Assembly: GCA_016282315.1 (NCBI GenBank)
Contig: JAEEKG010000075.1
Coordinates: forward strand, 5,354 to 69,353
Source: Clostridiales bacterium
GTDB lineage: Bacteria; Bacillota; Clostridia; Oscillospirales; CAG-272
Length of the DNA: 64,000 bases
Direction: 5' to 3'
In this document: one piece after another, positions 1 through 64,000 of the stretch
How positions within the stretch are numbered: position 1 is the first letter of the stretch
Layout: the number at the start of each line of letters is the position of its first letter
Notes under the pieces: model-generated
Told to the model about the DNA's origin: nothing
Database searches by the model: none
Seen by the model: the letters and a program-made list of their open reading frames with translations, nothing else
Made by a program: the position numbers and the translations under genes

Positions 1-175
1 CATAAACTACAGCCAAAATAATACCTAAACAAATCAGTACACCATACCACATCACATCGTGTCCAAACAATGTGAATGCGACATTATTCACTGTAAATTC
101 GCCGATCCCGAGTCCCGGGAATGAAACTTTTGAAACATCATATAATGTTTTTGATGCTACTAACATTGAATTCAT
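1..175 (-). CDS. lgt: prolipoprotein diacylglyceryl transferase, N-terminal fragment (gene runs off the left edge)
   Basis: Not in the ORF track because there is no stop in the window. My minus-strand translation from ATG at 175 is MNSMLVASKTLYDVSKVSFPGLGIGEFTVNNVAFTLFGHDVMWYGVLICLGIILAVVY. The FPGLGI...WYG-hydrophobic pattern is typical of Lgt N-termini. Its ATG overlaps the TGA of the upstream peptidase gene (ATGA). Confidence 0.55.
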   Translation of the reverse strand, partial: MNSMLVASKTLYDVSKVSFPGLGIGEFTVNNVAFTLFGHDVMWYGVLICLGIILAVVY

Positions 176-1467
176 TTTTTATTCTCTCCGTTAATTGGTT
201 TAACTACATTCAATGAAATGAATTTTTCATCGAACAATTCTTCAGACAATTCTATTACATCATCAAATGTCACATTTTTAACTAAATCCAAAATATCAAA
301 TACTTCTGTGCCGAAAATAGCCGTATTGAACTCTGCTTGAGCAATGCCCACTCCGTCGCAAGCTTTTATATATGAAGCGATTGTCGAGTTTTTACATCTC
401 TTGAAATCTTCGGGTTTTATTATGCTCTTTGCATTTTTGATGCAATTCAAAAATTTCTCATATGCTTTTTCAGGCTCATCGCTCTCTCCGTTAATTTCAC
501 AGAAAGAATATGTGTCAGCTGAGTTATTTCCGTATCCGAAATCGTTAACAAGGCCGCTTTCGTACACTTCGTTTGAAAAATCACTTGAAGGACCGAAAAG
601 AATTGTAGTCAAAATATCACTGACCATACTTCTCTTCATTCTTTCATTTCCATCACTCAATATCTTATTGTCTTTGATCCCGACAATAAAAATGGGCTTG
701 GAAACTGACATCTCCTTTTCGGAATATTTAACATTTACTTCGTCTTTTTCTTCGAAAGGTTTCCGGATTATTTCGTTTTCCGGCTGAACCGACAGAATTT
801 CGTCGCAAACACCTAATACTTCATCCATTGTGATGTCTGCTGAAACACACAATCTCATGTTAGACAAATTGTAAAACGTGTTATAGCATTTGTAAAGGAG
901 TTCAGGCGTTATTCTTGCTATGGATTCTACTGTTCCGACAACATTTGTCTTCACAGGGTTGTTCTCGTACAAAGAATTTAGAAGCATGTAATAAAGTGCT
1001 CTTCCCGGGTTGTCATCTCCCATCCTTATTTCCTGACCTATGATTCCCTGTTCTTTTTCTACATTTTCTTTTGTGTAGTAAGGGTGTGAGACGAAGTCCA
1101 GCAAAATGCGCAGGTTGTCGAGGAAATGAGTCGTTGAAGTAAAATGGTAACAAGTTACATTGGAACTTGTATACGCATTAGCATATGTGCCGTACTTGGC
1201 AAACTTAGCAAATGTATCTTCTCCATCTTCGTTTTCGAACATTTTGTGTTCCAGATAGTGGGCAACACCTGCCGGCATCTCAGTGAATTCCTTTTCGCCA
1301 GATAGTTTGAAGCAATTGTCCTTGCCTCCATATCTTGTACCGAAAACTGCGCATCCCGAGCTCAGTTTTTTAGGAATCAACCTGACCTGCAAACCGCTTT
1401 TATGCTTGGCACAGATAATCTGCTCATCTATAGATGGGTATTTTAATACTCTGTAATCACTCATCAA
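172..1467 (-). CDS. M16 (pitrilysin/insulinase) family zinc peptidase, active subunit (YmfH-like)
   Basis: 431-aa ORF with the inverted zinc motif HxxEH plus a downstream Glu (AHYLEHKMFENE). 4-nt ATGA overlap with the upstream M16 paralogue. Confidence 0.85.
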   Translation of the reverse strand: MMSDYRVLKYPSIDEQIICAKHKSGLQVRLIPKKLSSGCAVFGTRYGGKDNCFKLSGEKEFTEMPAGVAHYLEHKMFENEDGEDTFAKFAKYGTYANAYTSSNVTCYHFTSTTHFLDNLRILLDFVSHPYYTKENVEKEQGIIGQEIRMGDDNPGRALYYMLLNSLYENNPVKTNVVGTVESIARITPELLYKCYNTFYNLSNMRLCVSADITMDEVLGVCDEILSVQPENEIIRKPFEEKDEVNVKYSEKEMSVSKPIFIVGIKDNKILSDGNERMKRSMVSDILTTILFGPSSDFSNEVYESGLVNDFGYGNNSADTYSFCEINGESDEPEKAYEKFLNCIKNAKSIIKPEDFKRCKNSTIASYIKACDGVGIAQAEFNTAIFGTEVFDILDLVKNVTFDDVIELSEELFDEKFISLNVVKPINGENKK

Positions 1468-2741
1468 TCATCACCCCCGCAAAGGAAGTAGTAAGTATCA
1501 AGTTCGACTTTTTTGAATTTGTCAGATATCTGTTCTTTAGTTACCTTTTTTATTCTATCAATGTATTCATCGGGATCCAAAGGTTTGGAATAGAACATTT
1601 TTTCATAATTCCAGGCTATTATGCTCTTTGAATAATCGAAAATGGCAACAATTTCAGATATAGAATCGGATTTTGCATTCTCTATTTCCTTTTCTTCTAT
1701 ATCTCCGTTTTTCATTTTTTCCAATTGTTCAATTATTGCTTTGAATGCTTTTTCTTCGTTTTCTTTTGCCACTCCGGACTGAACAATCATCAATCCTTTG
1801 TCCGCAATAAATAAAGCAGAACAATAATAGCACAAACTCATCTTTTCACGAACATTGTCAAACAATTTGTTTGTTGAGCCTGATCCAAACACATTTAGTC
1901 CTACAAGGAAAGGAATAATATCATCAAGACTGTCTTCATTGCTGCAGAATGCTCTGAATCCAATAACCATCTTGCCTTGAACAACATTGTCTTTTTCTCT
2001 TATTCTTTTTACTTCTCCCACATGCGTTTTTACGGGAAGAGGTTCTAAATCTTGACAACAATTTCTGTCAATTGCAGTAAAAATGTTTTTGAAAAAGTCT
2101 GCATACTTTTCCATTTCTACATCGCCTGAGATAAAGATTTCAATCTTTGCTGTTCTGAGCATGGATTGGTATTCTTCATATACATCTTTTGGCGTAACTT
2201 TCTCTATATCATCGACCGTTCCGTTTATAGGGTATCCAAACGGATCATCACTCATCATATTCCTTACGCACTGGTTTATTGCATATTTTCCTTTATTGTT
2301 TATTTCAGCTCTTACAGAATCTGCTAAATGACTTTTTTCTATTTCAACATTCTTGCATTTAAAAGTACCGTTTTCTGTCAGAGGATGAACCAAAACATCT
2401 TCCACCAATTTCAGAACTCCTGACTCCACGTCAGTATCATCCTGTATATATTTTTTTCTCAGAAATGACACATTTAGTGTTTGAACCGAAATATTACCCT
2501 GTCTTGAATATGAAGAATTTACTGAACTACAATATAGGTTTTCAAGTTCAATACTGATATCCTTTTCAGTCGGATAATTCTCCGTTCCTCGTATGATAAC
2601 AGGAAAGATCAAAGATCTGGAAGAGTTTTTGCTAGTCTGCAAAGGCAATAAAAACTTTATGCTTACCCTGTTGACTTTGAATCTTTTATCTTCAATATAG
2701 TTAAGATTGATACCTTCAGCTATCTTTCTTTTAATTAGCAT
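1464..2741 (-). CDS. M16 family peptidase-like protein, non-catalytic partner (no HxxEH; YmfF-like)
   Basis: 425-aa ORF of the same length class and directly coupled to the active M16 gene. I found no HxxEH motif in it. Paired M16 subunits are common in Firmicutes. Confidence 0.7.
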   Translation of the reverse strand: MLIKRKIAEGINLNYIEDKRFKVNRVSIKFLLPLQTSKNSSRSLIFPVIIRGTENYPTEKDISIELENLYCSSVNSSYSRQGNISVQTLNVSFLRKKYIQDDTDVESGVLKLVEDVLVHPLTENGTFKCKNVEIEKSHLADSVRAEINNKGKYAINQCVRNMMSDDPFGYPINGTVDDIEKVTPKDVYEEYQSMLRTAKIEIFISGDVEMEKYADFFKNIFTAIDRNCCQDLEPLPVKTHVGEVKRIREKDNVVQGKMVIGFRAFCSNEDSLDDIIPFLVGLNVFGSGSTNKLFDNVREKMSLCYYCSALFIADKGLMIVQSGVAKENEEKAFKAIIEQLEKMKNGDIEEKEIENAKSDSISEIVAIFDYSKSIIAWNYEKMFYSKPLDPDEYIDRIKKVTKEQISDKFKKVELDTYYFLCGGDD

Positions 2742-2766
2742 AGCTATCCTCCGGTTTGTTTTTGTG

Positions 2767-3693
2767 TCAATAATCGTAAAGAAGTTGTTCTACCATGTAA
2801 TTTGTTGGGAAATCTTCTCCATCCCATGTTATGGTCATTGCATTTGTACCAACGTTGTATCTTCCCTGTCTTGTTGTTCCGTCATAACAAGATATTATGA
2901 CCACTTTATCTCCGTCAATTGTAGTTGTGCTCCATACTCCGACGTTAGTGTTGTTTATATACACAACAAAGTTGTCTCCATATGTGAATTTAATTCTTTC
3001 CTTCACATTGAGCATCGCAATCCAAGTTGTGTCAGAGCTTCTGAACAATTCCGGGTCGTGATTCTGGTCTGCTTTGGCAAAACCGCTTTCAACAAATGTT
3101 ATTTTATGTGGCAAGCCCAGGTAACTGGCAAAACCGAACATGGTCGGATCCCCTTTGAGATCCAACAATTCCATCTCCATATATACTACTCTGGAACTAT
3201 CTTGATAGAACCTGAATTTATATGTAGCAGAAAGTGATCGACCGGTAGCCAGACTGAACATGCTTACTATATAAGCATTTACATCTTCTTGGGTTTGTTC
3301 AATTGATCCCATTCTCCTGTATTGCTGTTTTATATCTTCTGAGGAACCGAAACTCAGACTATCATTTTCTATACTAATCATGATGTCTTCATCTTTTACG
3401 TTATAGAATGAGTGTGATTCAAGCAGTTCAACTTGTACCGCCCTCCATACTCCCTCAACTCTTCTTTCTATTTCTTCACTTGTGGTAACATCTTCTTTTG
3501 TAGTGGTTTCTACAGTTGTTGTTATCTCTTCTGAAGTTGTTGTTTCAGTCGCTGTTGTTGTAATCTCAGTTTCTGCGGAATTGCTGTCGGTTGTTCCAGG
3601 AAGTGTTTCTGTCGGAACACTTTGTGGACCCTGACAAGACACCATTGCTATTACCAGTATTAAAGCAAATATTATGGAAATCAACTTCTTCAT
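2767..3693 (-). CDS. lipoprotein with Thr/Glu-rich linker, function unknown (paralogue of 30381-31316)
   Basis: Signal peptide plus lipobox-like MVSC. A low-complexity T/E/S linker follows (TETTTSEEITTTVETTTKEDVTTSEE), then a beta-rich domain containing GVW motifs and ending in DY. Confidence 0.7.
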   Translation of the reverse strand: MKKLISIIFALILVIAMVSCQGPQSVPTETLPGTTDSNSAETEITTTATETTTSEEITTTVETTTKEDVTTSEEIERRVEGVWRAVQVELLESHSFYNVKDEDIMISIENDSLSFGSSEDIKQQYRRMGSIEQTQEDVNAYIVSMFSLATGRSLSATYKFRFYQDSSRVVYMEMELLDLKGDPTMFGFASYLGLPHKITFVESGFAKADQNHDPELFRSSDTTWIAMLNVKERIKFTYGDNFVVYINNTNVGVWSTTTIDGDKVVIISCYDGTTRQGRYNVGTNAMTITWDGEDFPTNYMVEQLLYDY

Positions 3694-3823
3694 AAAAATA
3701 CCTTCTTTTTAACTATGACATATATTTAATCTTATAATAATTATAGCAATATCAGTTGACTATAGCAAGGATTTCATCATTTCATTATTCGTCCGAAATC
3801 GGTCGGATTCGAACCGATTTTTC

Positions 3824-3852
3824 TTTACTACCATATTACCGCGTGATATAAT
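3824..3852 (+). promoter_or_regulatory. sigma-A-like promoter for the nfeD/SPFH operon
   Basis: TTTACT (3824-3829), 17-nt spacer, TGa-TATAAT (3847-3852, extended -10). It lies 33 nt upstream of the ATG at 3885. Confidence 0.45.
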
Positions 3853-3884
3853 TGTTACAGAAAAAGTCAAAAGGAGGTGGCATT

Positions 3885-4319
3885 ATGAGCGTAAATACTT
3901 GGGTGTGGATTGGAATAACAGTATTTTCAATCATTTTTGAAGCAATCACAGTAACACTTGTAACCATTTGGTTTATCCCAGGAGCAATTACGGCTACAAT
4001 TTTCTCATTAGTCGGATTACCTTTGTGGGCTCAGATAACAGCATTTTTAGCTTTGTCTGTTTTGTGCTTGATTTTCTTAATGCCTATTGTGCGCAAGAAA
4101 AGATTTGTTCACACAAATGCTGATTCAGTAATTGGGAAAAAAGCCGTTGTCACTGACCGGATAGACAACATAGCCGGGGCCGGAGCCTGTAAAATAGATG
4201 GCAGAGTATGGACGGCTAGATCAAGTGATGAAAAAACCACTTTTGAAGAAGGAGAAATTGCCGTCGTTAAGGAAATACGCGGAGTTAAACTCATTCTTGA
4301 AAAGGTAAAAGAAGATTAG
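3885..4319 (+). CDS. NfeD family membrane protein
   Basis: ORF 3852-4319 trimmed to the ATG preceded by AAAGGAGG (MSVNTWVW...). It has hydrophobic N-terminal helices and a C-terminal soluble beta domain, and sits immediately upstream of an SPFH gene, the classic NfeD-SPFH pair. Confidence 0.75.
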   Translation: MSVNTWVWIGITVFSIIFEAITVTLVTIWFIPGAITATIFSLVGLPLWAQITAFLALSVLCLIFLMPIVRKKRFVHTNADSVIGKKAVVTDRIDNIAGAGACKIDGRVWTARSSDEKTTFEEGEIAVVKEIRGVKLILEKVKED

Positions 4320-4332
4320 GAGGTATAGTATT

Positions 4333-5280
4333 ATGGATGTAGGTTTGATCATTTTTTTGGTAGCTCTCGCAGTTGTAATATTTGTTTTCATTATAACTAA
4401 TGTACACATTGTTCCGCAGGCTCACGCTTATGTAGTTGAACGTCTCGGAGCATATCACGCAACATGGAACACAGGACTTCATTTCAAGGTTCCTTTTATT
4501 GACAAGATAGCAAAGAAAGTTTCTTTGATGGAGAAAGTCGCGGACTTTGAGCCACAGGCAGTTATCACAAAAGATAACGTAAAGATGCAGATCGACACAG
4601 TTGTTTTCTTCCAGATTACAGACTGTAAGCTTTATGCATACGGAGTTGAAAATCCGATGGCTGCCATTGAAAACTTAACAGCTACTACTCTTCGTAACAT
4701 CATAGGTGAACTTGAACTCGACGGAACTCTTACATCAAGAGATATTATCAACACAAAATTACGTTCAATTCTTGATGAAGCAACAGACCCTTGGGGAATC
4801 AAAGTCAACAGAGTCGAACTTAAGAACATCATGCCTCCTAGAGAAATTCAGGATGCCATGGAAAAACAGATGAAGGCTGAACGTGAACGCCGTGAACAAA
4901 TCTTGCGTGCAGAAGGTGAAAAGAATTCAACAATCCTTGTTGCAGAAGGTAAGAAACAGGCAATGATTCTTGATGCTGAAGCTCAGAAACAAAAACAGAT
5001 TCTTTTGGCAGAAGCTGAAAAAGAATCAAGAATCAGAAAAGCTGAAGGTGAAGCAGAAGCTATTCTCCAAGTTCAGACAGCTACAGCTGAAGGTATCAGA
5101 AAACTCAATGAATCAAGTCCAAATGAAGGCGTTATCGCTATCAAGAGCCTTGAAGCATTTGCTAAAGCTGCCGACGGAAAAGCAACTAAGATTATTATTC
5201 CGAGCAACATTCAGTCACTCGCAGGGCTTGCAACATCAGTAACTGAACTTGTTAAAACAGACACACCGACAGAACAATAA
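4333..5280 (+). CDS. SPFH/band-7 (stomatin/prohibitin-like) domain protein
   Basis: 315 aa with an N-terminal TM helix, an SPFH core (HIVPQAHAYVVERLGAY...) and a charged coiled-coil tail (AEAQKQKQILLAEAEKESRIRKAEGEAEA). Confidence 0.85.
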   Translation: MDVGLIIFLVALAVVIFVFIITNVHIVPQAHAYVVERLGAYHATWNTGLHFKVPFIDKIAKKVSLMEKVADFEPQAVITKDNVKMQIDTVVFFQITDCKLYAYGVENPMAAIENLTATTLRNIIGELELDGTLTSRDIINTKLRSILDEATDPWGIKVNRVELKNIMPPREIQDAMEKQMKAERERREQILRAEGEKNSTILVAEGKKQAMILDAEAQKQKQILLAEAEKESRIRKAEGEAEAILQVQTATAEGIRKLNESSPNEGVIAIKSLEAFAKAADGKATKIIIPSNIQSLAGLATSVTELVKTDTPTEQ

Positions 5281-5307
5281 TCATTCAGTGAAAAAAAGAA
5301 TTTAAAT

Positions 5308-5330
5308 GGCGGAGCCAAATCGGCTCCGCC
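5308..5330. terminator. bidirectional intrinsic terminator between the convergent SPFH and P-type ATPase genes
   Basis: GGCGGAGCC-aaat-CGGCTCCGCC hairpin, flanked by an A-run upstream and a T-rich tract downstream. Confidence 0.75.
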
Positions 5331-5346
5331 ATCTCATTTTTGTTTT

Positions 5347-8300
5347 TTATTTGTCTCTTGGCTTTAACAATCCCAACTTATAGTTAGCTCTTACTATGAT
5401 TGAGCCTACTAAGTACAATGCTGTTATTATCCAGATTATTGTTTGGTCGAAACGGTAAAGAACTAATGTTTCTGTAAGTACTCCGCCAGAAATAACAATT
5501 TCAAGAACGCTCAAGACAACCAGTCCTATACCCATGCCAGCTGCAATCCTGATGTTTGTCTTTGTCGGATCTTTCCATAGTTTGTATCCAAAATATCCGA
5601 TTACAAGCAAAGATATAAGACAAACAATGTTTATTATCGTTCCCAGAACACCTGGAATATTTAGTATGGATTTATTCTGGAAGAACAATTCAAATCCGCA
5701 AAGGAGTGCTCTCAAAACGAGAACTATACCTGCTGTAAGCATCATTCTTCTGCCTATTCTGAATGCTCTGTGCAAATGAACATCTTTTCCGTAATCTTTT
5801 CTTACAAAGTTTTCCAAAGCAAACATTACAAGAATGAAAACCGGAATAGCGATGTACAAGAAGATTCTCAATACAACGAAGTTGTTATAATCTCCGACTA
5901 CACCTTGTACGTAAGGAGAATTCCAAGGCTGGAACATTTCATGGAACAATCTGGAGTCAAAAATGGACTGGCCTGCAGCAGCATCGTAAGCGAGCATATC
6001 TGAACCGATTGTATGTCCGCCTATATACGCACTAGGGAACATAAATCCGAGCGTGGAAGCTACAAATACCAAAGCAATAAGTGTGGCAATCCTGTATTTG
6101 TTGAACGGAATACACTTAGCAAATATAACAACAATTCCGGCCATTGTCATCATGACGGTCATCATTGGTTTGACATTCGCATCTGAAATGAATGGAGCAA
6201 CACTCAGCATCTTAGGAATAACATTCAGCATAATCGGGGTCAATATCGCCACTGCTGCCAGAATGCCGGCGGCAAGGGCTTGTAAGACTATCATCTTCAT
6301 AAACGACCCTCGTATCGGATTCCGCTGAGATTCAAGCGAAATCAAGAAACCGCCTGTACCTATTACTGCTGCTTCGAGCATGTACATGTTTTCAACCGAG
6401 AACCACAACTGTCCTTTTTCCAATGGAATCAATGCAAATCCCAAAATGAATACTGCTATTGATTTCATCAGATACAAGACTGCAGTTCTTTGAATGTTAC
6501 CTATAACTCTTCTACCCTCTCCGACAACGTCTTTGAGATGTGAGAAATCATTGTCCAAAAGCACAACGTCAGAGCATGCTTTAGCTGCATCTGTGGCTTT
6601 GGCGAATGTAATTGAGGAATCAGCTTTTCTCAGTGCAAGAATATCGTTGACACCATCACCTGTCATGGCAACTTTATGGCCCTTAGCCTGAAGAGCTCTT
6701 ACCAACGCCTCTTTCTGTTCCGGTGATACTCTTGCAAATACTGTATATTCATCTGCAATTTCAGGAATTTCATCAAGAGAAACACCTGCAAGGGATATAT
6801 ATCTGTCAGCGTGCTTGATTCCGCAGTTTTCTGCGATCTTGCTTACTGTAAGCGGGTTGTCGCCCGAAATAACTTTAACTTCAACGCCGTTTTCTCTGAA
6901 GAACTTAAGTGTGTCAGGAGCTGTATCTCTGATATGGTCTTCAATAGCAATAAACGCTTTGAGTTCACCATCTACTGTTATAGCTACGACTCTCTGGCCC
7001 TTCTTAGCACATTCAGTTGAAAACTCTAATCTTGGGTCTTCTTTGTCTATCAAGTATTCAGGAGCTCCCATGAGAACTTTTTTGCCATCGGCAAGTATAA
7101 CTCCGGAATACTTATTTGCACTTGAAAAAGGAATATCTTCGACGTATGCAGGCTCACTTGCAATTCCAAAACGTTGGTAAACAGCTTCCATGGTTGAGTT
7201 TCTGTCACCCGCAGCCAAAACTATGTTCTGTGCATACTTTTGTATTTCTTCCATAGGAGCAAATGCTTTGACATCCACAACATTCATTGTGCCATCTGTC
7301 AATGTTCCTGTCTTATCAAGACAAATAACATCAACCCTTGAAAGGTTTTCAAGTGAATACAATTCCTGAATGAGTGTTTTTTTCTTTGTCAGCTGAGCTA
7401 TGGAAACAACAAGCGCAACTGATGTTGTCAAAACCAATCCTGACGGAATCATTCCTATTCCGAATGAACCGCTGGTAACGGCAATCAATGCCCATGTTAC
7501 CGGATCGTTTGGCGTCAGTGTCAGATTGTTCCATATGTCAGGATTATTACCTGTCTGAGATATCTTAACAACCAATGTAATTATTACAGTTACTACTACG
7601 AAGAACAATGCTACAGTCAAAAATCTCAGTATCTTAATGATAGATGTCATAAGTTCTGATTTGTGGCTGCTCTGTCCTTTGACCTTTTGAGTCAACTTAG
7701 CTGCATATGTATCGTTTCCGATTTCAGTAGCACGACACTTTGCGGAACCAACAATTATTGATGATCCTGAAAGAATCGTGTCGCCTGCATTCTTTTTGAC
7801 ATGATCGGATTCGCCTGTCAGCATCGACTCGTCAACGAATACTTCTCCTTCGAGAACTACCATGTCTGTAGAAGCTTGGTCTCCGGCACTCAATAAAACG
7901 ATATCGTCAATTACGATGTCTTTTGCATCAAGTTGAACTACTTCGCCATTTCTTATGACTTTACCCTTTGTCTCAGTGACTATTCTGAGCTTTTTAATAA
8001 CTTTGGCACTTTTAACTTCCTGGAAAGTACCCATAGTCACGTTCATGATTGCCGGAATCAAAAATATGAACTTCGAAAAGCCAAAGTACTGATTGACTAT
8101 CTCATCATGACCTATAGCCTTTAGGTAAATCATGAATGCGATGAATACAAGTGCTATGGACAACAGAATAGCATTGAAGAAAGTGAACGTATTTCCAGCC
8201 AATATCTGCAAAAAGGTCTTGTCATTCTTGTCTGTTACAACATTGACATAACCATTGTCAACTCTCTCTTTGACTTGTTGAGAATTGAGTCCAGTTTTTA

Positions 8301-8352
8301 CATCCGCTTCAACTCTTTGAATCGGTGGTCTCTTTTTGGTTCGTTTACCCAT
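5347..8352 (-). CDS. cation-translocating P-type ATPase (P2-like) with an extended C-terminal membrane region
   Basis: TGES (LTGESDHV), phosphorylation site DKTGTLT and hinge TGDGVNDILAL are all present. At 1001 aa it has about four hydrophobic segments beyond the usual ten. Confidence 0.9.
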   Translation of the reverse strand: MGKRTKKRPPIQRVEADVKTGLNSQQVKERVDNGYVNVVTDKNDKTFLQILAGNTFTFFNAILLSIALVFIAFMIYLKAIGHDEIVNQYFGFSKFIFLIPAIMNVTMGTFQEVKSAKVIKKLRIVTETKGKVIRNGEVVQLDAKDIVIDDIVLLSAGDQASTDMVVLEGEVFVDESMLTGESDHVKKNAGDTILSGSSIIVGSAKCRATEIGNDTYAAKLTQKVKGQSSHKSELMTSIIKILRFLTVALFFVVVTVIITLVVKISQTGNNPDIWNNLTLTPNDPVTWALIAVTSGSFGIGMIPSGLVLTTSVALVVSIAQLTKKKTLIQELYSLENLSRVDVICLDKTGTLTDGTMNVVDVKAFAPMEEIQKYAQNIVLAAGDRNSTMEAVYQRFGIASEPAYVEDIPFSSANKYSGVILADGKKVLMGAPEYLIDKEDPRLEFSTECAKKGQRVVAITVDGELKAFIAIEDHIRDTAPDTLKFFRENGVEVKVISGDNPLTVSKIAENCGIKHADRYISLAGVSLDEIPEIADEYTVFARVSPEQKEALVRALQAKGHKVAMTGDGVNDILALRKADSSITFAKATDAAKACSDVVLLDNDFSHLKDVVGEGRRVIGNIQRTAVLYLMKSIAVFILGFALIPLEKGQLWFSVENMYMLEAAVIGTGGFLISLESQRNPIRGSFMKMIVLQALAAGILAAVAILTPIMLNVIPKMLSVAPFISDANVKPMMTVMMTMAGIVVIFAKCIPFNKYRIATLIALVFVASTLGFMFPSAYIGGHTIGSDMLAYDAAAGQSIFDSRLFHEMFQPWNSPYVQGVVGDYNNFVVLRIFLYIAIPVFILVMFALENFVRKDYGKDVHLHRAFRIGRRMMLTAGIVLVLRALLCGFELFFQNKSILNIPGVLGTIINIVCLISLLVIGYFGYKLWKDPTKTNIRIAAGMGIGLVVLSVLEIVISGGVLTETLVLYRFDQTIIWIITALYLVGSIIVRANYKLGLLKPRDK

Positions 8353-9238
8353 TATTGTTTTTCTCCTCTCTATTATCTATCTGATTCTTTTTGTTTTGAG
8401 CTATCAAAAAGAACAATGGAATTATGTTAATGAATGTAAGCCATATCGGTCCCAAAGCCAAACTGCCTATAAAATCGAGTGGCAAAAACATTTTTGCACT
8501 GTTAATCATAAAATTAGGATCTATCATCTGATAAATCATCAGAACTGCTATCAAGACTATGCTAAGTGTTACAGATATTTTTTGGAATAATGCAAATCTG
8601 TCACATTTGAATCTCACATATGAGGCAATAGTGCTTATAAACGGAGCAATCATCAAAAGTGCAATCAGCAAATAGCCAAATGCGTATTCTGTTTTAAGAA
8701 CAGCGATTGACTGGAGTCCTGTCAAAAACGACAATGACGAATAGAACATCAGAATTGCAAATACTCTTGTCACAAATGCCATGAATCTGAAAGATTTGGA
8801 GTATTTTTTCTTTTCCGTGTTCCCTATTTTTTTCAGGTTCATAATGTTTTTTACGTCCACTATAACATATATAGCAAACATAACAAACATGTCGATTGGG
8901 AAAACCAAGTTAAAGCCGTGATATTTCAAATTTGTGAAATACAAAGGCAGATTAATAGCAACAAATACAGCAGCAATGACTTTTAGACAAATAACTATGA
9001 TTTCAAAAACCAAGTATCCTTTTTTGCTTACAGGATTGATGTATTTGTTTTTAACAAAAGTAAAGAAATATGCAGGAGCCAGTGCAAACAATATAATTGG
9101 TCCTATCCATTGCATGATGTTGTTGGCGTAATAGCCGATTACGATCATCAAAGTATTAACAAGTAGGTAAGTCGGGTAAGTAGTTAATAAGCAATACAAA
9201 ACGTCTTGCAAGAAAATTGATTTATTCTTCTCACTCAT
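8345..9238 (-). CDS. polytopic membrane protein, function unknown
   Basis: ORF 8345-9265 trimmed to the ATG at 9238, which is preceded by GGAGG (gggaggtaattgagATG). It has multiple hydrophobic helices and its end overlaps the ATPase start by 8 nt. Confidence 0.6.
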   Translation of the reverse strand: MSEKNKSIFLQDVLYCLLTTYPTYLLVNTLMIVIGYYANNIMQWIGPIILFALAPAYFFTFVKNKYINPVSKKGYLVFEIIVICLKVIAAVFVAINLPLYFTNLKYHGFNLVFPIDMFVMFAIYVIVDVKNIMNLKKIGNTEKKKYSKSFRFMAFVTRVFAILMFYSSLSFLTGLQSIAVLKTEYAFGYLLIALLMIAPFISTIASYVRFKCDRFALFQKISVTLSIVLIAVLMIYQMIDPNFMINSAKMFLPLDFIGSLALGPIWLTFINIIPLFFLIAQNKKNQIDNREEKNNNG

Positions 9239-9239
9239 C

Positions 9240-10232
9240 TCAATTACCTCCCACAACTTTGCCATAATCTACATAAACGCTGCTTATGTTGTCCAAGCCG
9301 AATTCTTCACTTGTGAGCGTAATAAGACAATAACCCAGTATATCATCATCGTGATAAATCTCTCTTGTGGATTTTACCCCATAACCGAGAATGACGCCTT
9401 CATAATCAACAACTGCGTTATTAATATGGTCGTGACCGCAGAATGTACCTCTTATGCCTGCATTTTTGAGTCTTTCAAATTGATCTGACTCGAACACTGA
9501 AGGACAAGATGGTTCTCTGTTTGTGCCCTTTCCCTCATATTTGCCTTCCTGATATCCTTCATAAGCATCTTTATACTCCTTAAGAGGTATGTGGAAGAAA
9601 GCAAGTGAAGTATAATCGTCGTCATCTTCCTCAGCTTGTATTTTTTCTATGTGAGCCAATTGAGAATCGGAAATCTGATTGTAAGTGTATTGGATGGGAT
9701 TCAATCTCAGATATGAACCGCCGTCAATCATAAACAATCTGTATACCAAATCGTCGCCTTTCATCAAATCAACATGGAAATTCTGAGTTCCGTCTATTCC
9801 ATCATTTGGATAGTCAACATTCAATGAATACTCCATTTTTGACACTACTTCATCTGGATATGTATATTCATATACTCCTTGATGATCGTGATTGCCCTGA
9901 ATAAACACCCAATTAATCTTGAAACTGTCAATAAAACTGAAATAGAAATCTACTTCAGCTTTTGTAGCTTCAAAGAAATTATCTCCGTTGAGTACAATTA
10001 AATCAGGCTTAGCTTCATTGATATTGTGTGTAAGATATTTTGTCAATTCGTCAAGGTTAGTCAACATACTGATGTGAACATCTGTCAGCATCATTATTTT
10101 GAAGCCCTCTTTGTATTCCATGTTCTGTCTATACTCATCAATGTCGTGCTTTTCCACTTTTTTGGCACAACCCGCCGCGAATATCATTATCGCAGACAGC
10201 AAAATGAGTAATACGATTTTTGCTTTTTTCAT
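9240..10232 (-). CDS. calcineurin-like metallophosphoesterase, probable lipoprotein
   Basis: Metallophosphoesterase motifs DVH, GDNF, GNHDHQG and GHDHINN. Signal peptide with lipobox AAGC. Start moved to MKKAKIV (ATG at 10232, RBS AAAGGA), which removes the overlap with polA. Confidence 0.8.
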   Translation of the reverse strand: MKKAKIVLLILLSAIMIFAAGCAKKVEKHDIDEYRQNMEYKEGFKIMMLTDVHISMLTNLDELTKYLTHNINEAKPDLIVLNGDNFFEATKAEVDFYFSFIDSFKINWVFIQGNHDHQGVYEYTYPDEVVSKMEYSLNVDYPNDGIDGTQNFHVDLMKGDDLVYRLFMIDGGSYLRLNPIQYTYNQISDSQLAHIEKIQAEEDDDDYTSLAFFHIPLKEYKDAYEGYQEGKYEGKGTNREPSCPSVFESDQFERLKNAGIRGTFCGHDHINNAVVDYEGVILGYGVKSTREIYHDDDILGYCLITLTSEEFGLDNISSVYVDYGKVVGGN

Positions 10233-10242
10233 TCTGTTCCTT

Positions 10243-12756
10243 TCAATGAGCTTCAAACCAATTCTGGCCGCTTCCAATTTCCGTTGTCAGCGGAACGCTC
10301 AGTTTGACTGCATTTTCCATGCAATCTTTTAATATTTTCTTTGCTTGCTCAGCGCAATTCTTGTGTGATTCAATGATTAATTCGTCATGAACCTGCATTA
10401 TTAAGTGAGCATCTATATTACTCTTTTTTAATTCTTCATAAACATTGACCATCGCAATTTTTATTATGTCAGCTGCTGTTCCCTGAATCGGACTGTTTTT
10501 TGCAACTCTCTCTCCAAATGCAATTTCCATCTTTTTTGGAGAAGACAATTCCGGGATATATCTTCTTCTTCCGAGCATTGTTGTGACATATTTGTTCATG
10601 CGTGCGTCAGAAATAACTTTGTCAAAGTAGTCAGCCACTTTGGGATATGTTCTCATGTAATTCTTGATATAGTCATCAGCCATATATACAGGAATCTGTA
10701 AATCCTGAGATAGCGAATAACTTCCCATACCATACATTATTCCGAAATTGATTGCTTTGGCATGTTTTCTCTGTTCAATTGTAACTTCATCCTTTTCAAC
10801 ACCGAATAACTTCATGGCAGTTGAAGCATGAATGTCGCCTCCGCTGTTGAATACTTCAGTTAAATTCTCATCTCCGGAAATTGCCGCAAGCAGTCGGAGT
10901 TCAATCTGTGAGTAATCTGCATCAATTAGAACATAATCATCGTTTTTTGAGACAAAAAACTTTCTGAAGTTTCTTCCCAATTCTGTTCTTATTGGGATAT
11001 TCTGCAGGTTAGGCTCAGTTGAAGACAATCGTCCTGTTGATGTAAGGGCTTGCTTGAAGTTTGTGTGAACCCTTCCGTTTTCATCAGCACAAAGAGGCAA
11101 GGCATCTGCATATGTACTCTTGAACTTGGAATACTCCCTGAACTGAAGCACATATCCAACAATCGGATTGATGGGTCTCAGTTTTTCCAAAACATCGGCG
11201 CTGGTTGAAATCTTTGTTTTATTCGGATTCGGGAGTCCCATCTCTTCAAACAAAACACTGCCCAGCTGCTTTGGAGAATTGACATTGAACGGGTGGCCCG
11301 ACAAGTGGAATATCTTATCTTGGATTTCGTTCATCATTGACTGCAGTTGTGAAGAAAACTCATACAGTTTTTTTACATCAACCTTGAATCCTCTCTGCTC
11401 CATGTCATACAGGACGAAAGCCAATGGCAACTCTACTTTTTTGTAAAGGTCATATTGATTTGTTTCGACTAATTCATTTTTGAAATAATCGTGAAGTTTG
11501 TATATGTAATAAGATTTTTCATCAGGTGATTGAGCTGTTGCTCCGAAGGTTCTTGAAACAAGTTTTTCGATTGAAAAATCCGTTTCTCCGCTAGAGCACA
11601 TGTAACCCATAAGCATCACATCATCACAGCATCCGTTCAAGTTGATTTTGGATGAAGATAAAGTGTGACATTCACTTTTTAAATCGTGAACTATGAGCCT
11701 TTTTTCACCTTCAAGTATCTCTTTTTGTTCTTCTATTCTTTCGCATTCATATATTTTCTGCCCATCAGAATAATAAATGCAGTTCGAGTCGTAATCTATG
11801 TATGCAGACAATTGGCCTGATGGAATGCTCGAATAACTGATCTTTTCGGTTTTGGGCAAGTTGAATGTCTTTTCTAAGTATTCATTGTTCTGCTTTTCAA
11901 GATCAAATTTTGCAATCAGTGCTTTAAATCCAAGTCTTGAAAAGATTTCGGCAAGTGCCTGCTTGTCAGTTCCTTTATATGCAATCTTATCAAGCGAAGG
12001 AACATCCGGAACCCCTTTGTCTATTCTTGCTAACCTCTTAGACAGGAATGCATTGTCTTTTCCGGCCAATAACTTTGTTTTATTTGTTTCCGTTATGTCT
12101 TTTGCTTCATCAATTTTTTCATATAACTGCTCTATACTATCGTATGTCGCAATCAGTTTTCCAGCTGTCTTTTCGCCTATTCCCGCAACCCCGGGGATGT
12201 TGTCTGAAGAGTCGCCCATCAGTGCTTTCATGTCAACAAAGTGATCGGGATAAATACCGTATTTATTGAAGAACACTTCTCTGTCATATTTTACCGACTC
12301 TCCCGTGGTTGCCAAAAGAACAAACGTGTTATCTGTTATAAGCTGTAAAGAGTCTCTGTCTCCCGTAACTATATATGCTTGCACCCCATTGTCTTCAGCA
12401 ATGGCTGAATATGTACCCAAGAGGTCATCTGCTTCATATCCGCTTTTTTCAACGCAAACTGCTCCAAGAGCAGTCAGACATTCCTTGACTGGAGCAAACT
12501 GAGCAAGAAGTTCGGGAGGAGTTGATTTTCTTCCGGCTTTGTAATCGGAATAGAATTTGTGTCTGAATGTCGGAGCATGCACATCAAAAGCAACGACAAA
12601 ATAGTCTGGCTGTATTTCTTCCAGATGCTTGTGCATTATATTCATGAATCCATATACGGCGTTTGTCGGAGTCCCATCCGGAGCGCTCAACGGCCTGATG
12701 CCATAAAACGCTCTGTTGATTATTGAGTTTCCGTCAACAGCTAGCAATTTTTTCAT
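10243..12756 (-). CDS. polA: DNA polymerase I
   Basis: 837 aa. It has an N-terminal 5'-nuclease domain and family-A polymerase motifs A (DYSQIELR), B (RKHAKAINFGIMYG) and C (QVHDELI). Confidence 0.95.
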   Translation of the reverse strand: MKKLLAVDGNSIINRAFYGIRPLSAPDGTPTNAVYGFMNIMHKHLEEIQPDYFVVAFDVHAPTFRHKFYSDYKAGRKSTPPELLAQFAPVKECLTALGAVCVEKSGYEADDLLGTYSAIAEDNGVQAYIVTGDRDSLQLITDNTFVLLATTGESVKYDREVFFNKYGIYPDHFVDMKALMGDSSDNIPGVAGIGEKTAGKLIATYDSIEQLYEKIDEAKDITETNKTKLLAGKDNAFLSKRLARIDKGVPDVPSLDKIAYKGTDKQALAEIFSRLGFKALIAKFDLEKQNNEYLEKTFNLPKTEKISYSSIPSGQLSAYIDYDSNCIYYSDGQKIYECERIEEQKEILEGEKRLIVHDLKSECHTLSSSKINLNGCCDDVMLMGYMCSSGETDFSIEKLVSRTFGATAQSPDEKSYYIYKLHDYFKNELVETNQYDLYKKVELPLAFVLYDMEQRGFKVDVKKLYEFSSQLQSMMNEIQDKIFHLSGHPFNVNSPKQLGSVLFEEMGLPNPNKTKISTSADVLEKLRPINPIVGYVLQFREYSKFKSTYADALPLCADENGRVHTNFKQALTSTGRLSSTEPNLQNIPIRTELGRNFRKFFVSKNDDYVLIDADYSQIELRLLAAISGDENLTEVFNSGGDIHASTAMKLFGVEKDEVTIEQRKHAKAINFGIMYGMGSYSLSQDLQIPVYMADDYIKNYMRTYPKVADYFDKVISDARMNKYVTTMLGRRRYIPELSSPKKMEIAFGERVAKNSPIQGTAADIIKIAMVNVYEELKKSNIDAHLIMQVHDELIIESHKNCAEQAKKILKDCMENAVKLSVPLTTEIGSGQNWFEAH

Positions 12757-12775
12757 AAAAACTCCAGTCTATCTA

Positions 12776-13276
12776 TTAGTAGTAAATGTGAATTCCACCT
12801 TGATCAAGATAGTCGATAAAGTATTCCAAAGCTTTGAAATATACAGGTATCAATACTGCTAAAAAGAAAGATAAAACAGATAATGAAACTCCGGAAATAC
12901 CCAAAATAAGAGTTGCAATTGGTTTTTTACCGTTGTTTCTTCTTGCCTCTTTGAATTTGCCTATAGATATGAATCCGAAAACCATAGACAAAATTCCGAT
13001 AATTATGAATATGGCAAGTCCTACATAGAATCCTACCTTGGAAATAGGTACCCAATAGAAAACCATCATTGTTGACAAAATAATTAAGTCGACAACAGAT
13101 AGTATGACAGATGCAAGCCCAAGACCGAACCCGTACATTCTGGTATATTTGCTTTCCTTGTTTTCTACTGTCGATTTTTGCTGATTATCGTTGTCGGTAT
13201 TTGTTAATTGTTTTGCGCAATCTTCGCATATTGCTTCCGGATTATCTGTTGGTTTTCCGCAATACTTACAATACAT
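12776..13276 (-). CDS. zinc-ribbon domain membrane protein
   Basis: Start set at the ATG preceded by AAGGAG. N-terminus is MYCKYCGKPT...CEDC (CxxC...CxxC), followed by about four hydrophobic helices. Confidence 0.6.
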   Translation of the reverse strand: MYCKYCGKPTDNPEAICEDCAKQLTNTDNDNQQKSTVENKESKYTRMYGFGLGLASVILSVVDLIILSTMMVFYWVPISKVGFYVGLAIFIIIGILSMVFGFISIGKFKEARRNNGKKPIATLILGISGVSLSVLSFFLAVLIPVYFKALEYFIDYLDQGGIHIYY

Positions 13277-13301
13277 TTTTTTCTCCTTCAAATGTAACTA
13301 G

Positions 13302-13718
13302 TTATACTTTTCCTTCCAAATCTTTTAAAACTTTTGCTCTCACATCCTCAACCTGATCGCATTTTTTAACTCCGAATACACATTCGTTGACAAAATGCTC
13401 ACAGTTGTTATACAAAATGTTATAACCGCCTGTGCCGATTCTGCTCCTTGCATAATCTACTATAGCATCGGTTTTTTTCGCTTTAAGCTTTTCAGTAAAA
13501 GACATGGATCCTACTTCAAGAAATCCCCCGCCCAAAAAGACATCGATGTTTGTTGTCAACACCACAACATCTGTTGCAGTCATCATTTTGATGTTTCTTG
13601 GCGGCATCCCGAACTGTATTACTTCATCATCCGAAACATATATTCCATAGTGATAGATATCTCCTATGGCAACTCTTATAATGTCTCCCTTTTTGGGAGT
13701 TTGCATGGTCCATTTCAT
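13302..13718 (-). CDS. LRAT/PLAAT (H-box/NC, NlpC-P60 superfamily) thiol acyltransferase/phospholipase-like protein
   Basis: 138 aa with the His box YHYGIYV and the catalytic-Cys box NNCEHFVNE. ATGA overlap with the upstream carrier-protein gene. Confidence 0.7.
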   Translation of the reverse strand: MKWTMQTPKKGDIIRVAIGDIYHYGIYVSDDEVIQFGMPPRNIKMMTATDVVVLTTNIDVFLGGGFLEVGSMSFTEKLKAKKTDAIVDYARSRIGTGGYNILYNNCEHFVNECVFGVKKCDQVEDVRAKVLKDLEGKV

Positions 13719-13969
13719 TTGTCAATCTCTTTTGAAATATAATCGATTACATCTTTAACTGTTTGAAAATCTTCAAAATTGACATTTTCGAACTTTATTT
13801 TAAATGTTTCTTCGATTGCAATGATGATATATAGCATTCCTACAGATGACAAGCTCAGGTCTGTATAAAGATTTGATTCTTCTGTGAGATTGGAAAGTAA
13901 TTCTTCGGGATTGCTTACAGTGTATTTCAATATTGTTTTTAATTTTTCAACAATTTCGTCTCTTGTCAT
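13715..13969 (-). CDS. stand-alone acyl/peptidyl carrier protein
   Basis: 84 aa, acidic, with the phosphopantetheine-site-like motif DLSLSSVGMLYII. It starts 1 nt after the stop of the ligase gene. Confidence 0.75.
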   Translation of the reverse strand: MTRDEIVEKLKTILKYTVSNPEELLSNLTEESNLYTDLSLSSVGMLYIIIAIEETFKIKFENVNFEDFQTVKDVIDYISKEIDK

Positions 13970-13970
13970 A

Positions 13971-15461
13971 TTATTGCTTCCTCAATATCTTCATACTTGG
14001 ACTTCTGTTAAAATCTTTATCTCTGATTATTATCTTGCTTATTCTCTTGAAAGGCGGCAATGTCTTATTGACCTTGTTTATCTCTTCTTTAATGAAAGCT
14101 TCTTTATCTACACCGGAATATTTAGCAAGTTCAGTTGCTCTTGGATAGACTTGAAGAGCGAGATATTGTTTTCCATCCTCTTCTTCAGCATACACAAGTG
14201 AATCCTGAATTATGGCAATTTTATCAAATTCATTTTCTATTTCGGCGGGAGAAACATTCTCTCCGGTTGACAAAACAATAACTTCTTTGCATCTTCCGAC
14301 AATGTATAAGAATCCGTCTTCATCGATTCTTACTAAGTCTCCTGTTTTGAACCATCCGTCTTCAAATGCCTTCTTGTTCTCTTCAGGGTCTCCTAAATAG
14401 CAGGTAAACATGTTGTCACCTTTGAGCCACAATTCTCCGTTTACGATTTTCAATTGCTGACCATCATAAGGATAACCGACGGAATCAGGCTTAGATTCAA
14501 CTTCAGGGTTGCCGCTGACTAAGTTAGCGCTCTCGGTAAGACCATAACCCGGCAAAAGTGTGATTCCTATCTTCTTATATTCCTTAACGAGGTAAGGAGG
14601 AACCATAGCGGCTCCGCAAATAATATACTTGAGTGAATCGCCAAGCATATTCTTATTAAACTGTTTTGAAATATTCAGTGCCATCTCGGCAAGAGCCGGA
14701 ACCATTACAAGCATTGTAGGTCTGAACATAGCTATATCTTTGAACATGTCTTTATTGTTTCTGCAGATGTATAAGTTACTGCCTGTGTAAAGACTTGTCA
14801 AAAGGTTTCTTATAAGTCCGAAAACATGAGTCAAAGGCAATACAAGCAAATATCTTTCTTCAAATACGGCATTTACTCCATAACAGCCGTTCTTTGTACC
14901 TCTCATCATTGCTCTGTTGTTAAGCAAAGCACCTTTGCTGTTTCCTGTAGTTCCACCTGTGAAAAGTACTGAACAAGGATCGTCACCGCTCACATCCTGA
15001 GCCGGTGTTTTTTTATCAGATTGCTTGTCTGTAGAGATCACGACAACACTGGGTTTCTTTTCTTTGACAAAAGACAGTTTTGCTTCCATAACAGGGTTAT
15101 ACACAATGAAATTGAAATCAAACTTCATTGAACAACCGAAAACAGTCATTTCGTCCAGATGCGGAGGCAGCAATATAGCTACAGCACCCAATGTTGTAAT
15201 AGCCAAATATGCTTTGACAAAATCATAAGAGTTAGGTGAAAGAAGAGCTACTCTGTCGCCTTTTTTAACTCCACTGTCAGTCAGAACAGTTCTGAATTGA
15301 GATACGTCTTCTTCAATTTTTGTAAATGAATACTCTTTTCCGTCATCAGTTATTGCAATATTATTCGGGTATGTTTTAACACTGTGATTCCACATCTGCG
15401 AAACAGATTCGTAATCTACTATCTTGTTGTATGTCTCTTTATCCGTGTACTTTTCGAACAT
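13971..15461 (-). CDS. AMP-dependent synthetase/ligase, long-chain acyl-CoA or acyl-ACP synthetase-like
   Basis: Canonical adenylation motifs FTGGTTGNSKGA, GYGLTES, GWFKTGDL, GRCKEVIVLSTGENVSP and a terminal Lys (SMKILRK). Start placed at the ATG at 15461, preceded by AGGTGA; the track ORF starts at GTG 15470. Confidence 0.85.
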   Translation of the reverse strand: MFEKYTDKETYNKIVDYESVSQMWNHSVKTYPNNIAITDDGKEYSFTKIEEDVSQFRTVLTDSGVKKGDRVALLSPNSYDFVKAYLAITTLGAVAILLPPHLDEMTVFGCSMKFDFNFIVYNPVMEAKLSFVKEKKPSVVVISTDKQSDKKTPAQDVSGDDPCSVLFTGGTTGNSKGALLNNRAMMRGTKNGCYGVNAVFEERYLLVLPLTHVFGLIRNLLTSLYTGSNLYICRNNKDMFKDIAMFRPTMLVMVPALAEMALNISKQFNKNMLGDSLKYIICGAAMVPPYLVKEYKKIGITLLPGYGLTESANLVSGNPEVESKPDSVGYPYDGQQLKIVNGELWLKGDNMFTCYLGDPEENKKAFEDGWFKTGDLVRIDEDGFLYIVGRCKEVIVLSTGENVSPAEIENEFDKIAIIQDSLVYAEEEDGKQYLALQVYPRATELAKYSGVDKEAFIKEEINKVNKTLPPFKRISKIIIRDKDFNRSPSMKILRKQ

Positions 15462-15470
15462 GAAAATCAC

Positions 15471-16133
15471 CTACTTTGCAAGTTTAATTAGTTCTATCTC
15501 TTTCTCTCTTATACCGGTGGATATTCTCTCAACTTCGCTGAGTGGTATATTGCCGCTCTCTGAGTCAAGTACTATTGGCTCGCCTACCACTATTCTCTGA
15601 CGATTATACCAATGAAGAGGTTTTTTGATATAAACAGGAACAACAGGAGCATCATTCTTAAGTGCCATAATAACCGCGCCTGCTTTAAATGAGCTTATTT
15701 GTCCCTGTTCATTATTCTTCAACCCGCCCTCTGGGAATATCCCTACAACGGCGCCTTCATTCAATCTGTCACTAACGTCTCTGTAAGTCTGAATATTCAG
15801 ATGTTCTCTGTTGACAGGTATGCACAAAACTTTGTGGAAAAACCAATTTTTGAATTTAGTGTCAAACAATTGGGATGTCGCCACAAGGTGTATTCTTCTA
15901 TACCAAAATGAAAAGTGAATTTTAATCGGATCCAAAACGCTTTCATGATTTGCAACCAATACAGCCGGTCCTCTTAATACTTTCCTTGCCTGTTTGTTTT
16001 CATAAATGACCTTTGGTCTTAGAACCAAAAAAGCTGACAATGCACCTGTCCACTTTACAAAATCATAAATAAAGTATTTGAAGCGGAACTTCTTATACTT
16101 TTTCTTTTTTTGTTGTTTGTCTTGATAATTCAT
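15471..16133 (-). CDS. PlsC-family (lysophospholipid/1-acylglycerol-3-phosphate) acyltransferase, copy 2
   Basis: HX4D block NHESVLD, plus the FPEGG and VVPVY blocks. 220 aa. Confidence 0.8.
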   Translation of the reverse strand: MNYQDKQQKKKKYKKFRFKYFIYDFVKWTGALSAFLVLRPKVIYENKQARKVLRGPAVLVANHESVLDPIKIHFSFWYRRIHLVATSQLFDTKFKNWFFHKVLCIPVNREHLNIQTYRDVSDRLNEGAVVGIFPEGGLKNNEQGQISSFKAGAVIMALKNDAPVVPVYIKKPLHWYNRQRIVVGEPIVLDSESGNIPLSEVERISTGIREKEIELIKLAK

Positions 16134-16740
16134 CTTTTAAATCAATTACCTTTTTTCGTATTGTTTTTGTTATTTGTTCAATATTTGTTTTTTCATCGAG
16201 ACTGTCATCCCACAATTCCTGTACGTCAATCGGACAGCCAATGATTACACGAGCTCTTTTTTTGTTAAAATAGCTTCCGTTTGTGTAAAGAGGAATGATT
16301 TTTGCTCCGCTCTCAAGGGCGATATATGTTGCACTGGTTTTAAACTCCAATGGCTTTTCTTCACCCTCTTTGGGTATTCTTCCTTCAGGGAAAATCCCCA
16401 CGATTCCCTTTTTGTTCAAAATTTCCACAGATTTTTTGACAAATAGGAAATCGTAAGAATTTCTATCTACAAAGATTCCGCCTAGTCTTCGCAAAAACCA
16501 TTTTAACAATTTGGTTTTGAACAGTATCTCTGCCATCTGATATCTCAATGTTCTGAAAAAGAACACAAACAGAAATACCGCATAGTCATAAACAGAAGTG
16601 TGATTCGAGACGATTATTGCCTGTCCCTTAATTCTTCTGCTCTGTATTTTTTTGTCTTCATAATACACTTTTGTTCTGAAACAAACCCACTGCACTGGAA
16701 GCGCAGTAATTTTTACAAAAGCGTTGAATAGTTTTATCAT
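16093..16740 (-). CDS. PlsC-family (lysophospholipid/1-acylglycerol-3-phosphate) acyltransferase, copy 1
   Basis: HX4D block NHTSVYD, plus the GGIFVDR, FPEGR and IIPLY blocks. 215 aa. Confidence 0.8.
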   Translation of the reverse strand: MIKLFNAFVKITALPVQWVCFRTKVYYEDKKIQSRRIKGQAIIVSNHTSVYDYAVFLFVFFFRTLRYQMAEILFKTKLLKWFLRRLGGIFVDRNSYDFLFVKKSVEILNKKGIVGIFPEGRIPKEGEEKPLEFKTSATYIALESGAKIIPLYTNGSYFNKKRARVIIGCPIDVQELWDDSLDEKTNIEQITKTIRKKVIDLKDELSRQTTKKEKV

Positions 16741-18620
16741 TGAGCGCTGTTAAGCTTTTTGTTTACCCTGCTCTGAAGTACAGCAAGAGAAACAATGTTG
16801 CAAGGCAATATAGGCAAAACAAGTCCTGTTATTACAGACAGTACAACATATTTTGCACTGAGTTTTCCTTCAACTGCTTTGAATTGACTTATCAGTACGA
16901 ATATTCCTGCAAAAGGAATGATACAGCCGAGTATCCAATAAAGAAGTGTTCTCTTCTTTTCTGTGAGTTTATCTATTGATTTGAACAGGAATGCAGTCCA
17001 GATGAACCCGAAAATGAATCCTGACAGAATTGAAAGCGCAACTTGAACGAATACTATTTCGCCCTTGTCTTTCTTTGTTTCAGGTTCATCGGTAATCTGA
17101 CTGATGTCAAGGCTTTCGTCATATTTTTTCAATTCTTTTGCAACGCATTCAGGAGTATATTCCTTAGGCATCTTGAAAGCGAATATAAAGCCTACAATGC
17201 ACATGATTGCAACTATGAAAGGAACAATCATAACGCCGAAGTTGAAGAGTTCGCCTGTACCTACATTAAGGTTCTGGCCTGCTACTTCGATTGCACTTGC
17301 TGTCTCTGTTGCTTTTGCCCATGTGAATGAGAAGCTCTTTGTTACGAATATGTTCTTTAGAATGTCATAAACACCATAAGAAGCTATAGCGCCTACGATA
17401 CTTGTTGTGAATGCCTGTGCTGCAAAATACATTGCGCTGTGATTCTTGTTTGTAAGTTTTTCTTCAACTGAAGAAATCTGGGCAGGAATCATATACGGCA
17501 TCATGAAGAAAGCACCGATTGACCAGCTTCCCATAACTCCGCCTACACAACCGATGATATACTGAATCATCTTGTTGTTTGTTCCGCAAACATATGTTGA
17601 AGCAAAGAAGAATGAAAGGATTGCCAAAGCAAATGTCAACAGACAAGTCTGGTAAGTAAATCTAATACCTTTCTTTTCCTTAACTTTTCTGAATAAGTAA
17701 AGCATGATCGGGACAGGAGCAAAAGCACATGTGTTGACCAAAGCCATTTCTGCGCCGTTAAATCCCATTCCTCCCAGAATCATAGCATTCATGGCTACGA
17801 GGAACATCTGGAGTCCGAAGAAAGAACAGCAGTTTACTACGAGCCAGTTTCTGAAAATTTTATTCTTGAATGTGATCTTGAATGATTCTGTTAATTTAAT
17901 CTTTTCTTGTGTCTTTTGTCCATTGTTCTCAGGATAGCCATACTTTTCACCCTCTTTGATCAAGAACAGAGGGATGAGCATTGTACCCATCAACGGGAGT
18001 GACATAAACACGAATTTATCTATTCCCATTCCTGTGCCGTTGTATATGCCTTGGATTATAAGCGGAACAAGTGCATAAACCAAGCAATAGGAAATTGTGT
18101 CGAAGAATGATTTGAATGAAGAAACTCTCAATCTTTGTGATTCATCTTCACATACATTGCTCAAACTGCCGTAGAAAGCAATCAAGCACATTGTGTATGA
18201 TGCAAAGAATATAAGTGCCCAGAAGAAGAACCATATTGAGTTTGCGAGTTGTACTGATGAATCAGTTCCGAAAATAGGCCACCAACAGAAAGCAAAAGAA
18301 ACAACCATCGGTATAAAGCAAATAGCGATAGGTGGTCTTCTTCTACCCCATTTTGTTGACAGGTTATCTGTAATTGCAGCGAATGGAATATCTATTACGC
18401 CGTCAAATACTTTACCAAGTATCATCAAAACTGAAAACAATGCCGGAACTACAAGACAAATGTTGCCGACAATTGTCTGTCCGTTGACATTTCCGCTTAA
18501 ACCGGCCGGGTTCACAGCATCACTGTAGTATGCTCCCATAAGAACCATCAAAAAGTTTGGTCCGAAACCTGAAGCTGCAAATAACAACTCTTTCCATTTT
18601 TTGTCTAGTGATTTTACCAT
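16737..18620 (-). CDS. MFS transporter of the GPH/MFS_2 type with a C-terminal extra membrane module
   Basis: 627 aa. The N-terminus (FAASGFGPNFLMVLMGAYYSDAVNP) resembles the GPH-family signature. After about 12 TM segments there is a charged linker (KEYTPECVAKELKKYDESLDISQITDEPETKKDKGE) and three to four more hydrophobic helices. Confidence 0.75.
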   Translation of the reverse strand: MVKSLDKKWKELLFAASGFGPNFLMVLMGAYYSDAVNPAGLSGNVNGQTIVGNICLVVPALFSVLMILGKVFDGVIDIPFAAITDNLSTKWGRRRPPIAICFIPMVVSFAFCWWPIFGTDSSVQLANSIWFFFWALIFFASYTMCLIAFYGSLSNVCEDESQRLRVSSFKSFFDTISYCLVYALVPLIIQGIYNGTGMGIDKFVFMSLPLMGTMLIPLFLIKEGEKYGYPENNGQKTQEKIKLTESFKITFKNKIFRNWLVVNCCSFFGLQMFLVAMNAMILGGMGFNGAEMALVNTCAFAPVPIMLYLFRKVKEKKGIRFTYQTCLLTFALAILSFFFASTYVCGTNNKMIQYIIGCVGGVMGSWSIGAFFMMPYMIPAQISSVEEKLTNKNHSAMYFAAQAFTTSIVGAIASYGVYDILKNIFVTKSFSFTWAKATETASAIEVAGQNLNVGTGELFNFGVMIVPFIVAIMCIVGFIFAFKMPKEYTPECVAKELKKYDESLDISQITDEPETKKDKGEIVFVQVALSILSGFIFGFIWTAFLFKSIDKLTEKKRTLLYWILGCIIPFAGIFVLISQFKAVEGKLSAKYVVLSVITGLVLPILPCNIVSLAVLQSRVNKKLNSAQ

Positions 18621-18633
18621 TTTTTACCTCTTT

Positions 18634-20565
18634 TTATTTTATATGCTCACGCACATACTTAACCATATCATTAACCGTTGAAATACTTGTTTGCAAAGTT
18701 GAAGGAAACGGTACTTCAAACTCTGTCTGGATATTCGTAATCATTGTGAAGTAATCAAGACTGGTTCCTCCCAAGTCGAAGAAGAAATGTCCGTCATTTC
18801 TAATATCTTCAACCGGTTTACCGATTGCCTTGGCAAACAATTGTTTGATTCTCAATGTCAATTCATCGTCCTCAGTGTTATCAGAAACAAAACTGGATCT
18901 GCTGACAATTGTCAATTGATCGTTCTTCAGCATTTCTTTAATCTTGTTTCTGTTTATCTTAAAGTCATTTACGCCCATCAAATATGATGATGTGAAAACA
19001 ACTTTGTTAATCATTGAACTCATGTTCAAATCGCTTATTCTTTCGTTCAATGTTTTTTCGATTATTTCGAATTGCTGAGAGTCGATGTATTTATTAATCT
19101 CACAAATAAGCACTACACTGTTTTGATTACTTACAAGGCATATTCTCTTCAAACCATCGAACATCAATTTGGGTTCAATAATATTCGGGTTGATGTTCTC
19201 GCCGTTTGAACAAATAATCAAATCGTCTTTTCGACCATTGATGTAATACTTGTTGTTCTTGAGTTCGAACAAATCGTGAGTGTTGAACCACTCTCCTTTT
19301 GACTCTGTCGGTTGTCCATCCGAATAAACTTTATCCGCAATAGATTTGCCTTTTACCAACAGTTCACTTCCGTCGTTTATCTTATACTCAAGCGAACTGA
19401 ATGGTTTTCCCACAGAGCACTTGTTTCTTTCATTCGGAATATCTGTCAGTTCTACAGATGTAATTCCCAACTCAGTCATTCCGTAACCATTGGTGAGGTG
19501 ATAACCGATTCCATTGATGAATCTCATTACATCGTAGGAAACATATCCTCCGCCGTTTATCAAAAATGATATGCTCTCTCCGAACATTCCATCCCTGATT
19601 CTTTTAAATGCAATCTTTGAAAAGATGTGATGCAAAACTTTTGAGTTTCCCAATGAATCGGAAATCTTCATTCCGCGCAAAAACTTCTTATATGTTTTTT
19701 CACCCTGATCCTGGATGGTACGGATTGCAGTATCATAAATCTTTTCCCAAAAAATCGGCACTGCGAATATATGGGTTACGTTGTGCTTTCTTATGGTGTT
19801 GACTATTGTCTTTGGTGAATAGTCCTTTAAGAACACAAGCGTTCTTGAAAAGAAACAGAACCATATATACATTGCCACAAAGCCGAATATATGGTAAAGC
19901 GGTAAAAAGGCGAGTAATTTTAATTCACCCTTGTAGTGTTTTTTAACACTCTTGCTTGTTTTTATAACTTCACTGCTGTCTTTTATCTGGTAGTAAAACT
20001 TTTCTCCCGAGTAAGAACAAATCTTTAAGTGAGAAGATGTATTTGAAGACATCAAAAAAACTTCATCCTGAAATACTTCCTGTTTAACCTGATCTTTTTT
20101 GTCGCAGTTGTAAATGTCTTCTACATGAATGTTCTGTACTTTGTAATTCTTGTTTCTTGAGATAACTGCACCCACGCCGTATTGGCTGTAAACATCTTCC
20201 AATGTTTCATCATCAATTCGTGTATTAACAAGAAGAGGTTTATATCCGGATTTCAATATTGCCCAGAACAACTCCAGCCATTCACGACAATTTTCCAAAT
20301 ATAAACCGACTATAGTGCCAACAGGTTTTTCCTTAAGCATTGCTGATAGTGAACCGGCTAAACCTTCTATGCATTCTTCGCTCTGACCATATGTCACTTT
20401 TTTTACTCTGTAGCCATCGGTGCTTTCACAAAAAACGTTATTCTTTTCAGAAAACATCAGCCCGTACAAAGATCGCATACTCTTGTCCGTCTGAGCAAGA
20501 CAAGACAATTTGTGATTCACAAATTCATCAATGCTTTTAAAACCAGCGATATTGTTATATCTCAT
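18634..20565 (-). CDS. adenylate-forming enzyme fused to a C-terminal carrier (thiolation) domain
   Basis: 643 aa. Motifs NGYGMTELG, GEWFNTHDL and GRKDDLIICSNGENINP are present, but the P-loop is degenerate (MSSNTSSHLK). The C-terminal carrier motif is FFFDLGGTSLDYF. Confidence 0.8.
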   Translation of the reverse strand: MRYNNIAGFKSIDEFVNHKLSCLAQTDKSMRSLYGLMFSEKNNVFCESTDGYRVKKVTYGQSEECIEGLAGSLSAMLKEKPVGTIVGLYLENCREWLELFWAILKSGYKPLLVNTRIDDETLEDVYSQYGVGAVISRNKNYKVQNIHVEDIYNCDKKDQVKQEVFQDEVFLMSSNTSSHLKICSYSGEKFYYQIKDSSEVIKTSKSVKKHYKGELKLLAFLPLYHIFGFVAMYIWFCFFSRTLVFLKDYSPKTIVNTIRKHNVTHIFAVPIFWEKIYDTAIRTIQDQGEKTYKKFLRGMKISDSLGNSKVLHHIFSKIAFKRIRDGMFGESISFLINGGGYVSYDVMRFINGIGYHLTNGYGMTELGITSVELTDIPNERNKCSVGKPFSSLEYKINDGSELLVKGKSIADKVYSDGQPTESKGEWFNTHDLFELKNNKYYINGRKDDLIICSNGENINPNIIEPKLMFDGLKRICLVSNQNSVVLICEINKYIDSQQFEIIEKTLNERISDLNMSSMINKVVFTSSYLMGVNDFKINRNKIKEMLKNDQLTIVSRSSFVSDNTEDDELTLRIKQLFAKAIGKPVEDIRNDGHFFFDLGGTSLDYFTMITNIQTEFEVPFPSTLQTSISTVNDMVKYVREHIK

Positions 20566-20619
20566 TTCATTAACCTAACAAGAATAATATTTTTTTACAA
20601 AAGATAAAAATACTTTAAT

Positions 20620-20648
20620 AGTATATATCATAATTATAATTAATTCAA
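20620..20648 (-). promoter_or_regulatory. candidate promoter of the lipid-acylation operon
   Basis: On the minus strand: TTGAAT, 17 nt, TATACT. The -10 hexamer ends 55 nt upstream of the ATG at 20565. Confidence 0.3.
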
Positions 20649-20742
20649 CCTATTAAATGCCACAAATAGACAAATGTTGTTCAGTCATTTTCCATCGAAT
20701 GTAGGTATTCATTCTGCAATAGGTTTTTACAGCATTTGTTTC

Positions 20743-20771
20743 TTGACATGACAAAAACCAATTGATATAAT
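20743..20771 (+). promoter_or_regulatory. consensus sigma-A promoter for tRNA-Thr
   Basis: TTGACA (20743-20748), 17-nt spacer, TGa-TATAAT (20766-20771). The tRNA starts 14 nt downstream. Confidence 0.7.
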
Positions 20772-20784
20772 TTACTTTGCGCTT

Positions 20785-20860
<76 letters not shown>

Positions 20861-20870
20861 TAAAGTAGTT

Positions 20871-20896
20871 GCTTTGGTGCAGTTTTGTGCCAAAGC
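20871..20896 (+). terminator. possible weak terminator or processing hairpin after tRNA-Thr
   Basis: GCTTTGGTGCA-gttt-TGTGCCAAAGC (includes two G-U pairs), followed by the T-rich tract atattatttatctt. Confidence 0.35.
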
Positions 20897-20934
20897 ATAT
20901 TATTTATCTTAAATATTTTAAAAGGAGCAAACCC

Positions 20935-22833
20935 ATGGAAAAAGTAAGAATTCAGGACGACTTATACACATTCGTAAATCAAGAATGGCTAGATAAGGCA
21001 ACAATACCAGATGATTTGCCTATGACAGGCGGCTTCGCTTCATTGGATGAAAGTGTAAGAGACACTTTAATCCGCGATTTGAATGAAATGTGTGAAAAAG
21101 GCAATTACAGCAATAAATACATGGAAAATGCCTGCAGACTGTACTCAAAATACAAAGATACAAAAAGACGCAACAGAGAAAAAATGCGTCCTGTACAGAA
21201 GTATTTAAGCAAAATCGAAAAATTAAAAGATTGTTCAAGTTTAAACAGAAATCTGAAAGAGCTTGTTCTTAACAGCTATCCTCTTCCATTCAAAGTAGAA
21301 GTCATGGAGGACATGAGTGACACAAGCAAGCGCTGCGTTGCCGTTTTCCCTCCCAGAACCATACTCCCGGATTCTTCGTATTACAAACCGGAGAATGCAC
21401 AACAAAAGGAAATGATGATTGGTCTCTGGACAAATATGGCACATATGATCCTGGCCGAATCAAAGCTCAGCCCTGAAAACCAGGAATTGTACATTTCAGA
21501 TGCATTGAAAATTGATGCTGCAATCGGTTCGCTCGTTAAAACAAGCGAAGAACTCAGCGAATACACAAAAATGTACAATCCAATGAGTACAAGAACTGTA
21601 TCGGGATTGTTAAAACCAATTAAATTCAGACAACTTTGTTCTTCATTATTCGATTCAGTTCCGGAAGTAATAATTGTAACTGACCCGAGATATTTCAAAT
21701 CTTTTAAAACCGTTTTCAATGCTGAAACTTTTGAGCAATTCAAGCACTGGGCATATGTCAGAAAATTGATTGATTCCACTTCTTTCTTGAGTGAACATTT
21801 AAATGAATTGGGAAGTATGTTCATGATGGCATTGACAGGTGTTCAAAAAGTTCCTTCTGCAGAAAAGCGCGCATATGAATATGTTTCAGCTACGTTTGCT
21901 AATCCAATAGGAAATTATTACGGAGAAAAGTATTTTGGTGAAAAGGCAAAAGAAGACGCAACTGAAATAGTGAAAGAGATCATTGAACAATACAAAGAAA
22001 GAATACAAAAAAATAACATTTTGACAGAACAGACAAAAAAACAGGCAATAGTCAAACTGTCAAAGATGGCAATAAAAATCGGTTATGCAGATTACATTGA
22101 TCCAGTGTACGACAAGGGAGTGATCGACGAATCTGACTCTTTGTTAGATACAGCTATTATGATAGAAAGAATCGAAAAAGAGTATGAATACTCCAAACTC
22201 CACAAACCGGTTGACAGGGGCGAGTGGATTATGCACGGACACGTTGTAAACGCAGGTTATAATCCAATGTTCAATGACATCTCATTTCCAGCTGCTATTC
22301 TTCAACCTCCTTTCTATTCAATTAACCAGACAAGAAGTGAGAATTTGGGCGGTATCGGAGCAGTTATAGGACACGAAATTTCACATGCGTTCGACAACAA
22401 CGGAGCAAAATTTGATGAAACCGGAAGCCTTAACAATTGGTGGACAAAAGAAGACTTAAAGAAATTCAATGCAAGTACAAAAGCTATGATCAAAGAATTT
22501 GAAGGAATTGAACTTCCTTGGGGAAAAGTCAACAGCAAATTGATTGTAAGTGAAAACATTGCAGACAATGGCGGGATGGCCGTTACCATTGACATCATGA
22601 ACAAATCTAAAGGCGCATCTTTTGAAGAGTATTTCAAAAACTGGGCACGAGTATGGTGTCTGAAAGCAAAACCGGAATACTTGCAATTGCTCTTGACAAT
22701 AGATGTTCATGCACCGGCAATTTTGAGAGCGAATATGCCGCCCAGAAACTTTGAAGAATGGTATAACACATTCAACGTTACAAAGAAAGATAAAATGTAT
22801 ATAGCTCCAAACAAACGCGTGGTTATTTGGTGA
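20935..22833 (+). CDS. pepO: M13 family (neprilysin/PepO-like) zinc endopeptidase
   Basis: HExxH (GHEISHAF) and ENIADNGG motifs. Start moved to the ATG at 20935 (MEKVRIQDDLY), which is preceded by AAAGGAG. Confidence 0.9.
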   Translation: MEKVRIQDDLYTFVNQEWLDKATIPDDLPMTGGFASLDESVRDTLIRDLNEMCEKGNYSNKYMENACRLYSKYKDTKRRNREKMRPVQKYLSKIEKLKDCSSLNRNLKELVLNSYPLPFKVEVMEDMSDTSKRCVAVFPPRTILPDSSYYKPENAQQKEMMIGLWTNMAHMILAESKLSPENQELYISDALKIDAAIGSLVKTSEELSEYTKMYNPMSTRTVSGLLKPIKFRQLCSSLFDSVPEVIIVTDPRYFKSFKTVFNAETFEQFKHWAYVRKLIDSTSFLSEHLNELGSMFMMALTGVQKVPSAEKRAYEYVSATFANPIGNYYGEKYFGEKAKEDATEIVKEIIEQYKERIQKNNILTEQTKKQAIVKLSKMAIKIGYADYIDPVYDKGVIDESDSLLDTAIMIERIEKEYEYSKLHKPVDRGEWIMHGHVVNAGYNPMFNDISFPAAILQPPFYSINQTRSENLGGIGAVIGHEISHAFDNNGAKFDETGSLNNWWTKEDLKKFNASTKAMIKEFEGIELPWGKVNSKLIVSENIADNGGMAVTIDIMNKSKGASFEEYFKNWARVWCLKAKPEYLQLLLTIDVHAPAILRANMPPRNFEEWYNTFNVTKKDKMYIAPNKRVVIW

Positions 22834-22838
22834 CAAAC

Positions 22839-22865
22839 AATGCCTGCACTTTTTGTGCAGGCATT
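22839..22865. terminator. bidirectional terminator hairpin between pepO and tetR
   Basis: AATGCCTGCAC-ttttt-GTGCAGGCATT perfect 11-bp stem. Confidence 0.7.
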
Positions 22866-22881
22866 AATTGTTTGCTAAATA

Positions 22882-23460
22882 TTAATATTTCAAATGCTTT
22901 CTAACCCCATCAAAGAACAAATTGCTGATTATCATGGCCAATTTTTCGACAGGTTCTCTTCTTCCGTTATATAGCCATTTATTGTATACTTGAAACATAC
23001 CTGATATAGAATATTCCACAACAACATTGTTTTCATATTCTGTATAATCACATCTCTGTCTCTTAAGAACATCTTTGAGTTTATCTTTTAAGTATGAGAT
23101 TATTTTTTCCGAGAGGTTGGTTTTCAAATCTGAATTCATCACTTTTTTAAAATAATCAAAGTCTTCATCCAATAGTTTTGTTAACCTTATCAAAACATTG
23201 TAAGGACCTTCTAATTCACTTTTTGTGTCAAGGCCTTTGATTGCAGTCTTGAATCTTTCGAACAATTCATCTTCTATTTCATTTATTATTTCATGAATTC
23301 CCGAATAATTGTTGTAAAATGTTTTCCTGTTGACGTCTGCCAGTTTTGCAATATCAGTTATAGTGATATCATTAACATTTTTTTGAGCCAGTAAATCAAT
23401 GAATGCGCTCTTTATAGCTTTTTTTGTTTTTAAGATTCTTCTATCAATTTTCTTTTCCAT
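22882..23460 (-). CDS. TetR/AcrR family transcriptional regulator
   Basis: 192 aa. N-terminal HTH (ITITDIAKLADVNRKTFYNNYSG). Divergent from the degV gene. Confidence 0.85.
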   Translation of the reverse strand: MEKKIDRRILKTKKAIKSAFIDLLAQKNVNDITITDIAKLADVNRKTFYNNYSGIHEIINEIEDELFERFKTAIKGLDTKSELEGPYNVLIRLTKLLDEDFDYFKKVMNSDLKTNLSEKIISYLKDKLKDVLKRQRCDYTEYENNVVVEYSISGMFQVYNKWLYNGRREPVEKLAMIISNLFFDGVRKHLKY

Positions 23461-23545
23461 AGTACTTTTTTTACACCATTTGTCCGCAATCTGTGTATTA
23501 TTTCTGAAAACGCTTGTCCGTGGCCTTTTTTTAATACACCCCTAT

Positions 23546-23574
23546 AGTATAATACACACGTGTGTTATAGTCAA
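23546..23574 (-). promoter_or_regulatory. tetR promoter with an embedded 12-bp perfect palindrome (candidate TetR operator)
   Basis: On the minus strand: TTGACT, 17 nt, TATACT. The spacer contains ACACACGTGTGT (23554-23565). On the plus strand a TATAAT (23548-23553) abuts the same palindrome and faces degV. Confidence 0.5.
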
Positions 23575-23602
23575 CACAAAATCAAAACATTTTGAGGTAA
23601 GT

Positions 23603-24472
23603 ATGCTTACATTATATTGTGATTCAGATATGGACATGACTCTGGAAAGTTGTAAAGAATATGGATACAAAATGATCAGTATGCCATACAGCATTGACGG
23701 CAAAACTGTATATCCATATGAAGATTACAAAATCTTTGACTCAAAGTCTTTTTATAACACTTTAAGACAGGGTGTTATACCCACAACGAGTGCAATTTCA
23801 GAAATGAAATACAAGGAGTATTTCGAACCTGAATTCCAAGCAGGAAACGACATCTTATATGTTCACTTCTCAGCTGCTATGACAATGACTTTTGACAACA
23901 TGCATAAAGTTATTGATGAATTGAAAAAGAAATACCCTGAGAGAAAGTTCTATGAAATAGACACAAAAGGTATAACAATACTTAGCAACTTAATTGCAAA
24001 AGAAGTGAGCAGATTGCTCAAAGAAGGAAAAACAGTTGAAGAAGTATTGGAGTGGTCCAAGACAGAAGTAGATCACTATGCAGTATATTTCTTTGCAGAT
24101 GATCTAAAATTCTTCAAAAAGAGCGGAAGAGTCAGCGGTTTGTCTGCAGCTATGGGAACTTTGATTGGAATTCGTCCGATCATCAACATGGCAGAAGATG
24201 GCAAAATGGGAAGCATAGGAAAAGAAGTCGGAAGAGCAAAAGCTTTGAACAGACTTGTTGATTATGTAAAAGAAATAGGTGATAAACCTCAGGATTACAA
24301 GATAATAATAGGACATACCGATGCGTTGGAATTGGCTGAACAACTGGCCACTGCACTTAAAGCTGAACTCGGCGACAACATTGATTATGATATCGTTGTA
24401 ACAAACCCTACAACAGGTTCCCATTGCGGTCCTGATTCGGTTGGTGTTGCGTTCCACTCAATCCACAGATAA
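23603..24472 (+). CDS. DegV family (FakB-like) fatty-acid-binding protein
   Basis: Start moved to the ATG at 23603 (MLTLYCDSDMDM...), preceded by GAGGT. About 289 aa, typical DegV length and layout. The upstream part of track ORF 23399-24472 overlaps tetR antisense. Confidence 0.8.
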   Translation: MLTLYCDSDMDMTLESCKEYGYKMISMPYSIDGKTVYPYEDYKIFDSKSFYNTLRQGVIPTTSAISEMKYKEYFEPEFQAGNDILYVHFSAAMTMTFDNMHKVIDELKKKYPERKFYEIDTKGITILSNLIAKEVSRLLKEGKTVEEVLEWSKTEVDHYAVYFFADDLKFFKKSGRVSGLSAAMGTLIGIRPIINMAEDGKMGSIGKEVGRAKALNRLVDYVKEIGDKPQDYKIIIGHTDALELAEQLATALKAELGDNIDYDIVVTNPTTGSHCGPDSVGVAFHSIHR

Positions 24473-24479
24473 TAATTAT

Positions 24480-24516
24480 GGCATAGTACTTGATAATTTT
24501 TGTACTATGCCTTTTT
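24480..24516 (+). terminator. intrinsic terminator after degV
   Basis: GGCATAGTAC...GTACTATGCC stem followed by TTTTT. Confidence 0.7.
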
Positions 24517-24529
24517 CATGCAAAAAATA

Positions 24530-24551
24530 ACACAAGCGAAACCGCTTGTGT
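24530..24551. terminator. intrinsic terminator after tsf (also readable on the plus strand)
   Basis: ACACAAGCG-aaac-CGCTTGTGT, with T-runs on both strands. Confidence 0.7.
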
Positions 24552-24570
24552 ATTTTTTGTTATTTAAGAA

Positions 24571-25506
24571 TTATTTTTTGAGCATCTTTGCAACTTCTTC
24601 GTCCAAGTTGTCAACTCTCTTTTCAATTCCTTCGCCCTTATTGTAAATTACAAAGCAAGCGATCTTGATGCTTCCGCCGAAAGCCTTAGCTGTCTGTTCA
24701 ACATATTTGCCTACGGTCATGGAGTCATCTTTGATATAAGCCTGATCTACCAAGCAATTCTCTTCATAGTATTTGCCAAGACGACCAACTGCCATCTTTT
24801 CGATAATTGCTTCCGGTTTGCTTGCGTTCTTAGGATCGTTCTTAATCTGTTCAGCTATGATTTCTTTTTCCTGAGCTATAACTGAAGCCGGAACTGATTC
24901 TCTGTCAAGATATGGAGTTGTTGAGAAAGCGCCGAGCTGGAGAGCTATATTCTTAGCGAATTCAGCAAATCCGGGATTGTTCTTAGCTGTATCGTCTGCA
25001 TCGAATTTAACAATAACACCTGTTGCACCATTGCCGTGAACATAAGTTGTTGTTGTTCCTTCAACTACTACGAAACGTCTTACGTCGATTTTCTCTTTGA
25101 TTGTGAAAATCATATCTTTAACTTTTTCTTCAACTGTGAATTCTGTTCCATCAAATTTCTCTGTCTTGAGTGCATCGAGATCAGCTGGATTCTTTTCAAG
25201 AATTGTACGAAGAAGACCATTTACAAACTCAACAAATGTAGCGTTCTTTGCAACGAAGTCTGTTTCAGAGTTAACTTCAACCATTGCAACTTTTTCGCCT
25301 TTTGTCATAACAGCTACAAGTCCGTCAGCTGCTACTCTGTCAGCTTTTTTAGCTGCTACAGCAAGACCTTTTTCTCTAAGAATTACAATTGCAGCTTCTT
25401 CATCGCCGTTTGTTTCAACAAGAGCTCTTTTGCAGTCCATAAGACCAGCACCTGTTTTATCTCTGAGCGCGCCAACCATAGCGGCTGTGATTTTTACATC
25501 TGCCAT
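24571..25506 (-). CDS. tsf: translation elongation factor Ts
   Basis: N-terminal UBA-like region ITAAMVGALRDKTGAGLMDCKRALVETNGD. Lies downstream of rpsB. Confidence 0.95.
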   Translation of the reverse strand: MADVKITAAMVGALRDKTGAGLMDCKRALVETNGDEEAAIVILREKGLAVAAKKADRVAADGLVAVMTKGEKVAMVEVNSETDFVAKNATFVEFVNGLLRTILEKNPADLDALKTEKFDGTEFTVEEKVKDMIFTIKEKIDVRRFVVVEGTTTTYVHGNGATGVIVKFDADDTAKNNPGFAEFAKNIALQLGAFSTTPYLDRESVPASVIAQEKEIIAEQIKNDPKNASKPEAIIEKMAVGRLGKYYEENCLVDQAYIKDDSMTVGKYVEQTAKAFGGSIKIACFVIYNKGEGIEKRVDNLDEEVAKMLKK

Positions 25507-25534
25507 TTTATATTCCTCCTAATTAGTCTAAGTA

Positions 25535-26311
25535 TTATTCAGCTGATTCTTCAGCAGCTTTTTCTGCTTCAGCTTCTTCTGCTGTAACAACTTCTTCTGT
25601 CTCTGTTTCTTCAGCTGGAGTATTCTGTTCGCCCTGTCTTCCTTCGATAATAGCATCTGCCAAAACAGAAGCAATGAGTTTAACGGCACGGATTGCGTCG
25701 TCGTTTCCAGGAATGACATAATCAGCATCATCAGGGTCACAGTTTGTATCTACGATAGCGATAACCGGTACACCAAGTTTTTTAGCTTCGAGAACAGCGT
25801 TGTGTTCCTTGTGTGGGTCAACTATGAAAATAGCCTGTGGAATACCTGGCATTGTCTTAATTCCGCCGAGGTTGCGTTCAAGGTCTGATTTTTCCTTGAG
25901 AAGTTGAGCAACTTCTTTCTTTGGAAGCAGTGCAAATGTTCCATCTTCTTCCATCTTTTCGAGAGCCTCGAGTCTTGTAATGCTCTTTTTGATTGTCTGA
26001 TAGTTTGTGAGCATTCCGCCGAGCCAACGTGTGTTAACATAATACATTCCACAACGTTCAGCTTCTTCTTTAACTGCATCAGAAGCCTGTTTCTTTGTTC
26101 CGACAAAGAGGAGGTTTCCGCCGTCAGCTGAAAGATCTCTTACAAAGCTGTAAGCTTCTTCAATCTTAGCTGCACTTTTTTCGAGGTTAATGATGTAAAT
26201 TCCATTTCTTTCGGTGAAGATATATTCCTGCATTTTAGGGTTCCATCTTCTTGTGTGGTGTCCGAAATGTACACCTGCTTCAAGCAACTGCTTGAGTGAT
26301 ACTACTGACAT
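25535..26311 (-). CDS. rpsB: 30S ribosomal protein S2
   Basis: Start moved to [27 protein letters not shown] (ATG at 26311, RBS AAAAGGAGAAAAG). It has an acidic C-terminal tail. Confidence 0.95.
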
Positions 26312-26440
26312 AATATCTTTTCTCCTTTTAATTTTGGTTTTTTCCTCCACAATTTGATACTTATATTTGCAACCCCTTCGGGCACCGAGCAAATATACAG
26401 ACTGTGTGTGAAGTGACTTCCTTTTTCGGAAAGCCGCGTT

Positions 26441-26469
26441 ATTATATCACAAAATATTTATATGCGCAA
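26441..26469 (-). promoter_or_regulatory. sigma-A promoter of the rpsB-tsf operon
   Basis: On the minus strand: TTGCGC, 17 nt, TGa-TATAAT. Leader of about 120 nt. Confidence 0.6.
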
Positions 26470-26476
26470 CACTTTT

Positions 26477-27070
26477 TTATATATTATTGCGTTTTCCTAC
26501 TACTTGATACATAGATTCATCAGAAATTGAGACTACAGGTTGGAGGTACTTTGAAAATAAATCTGCCAATTCTTCAGCAGGCATTAATTCTGAGAACAAT
26601 GTTTCATCTAGTCCGTCATGATGATGGTTTATCTTTTCCCTGCTGGCGCTATGCGCTATTGTCAAAGTTCCGCCTTCAATAAGACATGAAGAGAGGTTGG
26701 CAATAAGTTTTTCCGGAGAAGAAAAATGTGGAAACGCATTGTAAATTACAATATTGTTATATTTTCCTCCAAAAGCATACTCTTCAGCATCTGCGCAAAT
26801 AAACTCGACATTGTTATCTTTGAATTTGCTTTTTGCTATGCTTATCATCTTAGAGGATATGTCAATTGCAGTGATTAAAGATACATCTCTATTAATGTAA
26901 TAAGGAATCAATATTCCAGTTCCGCACGCCACATCCAATATTCTGTTTTTACATGATACTTCAGCATTATCCAGTATTTTGTTTATTATGTCATCTTTTT
27001 TTGTTTCGTTTGAATCCCATTTGTCTGCAAGTTCATCAAAGAAAACTGCTACTCTTTGTTTATCTACCAT
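26477..27070 (-). CDS. class I SAM-dependent methyltransferase
   Basis: Motif I ILDVACGTGIL. 197 aa. Confidence 0.75.
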   Translation of the reverse strand: MVDKQRVAVFFDELADKWDSNETKKDDIINKILDNAEVSCKNRILDVACGTGILIPYYINRDVSLITAIDISSKMISIAKSKFKDNNVEFICADAEEYAFGGKYNNIVIYNAFPHFSSPEKLIANLSSCLIEGGTLTIAHSASREKINHHHDGLDETLFSELMPAEELADLFSKYLQPVVSISDESMYQVVGKRNNI

Positions 27071-27073
27071 GTA

Positions 27074-29581
27074 TCAATCTCCTTCGAGTATTACCAAATT
27101 ATGATTAATGCATTTCTTTTCAAAAATTAGCTTGTTACATTTTTGAACAAAATCCATCCTATGTCCATCAGCTTTAACTTCTTTTACTTTCCCTATATAG
27201 TCCAGTTCTATTGAAGAGATAGTCAAAGTTCCTTCTTTAATTGACAGTGTTGTTGTCTTATCTGTTTTTTCATACATGCCATAGCAATCACAAACACTGA
27301 ATATGCATTTGAAATCGCCCTCGATGATCGGTGCAAAACCAATACTTTTATTTGGCATATCAAATTTGAAACCCGAAATAATGGGAATCAGTGCAAAGCT
27401 GGCCATGCTTCTGGCGTAATTGCCTCCGCACTCAAGTTCATTCCATGGATTTCTCTTCTTTCCGTCATATCTGTTACGCACTGCCTTTACAACACGGATG
27501 CCTTCATCATACATTCCTTCAGATATAAGCAATCCTGCAAACGAATATTCAAATCCCGTCATGCATTCTGAGTTGTACTGAACCGGAATGATTGGCCTGA
27601 TTCTTCCGTTTGGATAAGAGCAAATGATGGTTCCGGATTCACCATTTAAAGCATATATTCTCCAGATGTTTGCAAAACTCCTCAGATTGTCCTTGAAGTT
27701 ATTCTTGAATAGGTTTCTGAGCGCTATTTTCTTTTGGTCAGCATCAAAAACATTTCCCAGTCCCAATATGTTTGAATGCCATTGAGCCAGCATTTGGTCT
27801 ATTTCGCATCCTTCTCCTATTTGGAATTTCAGTTCTTGCTTTTCATCAAACCAATAGCTCTCACAATCAAACCTGTCTATGTATTCTCTGTTGTGCAAAT
27901 CAATCTTCTGAATAAAATACTCGCCGTTGAACAGATTATTTTTCATGTAATTGTAGCCGTTATTGAACAAGTCCGAGTATTCTTTTGCCGTATCCGGCTC
28001 ACCGAAAAACACTGCCATTTCTTCTCCTGCTTTCAGTGCGAGCAGATATATGCCTTCAAGCCAGGAAGATGGTCCGAACAAATCCGTATCCAATGTGTGG
28101 TGCATCTGACCTTCGAGTACTCCGTCTTTGTCTCTGTCCCACATGCCATAATTCTCTACGCTCCAGGCATAAGATATAATCTTTTTAATCGTACTCCAGT
28201 ATTTTCCGAGCCACTCGTTGTCGCCCGAAATTTTCCATTCCCTGTACGCCTTGACCACGGAAAGCATTTGTCCATCAAGGCAATGAGGTCTTCTCAATTC
28301 TTTTCTTCCCAAGGGAAGTTTGGTCCTGAAATTCATTCTTCCCGTTTCTGCAGTATCGTATTCAAATTCGGTTTCTCTTATCGACCTTTCAAGGTCAGGA
28401 AACAGAAAACACAATGCATATGCATAACTCCACACGTGAGTACATGTTCCTTCGCAGGATCCAGCATGTTCGTGTGTGCCTTCAAATCCATATAAAGCAC
28501 CGTTTTCCAGTCTCATTACCGTCGACGACTTTAACACGGAGATTGTTGAAGAAACAGCATCTATTATAGCCGGATCAAGTGTGGAAGAAAAAAGTGTGTC
28601 TTTGAACGCTTTCGTTCTTTTAAACAGCTTGTAATAATTATCAAGCGAATACAGACAAGACTGAACAGAATCGGAAAACAAAGTGGCATAGTAGTTTTTC
28701 CATGTGATGTCATTACCATTTTCATCTTTGTACTCATCCCAATAGTTATAACAATTGGGAATATTCCAGGACAATACGAACTTGACGCTCTCGTTTGGCT
28801 TAATATCTGTCATTAATGTACAGATGTCATTTTTGCCGGGAGTGTCATATTTTCTTTTTGTCAATCTGTTTTCTTCCAATTCTCTCCAAAAAACAGTTAT
28901 ATTGTCTCTTCCCGGGCCTCTGTACCAATATTCCAGAGCCATCCCGTCTTTTTTATTCATGGCAATACAAAGATCACCATATTCTTTGTCTGATTTATCT
29001 GCTATGGCATTACACAGCATTATACCTGTATATTTTTTGCTTTCTATCTGATGGTTTTCAGATTGTGCAAACGGATTTCTCAAAGAGAAAAGAATCGAGT
29101 ATTTTATATTTTTGTTTCCGCGCTTGATTTTCACTTCAAAAAAAGCTGCTGGTATACTGGAATTGTCCGAATCATGAGGGATAAATGGGTTCCATGCAAC
29201 GAGTTCAACTTTACCGGGAAAATCTTCATCACTGAACACAAGTTTTGCAATTGGGAAAGTACCTTCAAAAGCCACATTTTTAAAATGCGGTACACCGCTC
29301 ATTGTGGAGGATTCTATACCATATCCAAACCCATTCCTGCCAGTATATCTGCCGGACAATTCGTTTGTCTTGTCTCCCTGTAACGCCTTTATGATCATCT
29401 TACCATCCGGGTACTCGGCTACAACTGCCAGAAAAGAATAGGGATTAATACTACCCTTGTTCGGTCTGTTGAATATTTCCCAATCCATAAGCATTCCGTT
29501 GCCGGATAATCCTATGCTTCCTGATCCGATTCCGCCCAGAGGGAAAGATATTTCATTTAAATATTCGCCCTTGTATATCAT
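27074..29581 (-). CDS. GH116 family beta-glucosidase/glucosylceramidase (GBA2-type)
   Basis: N-terminus FPLGGIGSGSIGLSGNGMLMDWEIFNRPNKGS is typical of the GBA2-type N-terminal domain. 835 aa with a large (alpha/alpha)6-type C-terminal half. Confidence 0.75.
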   Translation of the reverse strand: MIYKGEYLNEISFPLGGIGSGSIGLSGNGMLMDWEIFNRPNKGSINPYSFLAVVAEYPDGKMIIKALQGDKTNELSGRYTGRNGFGYGIESSTMSGVPHFKNVAFEGTFPIAKLVFSDEDFPGKVELVAWNPFIPHDSDNSSIPAAFFEVKIKRGNKNIKYSILFSLRNPFAQSENHQIESKKYTGIMLCNAIADKSDKEYGDLCIAMNKKDGMALEYWYRGPGRDNITVFWRELEENRLTKRKYDTPGKNDICTLMTDIKPNESVKFVLSWNIPNCYNYWDEYKDENGNDITWKNYYATLFSDSVQSCLYSLDNYYKLFKRTKAFKDTLFSSTLDPAIIDAVSSTISVLKSSTVMRLENGALYGFEGTHEHAGSCEGTCTHVWSYAYALCFLFPDLERSIRETEFEYDTAETGRMNFRTKLPLGRKELRRPHCLDGQMLSVVKAYREWKISGDNEWLGKYWSTIKKIISYAWSVENYGMWDRDKDGVLEGQMHHTLDTDLFGPSSWLEGIYLLALKAGEEMAVFFGEPDTAKEYSDLFNNGYNYMKNNLFNGEYFIQKIDLHNREYIDRFDCESYWFDEKQELKFQIGEGCEIDQMLAQWHSNILGLGNVFDADQKKIALRNLFKNNFKDNLRSFANIWRIYALNGESGTIICSYPNGRIRPIIPVQYNSECMTGFEYSFAGLLISEGMYDEGIRVVKAVRNRYDGKKRNPWNELECGGNYARSMASFALIPIISGFKFDMPNKSIGFAPIIEGDFKCIFSVCDCYGMYEKTDKTTTLSIKEGTLTISSIELDYIGKVKEVKADGHRMDFVQKCNKLIFEKKCINHNLVILEGD

Positions 29582-29612
29582 GCTTCTTCTACGCTTTCAA
29601 TATTGTAATAGT

Positions 29613-29640
29613 AAAAAAACAAGGAGGCTCGCGCCTCCTT
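29613..29640 (-). terminator. intrinsic terminator after the pilin-like gene
   Basis: On the minus strand: AAGGAGGC-gcga-GCCTCCTT followed by TTTTTTT. Confidence 0.75.
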
Positions 29641-29656
29641 AATCTGTAAACAATTC

Positions 29657-30256
29657 TTAACCTTCTGCAGCGCCGCTGATTGCTGTCATTATGTCACTTT
29701 CAAGCTGCTGGAGTTGTTGTGAAATATAGTTGATGTCGTCTGTTGTAGCAAGGTTTGTTGTAAATCTTATTACATATGTTTTGACAATATCTTCAACTTC
29801 TTTGATTGTCAATGTGCTTGATGATTCAGGTGTGTTGTTCTTCAAAGCTTCTTCAACTGCATTTGTTATATCAGTTCTAGTGAGAGTCTGCTGAGAAGAA
29901 ACTGCCTTAGTAACAGCATTATTTACAACCACTGTCAATTTATCAACAAGGGCATCTGTGTCGATTTCTACTGTTGTTAATGAACCTGTTCCGAATGATT
30001 CTTTAACTGCGTCAGAAACAGCCTTTGCAATTGCATCGGTATCAGGAGCACTCTTATTTGAGTTCTTAATTATATCTATCAAATCTTCATTAGATTTAAT
30101 CATTGCTTCACAAGCAGCCTGCTGCTTAGCATTAGCCTCTCTTGCTGATCTTACAACAGATACAAATGTTCCTATCATAACACCTGCAAGAATTGCAATA
30201 ACAACGACTACAATTATTAATTGAAGAAGCGTGAATCCACTTTTCTTTCCTTCCAT
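29657..30256 (-). CDS. prepilin-type N-terminal cleavage/methylation domain protein (pilin/pseudopilin-like), orphan
   Basis: MEGKKSG-FTLLQLIIVVVVIAILAG is a class III signal peptide. It has Gln where the conserved Glu+5 normally sits. The remainder is Ala/Val/Thr-rich and looks helical. Confidence 0.7.
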   Translation of the reverse strand: MEGKKSGFTLLQLIIVVVVIAILAGVMIGTFVSVVRSAREANAKQQAACEAMIKSNEDLIDIIKNSNKSAPDTDAIAKAVSDAVKESFGTGSLTTVEIDTDALVDKLTVVVNNAVTKAVSSQQTLTRTDITNAVEEALKNNTPESSSTLTIKEVEDIVKTYVIRFTTNLATTDDINYISQQLQQLESDIMTAISGAAEG

Positions 30257-30317
30257 AATAACCCTCCAGAAGAATTACTTACAAAAAATTAACAAAATGA
30301 TATACGTATACCATTAC

Positions 30318-30346
30318 ATTATAATTATATTATGATGCAAACGCAA
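30318..30346 (-). promoter_or_regulatory. candidate promoter of the pilin-like gene
   Basis: On the minus strand: TTGCGT, 17 nt, TATAAT. RBS GGAGGG lies before the ATG at 30256. Confidence 0.4.
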
Positions 30347-30380
30347 TTATGCTACATTTTGTATCATTTTCTTTTCTTTT

Positions 30381-31316
30381 TTAATAATCAGGCACAAGTT
30401 TTGTCAGCTGATATTCCCTGTCTTTAATTGTCACCATCAACTGGGTGCAATTTTTGTTTAAAACGTATTTGTACGTCTCGTTACTTCCATCAGTGAAAAC
30501 AATCATGATTTCACCCGAGTATCCTCTCCATGTTCCCGTTTTCTTTTCATCGTTTATTGTTACGCTGCAACTGAAAGTATTTGAATTAATCGTAGCGTAA
30601 TCAAAGCTCATCATCACACCGCTTTTCTGATCAACCCATACCCCTTTAAGGCGGGCATCATTGGATTTGCTTTCAGATGGATAGTTTGTCCGTGCAAAAG
30701 TGATGGTGTAATCGCTCTCGTCTTCTTTTCCGGCAAAATATGAGATACCTTCACAATTTTCGCAATACAGCTTCAGTTCTTCGCCTGTATCAGACATTGC
30801 TGGAGTATATACAACTTTGGTAACTGTTCCAAATACAATAGACATCATTTGTATCTCTATTTTTCCGTCTTCTGTTATCGTGTATCTACCGATTGTTTTG
30901 TATTCATGTTTGAATTCTTCAGAGCTTCCGCCCAAAAGAATGCCGTCAGAAAAAAGAAAGTTACTTGTTGAATAATTTGTCTTGGGACTGACATCAACTA
31001 TCTTCCACAATCCCTGAATGCTTCTGTCTATTTCCTTAACATCAATCTTTTCAGTTACTTTTTCTGTTGTTGACTCCTGAGTTGTATTTACTTCTTCAGT
31101 CTTTGTATCTTTTTCTGTCGTGGTTTCTTCTGTCGTTTCTTTAACGGTAGATGTGACAGATTCGGTTGATTCAATGCTTTCACTTGCCGAGCCTGTTGTG
31201 ACAGCACTATCCTTATTACTCTTGCATCCAAAAATCGACACGACGAGTATTATTGCTAGTAATAACGCTAAAACTTTTCTCATTTGACAATTTGCCTCTT
31301 TCTTTTTCTGACTCAA
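30381..31316 (-). CDS. lipoprotein with Thr/Glu-rich linker, function unknown (paralogue of 2767-3693)
   Basis: Lipobox IFGC. The T/E/S linker is followed by IDRSIQGLWKIVDV (compare IERRVEGVWRAVQV in the paralogue). GVW/GTW motifs are present, and it ends in VPDY (the paralogue ends in LYDY). Confidence 0.7.
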   Translation of the reverse strand: MSQKKKEANCQMRKVLALLLAIILVVSIFGCKSNKDSAVTTGSASESIESTESVTSTVKETTEETTTEKDTKTEEVNTTQESTTEKVTEKIDVKEIDRSIQGLWKIVDVSPKTNYSTSNFLFSDGILLGGSSEEFKHEYKTIGRYTITEDGKIEIQMMSIVFGTVTKVVYTPAMSDTGEELKLYCENCEGISYFAGKEDESDYTITFARTNYPSESKSNDARLKGVWVDQKSGVMMSFDYATINSNTFSCSVTINDEKKTGTWRGYSGEIMIVFTDGSNETYKYVLNKNCTQLMVTIKDREYQLTKLVPDY

Positions 31317-31457
31317 TTATACATCCAAATATAATCGTTTCCAACCCAAGTTTTCCCCGATTTTGTATTTTTACTATTGTAAATTATTCTATTTTGATAT
31401 AAAATAAGCGCGTATGGAATTAAATTCCAAAAAAACACACTTGGAGGATTTTTTATT

Positions 31458-32528
31458 ATGGCAGTTAGAGTTGCTATAAATGGATTTGGCAGAATCGGTA
31501 GACTTGCATTCCGCCAGATGTTCAATGCAGAGGGTTATGAAATCGTTGCTATCAACGACTTGACAAGCCCAAAGATGCTCGCTCATCTTCTTAAATATGA
31601 TACCGCTCAGGGCGGATATGCTGGAAAGATCGGCGAATGTCTTCATACAGTAGATTCAAAGGAACCCGTTTTTGAAGAAGACGGCAAAACAGTTAAGGTT
31701 CCTGGTTCTATTACAGTAGATGGAAAAGAAATCACAATATATGCTATGCCAAAGGCACAGGATCTCCCATGGGGCGCTCTTGATGTTGACGTAGTTCTTG
31801 AATGCACAGGTTTCTATTGCTCAAAGGCTAAATCACAGGCTCATATCGATGCAGGTGCTAAGAAAGTTGTTATCTCTGCTCCGGCAGGAAACGATCTTCC
31901 TACAATCGTTTACAGCGTAAACGAAAAGACACTTACAAAAGATGACACAATCATCTCTGCAGCTTCTTGTACAACAAACTGCCTTGCTCCAATGGCTAAG
32001 GCTCTCAATGATTATGCTCCGATTCAGAGCGGTATCATGAGCACAATTCACGCTTATACAGGCGACCAGATGATTCTTGATGGTCCTCATCGTAAAGGCG
32101 ACCTCAGAAGAGCTCGTGCAGGCGCTGCTAACATAGTTCCTAACTCAACAGGCGCTGCTAAGGCTATCGGTCTTGTAATTCCTGAACTCAACGGCAAGCT
32201 CATCGGCTCAGCTCAGCGTGTTCCGGTTCCGACAGGTTCTACAACAATTCTTACAGCAGTAGTTAAGAAAGCTGATGTTACAGTTGAAGGCATCAACGCT
32301 GCTATGAAAGCTGCTTCAAATGAATCTTACGGATACAACGAAGATCAGATCGTTTCTTCTGACGTTATCGGCATGAGATATGGTTCTCTCTTTGATGCTA
32401 CACAGACAATGGTTTCAAAGATTGCTGATGATTTGTATGAAGTTCAAGTTGTTTCATGGTATGACAATGAAAACAGCTACACAAGCCAGATGGTAAGAAC
32501 AATTAAGTACTTCGCTGAACTCAAATAA
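31458..32528 (+). CDS. gap: type I glyceraldehyde-3-phosphate dehydrogenase
   Basis: INGFGRIGR Rossmann motif and active site SCTTNCLAP. 356 aa, with an insertion of about 20 aa after the YDT motif. Confidence 0.95.
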
Positions 32529-32548
32529 TCATAAAGATTGAAAAATAA

Positions 32549-32579
32549 ATATGGCAGGCTTTTGTCTGCCATATTTTTT
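32549..32579 (+). terminator. intrinsic terminator after gap
   Basis: ATATGGCAG-gcttttgt-CTGCCATAT followed by TTTTT. Confidence 0.75.
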
Positions 32580-32589
32580 GGAGATATAT

Positions 32590-34692
32590 ATGCAAAAATA
32601 CAATTTCAAAAAAGCGGTCCCTGTTTGGGCAAAAAACAGAGAAAAAGAACTTAACCTCTGGTTAGACTTCACAACAGTTGTTCCAAAGACTCAGGATTGT
32701 GTGCTGTGCGTAACAGGAAGCACAAACTATGTTGTCAGAGTCAATGGTGAGTTTTTTGCGTTCGGCCCCGCAAGATGCGGAAAGGGCTATTACAGAGTTG
32801 ATGAACTGGATTTGTCAAAAGTCATGACAGAACAGCTCAATACCATCTCTATAAGAGTTGCCGGCTACTATTTCCCTTCTTTTTATACTTTTGAACAAGA
32901 TTCATTTTTGTGTGCAGAAGTAGTTGAAAGAGGAAAAGTTATATCCGCAACGGGCGTAAACGGCTTTGAATGCGAACAAGTATCTGAATATGAGCAAAAA
33001 GCTCAGAAATTCAGTTATCAAAGAACTTTTGTTGAAACATACAACATCGGTGCTCCAAGTCTGCCTAAACCGGAAGTTGCAATACAGTCAAGCAAGAATT
33101 TCATATGCAGAGATTCTTATTACAACACATATTTCCCTGTTTATGCAGAAAAGGTAATAGCAAGGGGCAGCTTCCATATTGGTGACCATTCGCAAGAGTT
33201 CAAATACCCTTACTATATTCATTCTGACCAGTACAAAAACTACTTCAAAGAACCCACAACAGATGTTGCTTTATTATCAAGGAATATCGATCATGATTCT
33301 TTGGAGGAATATGACTCCAAAGTCAGCGGCACTGTAGTAAATGAGGGTGAGTATTATACATTCCAGATGCCGTATAATGTCACGGGAATAATGTCAATTA
33401 CAGTTGATTGTAAAGACGGATGTGAACTGCTCATAAGACACGATGAAATACTAAGAGACGGAACTGACAAAAACATAAACTGGAGAGTCACTACTACCCT
33501 GAAGAACAACCTGATCAGAATCAAGGAAAAAGGCACTCATCGTATAGAAACAATGGAGCCTTACACAATGAAATTTGTTGAAGTGTATGCTCTTAAAGGT
33601 AGCTTCACGCTCAAGGATTTTCACATTATCTTTTTCGGAGCAAATGAGCCCAAAGTCAGATACAACGGAAAAGATGAAAAGCTTCAGAAGATTTTCGACG
33701 CAGCAGTCATGACATTCAGAGAAAACACCTTTACTGTTTACATGGATTGTCCTGAAAGAGAGAGAGCCGGCTGGCTCTGCGACAGTTTCTTTACTTCTAG
33801 AGTTGAAAAAACTCTGTATGGAAACAGCGAAATAGAACATGTGTTCTTGGAAAATTTCCTGATGCCGGAAAAATTCGATGACATTCCGGACGGAATGATT
33901 CCTATGATTTATCCGGGAGAATCATTTTCTAAAACATTTATAAACACATGGGCAATGTGGTTTGTAATTGAGTTAAAAGAATACTACGACAGAACTCATG
34001 ACAAAGATCTTGTTGACAGAGCAAAAGGAAAAGTATACGGGCTGAAAAAATGGCTTGAACAATTCAAAAATGAATCAGGCCTTCTTGAAAAAGTAGAAGG
34101 ATGGACCTTTGTAGAGTGGTCACATTGCAACGATCTTACAATGGATGTCAACTACCCTGTCAACATGGTTTTCTCCGGAATGCTCGAAGCAATGGCGTAT
34201 CTGTATGATGACAAAGATTGCAAAAAGCAAAGCGAAGAGATCAAAAAGACAATAAATGAACAATCGCTCATAGGCGACTTTTATTGCGACAATGCCGTCC
34301 GCGATGAAAACGGAAACTTGAAGTTATCCGGAGAAATAACGGAGACTTGTCAGTATTATGCTTTCTTCTTTAACATAGCCACACCTGAAAAAAATAAGAA
34401 ATTATGGAAGACTCTTCTTGATGATTTCGGTCCTGACAGAGCTGAAAAGGGGCTGTGGAAAGAAATCTGGCCGTCTGAAGCATTCATTGGCAATTATTTA
34501 AGACTTGAGGTCTTTTTCAGAAACAAATTATACGATGTGCTTATAGACAACATTAAAGGATATTTTTACGACATGGCGCTGTCGACGGGAACCCTTTGGG
34601 AATTCATGTCTCCAAGAGCGAGTTGTTGTCATGGATTTGCTTCCCACATTCTATATTGGATGGATGGAATGGGATTAATTGAACGAATGTAA
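32590..34692 (+). CDS. GH78-like (alpha-L-rhamnosidase family) six-hairpin glycosidase, divergent
   Basis: Start moved to the ATG at 32590 (MQKYNFKKAVPVWAK), after GGAG and past the gap terminator. N-terminal pattern typical of GH78 (WLDF...VTGSTNYVVRVNGEFF). Contains MDCPERERAGWLCDS, compared with the canonical DCPQRDE(K/R)LGWTGD. Confidence 0.6.
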   Translation: MQKYNFKKAVPVWAKNREKELNLWLDFTTVVPKTQDCVLCVTGSTNYVVRVNGEFFAFGPARCGKGYYRVDELDLSKVMTEQLNTISIRVAGYYFPSFYTFEQDSFLCAEVVERGKVISATGVNGFECEQVSEYEQKAQKFSYQRTFVETYNIGAPSLPKPEVAIQSSKNFICRDSYYNTYFPVYAEKVIARGSFHIGDHSQEFKYPYYIHSDQYKNYFKEPTTDVALLSRNIDHDSLEEYDSKVSGTVVNEGEYYTFQMPYNVTGIMSITVDCKDGCELLIRHDEILRDGTDKNINWRVTTTLKNNLIRIKEKGTHRIETMEPYTMKFVEVYALKGSFTLKDFHIIFFGANEPKVRYNGKDEKLQKIFDAAVMTFRENTFTVYMDCPERERAGWLCDSFFTSRVEKTLYGNSEIEHVFLENFLMPEKFDDIPDGMIPMIYPGESFSKTFINTWAMWFVIELKEYYDRTHDKDLVDRAKGKVYGLKKWLEQFKNESGLLEKVEGWTFVEWSHCNDLTMDVNYPVNMVFSGMLEAMAYLYDDKDCKKQSEEIKKTINEQSLIGDFYCDNAVRDENGNLKLSGEITETCQYYAFFFNIATPEKNKKLWKTLLDDFGPDRAEKGLWKEIWPSEAFIGNYLRLEVFFRNKLYDVLIDNIKGYFYDMALSTGTLWEFMSPRASCCHGFASHILYWMDGMGLIERM

Positions 34693-34711
34693 AAATGTAA
34701 ATATACATTAT

Positions 34712-34745
34712 AAAGCCACAAAGATATGCATTTTTGTGGCTTTTA
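34712..34745 (+). terminator. intrinsic terminator after the GH78-like gene
   Basis: AAAGCCACAAA...TTTGTGGCTTT hairpin, T-rich 3' side. Confidence 0.6.
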
Positions 34746-34756
34746 TGCATTTTGTG

Positions 34757-34785
34757 TTGCATAAATGAATATACAGTGATACAAT
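34757..34785 (+). promoter_or_regulatory. sigma-A-like promoter of the tlyA-nadK-argR-recN operon
   Basis: TTGCAT, 17 nt, TGa-TACAAT. It lies 30 nt upstream of the ATG at 34816. Confidence 0.5.
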
Positions 34786-34815
34786 GTATATATATTTTTA
34801 AGGAAGAAGAAATCA

Positions 34816-35580
34816 ATGCGCGCCGATGTTTTTCTTTATAAAAACGGAATAGCAAAAAGCCGGACTTCGGCGCAATCTTTGATTACAGGAGGCGTCCTGT
34901 TCAGGGGAACGTTAATTGAAAAACCTTCCTTTGATTTGCCCGATGACGCAGACACATCCGACATTGAAGTGCTCAACCCTGAAAGATATGTTGGCAGGGG
35001 CGGACTCAAACTCGAAAAGGCAATCGATTCTTTCGGACTTGATGTTAATGGAATAGTTGCAATTGATTTGGGAGCCTCTACAGGCGGATTTACCGATTGT
35101 TTGCTGCAGCATGGTGCATCAAAAGTATATGCCGTAGATGTAGGCCATGACCAGCTGGACTCAAGATTGCTGCAAAACCCAAAAGTGGTTAATATGCAAG
35201 GCACGGATGCAAGAACAATTAACCCAGATATGTTCAGTGAACCCATATCTTTTATTTGTTCTGACTTGTCCTTCATATCTCAGACAAAAGTGTTCTCTGC
35301 CGTGTATGACACTCTTACAGATAACGGAATATTTGTTAGCCTCATAAAGCCTCAATTTGAAGCCGGTCACATCAACACCAAAAATGGAGTAATAAAAGAT
35401 AAGAACATTCATTACAAAGTAGTGAATGAAGTTATAGATAAAGCCCAAACATCAAAACTATTTGCTGAACAATTTACCACTTCCCCGATTAAAGGAGGAG
35501 ACGGCAACAAAGAATTTTTGGTATTGTTCAGAAAAAACGGATCAAGAAAAGTAACTGAAGCTTTCATAAAAAAACAATAA
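34816..35580 (+). CDS. tlyA: TlyA family rRNA (cytidine-2'-O)-methyltransferase
   Basis: S4-like N-terminus (MRADVFLYKNGIAKSRTSAQSLI) followed by an FtsJ-type methyltransferase domain (DLGASTGGFTD). Confidence 0.85.
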   Translation: MRADVFLYKNGIAKSRTSAQSLITGGVLFRGTLIEKPSFDLPDDADTSDIEVLNPERYVGRGGLKLEKAIDSFGLDVNGIVAIDLGASTGGFTDCLLQHGASKVYAVDVGHDQLDSRLLQNPKVVNMQGTDARTINPDMFSEPISFICSDLSFISQTKVFSAVYDTLTDNGIFVSLIKPQFEAGHINTKNGVIKDKNIHYKVVNEVIDKAQTSKLFAEQFTTSPIKGGDGNKEFLVLFRKNGSRKVTEAFIKKQ

Positions 35581-35595
35581 TTTGCGAGGAACAAA

Positions 35596-36477
35596 ATGAA
35601 CGAGAGTGAAAACGTAAAAAGAATTGCGGTCTTTCCAAATCCGGATAAAGACCCGGATTTTTCTTACACAAAGGAAGTTGTAAGAATACTCAACGGTGCA
35701 GGAATAAAAGTCTGCATTGACAGAAGGTATCATTACTCTGTAGGTGAAAAGCCGGGTATGGTTGAATACTATACCTACATTGAAGAACTCATGAGTTCAT
35801 CAGATTTTGTTGTAGTTCTCGGCGGAGACGGAACAATTCTAGATATCTGTGAACGAGCTGCACTTCACGAATTGCCTATAGTCGGAGTCAATTTGGGTCA
35901 TTTAGGTTTCTTAGCTACAGTTGAGAGCGACAACCTGGAAGAACTGGCAAAATTGGCAACGGAAGAATATTTCGTTGATGAAAGAATGATGATGGAAATT
36001 CAGATACGTGATGGCAGTATTATCCGAGAGCTTTGTGCTTTGAATGACTTGGTTGTTTCAAGCAGTGTCGGAGCAAAAATTGCAGATTTCAAAATTTGTT
36101 GTGACGGAAATACCGCTTTAAATCTTAAAGCAGATGGCATTATCATCGCTACACCAACTGGATCTACTGCTTATTCTCTGTCAGCCGGCGGACCGATAAT
36201 TGACACATCAACTGAAACATTCTGTGTCACCCCTATTTGTCCACATTCTTTTGCATCCAGACCCATTGTTTTCTCAGGCAACTCATCACTTACAATCCAA
36301 GGTGAAACACAATCAAATCAAACAGATATTTGTGTTTGTGCAGATGGAAAAGAAGTATTCAAGGTATCAAAGGATGCTATGGTTGAAGTAATTAAGAGCG
36401 ATCTTAAAACCAGACTGGTCAGAATCGGAAGCAACAGATTCTATGATATTATAAGCACAAAAATGTTCGGAAGGTAA
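35596..36477 (+). CDS. nadK: NAD(+) kinase
   Basis: GGDGT motif (VVLGGDGTIL) and NDLVV, ATPTGSTAYSLSAGGP motifs. Confidence 0.9.
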   Translation: MNESENVKRIAVFPNPDKDPDFSYTKEVVRILNGAGIKVCIDRRYHYSVGEKPGMVEYYTYIEELMSSSDFVVVLGGDGTILDICERAALHELPIVGVNLGHLGFLATVESDNLEELAKLATEEYFVDERMMMEIQIRDGSIIRELCALNDLVVSSSVGAKIADFKICCDGNTALNLKADGIIIATPTGSTAYSLSAGGPIIDTSTETFCVTPICPHSFASRPIVFSGNSSLTIQGETQSNQTDICVCADGKEVFKVSKDAMVEVIKSDLKTRLVRIGSNRFYDIISTKMFGR

Positions 36478-36486
36478 AACAAGGAA

Positions 36487-36939
36487 ATGAAAAACACTAG
36501 ACACGCAAAAATATTGGAAATAGTAAACAACGAAGATATAGATACACAGGAATTACTGTCTCAAAGACTCAGAGAGTGCGGATTTGACGTCACACAGGCA
36601 ACTGTTTCAAGAGATATTAATCAACTCGGACTTGTTAAAAAACCGGGCGGAATAAATCATTACAAATATGTTGCTCCTGAAACAAAAGAAACTGCTTTTG
36701 AAAGAAAATTCATCAACATTTTAAAAGAAACAGTAATCAGTGCAGACAATGCGGGAAATATAATCGTTATCAAAACATATCCGGGCATGGCAAATGCAGC
36801 AGCTGCTGCTATTGACCATATAGCAAACAACAGAATAGTCGGAACCATAGCAGGCGATGACAACATTTTCGCAGTTACAAAACTGTCTGAAGAAGCTTCC
36901 GTTTTTGCAGGACAAATTAACGAAACGCTAAGAAAATAA
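36487..36939 (+). CDS. argR: arginine repressor
   Basis: 150 aa. Winged-helix N-terminus (FDVTQATVSRDINQLGLVK) and a C-terminal GTIAGDDNIF oligomerisation/arginine-binding motif. Confidence 0.9.
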   Translation: MKNTRHAKILEIVNNEDIDTQELLSQRLRECGFDVTQATVSRDINQLGLVKKPGGINHYKYVAPETKETAFERKFINILKETVISADNAGNIIVIKTYPGMANAAAAAIDHIANNRIVGTIAGDDNIFAVTKLSEEASVFAGQINETLRK

Positions 36940-36957
36940 TCCATACAGAGGCACCAT

Positions 36958-38622
36958 ATGTTATCTGAATTGCAGATTAACAATATAGCAATAATCAAGG
37001 AGCAAACCATTAGATTTGCTCCTGGTTTTAATGTCCTCACAGGTGAAACGGGAGCAGGAAAATCAATCATCATTGATTCAGTCGGATTGATAGCAGGAGC
37101 AAGGGCTTCCAAAGAAAGTCTACGATCCGGAGAGAAAAAAGCTGTTGTAACTGCACTTTTCACAGATATTAATGACTATACAAAAAATGAGCTTGAAAAA
37201 TTCGGTGTTACATGCGAGAACAGAGAGTTGTCAATTTCAAGGGAAATAAATGAATCAGGCAACGGAGTTGCAAGAATCAATGGTAAAACCATTCCTTTAA
37301 TTCAATTAAAGGATATAACTCCCCTTCTCATTAACATACACGGTCAACACGCAAGTCAAGCTTTGCTCGATGAAGAAAACCATATCAAGTATCTTGATGA
37401 GTTTTCAAATACAGAAAAAGAACTGGAAAAATATTCAGTCCTTTATGCTGAGGCATCAGAGATAAAATCAAAAATTTCCGAATTGACAAAAGATGTCCGA
37501 GAAAAGAACAGACGCATTGAAATGCTGAAGTTCCAGATAAATGAAATAAAAGACGCATCACTTAAATCAGGTGAAGAAGACGAACTTTCAAGGCTGAAAA
37601 TCAAGGCTGAAAATGCCGAAAAACTATCTAAATACGCCAAGTTCATCTATAAAGCTCTATATCAGAACGATAAGGGCAATTCAGCTTCAGATCTAGCCAC
37701 AAAGGCAACAGAAGCTATCGATGCCTTAAGTGAAGTTCTCCCCAAGTCAAGCGAGTATTCTGAATATTTGACCAACTTCACATACATGTGTGAAGACATA
37801 GCTGAAACAGTTATGAAAGAATGTGGGTCGGATATTCAGGATCCGGGAAAACTGCTTGACCAGATAGAATCAAGACTTGATTTAATAAGAACACTTAAGC
37901 GCAAATACGGAAACACTGTAGAAGAGATAATTGATTTCAAAAACAAGGCTGAAACCGAACTGAATGAACTTGAAACTGCAGATGACAGAATAATTGATCT
38001 TAAACACAATCTCGAACAGATTACAAAAGAAATGTCAGCCCTCTGCTCAATCATCACACAAAAAAGAAAAACTGCAGGAAAAGCGCTTGAGAAAAAAATG
38101 ACTGAAGAACTTGTTTTTCTTGAAATGAACAAAGTGAGTTTCTCTGTCGATATTTCCAAGTCTGATGTTTACAGACCGGACGGAATTGATATTGTAAGGT
38201 TCTTAATATCCGCTAACGCAGGTGAGCCTCTGGCTCCTCTGGCCAAAATAGCATCAGGCGGCGAATTGTCAAGAACTATGCTTGCTTTGAAGAGTGCTCT
38301 TGCTGACAAAGAAAAAACACCGACCTTGATATTTGATGAAGTTGATACCGGAATATCAGGCAAAACATCATACAAGATCGGCGTTAAATTAAAGTCTTGT
38401 TCTAAGACTGCTCAAGTAATTTGTGTCACTCATTCCCCTCAGATTGCATCTCAGGCTGATTTGCACCTTCTTGTTTCAAAACATGAGAAAAACGGAAGAA
38501 CATTAACTTCGGTGCAAGAGTTGGATATTGAAGGACGAACCAAAGAAATAGCGCGTATAATAGGCGGAGAAACAGTGACAGATAAAACAATCAAAGCTGC
38601 TGAAGAAATGATAAGAGGATAA
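36958..38622 (+). CDS. recN: DNA repair protein RecN
   Basis: Walker A GETGAGKS, a long coiled coil, signature SGGELSR and Walker B LIFDEVDTGISG. Confidence 0.95.
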   Translation: MLSELQINNIAIIKEQTIRFAPGFNVLTGETGAGKSIIIDSVGLIAGARASKESLRSGEKKAVVTALFTDINDYTKNELEKFGVTCENRELSISREINESGNGVARINGKTIPLIQLKDITPLLINIHGQHASQALLDEENHIKYLDEFSNTEKELEKYSVLYAEASEIKSKISELTKDVREKNRRIEMLKFQINEIKDASLKSGEEDELSRLKIKAENAEKLSKYAKFIYKALYQNDKGNSASDLATKATEAIDALSEVLPKSSEYSEYLTNFTYMCEDIAETVMKECGSDIQDPGKLLDQIESRLDLIRTLKRKYGNTVEEIIDFKNKAETELNELETADDRIIDLKHNLEQITKEMSALCSIITQKRKTAGKALEKKMTEELVFLEMNKVSFSVDISKSDVYRPDGIDIVRFLISANAGEPLAPLAKIASGGELSRTMLALKSALADKEKTPTLIFDEVDTGISGKTSYKIGVKLKSCSKTAQVICVTHSPQIASQADLHLLVSKHEKNGRTLTSVQELDIEGRTKEIARIIGGETVTDKTIKAAEEMIRG

Positions 38623-38629
38623 AAAAATA

Positions 38630-38655
38630 CGGTGGACAGAGTCCACCGATTTTTT
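38630..38655 (+). terminator. intrinsic terminator after recN
   Basis: CGGTGGAC-aga-GTCCACCG followed by aTTTTTT. Confidence 0.8.
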
Positions 38656-38677
38656 ATTCATCTTTAATTTAATTCGT

Positions 38678-39169
38678 TCAGTTTACTGCATCATAGTAAA
38701 CACGGATAACAATGTTCTTATCCATGATTGCAACTACTACTGGAATTCTTGCCTGATATCCAGGGATTTCAGGAGATACGACCTGAACCTTTGTTCCATC
38801 TACGTATCTGTACTGATAAGGCTGGCTCAATGTGCTTCCGTCAGCGTTGTCTAAGTATTGAATTGTAAGCCAATACAATGCAGGTTCTGTTTCTTCGGTA
38901 GTTGTAACTTCTTCAGTTGTTGTAACTTCTTCAGTTGTAGTAACTTCTTCTGTTGTTGTAACTTCTTCAGTTGTAGTAACTTCTTCTGTTGTTGTAACTT
39001 CTTCAGTTGTAGTAACTTCTTCTGTAACATTAGTAACTTCTTCTTTAGTAGTCGTTTCAACAGTAGTAGATTCAGTTGTTTCGTCAACTTTCTGTGAGCA
39101 TGAAACTATAGCCAAGATAACAAGACAAACTGCCATTACCAAAGCAAATACCTTAACCATTGACTTCAT
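38678..39169 (-). CDS. small lipoprotein with an (EEVTTT)n repeat linker and a MucBP-like C-terminal domain
   Basis: Lipobox IVSC. Seven EEVTTT repeats. The C-terminal approximately 65 aa (LTIQYLDNADGSTL...VVSPEIPGYQA...VIRVYYD) resembles the MucBP beta-domain pattern. Confidence 0.65.
   Translation of the reverse strand: MKSMVKVFALVMAVCLVILAIVSCSQKVDETTESTTVETTTKEEVTNVTEEVTTTEEVTTTEEVTTTEEVTTTEEVTTTEEVTTTEEVTTTEETEPALYWLTIQYLDNADGSTLSQPYQYRYVDGTKVQVVSPEIPGYQARIPVVVAIMDKNIVIRVYYDAVN
38904..39029. repeat. in-frame 18-bp tandem repeat, about seven units (36-bp higher-order alternation)
   Basis: GTAACTTCTTCAGTTGT(T/A) alternates with GTAACTTCTTCTGTTGTT. It encodes EEVTTT on the minus strand. 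Confidence 0.9.
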
Positions 39170-39277
39170 TTTACTATCTCCTTAACGTTATGATTTTCTT
39201 AATTTGAAACCCAATCTATTTCCAACCAATACACTAAATGGTATGAATTTCTTGCGGTCACATATCTATACGCATAT

Positions 39278-39306
39278 ATTATAATCATTACACTTTGTAA
39301 AATCAA
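39278..39306 (-). promoter_or_regulatory. candidate promoter of the repeat lipoprotein gene
   Basis: On the minus strand: TTGATT, 17 nt, TATAAT. Confidence 0.4.
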
Positions 39307-39426
39307 CAATATTTTTTTATTTTTTATGCAATTTTTCTTTTTGTGCATTTTTTACTGACAAGTGTTTATAATCTGCAGTGTTTTTTTGCATTTTTACCGC
39401 ATTGTGAAAAGAAAAACCGGTAGTTG

Positions 39427-39456
39427 TTGACTTTTTCCGTCAATTGATGATATAAT
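39427..39456 (+). promoter_or_regulatory. sigma-A promoter of the tyrS leader
   Basis: TTGACT, 18 nt, TGa-TATAAT. Confidence 0.6.
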
Positions 39457-39462
39457 TTCCGC

Positions 39463-39712
39463 GTTAGCTGTGATGAAGAGAGTAAATGTATTGAAGTTTT
39501 CAGAGAATTGTCGGCTGGTGAAAGACAATAACAACGGTACATCGAAGTACACTTCTGAGCTGCACGCTGAACAAAATAGTAGGCGTTGCCGGGTATGCCC
39601 GTTACAGCTGAGAGTCTATGACTTGATAAGGCATTTGTTGCGAAGCAAATGCAAACTGAGGTGGTAACACGAACATTTCGTCCTCTGCTCTATGCGGGGG
39701 ACTTTATTTTTT
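39463..39712 (+). promoter_or_regulatory. T-box riboswitch leader, tyrosine specifier (UAC)
   Basis: AGAGAG box near the 5' end (39477-39482). TAC at 39548-39550, followed by A, in a GAAGUACAC specifier context. T-box sequence AAACTGAGGTGGTAACACG (39653-39671). Terminator GTCCTCTGC-tctat-GCGGGGGAC (39680-39702) followed by TTTATTTTTT. Confidence 0.85.
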
Positions 39713-39732
39713 ACATGCGAAAGGAAATCAAA

Positions 39733-40962
39733 ATGGACATTTTACAAGAATTCAGAGACAGAGATCTTATTGCTCAGACAACGGATATTGATGCTATAGA
39801 AAAGGCATTTGCCGAAGGTCCTGTCACTTTCTATATTGGTTTTGACCCTACTGCGGATAGTTTGCACGTTGGACACTTTATGCAGATGAAGATCATGTCT
39901 CACATGCAAAAAGCAGGCAATAAACCTATCGCCCTTTTCGGAGGCGGCACTGGCATGATCGGAGATCCTTCAGGAAAAACCGACATGAGAAAAATGATGA
40001 CAAAGGAAACAATTCAGCACAACGTAGATTGTTTCAAGGTTCAGATGGCAAAATTCATTGACACAAGCGACGGCAAGGCTATTTTTGTCAACAACGCAGA
40101 TTGGTTAATGGATCTCAACTACATCGAATTTCTGAGAGAAGTTGGCGTGCATTTTTCAGTCAACAGAATGCTCACTGCTGAGTGCTACAAGTCAAGAATG
40201 GAAAAAGGACTTACCTTCCTTGAATTCAACTACATGCTCATGCAGAGTTATGACTTCTACAAACTGAACGAGATGTACAACTGCAGACTTGAATTCGGCG
40301 GAGACGATCAGTGGTCTAACATCATAGGCGGTGTTGAACTGCTCAGAAGAAAAAAACAAGTCGATGCATTCGGAATGACATTCAAACTCCTAACAAACAG
40401 CGAAGGCAAAAAAATGGGAAAAACCGAAAAAGGCGCTGTTTGGCTCGATGCAGAAAAGACAACTCCTTACGAGTTCTTCCAGTACTGGAGAAACGTGGGA
40501 GATGCTGACGTTATCAAATGCATGAAAATGCTCACCTTCATTCCTGTTCCGGAAATCGAAGAATACAGAAAACTCGAAGGTTCTTCTGCTATCAACGAAG
40601 CAAAAGAAAGACTTGCTTATGAGTTGACTCTCCTCATTCACGGCAAAGACGAAGCAGACAAAGCTCTTGCAACTGCAAAAGACGTATTCTCATCAGGAAA
40701 AGTAAGCGAAGATATGCCGACTACTGAACTTTCCGAATCCGATTTAACTGATGGTCAGATTGGCGTTTTGGATCTTATGACAATCGGAAAACTTGCCGCT
40801 TCGAGAGGCGAAGCAAAGAGATTGATTATGCAGGGCGGCGTAGTTATGGGCGAAGAAAAAGTCGACAACTTCAACACAATGGTTGATGCCGAAAAACTCA
40901 GAGACCAGGGTCTTGTCATAAGAAAAGGCAAAAAAGTCTTCCACAGATTCACAATTAAATAA
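39733..40962 (+). CDS. tyrS: tyrosine--tRNA ligase
   Basis: Start moved to the ATG at 39733 ([10 protein letters not shown]), downstream of the T-box terminator. HIGH motif (LHVGH), KMSKS-type motif (KMGKT) and a C-terminal S4 domain. Confidence 0.95.
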
Positions 40963-40971
40963 AAAATTAGA

Positions 40972-41006
40972 GTGCTGTCTTCACTGCGGTTGCAGTTTGA
41001 CAGCAC
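40972..41006. terminator. long hairpin terminator between convergent tyrS and the membrane-protein gene
   Basis: GTGCTGTC...(inner ACTGC/GCAGT)...GACAGCAC followed by CCTTTTTC. Confidence 0.7.
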
Positions 41007-41029
41007 CCTTTTTCTATCAAATAAGAATA

Positions 41030-42004
41030 CTATTCTTTCAAGGATTTGCGGAGAGTTGCAAATTTCGCAGATTTCTGTTCGAGTTCCGCAAATGAACTCT
41101 CTGACGGAATGTCTTTCATTCCGGATTCCATGAAGTTTCTGAGAACGCCCACGAGAACAAACGGACGGATGAAGTTTGAATGGATGAATCCCCAGATTAC
41201 AAGTCCAATCACTGCTGCAATTATGAGCATAAGTGTTGTGGGATTGGTCAGCAGCTCATGTATTTCTATGTTTTCACGTGTTGACAATTCAGCAAGTTCG
41301 CTTGCCAGTTTTGCAAAAGTATTCGGCATTGACTGGAAAATGAGATACGAAATTCCGAAGAATGGACCTCCTACCAGTACGAGAGAAGCAAGTCCCATGC
41401 CAAATATGCGGCCGACGTTCTTTGCAAAGGATTTTCCGTGTTTGAAGAAAAGAACTGCACCTTCAAGGGTAGCCTTTGCACTGCTTGTATCTTTTCTGAA
41501 GAACACCCAGCCGAGGCAGCAGTCGCACATATATGAAACTATTGTTTGAATGGCACTTGATATGGCTGAACCTACGGCACCGCCGTTTTCTCCGCCTATC
41601 GCATTGCCAAGTGCTGTAATACCGCGTCCAATCTGATTGAAGATTGCCTTGATTACTTTTGTCACAGCAAATAATGCTGCAACAGTTGCAAATCTTTCCT
41701 TTACTACTTTTTTGCCTTCCTTGTATACATTGTCCGGAAGCTTGTTTTCAGCTATTCCGTAAGTCATCATAGCTATTTGACCGGCCTTTATTGCATAAGA
41801 AATAAAGTGACCTACAAATGCCGCAATAACTATTCCGACAAACAAACCGATGACCATTCCGAGCATTCCCATGCTGTTAACTTTGTCCATTATGAGGAAT
41901 CCTGCGGTTGCAAGTCCGGCTACGACAGCCAGCGTAATGAGATCGATAACGAGTTTGTGAATCGAAAAACACAATGTTTTCTTGTACAGTTCTTTGTTGC
42001 TCAT
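41030..42004 (-). CDS. polytopic membrane protein, function unknown
   Basis: 324-aa ORF with several long hydrophobic segments. I recognised no motif. Confidence 0.55.
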   Translation of the reverse strand: MSNKELYKKTLCFSIHKLVIDLITLAVVAGLATAGFLIMDKVNSMGMLGMVIGLFVGIVIAAFVGHFISYAIKAGQIAMMTYGIAENKLPDNVYKEGKKVVKERFATVAALFAVTKVIKAIFNQIGRGITALGNAIGGENGGAVGSAISSAIQTIVSYMCDCCLGWVFFRKDTSSAKATLEGAVLFFKHGKSFAKNVGRIFGMGLASLVLVGGPFFGISYLIFQSMPNTFAKLASELAELSTRENIEIHELLTNPTTLMLIIAAVIGLVIWGFIHSNFIRPFVLVGVLRNFMESGMKDIPSESSFAELEQKSAKFATLRKSLKE

Positions 42005-42066
42005 CTGAATTATTTCTCCTTTTTGTATATTGTTTTTTTTTTGACCATTTATGTAAGATGTTTTAA

Positions 42067-44412
42067 CTACTTCACATCTACAATAATGTTCTCCCCATCT
42101 GAATCAACTGATATCTTTTTCAGTTTTTTCTTGTATCCAGCAATCAGTTTTTCTGCTGCTACATCCTCAACATTTTTGGTTATATATCTGCGCATGTTTC
42201 TTGCTCCGAATTTCGGAGAATATGACTTTTCGGCTATGCATTCAATTGCCTTGTCTGTCCATGTCAAAGACAAGCCCTTTGACAGCAGTGCAGATTTCAG
42301 ATCGCCCATCATAATTGATGCAATCTTCTTGAAATCATCCTTGTCGAGGGATCTGAAAGTGATTATTTCATCTACCCTGTTTATAAACTCAGGTCTTAAG
42401 AATTCAAGAAGCGCTTTTTCAGTTCTGTTTTCGGAAATCTGATCTGTTGTTGCTCCGAATCCTGTCATATTCATTCCCGTTGAACTACCCGCATTTGTAG
42501 TCATAACTATAATGCAGTTGTCAAATTTGACTTCGACGCCTCTTGCGTCAGTTACTCTGCCGTCATCAAGGATCTGAAGTAATATGTTGAGTACATCCGG
42601 GTGAGCTTTTTCAATTTCATCAAACAGTACAACCGAGTAAGGTCTTCTTCTGATTTTTTCAGTAAGCTGGCCTGCATCATCATATCCGACATATCCCGGA
42701 GGTGATCCGATGAGTTTTGACACGGTGTGCTTTTCCATGTATTCACTCATGTCGAGTCTTATCATTGATTCGGGTGAACTGAACAAATCATTCGCTAGGA
42801 CTTTTACAAGTTCCGTTTTACCTATACCGGTCGGACCTGCAAATATGAATGAAGCAGGTTTTCTCTTGTATGACACTCCTGCTCTGCTGCGCTTGATTGC
42901 TCTTACAACAGCATCGACAGCTTTGTCCTGACCGATGATTCTGGATTTTAATCTATCAGCTAAACCATTGAGTCTTTCAAATTCGTTTGCTGTAATAGAA
43001 CCGGCAGGAATTCCTGTCCAAACTTCAACTACGTGAGCCAATGCATCAAGATCGAGTTCGATAGTAGACATCTCAACTTTGAGCTTTTCATATTCCTGCT
43101 CATTTTTCAATGTTTCGGACTTGATCTCTGCAACCTCTTCATATCTCCTGTTTGTGTCTTCTTCTTTTTCATCCTTGTCAGGCTGCTTGTCTTCGAGATC
43201 TTTTTCTTTTGATTTGAGTTCTTCAAGTTTCTTTTCAACTTCATCAACTCTTGACAATATAGGAGAATTCAAAGCCACATATGAAGCTGCTTCGTCAATA
43301 AGGTCGATAGCTTTATCCGGAAGATATCTGTCTGTGATATATCTTTCAGACAACTCAACCGCACTGTTCACTATCTCCTCTGAGATATGAATTCTGTGGT
43401 AATCTTCATAATACTTCTTGATTCCGTCAAGCATCTGCTTGGCAGTTTCAATTGAAGGTTCTTCGACATAAATCGGCTGGAAACGACGCTCCAAAGCTGT
43501 GTCTTTTTCTATGTATTTTCTGTACTCTGCCAGAGTTGTAGTACCAATAATCTGAATCTCGCCTCTTGACAGTGCAGGCTTAAGAATGTTTGCTGCATTC
43601 ATACTGCCTTCAGAATCTCCGACACCTACGATGCTGTGAACTTCATCGATTACGAGTATTATATTTCCCAAAGCTTTGACTTCTTCGATCAGACCTTTGA
43701 TTCTGCTTTCAAATTGGCCTCTGAACTGAGTTCCAGCAACAAGCGCAGTCAAATCAAGAAGATGTACTTCTTTATCTCTGAGCTTATATGGAACGCTGCC
43801 TTCTGCAATTTTTTGAGCAAGTCCTTCTGCAATAGCAGTCTTTCCTACACCTGCTTCACCGATAAGACAAGGATTGTTCTTTTGTCTTCTTGTGAGTATC
43901 TGCATTGTTCTTGAAACTTCTTTTTCTCTGCCTATTACAGGATCAAGCTTTCCGTCTTTTGCAGCTTGTGTAAGGTCGCGACAATACATCGGAACAAATT
44001 TTCTGTTAAATGGTCTTTTTTCTTTCTTTTGTTCCTGATAATTCTTTCCGTTCCTTCCCAAACCATTGTTCTTGATGTTCGGGTTTTCCGGATTGTCCTT
44101 TTGAGGAAGGTTTCCAATCGGACCGAAATTCATCTGATTGAGCATCTTGCCTATGTCAAGAGATGGTGCATGTGGAGAATTCTCGTCTTCATCGCCGTTT
44201 TGGTTTGCTGAAAGCAACTCACCCATGCTGTCTTCCATACCCTCTAAATCTTCATCGGAAATGCCCAGTTTTTGAATTATATTGTTAACTTGAGGAATGC
44301 CTATTTCTTTTGCGCATTTCAAGCAGAGACCTTCATTTTTGGTCTCTCCGTTTTCTATTTTAGTTACAAATATTACTGCCATTCTCTTGTGGCATCTTGA
44401 ACATAATTGCAT
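42067..44412 (-). CDS. Clp/Hsp100 class I AAA+ ATPase (ClpC-like) with an N-terminal zinc ribbon instead of Clp_N repeats
   Basis: Two Walker A motifs (GEAGVGKTA, GPTGIGKTE) and a short charged middle coiled coil. The N-terminus is CSRCHK...CLKCAK (CxxC x21 CxxC), followed by a low-complexity linker of roughly 100 aa. Confidence 0.85.
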   Translation of the reverse strand: MQLCSRCHKRMAVIFVTKIENGETKNEGLCLKCAKEIGIPQVNNIIQKLGISDEDLEGMEDSMGELLSANQNGDEDENSPHAPSLDIGKMLNQMNFGPIGNLPQKDNPENPNIKNNGLGRNGKNYQEQKKEKRPFNRKFVPMYCRDLTQAAKDGKLDPVIGREKEVSRTMQILTRRQKNNPCLIGEAGVGKTAIAEGLAQKIAEGSVPYKLRDKEVHLLDLTALVAGTQFRGQFESRIKGLIEEVKALGNIILVIDEVHSIVGVGDSEGSMNAANILKPALSRGEIQIIGTTTLAEYRKYIEKDTALERRFQPIYVEEPSIETAKQMLDGIKKYYEDYHRIHISEEIVNSAVELSERYITDRYLPDKAIDLIDEAASYVALNSPILSRVDEVEKKLEELKSKEKDLEDKQPDKDEKEEDTNRRYEEVAEIKSETLKNEQEYEKLKVEMSTIELDLDALAHVVEVWTGIPAGSITANEFERLNGLADRLKSRIIGQDKAVDAVVRAIKRSRAGVSYKRKPASFIFAGPTGIGKTELVKVLANDLFSSPESMIRLDMSEYMEKHTVSKLIGSPPGYVGYDDAGQLTEKIRRRPYSVVLFDEIEKAHPDVLNILLQILDDGRVTDARGVEVKFDNCIIVMTTNAGSSTGMNMTGFGATTDQISENRTEKALLEFLRPEFINRVDEIITFRSLDKDDFKKIASIMMGDLKSALLSKGLSLTWTDKAIECIAEKSYSPKFGARNMRRYITKNVEDVAAEKLIAGYKKKLKKISVDSDGENIIVDVK

Positions 44413-44463
44413 CTTTTAATCTATCCATTTCCGGCATAAAGCCTAATTGTTTTCGCTTGTTAA

Positions 44464-45126
44464 TTAACCCATGAAGAGGTTCAATATCAGTGATACCGGG
44501 TTAAAGTTCATAAATATCTTGTAGTAAACCGTATCCGCCAGTTCCATGCTGAATGCATTGGGGTAACTCGATGATAGCCACGGCAGAATCGTACTTGCAA
44601 AGAAGTGGGACAAAAGCCATGTGATCATAAAACCTTCAACAACACCGAGTACAACTCCGAGCACTACATTCACCGGGTTCAGAGGAGATTTTTTCAATAT
44701 GCCCGTAACAATCAATGCAATCAAAGCTATAACAAGTTTTGTTACAAAGAAAATTACCAAAAAGGCCATAATGTATGAGAAAGCAAGAGCCATGTAATTG
44801 TTCATTACCTGGTTTGCCTGAGCTGATACTTCTCCGTTTTCATTGAATGCTTTGGCAGCATATGTGAGAACTGTCTGAATTTTATCCCACAACGATGTTG
44901 TACCACTGAAATCAGGCATTTCGACATCAGTTATCATTGTCTGAACAAACGGCATTTTTTGAATTACGTTTGCCAGTGGATCACAGAAAATGTATGCGAG
45001 TAAGGCAGAAATAATAAACGAAACCATTCCGGCTAATTGTTTGACAAATCCCTTCTTCATTCCGACAATACCGCAAATAATTACGATAAGCAAAAATACA
45101 GATGGGACTATATAATTGGAAATCAT
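44464..45126 (-). CDS. CvpA-family-like membrane protein
   Basis: 220 aa with four to five TM helices, in the size and topology class of CvpA. This is a weak motif-level call. Confidence 0.45.
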   Translation of the reverse strand: MISNYIVPSVFLLIVIICGIVGMKKGFVKQLAGMVSFIISALLAYIFCDPLANVIQKMPFVQTMITDVEMPDFSGTTSLWDKIQTVLTYAAKAFNENGEVSAQANQVMNNYMALAFSYIMAFLVIFFVTKLVIALIALIVTGILKKSPLNPVNVVLGVVLGVVEGFMITWLLSHFFASTILPWLSSSYPNAFSMELADTVYYKIFMNFNPVSLILNLFMG

Positions 45127-46274
45127 TGTTCCGCCTCCTTTTCCGTTTCTAATAGACCTGTGTGATCATCATAACACAAAATGATTTTTCCGGAGTTCAA
45201 CATTACCATGTCCATAACTCCCTCATAATCATTCAGTGTAACAACTCCATTAATTGAAGAATACAATCCTTTTGTTGTGAGTACGAACATTTTATCTTCA
45301 GAAAAAATGCATTGCAATGTTTTGCCTTCACAATTAACAATAAGTTTACTTTTTCCTTCTTTTGTTAACAAAGTGAGGGTTGATACACCATTGTTGTATG
45401 TCACAAAAACAACAAAAGAGTCGTCGCTGAACACTCTGAAAAGATTGCCTTCAATTTCTATTTTTGCTGTTTCTTTGTTTGATGAATCATAAAGTCTTAT
45501 GTATTTGTCTGTTACGCTGTAGAGCGTGTTGGAAAGGTAACCTGTTTGTATTGATACCTCTCCTTCGTTTTTTTCTTCGAATATTATTTTTTTATCGCTT
45601 ATGTTGTAAACGACGATGTGTGAATTTCTGAACGATTCTCCCTGCTCCTGAATCAGGAATACAGCTCTGTCTTCGCTCTCGTTTAAAGCACAACTATAAA
45701 TTGTGTCGCTTGTTTTTTCGGTTGATAAAACGGATTTGAAATCTTTGCTGAACACTTCTCCGTTCATTTCCGAGCCCGAAGTGTGCAATGTTATAAAGCC
45801 GCCTTTTTTTCCAGTCACGACACTAGACAATGTGTTTCCGGCATTCAAAGAATAGATCTCGGAATAGTAGTTATACAAGTGTATGTTTCCGTCGTTTGTG
45901 TTGTAACTACAAAGATATTTGCCATTCTTACTTAGTCTGTCAGAGCCGTTGTCAAAGCTTGCAAGTCTGATGCCGCTTAAGCTGTATATGTTCAGCACTC
46001 CGTTTGACAACACCACAAACTGATTCTCATAAATGCCAAATTTCGAGTCGAGCGAGGGTGAATAATATATTCCTTTGTATTCAGCATTCACTAGTCTTGG
46101 ATTTATCCTCAGATAGTTGAAGAAAGAGTCAAGACTGTTTATAGATAACTTGGATCTTCCGGCTATTGAAGTTATAACCGTGAACAATATAAGCACTATG
46201 AGGGTCACATATTTCAAAATGCGGAATATCTTAACGCGCTTTGAATAGTAATCGTTTTTTTGTTCGCTATCCAA
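45123..46274 (-). CDS. N-terminally anchored beta-rich (propeller-like) protein, function unknown
   Basis: One TM helix (YVTLIVLILFTVITSIAG) followed by about 330 aa of short beta-strand repeats. 4-nt overlap with the cvpA-like gene. Confidence 0.6.
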   Translation of the reverse strand: MDSEQKNDYYSKRVKIFRILKYVTLIVLILFTVITSIAGRSKLSINSLDSFFNYLRINPRLVNAEYKGIYYSPSLDSKFGIYENQFVVLSNGVLNIYSLSGIRLASFDNGSDRLSKNGKYLCSYNTNDGNIHLYNYYSEIYSLNAGNTLSSVVTGKKGGFITLHTSGSEMNGEVFSKDFKSVLSTEKTSDTIYSCALNESEDRAVFLIQEQGESFRNSHIVVYNISDKKIIFEEKNEGEVSIQTGYLSNTLYSVTDKYIRLYDSSNKETAKIEIEGNLFRVFSDDSFVVFVTYNNGVSTLTLLTKEGKSKLIVNCEGKTLQCIFSEDKMFVLTTKGLYSSINGVVTLNDYEGVMDMVMLNSGKIILCYDDHTGLLETEKEAEQ

Positions 46275-46300
46275 AATCTGCCCCTCCCTTCAAAGCTTCA

Positions 46301-47074
46301 TTAGCTTATAAGATTCTCCTTTACGTATTCGTTATCCAAGAACACTTCATCCAAAAACAATCCGCATCCCGGAAGGGTTCTTCCGGCCTCTTTTCTCTCG
46401 CAATTGTTTATGATTTCTTTGACATCTTCACTTTTTAGCTTCTTTTCAGATACTTCAAGCAAAGTGCCGCATATGATTCTGACCATGTTGTAAAGGAATC
46501 CGTCTGCAGCTATTCTTATCTTTACGTAATTCCCGTCTCTTTTAACCGAGCACTCGGAAATTGTTCTTACTGTGTTTTCTATCTCGCTTCCGCTTGCCAT
46601 AAATGACTTGAAATCGTGCTTGCCTATAAAGTACTCAGCTGTCTTGTTCATAACAGAGTCATCGATTTCTCTTGGATAATAGAATGATCTGTCGCAATCA
46701 AAAGGGTCGGGAGTCTGGGTATTTCTTATGACATACTCATATCTTTTACCAATAACTGCTCTTTTGATTCTGAAATCATCCTTGACAGTCCACGAACCGT
46801 TAACACAAATATCTTCAGGCAAAAAAGTGTTCATTGCCTTTGTGAAATTATCCGGAGGAATACTAGGACAGTCATCAGATTGAACACATGCATAATATTC
46901 TCTTGCGTGAACTCCCGTGTCAGTTCGACTGCATCCGGATACAACAGCATTGTTCTTAGCAAATATTGTATTGGCAGCTCTTTCAAGTTCGCCTTGAATT
47001 GTAATCTGATTAGGCTGAATCTGAAAACCGCAGTATTTTGTGCCTAGATAAGATATTTTTATCAGGTATTTCAT
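46301..47074 (-). CDS. truA: tRNA pseudouridine(38-40) synthase
   Basis: KISYLGTKYCGFQIQP and the catalytic RTDTGVHA motif. Conserved position after ecfT. Confidence 0.9.
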   Translation of the reverse strand: MKYLIKISYLGTKYCGFQIQPNQITIQGELERAANTIFAKNNAVVSGCSRTDTGVHAREYYACVQSDDCPSIPPDNFTKAMNTFLPEDICVNGSWTVKDDFRIKRAVIGKRYEYVIRNTQTPDPFDCDRSFYYPREIDDSVMNKTAEYFIGKHDFKSFMASGSEIENTVRTISECSVKRDGNYVKIRIAADGFLYNMVRIICGTLLEVSEKKLKSEDVKEIINNCERKEAGRTLPGCGLFLDEVFLDNEYVKENLIS

Positions 47075-47901
47075 ACGATGTAGAAAGGCAAATAAGTGTT
47101 AATGACAATCATGACGGCAATCAAAGATGCCACAAGTACAAGCCATAAAAAGTCATAATACTTGAATTTCAACTTTGTCATTTTTGTTCTGCCTTCTCCT
47201 CCTCTGTAGCATCTGCACTCCATTGCAATTGCAAGTTCATCAGCTCTTCTGAATGATGAAACAAACAGCGGAATTAGAATCGGGATAATTGCCTTGATTC
47301 TCCTGATTATGTTTCCTGTTGAAAAATCTGATCCCCTTGCCTTTTGAGCCGCCATTATCTTGTCTGTCTCTTCAACGATTGTAGGAATGAATCGCATAGC
47401 AATTGTCATCATCATTGAAAATTCATGTACTGGCAAATGCAGTTTTCCAAGTGGAGCCAACATTTGTTCAAGTCCGTCTGTTAGAGCAATCGGAGATGTT
47501 GTATATGTCAGAATTACACTTGTTCCTATGATAATGCAGGCAATTCTTGTCAGCATATATACTGCTGAAATGATACCTTCAAGGTAGATGTTTATTATCC
47601 AGAAAGAAACCAATAATGTGGAAGAGTCTTTGGGCTGGTACCAGAAGATATTTATGATTCCCGTTATAACCACAATAAAAATCAATGGTTTCAGGCTCTT
47701 CAGAATTGTCTTAATCGGTATCCTGGAAACAATCACAAGCAGAATTGCAGTCAACAGCATAAAGCCGTATGCAACAGCAGATCTTGCAAAGAAGACTGAA
47801 ACTATATACACAATTGCCGTTATAAGTTTCATCCTTGGATCAATTTTGTGAATGGGAGAATCTATCGGGAAATACTGTCCGAGAGTGATGTCTTTAAGCA
47901 T
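47071..47901 (-). CDS. ecfT: ECF transporter transmembrane (T) component
   Basis: MLKDITLGQYFPIDSPIHKIDPRMK N-terminus and the AAQKARGSDF motif. The start is ambiguous (ATG at 47901, 47907 or 47919). Confidence 0.85.
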   Translation of the reverse strand: MLKDITLGQYFPIDSPIHKIDPRMKLITAIVYIVSVFFARSAVAYGFMLLTAILLVIVSRIPIKTILKSLKPLIFIVVITGIINIFWYQPKDSSTLLVSFWIINIYLEGIISAVYMLTRIACIIIGTSVILTYTTSPIALTDGLEQMLAPLGKLHLPVHEFSMMMTIAMRFIPTIVEETDKIMAAQKARGSDFSTGNIIRRIKAIIPILIPLFVSSFRRADELAIAMECRCYRGGEGRTKMTKLKFKYYDFLWLVLVASLIAVMIVINTYLPFYIV

Positions 47902-48760
47902 GATCATCACCGCCTTCAAACAGTTTCATTATCTGAGAAACTGCATCAGTCGATGTATAAGCACCTGTGTCGACATCATATCCCATTTCTTTAAGTTCCA
48001 TAAGTATCTGAGTAGCTTGCGGAACCATAAGCCCTACACTTGTAAGCTCACTTGAATGAGAAAATACTTCTTCTACTGAGCCTGATAAGAAGACCCTGGA
48101 GTCTGACATCACAACTATGTTGTCGCAAAACTCTGCCATGTCTTCCATGCTGTGGCTTATTATTATCAAAGTTGACTTTGTGTCGTCTTTGTATTTTCGT
48201 AGTCTCTCAAAGATTTCTCTTTTTCCTGATGGATCAAGACCTGCAGCAGGCTCATCCAACACAAGAATTTCCGGTCGCATTGCCATTATTCCGGCAATTG
48301 CGGCTCTTCTCTTTTGTCCACCTGAAATGTCGAATGGAGACATGTCAAGAACGTCTTCCGGAAGACCAACGAATTTGATTGATTCGATAACTCTTTCGTT
48401 AATTTCTTCTGCACTGAGCCCCATGTTCTTAGGACCGAAAGAAATGTCTTTTCTTATAGTCTCATCAAAGAGTTGATACTCCGGATACTGGAATACCAGG
48501 CCTACCTTGAATCGGACTTCCCGTATTTTCTTGGGCTCGCTCCAAATATTCTTGTCATTTACGTACACTTCACCTGATGACACTTTGAGCAATCCGTTCA
48601 GAAGTTGTGACAATGTACTTTTGCCCGATCCTGTATGACCTATTATTCCGGTAATCTTTCCCTGTTCAAACTGGATATTAACATCGTTTACAGCTGCCTT
48701 TTCAAAAGGAGTATCCTTGCTGTAAACATAAGAAACATTCTTAAATTCAGCTATTGTCAT
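47894..48760 (-). CDS. ecfA2: ECF transporter ATPase subunit A2
   Basis: Walker A GHTGSGKST, signature SGGQKRR and Walker B LVLDEP. Confidence 0.9.
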   Translation of the reverse strand: MTIAEFKNVSYVYSKDTPFEKAAVNDVNIQFEQGKITGIIGHTGSGKSTLSQLLNGLLKVSSGEVYVNDKNIWSEPKKIREVRFKVGLVFQYPEYQLFDETIRKDISFGPKNMGLSAEEINERVIESIKFVGLPEDVLDMSPFDISGGQKRRAAIAGIMAMRPEILVLDEPAAGLDPSGKREIFERLRKYKDDTKSTLIIISHSMEDMAEFCDNIVVMSDSRVFLSGSVEEVFSHSSELTSVGLMVPQATQILMELKEMGYDVDTGAYTSTDAVSQIMKLFEGGDDHA

Positions 48761-49620
48761 TGCGCTCTCCTTTTCTTGAGAGCCTCAGCAATGTTCAACG
48801 CCGCATTATGAGGATCCAAACCATTTGTATCTATTTCTATGCCCTTTTCTGAAAGCATGTTCAATATCTTTTTTGATTGAGGCAATTCAAGTCCTGTTTC
48901 TTCTATCAATTTGTCATTTGAGAAGATTTCTTTGGGAGTTCCGTCTGCAGAAATCCTGCCATTGGATAAAATCAGTATTCTGTCCGCATTGACAGCTTCA
49001 TCCATATGGTGAGTAATGAGAATTATTGTTTTTCCCATTTTCGCAAGCTTTGTTATTGTCTGCATTACTTCTCTTCTTCCGATAGGGTCAAGCATTGCAG
49101 TTGATTCGTCAAATATTATTACTTCAGGAGATAATGCAATTATTCCCGCTATTGCCACTCTTTGCTTCTGGCCTCCGGACAATTGACTTGAGGAGTGTTT
49201 TGAAAATTCTTTCATTCCGACAATGTCCAAGGCTTCATCTACTCTTCTTCGGATTTCGGTTGGTTCAAGTCCCAGATTTTCAGGTCCGAATGCAACATCT
49301 TCTTCAACTATAGTTGCAACCATCTGGTTATCCGGGTTCTGGAAGACCATGCCAATTTTCTTTCTTATCTCGTATTCCTGATCTTCAGTTGTTTTGTCAT
49401 CAAATTGGTTTCCAAACAGTTCGAGCGTGCCTGATGTTGGTTTATTGACCAAGCTGAATACTTTTGCAAGGGTGCTTTTTCCGGAACCATTGCGGCCGAG
49501 GATGCAGACAAACGAGCCCTTTTCTATTTCCAAGCTGATGTCAAAAAGGACTTGTTTTGTTTTGTTGTCGCTGTCATACTGAAAATTTAGATTTTCGGTC
49601 TTAATAACCGTTTCTGCCAT
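48757..49620 (-). CDS. ecfA1: ECF transporter ATPase subunit A1
   Basis: Walker A GRNGSGKST, signature SGGQKQR and Walker B IIFDES. Confidence 0.9.
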   Translation of the reverse strand: MAETVIKTENLNFQYDSDNKTKQVLFDISLEIEKGSFVCILGRNGSGKSTLAKVFSLVNKPTSGTLELFGNQFDDKTTEDQEYEIRKKIGMVFQNPDNQMVATIVEEDVAFGPENLGLEPTEIRRRVDEALDIVGMKEFSKHSSSQLSGGQKQRVAIAGIIALSPEVIIFDESTAMLDPIGRREVMQTITKLAKMGKTIILITHHMDEAVNADRILILSNGRISADGTPKEIFSNDKLIEETGLELPQSKKILNMLSEKGIEIDTNGLDPHNAALNIAEALKKRRAQ

Positions 49621-49635
49621 ACTATGATTCCTTTG

Positions 49636-50487
49636 TTATTTTTTCGTCCATCTGGCTGTTCCGCCACAAGGCAGACATGCACCTGTCTGGGTCACTTTCA
49701 ACCCAAGTTCATCGCACTCTATATTTCCGCCTTTTAATGCTAATTTCATCAAATATCCAATTGAGGATGGTGAAAGACCTGTAGTATACGAATTAACTAT
49801 GAAAAACAATGGATTATCTGACATCAGTTTTGCTGCTGACTCTATGAATTGACCTATATTGTCTTCCAGTTTCCAAACTTCGCCCGATGGTCCTCTTCCG
49901 TATGAAGGAGGATCCATTATGATGCCATCGTATTTGTTACCGCGTCTTATCTCTCTTTCGATAAACTTGTTGCAATCATCGACAATATATCTGATATGAG
50001 CGTCTTCCAGTCCGGATAAAGCGGCATTTTCCTTAGCTTGTGCAACCATTCCCTTTGCTGCGTCAACATGGCATACCGATGCCCCTGCAGCGGCAGCTGC
50101 AATTGTGGCTGCACCAGTATATGCAAACAGATTCAGAACTTTTATTTCTCTGTTTGCTTTTCTGATTTTATCCTGAATAAAATCCCAGTTTGCTGCCTGT
50201 TCCGGAAAAACACCTGTGTGCTTGAATCCCATGGGTTTTACTTTCAAAGTGAAATCAGCATATGAGATGGTCCAGAATTCCGGAACATCTTTTTTTATCC
50301 AGCTTCCGCCTCCGCCTTCTCTGTCATAAACAGCGTCGGCTTTATTCCACAGCGGACTCTTTTTCTGATTCTTCCAGATTACCTGAGGGTCTGGTCTTGA
50401 AAGTATATATTTTCCCCATCTCTCAAGCCTTCTTCCGTCGGAACAATCCAGGAGCTCATAGTCTTTCCAATTGTTTGATGAAATCAT
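49636..50487 (-). CDS. class I SAM-dependent (probably rRNA) methyltransferase, RlmI/RlmK C-terminal-like
   Basis: VLNLFAYTGAATIAAA SAM motif and IIMDPPSYGRGP (the DPP motif of nucleic-acid methyltransferases). Confidence 0.65.
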   Translation of the reverse strand: MISSNNWKDYELLDCSDGRRLERWGKYILSRPDPQVIWKNQKKSPLWNKADAVYDREGGGGSWIKKDVPEFWTISYADFTLKVKPMGFKHTGVFPEQAANWDFIQDKIRKANREIKVLNLFAYTGAATIAAAAAGASVCHVDAAKGMVAQAKENAALSGLEDAHIRYIVDDCNKFIEREIRRGNKYDGIIMDPPSYGRGPSGEVWKLEDNIGQFIESAAKLMSDNPLFFIVNSYTTGLSPSSIGYLMKLALKGGNIECDELGLKVTQTGACLPCGGTARWTKK

Positions 50488-50496
50488 TGTTTCCTC

Positions 50497-51570
50497 TTAA
50501 ATGTTTGTGTCAAATTTGATTTGCGCACTGCTGATTTTGTTATATGGTATGCCAAGGTGCTCATAAGCAATTCTTGTCACACATCTTCCTCTTGGGGTTC
50601 TGTTGATAAATCCGAGTCTCATAAGGTAAGGCTCATAAACATCTTCTATTGTTATGGGTTCTTCATCGATAATGGCTGCCAGAGTGTCAATTCCGACCGG
50701 ACCTCCGTTGAATGTCCCGATTATTGTTTTGAGTATTCTTCTGTCGACATCGTCAAGTCCTATTTCGTCGATGTCAAGCAATTTGAGGGCTTCTTCTGCC
50801 ATCTCATCGGTTATAATACCATTGCCTTTGACCTGAGCATAATCCCTGACTCTTCTCAGAAGTCTGTTTGCAACTCTAGGTGTGCCTCTTGATCTCTTAG
50901 CAAGTTCCGTCAAACCGGATTCAGATATTTCAACATCAAGAATTCCCGCACTGCGCTTGAGAATTCTCTTTATTTCATCATCGTTGTACAGATCGAGTTT
51001 TAACAGTATTCCGAATCTGTCATGAAGAGGTGTAGAAATCTGACCTGCCCTTGTTGTAGCACCTATAAGTGTGAATTTAGACAAATTCATTTTTAATGTA
51101 TTTGCAGCCGGGCCCTTTCCTGTTATGAGGTCAAGGGTATAGTCCTCCATTGCAGGATACATTACTTCTTCACTTATTCTGTTAAGTCTGTGAATCTCAT
51201 CAATGAACAATACATCGTGCTCATCCAGGTTTGTCAGAATAGCAGCTAAATCTGCAGGCTTTTCTATGGAAGGGCCTGATGTGGTTTTCAAGTTAACTCC
51301 CATTTCGTGGGCAATGATTGTAGCCAGAGTTGTCTTACCGAGTCCAGGAGGCCCATAAATCAGAACATGGTCCAGTGACTCACCTCTCTGTTTTGCTGCA
51401 TCTATACTGATTCTGAGAGTCTTCTTTGCCTTTTCCTGTCCGACATAATCTTCCAGAGTCTGTGGGCGAAGGCTCAGTTCAACTGTTGCATCATCATATG
51501 ACAGATGTTCATCAAGCAATCTGTCTTCTTGTTCATCAATCTTTTTGACTTTGCTTTTTTCTATTGCCAT
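50497..51570 (-). CDS. ruvB: Holliday junction branch-migration helicase RuvB
   Basis: [12 protein letters not shown], Walker [10 protein letters not shown] and Walker B LFIDEIHR. Start placed at the ATG at 51570 (MAIEKSK), just after the ruvA stop. Confidence 0.95.
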
Positions 51571-51577
51571 ATTTCGC

Positions 51578-52180
51578 TCACTTTCCTGAATTATATCTGC
51601 GCAATGCTTCACGCATTACTTCTTCCACTGTGCTTCCCGTTGTATCTTTAACAATTCTTATTGCATCTGCTTTGCTTATACCGAGAACAATAAGACCATC
51701 TATTACATCTTTCTGAACACTGGATATACTCTGAGTTGATGAAACATCGACAAGTTCACTTCCGTCTTCTGATTCAATCAGAGCTATTCTCTCTTTCAGT
51801 TCAAGAATAATTCTCTCAGCTGTCTTCTTACCTATTCCTTTAGCTCCGGATATCAGTTTGACGTCACCCGTAACTATGGCGCTTGCCAGTCTCTCCGGAG
51901 AAAAAGCACTGAGAACAGATATTGCCGCTTTAGGACCTACACCGGATACATTGAGCAACTGTTTAAACATGTCAAGTTCGGGTTCAGTATAGAATCCGTA
52001 CAACTCCATTGCGTCTTCTCTTACCTGTAAATATGTATACAGAGTCACTTCTTCCCCTATTCTTGTCAAATGAGAGAGCGTGTTGTTGGATACAGTCAGC
52101 ATAAAGCCGACTCCTCCACAATCTATTACTGCTGTCTGAAGTGATGTACTTGCAAGTTTTCCCTTTAGATAATAAAACAT
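51578..52180 (-). CDS. ruvA: Holliday junction DNA-binding protein RuvA
   Basis: [10 protein letters not shown]-terminus and HhH motifs ([22 protein letters not shown]). Confidence 0.95.
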
Positions 52181-52202
52181 GTTTTATCCTTTCTTTCGGA
52201 AC

Positions 52203-52718
52203 TTAAACCAGTTTGGTTTTTCTTCCGTTATAGAAATCTTTTATTCTTGATCCTCTGCAATTGTGATGGCAAATTGCCAAAGCCAATGCATCTGCCGCAT
52301 CATCCGGTTTTGGAATTGAATCCAGCTTCAATATGTTTTTAACCATTGTCTGCACTTGTTTTTTCTGTGCTCTTCCGTATCCGACAATTGTTTGCTTTAC
52401 CTGAAGAGGAGTGTATTCATAAATGTCAACTTTCTTTTGCTTTGCAGCAAGCAGCACTACCCCTCTAGCCTCGGCAACGGCGATAGCTGTTGTCTGGTTT
52501 GTGTTAAAGAACAATTCTTCTATGGATATTTCAGCCGGCTGATATTCGTCGATTATTTCATTTAAGTCGTTGTATATAGTCAGCAATCTGTCTTCAATTT
52601 CCTGTCCGGCAGGAGTCGTAATGGCTCCGCAGTCAATCATCCTTATTTTTCCTTTTTCAGACTCAATCAATCCATATCCGACAATTGCAACCCCTGGGTC
52701 TATTCCAAGTATTACCAT
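52203..52718 (-). CDS. ruvC: crossover junction endodeoxyribonuclease RuvC
   Basis: ILGIDPG N-terminus, the EELFF acidic motif and the C-terminal DAADALALA motif. Confidence 0.95.
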
Positions 52719-53689
52719 CGATTGCCTCCGTTAATTGTGTATAAACCTACAGTTGCAAACTGTGGATAATTGAGCTTTAAGTAACAAATAATGGCTTTAA
52801 TGTCAGCATTTGTTACATCGATCAAAATGTCAAGTGAGTTATCTCTGGTCGCCTCTGATTGTGGCAAAACATCTGTTCTCAAAAGAGTTCCTTTGTTGTA
52901 GTCAACACACTTGAAAATGTTCTCTATTTCCGAATAATCTTCAAGAGTAATCCTGATTCTGAAAACCATATTGTCTTCTATGTGAGAATATAGCTTTGAA
53001 GAAACAAGAGCAAACTCAGTTGTGTTCTCTCCGTCGGGAGAATCAATCATTGTTGTCATTGCGATGAACAATTGATTGCTCTCTATAAATGAACAATAAG
53101 CACTGAGCCTTCCGTCTATTGTGTTGGAAACAGGAATAATCCCGAAATCCGCTTCGCCTTTAGAAACGGCGTCGCAAACATCCATAAAGTTGTCAGATTC
53201 TTTTGGAGAACAATTGGAAAACTTTGTTGCAAAAAACTCAAATGCTTCGTTTGTTTGTTTCCCTATAGTTGTGGCAATACTCACATCTTTTACCGTGCTC
53301 ACGTTTTTTTCTCCGCTGAGCCAGTAAGTATAATCTTTAAACTCACTTTTTTCTGACTTTTCCGACAGCATTTTGGAAAATACTATTTTGTCGAATTCTG
53401 TGATGCTTTTTCTATAGAACTGGTATTGACCTTCATTTGGAGTACCAAAAGAGTTTTTAGGTACAAAAGAAACATTTTCTTCGTAATAACCGGGTATGCT
53501 TTCATCAAGACAAATTGCATCCATAACATCATCAAATTCTGAATGTTTAACAATCTCTTCAGAAAAAATGACGGACAAATCCTCCAGGTGAGCAATTCTC
53601 ATCTCAAATCCATGAGAAATTGATTCATCTGTTCGTTTCATATTATCCGATATTATTTCGTAAATGTCGTTCTTTCCCAGTTCTTCCAT
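52712..53689 (-). CDS. hypothetical protein with a degenerate prephenate-dehydratase (PDT)/ACT-like C-terminal two-thirds
   Basis: [18 protein letters not shown] resembles the PDT segment G-x-AD-x-GVVPIENSxEGxV. NTTEFALV sits where PDT has NxTRFxVL. The tail has an ACT-like layout. Confidence 0.4.
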
Positions 53690-53697
53690 AATTATCG

Positions 53698-54546
53698 TTA
53701 AACTATCTTGAATTTCAGACTTATGTCAAGTGATTTCACACTATGAGTTAGTGCCCCTATGCTTATTAAATCAACACCTGTTTCAGCTATTGCCTTCAGC
53801 TGTTCATTCGTCTTGTCTCCCATGTTTCCTGAAGCTTCTGTTATGGCTTGGCCGTTTATAAGTTCAACTGCCTGCTTTGTTTGTTCAAGGTTCATGTTGT
53901 CGAGCATTATAATATCTGCTTTAGCCTTTAAAGCTTCTTTTACTTGGTCCAGTGTCTCTGTTTCTACTTCTATCTTTATTGTGTGAGGCGCTTTTGCCTT
54001 AGCTGATTCAATAGCCTTTGTTATTCCGCCAGCTGCAGCTATATGGTTGTCCTTAATGAGGATGCCATCGGACAAACCGAATCTGTGGTTTGAACCGCCT
54101 CCTACTCTTACAGCGTACTTTTCAAGTTTTCTCATAAGAGGAGTTGTTTTTCTTGTGTCGGCAATCTTGGCATTCGTTCCTTCAATAGCCTTGACTGCCT
54201 GATTTGTTCTGGTGGCAATTCCGGACAATCTCTGCATAATGTTCAGACCTGTTCTCTCGCCTATCAGGATGGTTTTGGCTTCACCAGATACTTCGGCAAT
54301 AACATCGCCTTTAACTACTGTGTCGCCGTCATTTTTTATCTTTTTGAAATTGACTTTTCCACCCAATAGTTCAAATACGCGACAAGCTATGTCAACGCCG
54401 CAAACTATGCCGTCTTCTTTTGCTATATATCTTCCGCTTGCTTGCGTACCGTCTTTGACAGTGCACTCGGTTGTGATATCTCCGTCACCTATGTCTTCGT
54501 TCAGTGCGGCAAGCAAAAATTCATCTGTCTTTCTGTCTAGTATCAT
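53698..54546 (-). CDS. nadC: nicotinate-nucleotide diphosphorylase (carboxylating)
   Basis: Start moved to the ATG at 54546 (MILDRKTDEFLLAALNEDIGDGDITT), 2 nt after the nadB stop. Typical QPRTase length. Confidence 0.9.
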   Translation of the reverse strand: MILDRKTDEFLLAALNEDIGDGDITTECTVKDGTQASGRYIAKEDGIVCGVDIACRVFELLGGKVNFKKIKNDGDTVVKGDVIAEVSGEAKTILIGERTGLNIMQRLSGIATRTNQAVKAIEGTNAKIADTRKTTPLMRKLEKYAVRVGGGSNHRFGLSDGILIKDNHIAAAGGITKAIESAKAKAPHTIKIEVETETLDQVKEALKAKADIIMLDNMNLEQTKQAVELINGQAITEASGNMGDKTNEQLKAIAETGVDLISIGALTHSVKSLDISLKFKIV

Positions 54547-54548
54547 AA

Positions 54549-56081
54549 TCAGCCCTCTATGTAGTGAGCACCTATGCTCTCTTTTCTGTTGTTTGCTCCG
54601 TCGAGTATCATCTTGGCAGTGCAAACCATGTTGTAATAGTCATAATCCTCTTGCGTTACAAGTTTGAGTTTGTCTGCTTTTGCAGAAATATCATCAATCA
54701 ATTCTTTGCCCTTTGCCAATCCCTGTCTTGTTCTTACAGCATTTGCATAAGTTGAAACTATCTTTCTGACTTCAAGCTGTTTTCTTTCAACATCCGTGCT
54801 TTCAATTGAGGAATTGTCTTTTGACACCTCAATATTTTTGACAGTTGGACGGAAATTATCATTTATGTATTCAGCAGCTCTTCTTCCGAACACAAGACAC
54901 TCGAGCATTGAATTGCTTGCAAGTCTGTTTGCTCCATGTATTCCGGTCCATGCGCATTCACCTGCAGCATACAATCCATCTACATTTGTCTTGCCGTTCA
55001 GGTCTGTCTTTACACCACCCATCTGATAGTGTTGCGATGGCCTGATCGGTATGTACTCTCTCGGAACATCTATTCCCGATTCATGACACTTTTGATAAAT
55101 AGTCGGGAATCTGTGTTTGAAGAACTCTTCGCTCATCGATGAAACATCAAGCCAGACGTTGTCAATATTCTCTTTTTTCATTTCAGCAAGAATAGCTCTT
55201 GTCACTATGTCCCTCGGAGCAAGATCGGCTCTCGGGTGCTTACCCTGCATAAATGCTTCGCCTCTCTGGTTTCTCAAAATACCGCCTTCGCCTCTTACAG
55301 CTTCGGAGATGAGAAATGCTCTTTCTGAATTTTCCATTGAGCCAATTGCCAGAGTGGTCGGATGAAATTGAACAAGTTCCATTCCATATGTTTCTGCTCC
55401 CGCTCTTACAGCTGAGCAAATACCATCACCTATAGCGCCCTTGGGGTTAGTTGTACTGAGATAAATATGGCCTATACCACCTGTGGCAAGAATAATGTTA
55501 CTGCACTCAACAATCTTGTATTCACCATCATTAATCAATGCGCCGGTAACACCGTGCTCATCAGTGAAAAGATCCACCATGTATGTGTTGAATTTGACTT
55601 CAATGTTTTCCTTTGTAAGAGCTATTTCACCCAATCGTTTGGTTGTTTCTCTTCCCGTAGCGTCCCCGCCTGCATGAACAATTCTTCTGTGGCTGTGTCC
55701 GCCTTCCCTTGTTATTTCAAGGTCGCCTTCCGGGTTGTGATCAAATGGAACATTGTCAGCTATAAGTTCCTGAATATTCCTGGGTCCCTCATCAACAAGT
55801 ACTTCAACAGCTTTTCTGTCGCACAGTCCTGCTCCAGCAACAAGAGTATCTTCGATGTGTGAATCAAAGAAATCATCAGGGGCAATTACAGAAGCAATTC
55901 CTCCCTGAGCCAGCCATGAGTTTGAACCATCAACCTGTGTCTTTGTTATAACAATTACTTTGTGATTTTTGTCGATATGAAGTGCTGAGTAAAGTCCTGC
56001 TATTCCTGAACCTATAATCAGTACATCGCATTGAACTCTTTCCAATTTCTCCGTATCTCCGGAATAAAGATACCTTTTCAT
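54549..56081 (-). CDS. nadB: L-aspartate oxidase
   Basis: FAD motif IIGSGIAGL and the HPT, RADLAPRD and HGANRLASNS motifs. Confidence 0.95.
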   Translation of the reverse strand: MKRYLYSGDTEKLERVQCDVLIIGSGIAGLYSALHIDKNHKVIVITKTQVDGSNSWLAQGGIASVIAPDDFFDSHIEDTLVAGAGLCDRKAVEVLVDEGPRNIQELIADNVPFDHNPEGDLEITREGGHSHRRIVHAGGDATGRETTKRLGEIALTKENIEVKFNTYMVDLFTDEHGVTGALINDGEYKIVECSNIILATGGIGHIYLSTTNPKGAIGDGICSAVRAGAETYGMELVQFHPTTLAIGSMENSERAFLISEAVRGEGGILRNQRGEAFMQGKHPRADLAPRDIVTRAILAEMKKENIDNVWLDVSSMSEEFFKHRFPTIYQKCHESGIDVPREYIPIRPSQHYQMGGVKTDLNGKTNVDGLYAAGECAWTGIHGANRLASNSMLECLVFGRRAAEYINDNFRPTVKNIEVSKDNSSIESTDVERKQLEVRKIVSTYANAVRTRQGLAKGKELIDDISAKADKLKLVTQEDYDYYNMVCTAKMILDGANNRKESIGAHYIEG

Positions 56082-56092
56082 TTTTCTTTCTC

Positions 56093-57004
56093 CTAAATTT
56101 TCATCATCCTGTCGAGTGGTGCAAATGCCTTGAGTCTCAACTCTTCTGGCATTGAAATCTCACCTATCTGGTCTCTCAGACAATCTCTGAGATTAATAAG
56201 CGATGTCATCTTCATATTTATGCAGACAAGGCTGGGTGTAAGAAGCCAGAATTTCTTATGAGGATTGTATTCTGTAAGCCTTTCAACAACACCATATTCA
56301 GTCCCTATAATGAACTCGTCAGCTGTTGACAATTCTGCTTCGCGAATAATTCCCGATGTACTTCCTACATAGTCAGCTAGATCCACCACTTCTTTTTCAC
56401 ATTCAGGGTGAACAAAAAGTCTTGCATTGGGATGCAGTTGTTTTGCTTTTAACACATCATCCCTTGTAATGTTTCTGTGGACAGGACAATAACCATAATA
56501 GAAATGAAACATTTTGTTTGGCAGTTTTCCTGCAACATATGCTCCTAAATTCTTATCCGGGACGAATATAATTTCATCTGAATCAAGGCTTTCACAAACT
56601 CTTACAGCATTAGAAGAAGTGCAACAAATGTCACTCTCTGCTTTGGTCTCAGCAGAAGAATTGACATAACAAACCACAGCTGCTTTTGGATGCTGAACTT
56701 TGAGTTCTCTGAGTTTGGACGCTGTTACCATGTCTGCCATCTGACAGCCAGCATCAGGTCTTGGCATTAATACTCTTTTTGTAGGATTTAGTATTTTGGC
56801 ACTCTCGCCCATGAATTTGACACCACAGAATACAATAAGGTCATTCTCAGCCTCTTTTGCCCTTTTCGCCAATTCAAAAGAATCACCTACAAAATCCGCA
56901 CATTTTTGTATTTCCAGTCTTTGGTAATAATGTGCCAGTACGAGAGCCCCCTTCTCCTTTTTGAGTTTTAGTATCTCCTCAATTAAAGATTCATTATCGT
57001 TCAT
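56093..57004 (-). CDS. nadA: quinolinate synthase
   Basis: 303 aa with typical NadA segments (LAHYYQ, VGDS, FCGVKFMGE, HPEC). First gene of nadABC. Confidence 0.9.
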   Translation of the reverse strand: MNDNESLIEEILKLKKEKGALVLAHYYQRLEIQKCADFVGDSFELAKRAKEAENDLIVFCGVKFMGESAKILNPTKRVLMPRPDAGCQMADMVTASKLRELKVQHPKAAVVCYVNSSAETKAESDICCTSSNAVRVCESLDSDEIIFVPDKNLGAYVAGKLPNKMFHFYYGYCPVHRNITRDDVLKAKQLHPNARLFVHPECEKEVVDLADYVGSTSGIIREAELSTADEFIIGTEYGVVERLTEYNPHKKFWLLTPSLVCINMKMTSLINLRDCLRDQIGEISMPEELRLKAFAPLDRMMKI

Positions 57005-57104
57005 AAAATGTACATGCCTCCTGACAATCCTCTTCTGTCAAATAGTGATTAATATATACAGTTTTTTAGCAAATTGCATAATCCGCCATAATACGGCATT
57101 GTAT

Positions 57105-57133
57105 ATTATATCACGCGCGTGTTAACTATACAA
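57105..57133 (-). promoter_or_regulatory. candidate nadA promoter with an embedded 10-bp GC palindrome
   Basis: On the minus strand: TTGTAT, 17 nt, TGa-TATAAT. The spacer contains CACGCGCGTG (57112-57121). Confidence 0.45.
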
Positions 57134-57245
57134 GTTAGCATAATATACAAGTTATGTGGCTTATTCTTTTGGTTTTTCATATGTCGTTTACAAAAACAAC
57201 CAAAAAAAGTATAATTAAACCGATCAAAAACATACGGAGAGTTCA

Positions 57246-58196
57246 ATGTACAAAGTATCACTTGCGCCAATGGCGGGAATGGCCGACCGGGCATTCAGAA
57301 TTATGTGCAAACATCACGGCGCTGAATACATGACAACTGAAATGATATCCGCCAAAGCTGTTTGTTATGGCGACAAAAAGACATACGAAATAGCCAAAAT
57401 TGACAAAGATGAATTGCCTTCAGCAATACAGATATTCGGATCAGAACCCGAATTCATGGGAAAAGGCACATATCTGCTTTTGGACTGGTCAATTAAAGAA
57501 GGTATCATCCCTGCTGCAGTCGACATAAACATGGGCTGCCCCGTTCCGAAAATAACGAAAAACGGCGAGGGATCATCCCTGATGAAAAATCCGGATCTTG
57601 CCGGAAAGATAATCGATGAAGTGGTTAAAAACTCAGGTAATATTCCCGTGACGGTAAAAATGAGACTTGGGTGGGATTCAAACAGCATCAACGTTTTGGA
57701 TTTTGCCAAAATGGCAGAAAGTCACGGAGCAAGTTCCATCTGCATTCACGCAAGAACCAAAGAACAAATGTATACTCCTTCAGTTGACTGGTCGTGGATA
57801 ACAAAAGTCAAGAATGAAGTTTCGATTCCGGTTGTGGGAAACGGAAACATATTCTCTTCCGAAGATGCTTTGAATATGTTCAATAAAACGCATTGTGATG
57901 CTGTGGCAGTTGCCAGAGGAGCCCTTGGCAACCCTTGGATTTTTGAAGATATCATAAGCAGGCTTAAAGGTCAGATGCCCAAAGTAGTTACAAAGAAAGA
58001 ACGTGTTGAAGAAGCAATAAAATACTTAAGACTCGCAGTGGAAATCAAAGGAGAAGAAAAAGGAGTTATGGAGAGCAGAAAAATACTCGGTTTCTTCATA
58101 AAAGGCCTTTATGGTTCTCCGAGAGTCAGAAACCTCATTAATCTTACATCAAAGGAAAAAGACATGGAAAATCTGCTATTGTCTTTATTGGATTAA
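57246..58196 (+). CDS. dus: tRNA-dihydrouridine synthase
   Basis: LAPMAGMADRAFR and DINMGCP motifs, with a TIM-barrel length profile. Confidence 0.9.
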   Translation: MYKVSLAPMAGMADRAFRIMCKHHGAEYMTTEMISAKAVCYGDKKTYEIAKIDKDELPSAIQIFGSEPEFMGKGTYLLLDWSIKEGIIPAAVDINMGCPVPKITKNGEGSSLMKNPDLAGKIIDEVVKNSGNIPVTVKMRLGWDSNSINVLDFAKMAESHGASSICIHARTKEQMYTPSVDWSWITKVKNEVSIPVVGNGNIFSSEDALNMFNKTHCDAVAVARGALGNPWIFEDIISRLKGQMPKVVTKKERVEEAIKYLRLAVEIKGEEKGVMESRKILGFFIKGLYGSPRVRNLINLTSKEKDMENLLLSLLD

Positions 58197-58199
58197 ATT

Positions 58200-58760
58200 A
58201 TGAAAGACAGAAGTATACGAGTGGTTATTTTCGATTGGCTTGAAGAATATTTCGGAAAAATGCGTATTTTCGAAGAGAGCCCCATAGGCAACTCTAGATG
58301 CGACTTCTTTGTAGTTACAGACAAGTTGACGGGATTTGAGATTAAAAGTGACGCCGATTCATATGAACGGCTGAACAAACAAATAAAGGACTATGATGCA
58401 TATTTCGATCAGAACTATATAGTCGTAGGAAATCAACACAGAAAGTCAGTGGTCAAAAAGGTTCCGAATCACTGGGGTATTCTCTGCGTAAGGGATGAAG
58501 AAGAAGGTTTCTTAGTTGATGTCATAAGACGGGCAATACAAAATCCCAAAGTAAAAAGAGACAAGCAGATGAGAAAACTGTGGCACAATGAACTGACTTC
58601 AATCGCAAACAAACTGGGTACTCCGGTATATATGGGAAAAGGAAAAACAACCAGAATAAAAGGCATAATTAAAAACTCAAAAGATAGCGATCTGCAACAG
58701 GCAATATGTGAAGAATTATTTGAGAGAGACTACACCAATTATGATGGCGAAGAAGAATAG
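58200..58760 (+). CDS. PD-(D/E)xK nuclease-fold protein (sce7726/MmcB-like)
   Basis: 186 aa. RCDFFVV...GFEIKSDADSYERLNKQIKDYDAYFD matches the D...E-x-K core and the EIKSxxDxxxRLxxQ pattern as I recall it for this family. It starts 3 nt after the dus stop. Confidence 0.55.
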   Translation: MKDRSIRVVIFDWLEEYFGKMRIFEESPIGNSRCDFFVVTDKLTGFEIKSDADSYERLNKQIKDYDAYFDQNYIVVGNQHRKSVVKKVPNHWGILCVRDEEEGFLVDVIRRAIQNPKVKRDKQMRKLWHNELTSIANKLGTPVYMGKGKTTRIKGIIKNSKDSDLQQAICEELFERDYTNYDGEEE

Positions 58761-58829
58761 TTATACTATTGTATTAAATTAATTTTATATAGAAAATTAC
58801 TGTGTTTTTTTAAGCAAGGAGAGTTTAAC

Positions 58830-61016
58830 ATGACAAATCACATTTCAGACGCCAGATGGCTTGCACCAAGCGAACCGGCAAACAAAAGATGTATAGATTT
58901 TTATAAGGATTTTGACATAGATTCCGATGTGGTATCTGCCACTCTGACAGCGTCTGCGTTAGGTGTATACAAAGCAGAATTAAACGGCAAAAAAGTTGGC
59001 GACATAGCTCTCGCGCCCGGAAGAACTTCCATGCGCTACACTGTTATGTATCAGACATATGATATAACTGATTTATTAAAAAATAAAAACCATATTATAT
59101 TAACCGTCGCAGGCGGTTGGAAGAGCCTTTATCCACATGAGATTTTATCTAATCCGAGCCTTCCGTCAGCTGAGCCTGCAGTTATTGCAAGCATAGATAT
59201 TGAATATGCAGATGGAACAACTCAAACAATCCTGACAGACTGCACCTGGAAAATGCAATACTCTAAGATCGTTATGTCAGACCCTTATGACGGCGAAACA
59301 TATGACGCAACATTTACTCCTCCTCAGCCGGTAAACGCTGAACCCATTATGTATCCGCGAAATTGTCTTGTCCCTCAAATCAATGAACCTACAAGGGAAA
59401 AAGAAATTATAAAGGCAGTTAAATACCTCAAGACTCCTCTTGGAGAAGATGTAATCGACTTCGGCCAGAATATGGCAGGTTTTATAGAATTTTCCTGTAG
59501 CGGCAAAAAAGGCGATGTCTTTGAACTTGAATGTGGCGAAACACTGGACAAAAACGGTAACTTCTATAATGACAACTACAGAAAAGCAAAAGCTAAAGTT
59601 ACATATATAAGTGATGGTAAAAAGGCAAAATACAAAACAAGCATGTCTTTCTTCGGTTTCAGATATCTGAGACTGACAGGTTGGAATGGACAGGTTGACA
59701 TAAAGGACTTCTCTGCTACCGCTGTTTATTCAGATATGGAGAGAACAGGGTACATCGAAACAGACAACAAAGACTTAAATCAACTCTTCCACAATATTAT
59801 CTGGGGCCAGCGGAGTAACTTCATAGATGTTCCGACAGACTGTCCTCAAAGAGATGAAAAACTAGGGTGGACGGGCGACGCTCAAGTGTTCTGCAAGTGC
59901 GCTTCCCTGAACTACAACACATACAATTTCTTCAGAAAATGGCTTATGGATATGAGAAATGATCAAAGACCTCAGGGTGCAATTCCTCATGTCATACCAA
60001 ACAATGCAAACTGGGCTTCACCTTCTTCTTCATGGGCAGACGCTTGCTGCATTATTCCTTGGCAATTGTATCTGATATACGGAAACAAGCAGATTCTTGA
60101 AGAAAACTTCATGATGATGAAAGCATGGGCTGAATACATCATCAGCAAAGACGATGAATATTTCAATTCAGATAAACATTTTGGTGACTGGCTGTCTACA
60201 GATGTTCCGGATACCCTGTATACAAAAGGCGGAACTTCAATAAGATTTATGACCATGTGCGTTTCAGTAAAAACACTTGAAATTGTCACAAAAGCTGCTG
60301 AAGTATTAAAGATCAGAGGAGCGGATTTCAGAGAAGAAGCAGACAATCTGAGAAGAAGAATTGTCAATGAATTCTTTGACAAGGATTATCACCTCAAAGA
60401 AAAGACTCAAACCGCATTTGTCCTCGCAATTGAATGCAGCATCTGGCCCGAAAAAAATGCGGAATTTGCAGAAGAATTGGCTAAATTGGTTGAAAAGAAC
60501 AGCAACAGAATGACAACAGGATTTGTCGGAACACCATACTTGTTGTATGCACTCAGCGACAATGGCTATACAGAACTAGCATATACTCTGCTGTTTCAAA
60601 AAGAATACCCATCATGGCTCTACCCTCTGAGCAAGGGCGCAACCACAATGTGGGAACACTGGGATGGAATTAAAGAAGACGGAAGCATGTGGAGCGACAC
60701 AATGAATTCATTTAACCACTATGCATACGGAGCTGTGGGAGATTGGATCTATACACGCGCAGCAGGAATTCAATATGAAGAACAATATCCCGGCTTTAAA
60801 CATGTCACCATTTCCCCACTTCCCGATCCGAGATTAAAGTACCTCAAAGCTAGTATAGTAACAGAGCGTGGACTTGTTTCTTCTGAGTGGAAAACAAACG
60901 GCAAAGCAATAACTTATACAATTGTTATTCCTGATGACATCAAAGGAATCGCTGTTTTGAGCAAAAAGAAATATGACCTCAAACCGGGCACAAATGAGTT
61001 CACTTTGAGTCTGTAG
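58830..61016 (+). CDS. GH78 alpha-L-rhamnosidase
   Basis: Canonical DVPTDCPQRDEKLGWTGDAQVF motif, 728 aa, and an N-terminal rhamnosidase-type domain (ARWLAP...LTASALGVYKAELNGKKVG). Confidence 0.85.
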   Translation: MTNHISDARWLAPSEPANKRCIDFYKDFDIDSDVVSATLTASALGVYKAELNGKKVGDIALAPGRTSMRYTVMYQTYDITDLLKNKNHIILTVAGGWKSLYPHEILSNPSLPSAEPAVIASIDIEYADGTTQTILTDCTWKMQYSKIVMSDPYDGETYDATFTPPQPVNAEPIMYPRNCLVPQINEPTREKEIIKAVKYLKTPLGEDVIDFGQNMAGFIEFSCSGKKGDVFELECGETLDKNGNFYNDNYRKAKAKVTYISDGKKAKYKTSMSFFGFRYLRLTGWNGQVDIKDFSATAVYSDMERTGYIETDNKDLNQLFHNIIWGQRSNFIDVPTDCPQRDEKLGWTGDAQVFCKCASLNYNTYNFFRKWLMDMRNDQRPQGAIPHVIPNNANWASPSSSWADACCIIPWQLYLIYGNKQILEENFMMMKAWAEYIISKDDEYFNSDKHFGDWLSTDVPDTLYTKGGTSIRFMTMCVSVKTLEIVTKAAEVLKIRGADFREEADNLRRRIVNEFFDKDYHLKEKTQTAFVLAIECSIWPEKNAEFAEELAKLVEKNSNRMTTGFVGTPYLLYALSDNGYTELAYTLLFQKEYPSWLYPLSKGATTMWEHWDGIKEDGSMWSDTMNSFNHYAYGAVGDWIYTRAAGIQYEEQYPGFKHVTISPLPDPRLKYLKASIVTERGLVSSEWKTNGKAITYTIVIPDDIKGIAVLSKKKYDLKPGTNEFTLSL

Positions 61017-61039
61017 ATTGTGTTTCCAATTCTCTAATG

Positions 61040-61068
61040 TTTACTTTCAATAATATTTAGAGTATAAT
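61040..61068 (+). promoter_or_regulatory. candidate nrdR promoter
   Basis: TTTACT, 17 nt, TATAAT. Confidence 0.35.
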
Positions 61069-61110
61069 AGTTGATACGAAAACTATATTGTGGATTGGAG
61101 ATGATTGATT

Positions 61111-61572
61111 GTGAAATGTCCATCATGTGGTTATCTTGAGAGCAAAGTTGTTGACTCTCGTCCAACTGATGAAGGAAAAAGCATCAGGAGAAGAAGAGAG
61201 TGTCTTGAGTGCGGTGCCAGGTTCACCACATTTGAAACTCTGGAATCTTACCCTATACTTGTAATCAAGAAAAACGGAACTCGCGAAGCTTTTGACAGAA
61301 ACAAGATTATGAACGGCTTGGTAAAAGCATGTCAGAAGAGACCTGTTGCTATGGATCAGCTTGAAAAGGTAGTGAGTGATATTGAAAGTGAACTCCAGAA
61401 TTCTTTGAATCATGAAATTCAATCCCAGAAAATTGGCGAAATGATAATGGATAAACTCAAAAAGATTGACGAAGTCGCATATGTAAGATTCGCATCAGTA
61501 TACAGAGAGTTCAAGGATTTGGACACATTTATGAGAGAACTCGCTGCTCTGAAGAGCGAAACCAGGAAATGA
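61111..61572 (+). CDS. nrdR: transcriptional repressor NrdR
   Basis: Zinc ribbon CPSCG...CLECG followed by an ATP-cone. GTG at 61111 (giving MKCPSCG) sits 10 nt after GGAG. The track ORF start, TTG at 61105, is the alternative. Confidence 0.9.
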
Positions 61573-61585
61573 GAGGAAAATAAAC

Positions 61586-62506
61586 ATGGTTAACGTAAAA
61601 GAATTACCTTCATATAAGAATTTCGGCAAGTGTCTTGAAATCTCCAATGAAAGACTTGTCATCTATGTAACAATTGATGTGGGGCCAAGAATCATTTATT
61701 GTTCAATTGACAACTGTCCGAATCTCATGCACGAAGACATTGAGAGAAAGACAAGTCAGGATGTATCTTCCCTTTTCGGTCCGGATAAATATTGGTATTT
61801 ATATGGCGGTCACAGACTTTGGATAAGTCCTGAAGAATATCCGAAGACATATTATCCCGACAATGATAAAGTCGTTTATTCAGTTACGGAGACAGGCTGT
61901 GTTTTGAATCCTCCTACACAATTGGTCACTGGTTTGAAACACACAATAACAATTTCAATGCATCCGGAAGAACCGGTTGTAACTATTAATCACGTAACCA
62001 CAAATACTTCAAAAGAAGATGTAAAAGGCGCAAGCTGGGCACTGACAGCCATGAGAAGCGGCGGAACAACAATAGTTCCACAAACTACCACAGACACAGG
62101 CCTGTTGCCCAACAGAAGCATAGTTTTCTGGCCATATACAGACATTAAGGATTCAAGACTCACTTTGGGAAACAAATATGTAGTTTTGAAACAGGATCCA
62201 TCAATTTCAGATGCAATTAAACTTGGATTCACAAATTCAGTAGGCAAAGTGATGTATGTGAACGGCAGCGTAGCTTGTAGCGTTGAATACGGAACTTCAT
62301 ATGACAATGGTGAATATCCAGATTTTGATTCTTCTTGTGAAGTTTATGAATGTGCTTATTTCACAGAGGTTGAAACGATTTCTCCAGTCAAAGTCCTCTC
62401 TGAAGGTGCAAGTATGTCTCATACGGAAAAATGGAAATTTGCAACCGGTGTCTCGCTAAAGTCCACAGACGATGACTCATTGGATGAGATTTCAAAAATA
62501 GTTTAA
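61586..62506 (+). CDS. hypothetical cytoplasmic beta-rich protein
   Basis: 306-aa ORF starting 14 nt after nrdR, with no signal peptide. LYGGHRLWISPEE...YYPDN is reminiscent of mutarotase-like DUF families, at low confidence. Confidence 0.5.
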   Translation: MVNVKELPSYKNFGKCLEISNERLVIYVTIDVGPRIIYCSIDNCPNLMHEDIERKTSQDVSSLFGPDKYWYLYGGHRLWISPEEYPKTYYPDNDKVVYSVTETGCVLNPPTQLVTGLKHTITISMHPEEPVVTINHVTTNTSKEDVKGASWALTAMRSGGTTIVPQTTTDTGLLPNRSIVFWPYTDIKDSRLTLGNKYVVLKQDPSISDAIKLGFTNSVGKVMYVNGSVACSVEYGTSYDNGEYPDFDSSCEVYECAYFTEVETISPVKVLSEGASMSHTEKWKFATGVSLKSTDDDSLDEISKIV

Positions 62507-62582
62507 GTAAAAAAATCATTGTCTCACTTCTCCTTAGAGGATTTGTGAGACAATTTTTCGGAAAATAAATACGAGGTGTTTT

Positions 62583-63443
62583 ATGAAGAAAAGATTATTG
62601 GTCTTACTCTCAGTTTTGGTCATACTCAGTGCATTTACTATAACAGCATCAGCAGACATGGGTCCAAAACCATCTTTGGACATAACAGTTGAGACTCCAC
62701 CCGAGTCTCCATATTACTTGGATTTGTTGTTGCCAGGTGCTCAGGATGAACATTGCAGTAGCAGCTTAGATGAATCAAAATATGACGAAATAATGTTCAA
62801 CACTTTAAAGAATTATTCCAGTCCCGATTGGCACACGGCATGTGTTCAGGGATCACGCGGTGCCCCTCTATGGGGAGATATCAAATCTGATAATAACTAT
62901 TTCCATTATGGATATTTCGGATTGCCTGGTGTAGGAAATAAGTACAAAATCATCATGGTCTTTTCTGATGGCACCTATGTTGAATCAGGAGAATTCACAA
63001 GAAAGATTTATCAGGAATCAATAACCATAAAGTATTCTAAAGAAACCAACTCTATTACTCTGGTGAAAGAACAAAGCAAAATCTTGATGTTCATTAAGCA
63101 ATTTTTGCCTACTCTTGCCATTACTCTTATAGTTGAATTCTTGTTCTTGCTGATTTTCAAAATACCGATAAAAGAAAACCTCATATTGTTCTTTGTGGTC
63201 AACTTCATAACAAATATAGGACTCAACCTATTCTTGTTCACAACAAACATAAAGTCCGGTTCCCTTTCGTCGATGATTATATTCATTCCAATTGAGATAG
63301 CTGTTCTTATTCTCGAGATCATTTCTTATGCAGTATTGATGAAATCAAGGAGTAAAGGAATAAGTATAGCTTATGCAGTCACTGCAAATCTGGTCTCTGC
63401 AGCTCTGTCGTTCCTTTTCCTGCGCATACCTGGAATATTGTAA
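62583..63443 (+). CDS. membrane protein with a secreted N-terminal domain, function unknown
   Basis: Signal peptide (LSAFTITASA-DMGPKPS), a soluble domain of about 150 aa, then about four TM helices. Confidence 0.55.
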   Translation: MKKRLLVLLSVLVILSAFTITASADMGPKPSLDITVETPPESPYYLDLLLPGAQDEHCSSSLDESKYDEIMFNTLKNYSSPDWHTACVQGSRGAPLWGDIKSDNNYFHYGYFGLPGVGNKYKIIMVFSDGTYVESGEFTRKIYQESITIKYSKETNSITLVKEQSKILMFIKQFLPTLAITLIVEFLFLLIFKIPIKENLILFFVVNFITNIGLNLFLFTTNIKSGSLSSMIIFIPIEIAVLILEIISYAVLMKSRSKGISIAYAVTANLVSAALSFLFLRIPGIL

Positions 63444-63446
63444 AAA

Positions 63447-64000
63447 ATGGACTTAAAAACTTCTCTATTGAGATCTGAATTGAGACTGACAAAAAATGCA
63501 ATCAACAGCATTTCTGTCCAAGTCTCAAGAGAGGGTCAGGATAGAATTGGCCTTCTTATTTCACGACAACACAAACAGAATGTAATATACGAACAGCACA
63601 GTTTTGACAACTTTGAAGGCGAGTGGATCAGACCATTTTGTTTTAAAAGCCGTGGAGCTGTTCTCTATCTTCACGGAGGAGGATACACAACAGGCGGACT
63701 TGACTATTGCAGAGGTTTCGGCTCAATACTTGCCGATATGACAGGAGCCGACGTCTTTACGGTTGCATACAGACTTGCCCCTGAAAATCCATACCCTTCT
63801 GCGCTTGATGATGTTTACGAAGCATATAAATATATGTTGTCATGCGGATATGAAAGCAAAGACATCGTTCTTTGCGGAGAATCTGCAGGAGGAGGGCTAT
63901 GTTATGCCCTCTCTTTGTTGCTGAAAGACAGAAAAGAAAGTATGCCCGGGTATATTATTGCATTTTCGCCATGGGTAGATCTTTCATGTTCTTTGCCTTC
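63447..64000 (+). CDS. alpha/beta hydrolase, HSL/esterase-lipase type (3' end outside the window)
   Basis: Not in the track because there is no stop in the window. My translation from the ATG at 63447 gives ...VLYLHGGGYTTGG... (HGGG oxyanion motif) and ...IVLCGESAGGGL... (GxSxG nucleophile elbow). Confidence 0.8.
   Translation, partial: MDLKTSLLRSELRLTKNAINSISVQVSREGQDRIGLLISRQHKQNVIYEQHSFDNFEGEWIRPFCFKSRGAVLYLHGGGYTTGGLDYCRGFGSILADMTGADVFTVAYRLAPENPYPSALDDVYEAYKYMLSCGYESKDIVLCGESAGGGLCYALSLLLKDRKESMPGYIIAFSPWVDLSCSLP

Follow-up and report, generated by a model that had tools for sequence, protein, structure and literature searches.

A widely conserved operon of rumen and gut Clostridia with paired ligases, carriers and PlsC-type acyltransferases and a probable role in carrier-dependent lipid acylation

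Seven consecutive minus-strand genes at positions 13302-20565 of the window, the whole 64,000-nucleotide stretch of Clostridiales bacterium DNA that was analysed, form a genuine operon, uncharacterised and widely conserved among Clostridia of the rumen and gut. We consider it moderately probable that this operon is a self-contained, carrier-dependent route by which carboxylic acids from outside the cell, most probably long-chain fatty acids, enter membrane glycerolipids along two parallel lines. The genes, listed from the 5' end of the operon, and the flanking features are:

18634..20565, minus strand: ligCP, 643 aa, divergent ANL adenylate-forming ligase with a C-terminal carrier (T/ACP-like) domain
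16737..18620, minus strand: MFS_2/GPH-type permease, 627 aa (Pfam MFS_2, 115.9 bits, residues 54-421)
16093..16740, minus strand: PlsC_a, 215 aa, acyltransferase of the LPLAT/PlsC superfamily (PF01553, 81.3 bits)
15471..16133, minus strand: PlsC_b, 220 aa, PlsC-type acyltransferase paralogous to PlsC_a (PF01553, 92.4 bits)
13971..15470, minus strand: lig2, 499 aa, FadD-like adenylate-forming ligase
13715..13969, minus strand: CP, 84 aa, stand-alone ACP-like carrier (PP-binding, 29 bits)
13302..13718, minus strand: LRAT, 138 aa, LRAT/PLAAT-type thiol acyl-enzyme (PF04970, 73.6 bits; cut-off 24.3)
12776..13291, minus strand: 171-aa protein with Zn-ribbon and multiple TM segments, 10 nt downstream of LRAT
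20566..20784, minus strand: 5' intergenic leader of the operon, probably with its promoter (sequence read directly), bounded by tRNA-Thr
20785-20860: tRNA-Thr with its own promoter and terminator, between the operon and an M13 peptidase gene
22882-23460, minus strand: TetR gene, divergent from DegV (TetR_C_8, 40.9 bits)
23399..24472, plus strand: DegV, FakB-like fatty-acid-binding protein (Pfam DegV, 182.9 bits)

All seven open reading frames were found where the preliminary description had placed them, and its account of tight packing on one strand was confirmed: the spacing between successive genes is +13, -4, -41, 0, +1 and -4 nt, ranging from a 41-nt overlap of the PlsC_b start with PlsC_a to a 13-nt gap, with a 4-nt overlap of the LRAT start with the carrier gene CP. 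A Pfam search placed every domain call above the gathering threshold in all seven proteins. The motifs quoted earlier (FFDLGGTSLDY, NHTSVYD, NHESVLD, FPEGR/FPEGG, DLSLSSV, YHYGIY and NCEHF) were all present and are invariant or near-invariant in 62-81 orthologues; catalytic residues are intact throughout the operon and invariant in the same range of orthologues. KS, C, TE and R domains were absent by Pfam from all seven proteins, in agreement with the earlier view that this is not a PKS or NRPS line. None of the operon proteins reached an NCBIfam equivalog cut-off.

The operon lies at a core-genome location of ordinary GC content. In its leader, sigma-70-like matches at 20656-20620 are weak (9/12 positions) and no better than in shuffled sequence in a promoter scan. 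Beyond LRAT, co-directional genes run on: the Zn-ribbon gene follows after 10 nt, with no terminator found in between, then polA after a 19-nt gap, and then further genes. Close packing is thus general in this region, which leaves the 3' end of the operon loosely defined; the seven-gene boundary as a whole is soft too, since the permease gene is optional in relatives. The Zn-ribbon protein might possibly be an accessory member; homologues follow LRAT in loci L004 and L079 and stand at the cluster end in L062, and the Zn-ribbon membrane proteins that flank L089 share its architecture without significant sequence similarity.

At least 551 species-representative genomes contain relatives of ligCP, and all sampled ones are rumen or gut Clostridia. 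Among the 60 ligCP loci with enough flank, PlsC_a was present in 60, LRAT and CP in 56 each, PlsC_b in 51 and lig2 in 46. The conserved core thus comprises six genes whose order is fixed across relatives; the exception is the permease, present in 30 of the 60, whose homologues (59-80% identity) usually follow ligCP directly. Neighbourhoods seeded independently with the permease and with LRAT recovered the identical cluster, LRAT without exception. Co-conservation across Clostridia, named in the preliminary description as a point on which its claim could fall, is therefore strong for six of the seven genes. Searches of literature and databases found no published characterisation of close homologues and no characterised pathway to which they belong.

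The accessory genes of the related clusters suggest a lipid context. FakA, DegV and an alpha/beta-hydrolase were each found at 53 of the 60 loci. FakA and DegV(FakB) lie within the clusters, sometimes with PlsX, patatin (L001) or a PPTase; a plsX-fakA-degV-degV group adjoins the cluster in L088 and L089, and other neighbours include a GDSL lipase, a TMEM164-like gene and an MprF-like gene. The genes for FakA, DegV/FakB, alpha/beta-hydrolases, patatin and PlsX speak for the scavenging of fatty acids and the acylation of glycerolipids. This context comes from the relatives, since no FakA, hydrolase or PPTase gene was found within the 64-kb window. Together with co-conservation, it bears out the earlier proposal of a functional unit with a 2:2:2 logic of activators, carriers and acyltransferases that is tied to the metabolism of exogenous fatty acids or lipids. 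The TetR/DegV pair that had been noted 2.3 kb upstream does exist; its conservation beside clusters of the window's type did not hold, as it recurs only in L074, and the window's DegV is only distantly related to the DegV proteins within the relatives' clusters (68.6 bits). The pair is not part of the operon and is possibly related to it in function.

In ligCP, Pfam detected AMP-binding (112.8 bits) and PP-binding (42.7 bits) domains. The ligase part carries a degenerate A3 motif (SSxTSxHxK181), YGMTE, D431, GRxDD and the A10 Lys (K536), and the carrier part the phosphopantetheine attachment Ser (S602); 81 orthologues show no variation at K181, H225, D431, K536 or S602. The nearest folds to its AF2 model (pLDDT 81.6) were the CAR A-PCP didomain, MenE, FadD13 and AasS, at 13-19% identity, and the best long-chain-fatty-acid model, NF004837, scored 83 bits, below its cut-off of 476. 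lig2 (AMP-binding 204 bits, AMP-binding_C_3 34 bits) has canonical A3, A5, A7, A8 and A10 motifs (TGGTTGNSKG, YGLTE, TGD, GRxKE and K494) that are conserved in orthologues. Its best NCBIfam match was again NF004837, long-chain-fatty-acid--CoA ligase (240 bits vs. the 476-bit cut-off), and its best PDB matches were oxalate-, feruloyl- and FadD13-type ligases (E ~1e-37). The adjacent stand-alone carrier, presumably loaded by lig2, has its attachment Ser at S42 within DLSLS-S42-V, invariant in 68/68 sequences, and scored at best 49 bits against NCBIfam ACP models, below cut-off.

Both ligases carry the core motifs of the ANL acyl/aryl-acid class and an acyl/aryl-type A4 motif (LPLTH and LPLYH; P-x-x-H, not FDxS). 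An amino-acid-activating ligase of the DltA/AlmE type was rejected as a candidate: the A4 motifs lack the alpha-amino-binding Asp, the amino-acid adenylation model TIGR01733 gave the ligases 34 bits vs. a cut-off of 317, and MenE-/FadD-type matches ranked top. We infer fatty acids as substrates of both ligases from context, not from homology; given the low identity of ligCP to solved ANL enzymes and the oxalate- and feruloyl-CoA ligases among the lig2 matches, a non-fatty-acid substrate is possible. Of the earlier proposal that exogenous fatty acids are used, the tie to fatty-acid and lipid metabolism stands, whereas a fatty-acid specificity of the ligases does not follow from their homology.

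Both PlsC proteins are single-domain. The PlsC_a motifs NH47x4D52 (NHTSVYD), GGIFVDR93, PE119xR121 (FPEGR) and IIPLY are invariant in 79 sequences, and its sole PDB sequence match was T. maritima PlsC (5kym; E 1e-9). PlsC_b shows NH63x4D68 (NHESVLD), CIPVNR, FPEGG and VVPVY. The His and Asp of HX4D are invariant in 79 PlsC_a and 69 PlsC_b orthologues. Both paralogues match LPAAT and Aas acyltransferase models of NCBIfam below the cut-offs (LPAAT model TIGR00530: 68-77 bits, cut-off 103), and by sequence they appear to be PF01553 superfamily members outside the LPAAT equivalog. PlsC-type enzymes are also known to form aminolipids and other non-glycerolipid esters (OlsA-, GlsA-type).

The permease combines a 12-TM core and an invariant D73xxxD77 with about four additional C-terminal helices (approximately residues 521-626). 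Its sole NCBIfam match was gph (38 bits vs. a 231-bit cut-off). No PDB sequence match to a solved transporter was obtained, and the AF2 model (pLDDT 79) matched MFSD2A (E 3e-10) and then the sugar transporter MelB (E 1.4e-9) about equally well, so that the earlier label of a lysolipid-type permease is no more than a candidate assignment. Candidate cargoes are a lysolipid, a glycerophosphodiester or a fatty acid. The equally good match to sugar transporters, and the absence of the permease from half of the related clusters, count against the assimilation of exogenous acids into glycerolipids.

In this assimilation route, line 1, which is always present, would start with ligCP adenylating the acid and thioesterifying its own fused carrier domain at Ser602, and PlsC_a would transfer the ligCP-tethered acyl group, as an ester, to an acceptor on the membrane's inner side. 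In line 2, lig2 would load CP at Ser42 and PlsC_b would consume the acyl-CP. This pairing is suggested by the gene content of the relatives: ligCP is always accompanied by PlsC_a (60/60 loci), whereas PlsC_b co-varies with lig2 (45/1/6/8; Fisher p 9.5e-6, not phylogeny-corrected) and the two are lost together; six Lachnospiraceae loci keep CP-LRAT and miss both. The PlsC genes overlap, with the overlap kept in L003, L084 and L087, and are fused in L089 into one 427-aa protein. PlsC_a and PlsC_b may act on one and the same backbone: they would fill two sites on a glycerophospho-backbone, or give lysolipids acyl chains of two different classes. The permease, presumably Na+/H+-coupled, would import either the acceptor or the acid. 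LRAT would work on the stand-alone CP, its Cys106 exchanging the acyl thioester with the phosphopantetheine arm, and would then either hydrolyse the acyl group (editing or release) or hand it to a lipid acceptor.

The LRAT protein aligned with human PLAAT3 (4fa0; E 2e-9), with His23 and Cys106 (of NCEHF) at the catalytic residues, and H23, C106, E107 and H108 are invariant in 69/69 sequences. The triad of the LRAT/PLAAT family is C-H-H, its third residue being His (PMC10318531). A match to this third His was rejected: LRAT has Gln35 at the position of PLAAT3 His35, and orthologues have Gln (56/69) or Ala (10/69). At 44 of 71 loci, and in 112 of 150 family representatives, LRAT is fused to an Sfp-type PPTase, and the C-terminus of these relatives is the PPTase domain, not a membrane anchor. 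Mammalian PLAAT1-4 and LRAT carry a C-terminal hydrophobic membrane anchor; the operon protein has none, ends in ...VRAKVLKDLEGKV and is soluble. LRAT tracks the stand-alone carrier, L084 being without both. This tracking and the frequent PPTase fusion point to a carrier-directed role rather than that of a membrane phospholipase, and on the same grounds the Lands-cycle deacylation first ascribed to LRAT is no longer favoured.

A pure proofreading role for LRAT, as a functional type-II thioesterase within an otherwise unchanged operon, is possible though doubtful; it equals the hydrolysis branch of the assimilation route minus acyl transfer, and its likelihood is not independent of that route's. 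LRAT would here strip acetyl, butyryl and other wrong acyl groups from carriers that the Sfp-type PPTase had mis-primed with acyl-CoA. The fusion with the PPTase is the type of pair that primes and repairs carriers, the protein is soluble and anchorless, and papain-like enzymes acting on acyl-ACP are known, such as BtrH (PMC10318531). However, LRAT is missing in L084 although the fused ligCP carrier and the PPTase remain there, and an editor should serve both carriers; moreover, most clusters already contain alpha/beta-hydrolases able to edit.

It seems rather unlikely that the cluster makes a specialised lipid instead of serving membrane salvage, its acyl-carriers feeding a distinct product such as N-acyl-phosphatidylethanolamine, an acyl-PG-type triacylated lipid, an acyloxyacyl aminolipid or a fatty-acid amide. 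In that case LRAT would be a PLAAT-like N-/O-acyltransferase replacing the C domain of the Clostridial fatty-acid-amide clusters, and the PlsC proteins would add further acyl groups. PLAATs make N-acyl-PE, and LRAT is a full PLAAT homologue with its Cys/His site intact; rumen Butyrivibrio reportedly transacylates PE to N-acyl-PE, according to a report from the 1970s. The system has three potential acyl-transfer enzymes, the six Lachnospiraceae loci mentioned above suggest that LRAT could consume acyl-CP, and gut Clostridia offer a precedent in which a ligase and a private ACP make signalling lipids (PMC13310621). Against this stand the linkage to the housekeeping-type fatty-acid activation genes FakA, FakB and PlsX, the core-genome location and ordinary GC content, the presence of the cluster in at least 551 species, the lack of tailoring enzymes and of a dedicated exporter, and the dispensability of LRAT in variants such as L084.

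AlmEFG consists of a ligase, a carrier and an LPLAT-superfamily transferase. The operon holds a similar set, the PDB neighbours of both ligases have mixed substrate specificities and a GT2 gene adjoins the cluster in L089. By the logic of DltABCD or AlmEFG, the ligase-carrier pairs would activate small acids or amino acids, and a glycolipid, lipoteichoic acid anchor, polysaccharide or protein would receive them from the PlsC-type enzymes. Such carrier-dependent modification of an envelope polymer or a non-lipid one is very improbable given the acyl-type A4 motifs and the low amino-acid model score of both ligases, the absence by Pfam of an MBOAT or DltB/DltD-like partner and the strong linkage to FakA, FakB and PlsX.

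Several known systems resemble the operon in part. AasS of Vibrio harveyi is another ANL ligase and charges ACP with fatty acids (8hsy and 8jyl were among the ligCP fold matches); it is only ~13-14% identical to ligCP, has no carrier fusion, draws on the housekeeping ACP and has no acyltransferase genes clustered with it. The FakA/FakB-PlsX-PlsY/PlsC pathway of Firmicutes shares the task of activating exogenous fatty acids for phospholipid synthesis, and its genes FakA, FakB(DegV) and sometimes PlsX lie in or beside the relatives' clusters. The canonical pathway, however, employs acyl-phosphate and the housekeeping ACP, whereas the cluster has ATP/AMP-type ligases, private carriers and dedicated PlsC paralogues, and the window's operon has no Fak genes. 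With mammalian PLAAT/HRASLS and LRAT proteins the bacterial enzyme shares the PF04970 fold family and the catalytic His and Cys, and by analogy an acyl-Cys thioester intermediate would be expected; it differs in lacking the anchor, in Gln35 (Ala in some relatives) for the second His, and in its genetic coupling to a carrier and usual PPTase fusion, which argue for an acyl-carrier partner and not a phospholipid-only one.

LplT-Aas and the fatty-acid-amide clusters of Clostridia, proposed as the nearest precedents, are indeed the closest, and neither has this architecture. In the amide clusters (OaaA/OaaACP/OaaC; the family of Chang et al.) a free-standing adenylating enzyme of gut Clostridia charges a private ACP with a fatty acid from the diet or the host, a scheme that lig2 and CP would share, and OaaC, a stand-alone condensation domain, forms amides with amines (PMC13310621). 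No condensation domain was matched in the seven proteins or the flanking ORFs; the consumers of acyl-carrier in the operon are instead PlsC-type O-acyltransferases and the LRAT-type thiol enzyme.

In LplT-Aas, stated to be known only in Gram-negatives, an acyl thioester generated in situ goes straight to the acylation of a lysolipid, and Aas works with an MFS flippase (PMC11416262). The operon is similar in that an MFS gene, a PlsC-type acyltransferase gene and a gene for an acyl-carrier-protein synthetase share one operon, and PlsC_a and PlsC_b weakly match NCBIfam Aas models; the Aas equivalogs scored 21-72 bits vs. cut-offs of 886-1349. Membership in that family was rejected: the Aas acyltransferase is fused to its synthetase, whereas the operon has separate acyltransferase genes and carrier-fused or stand-alone synthetases, and two private carriers (the T domain and the 84-aa CP) replace the housekeeping ACP that Aas borrows. 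The unit is also duplicated (two ligases, two carriers, two acyltransferases), its optional MFS protein appears to be of the MFS_2/GPH rather than the LplT type, and it adds LRAT (often PPTase-fused) and, in relatives, usually FakA, FakB and hydrolases. Among its proteins is a bacterial homologue of human PLAAT/LRAT enzymes, coupled to a carrier protein, and the operon may best be read as a Gram-positive functional analogue of LplT-Aas rather than a member of its family.

The seven minus-strand open reading frames claimed in the preliminary description were all found at their expected positions, the motifs quoted for them were all located in the translations, and each domain assignment was confirmed above the Pfam gathering score. 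The genes and two of their neighbours are:

18634-20565, minus strand: ligCP, a 643-aa ligase-carrier fusion (AMP-binding and PP-binding)
16737-18620, minus strand: MFS, a 627-aa permease (MFS_2)
16093-16740, minus strand: PlsC_a, a 215-aa acyltransferase (PF01553)
15471-16133, minus strand: PlsC_b, its 220-aa paralogue (PF01553)
13971-15470, minus strand: lig2, a 499-aa ligase (AMP-binding and AMP-binding_C_3)
13715-13969, minus strand: CP, an 84-aa stand-alone carrier (PP-binding)
13302-13718, minus strand: LRAT, a 138-aa thiol enzyme (LRAT domain, 73.6 bits)
12776-13291, minus strand: 171-aa multi-TM protein that begins with a zinc ribbon, 10 nt after LRAT
20785-20860, plus strand: tRNA-Thr(GGT)

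Pfam revealed no KS, condensation (C), thioesterase (TE) or reductase (R) domains in the seven proteins, and a PKS/NRPS reading was rejected on this ground. NCBIfam cut-offs were reached by none of the seven.

The junctions between the seven genes measure, in order, +13, -4, -41, 0, +1 and -4 nt. The tight packing described earlier is thus real, but co-directional packing goes on beyond LRAT: polA lies 19 nt beyond the gene of the 171-aa zinc-ribbon protein on the same strand, and after it come three genes that overlap, encoding a metallophosphoesterase, a protein of 306 aa without Pfam match and a P-type ATPase. This same-strand run 3' of the cluster covers 5347-13291 (minus strand) with gaps of -35 to +19 nt, and a scan of 12500-21000, LRAT-to-polA junctions included, detected no terminator-like site on the minus strand. 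Since the packing continues past LRAT, tight junctions alone are weak operon evidence in this genome, for which long co-directional arrays appear typical. Homologues of the 171-aa protein also come after LRAT in two related loci (L004, L079), and in L089 the cluster is flanked by zinc-ribbon membrane proteins of like architecture without significant sequence similarity; the protein is possibly an eighth cluster gene. On the other side, the tRNA-Thr gene separates the operon from an M13 peptidase gene. It has its own perfect sigma-70-like promoter directly upstream (TTGACA-17-TATAAT with TG, 20743-20771) and a terminator-like hairpin after it (20870-20897); the listed TTG start of the peptidase (20869) overlaps this hairpin and is probably over-extended. 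A mobile island or horizontal acquisition was rejected, since the region has an ordinary GC content and lies among core genes (polA, tsf, rpsB, tRNA). Elsewhere in the window we noted a GH116-family glycosidase (beta-glucosidase 2/glucosylceramidase-like; 27074-29581, minus strand) some 6.5 kb upstream of the cluster and a T-box leader (Rfam RF00230, 134 bits; 39461-39688, plus strand) upstream of a 437-aa ORF (39649-40962), the leader having no relation to the operon.

Comparison across genomes identified the seven-gene set as a unit, a status that it owes to conservation and not to spacing. ligCP belongs to a large family of the same architecture (43-62% identity), whose members bear generic names only, and relatives were detected in at least 551 genomes in a scan with one genome per species. 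The 80 ligCP loci fetched all belong to Clostridia of the rumen or gut (Ruminococcus, Lachnospiraceae, Butyrivibrio, Oscillospiraceae and Christensenellaceae), and cultured Ruminococcus strains with complete genomes are among the sources. These loci were annotated by phmmer with the window's proteins and seeds from two relatives as queries, and genes were counted where at least 9.5 kb of sequence follows ligCP, which applied to 60 loci. PlsC_a was present in 60/60, LRAT and CP in 56/60 each, an alpha/beta-hydrolase, DegV and FakA in 53/60 each, PlsC_b in 51/60, lig2 in 46/60 and MFS in 30/60. Their order is fixed: ligCP-PlsC_a-PlsC_b-lig2-CP-LRAT-hydrolase-DegV-(MFS)-FakA-hydrolase-(159-aa protein)-(hydrolase). 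Independent seeding from MFS homologues and from LRAT homologues led to the same cluster, and the arrangement in L087 is exactly that of the window's seven genes. Co-conservation in Clostridia, which had been proposed as a check, therefore held in the 60 annotated loci and in the MFS- and LRAT-seeded neighbourhoods, and chance adjacency was rejected on this conservation. Alignments of 62-81 orthologues per protein showed invariant or nearly invariant K181, H225, D431, K536 and the fused carrier serine S602 in ligCP, S42 in CP, H47, D52 and R93 in PlsC_a, H63 and D68 in PlsC_b, and H23 and C106 in LRAT. A full-text literature search found no papers on the cluster and no published characterisation of close homologues.

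Two cluster types were distinguished. Type A, the majority, adds a module of fatty-acid kinase and hydrolases and has either a short MFS (440-500 aa) or none. Type B, to which the window belongs, has a long MFS of 615-690 aa directly after ligCP and no in-cluster Fak or hydrolase genes; it is also found in L004, L039 (Butyrivibrio), L061, L079, L084, L086 and L087. No FakA, alpha/beta-hydrolase or phosphopantetheinyl transferase (PPTase) was detected within the 64-kb window, whose cluster is a reduced form. The TetR/DegV pair pointed out near the operon recurs beside the cluster only in L074, and its DegV is no more than distantly related to the DegV encoded within clusters. The 159-aa protein without Pfam family recurs towards the end of type-A clusters, between the last two alpha/beta-hydrolases (20/60 loci; L003, 20042-20521). 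Type-B neighbours in L086 (1136-1891 and 14276-15175) and L087 (774-1409) include TMEM164-like (PF14808), MprF-like LPG_synthase_C and GDSL lipase proteins.

Gene gain and loss is patterned within the unit. ligCP and PlsC_a were never found apart, while lig2 and PlsC_b are gained or lost together (both in 45 loci, one alone in 1 and 6, neither in 8; Fisher p 9.5e-6, uncorrected for phylogeny). An overlap of the PlsC genes is seen in the window (41 nt) as well as in L003, L084 and L087, and in L089 (8482-9765) they are joined into a single 427-aa protein, a Rosetta-stone fusion; this is evidence that PlsC_a and PlsC_b act together. lig2 and FakA are never both missing from a locus (39/7/14/0), and L088 and L089, which have no lig2, carry plsX-fakA-degV-degV alongside. 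These patterns are compatible with loading of CP by either lig2 or FakAB/PlsX, the numbers being too small for proof. The minimal form, ligCP-MFS-PlsC-PlsC-PPTase, is found in L084.

Both ligases have acyl/aryl-type A4 motifs (LPLYH, LPLTH) and score far below the amino-acid adenylation model, which makes a Dlt/Alm-like aminoacylation unlikely. lig2 is FadD-like; its best NCBIfam match is long-chain-fatty-acid--CoA ligase (240 of 476 bits) and its best PDB matches (E ~1e-37) mix several specificities, namely the oxalate, feruloyl and FadD13 types. ligCP, a highly divergent ligase, is modelled by AF2 (pLDDT 81.6) as an ordinary A-PCP didomain with the CAR A-PCP didomain, MenE, FadD13 and AasS as nearest Foldseek structures (13-19% identity), and fold and profile-versus-PDB searches returned generic ANL enzymes without a substrate call. 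Because these matches are divergent or of mixed specificity, we infer a fatty-acid substrate from the context.

The permease was assigned to MFS_2 by Pfam, and a PDB sequence search gave no match. Its AF2 model (pLDDT 79) matched the fold of the lysolipid transporter MFSD2A best (E 3-5e-10, TM 0.70-0.72), with MelB practically equal (E 1.4e-9, TM 0.69-0.77); the proposed lysolipid cargo is possible. An invariant D73xxxD77 fits the cation site of the family. The C-terminus adds four extra helices without Pfam family, unrelated to the downstream 171-aa protein.

LRAT aligned with human PLAAT3 (E 2e-9), His23 and the NCEHF Cys106 falling on the catalytic residues. It has Gln35 in place of PLAAT3's second His and lacks a membrane anchor. 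The LRAT and CP genes share 4 nt in the window and likewise in L087-L089. In 44/71 loci LRAT carries a fused C-terminal Sfp-type PPTase, verified by Pfam ACPS matches and VG(V/I)DIE and WxxKE motifs. An exhaustive search of 1.84 billion representatives revealed 341 LRAT relatives at E <= 1e-10, and 112 of the best 150 of these 341 have the PPTase domain. In L084 the stand-alone carrier is absent and LRAT is absent too. As far as gene patterns indicate, LRAT is therefore wired to the carrier protein. Such wiring argues against a Lands-cycle deacylase of membrane lipids, the role implicit in the preliminary description. Two further proteins, P0366 (1125 aa) and P0510 (637 aa), contain 11 and 5 tandem LRAT/PLAAT-like domains and look nearer to the eukaryotic PLAAT type by sequence.

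In the best-supported reading, the cluster assimilates exogenous fatty acids into (lyso)glycerolipids by a carrier-protein-dependent route. The link to exogenous fatty acids made in the preliminary description is supported; its Lands-cycle and lysolipid specifics are unproven. An acyl carrier would be made in situ and then used by a PlsC-type transferase beside an MFS transporter, which is how LplT-Aas handles acyl-ACP (PMC11416262). That paper describes a contact between LplT and Aas and states that the system is known from Gram-negatives only. In contrast to LplT-Aas, the operon has a synthetase fused to its own carrier and not to the transferase, a doubled ligase/carrier/acyltransferase unit, an MFS of another family and the additional LRAT(::PPTase), and it failed the LplT-Aas membership test. 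It also failed that for fatty-acid-amide (FAA) clusters, as it has no C domain (for its role see PMC13310621).

Candidate LRAT reactions, all compatible with its sequence, are hydrolysis of wrong acyl groups (editing), transfer from acyl-CP to a lipid or amine, and loading of CP from a lipid; BtrH is one known example of a papain-like enzyme that accepts acyl groups from ACP (PMC10318531). That LRAT is purely an editing thioesterase, a view overlapping the main model, seems rather unlikely, and a specialised-lipid product with LRAT as N- or O-acyltransferase is unlikely. A rumen Butyrivibrio was reported in the 1970s to convert PE to N-acyl-PE by transacylation. We consider it doubtful that LRAT works as a direct shuttle of acyl chains between membrane lipids and CP, or else makes N-acyl-PE-type triacylated lipids. 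The shuttle would run from ester via a Cys106 thioester to the phosphopantetheine thioester, or in reverse, and with the PlsC pair would form a carrier-protein-based lipid-to-lipid transacylation cycle without CoA, its shuttle step without ATP. If either version were true, LRAT would be the first PLAAT in bacteria to have a defined role and would represent a new way to load or unload a carrier protein, spread over hundreds of species of rumen and gut Clostridia. That the operon modifies a non-lipid polymer is very improbable; it failed the Dlt/Alm membership test.

As every part falls into a known enzyme family and there are precedents for the logic, the cluster is no new category. New are the operon architecture, its breadth in anaerobic Firmicutes and the coupling of LRAT to carrier and PPTase. 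Rumen and gut Clostridia are surrounded by dietary and host lipids and, to our knowledge, little is known of their lipid uptake and re-use beyond the FakAB/PlsX paradigm of pathogens. The cluster would be a second, dedicated lipid-uptake route beside FakAB/PlsX in at least 551 species-level genomes, and the first LplT-Aas-like system outside Gram-negatives. Bacterial LRAT/PLAAT homologues gain a first genomic context, coupled to or fused with carrier-protein machinery, and the question of bacterial PLAAT-type function thereby becomes open to simple assays. The cluster may also bear on how these Clostridia resist toxic unsaturated fatty acids, on the bypass of fatty-acid-synthesis inhibitors and on the production of host-active lipids.
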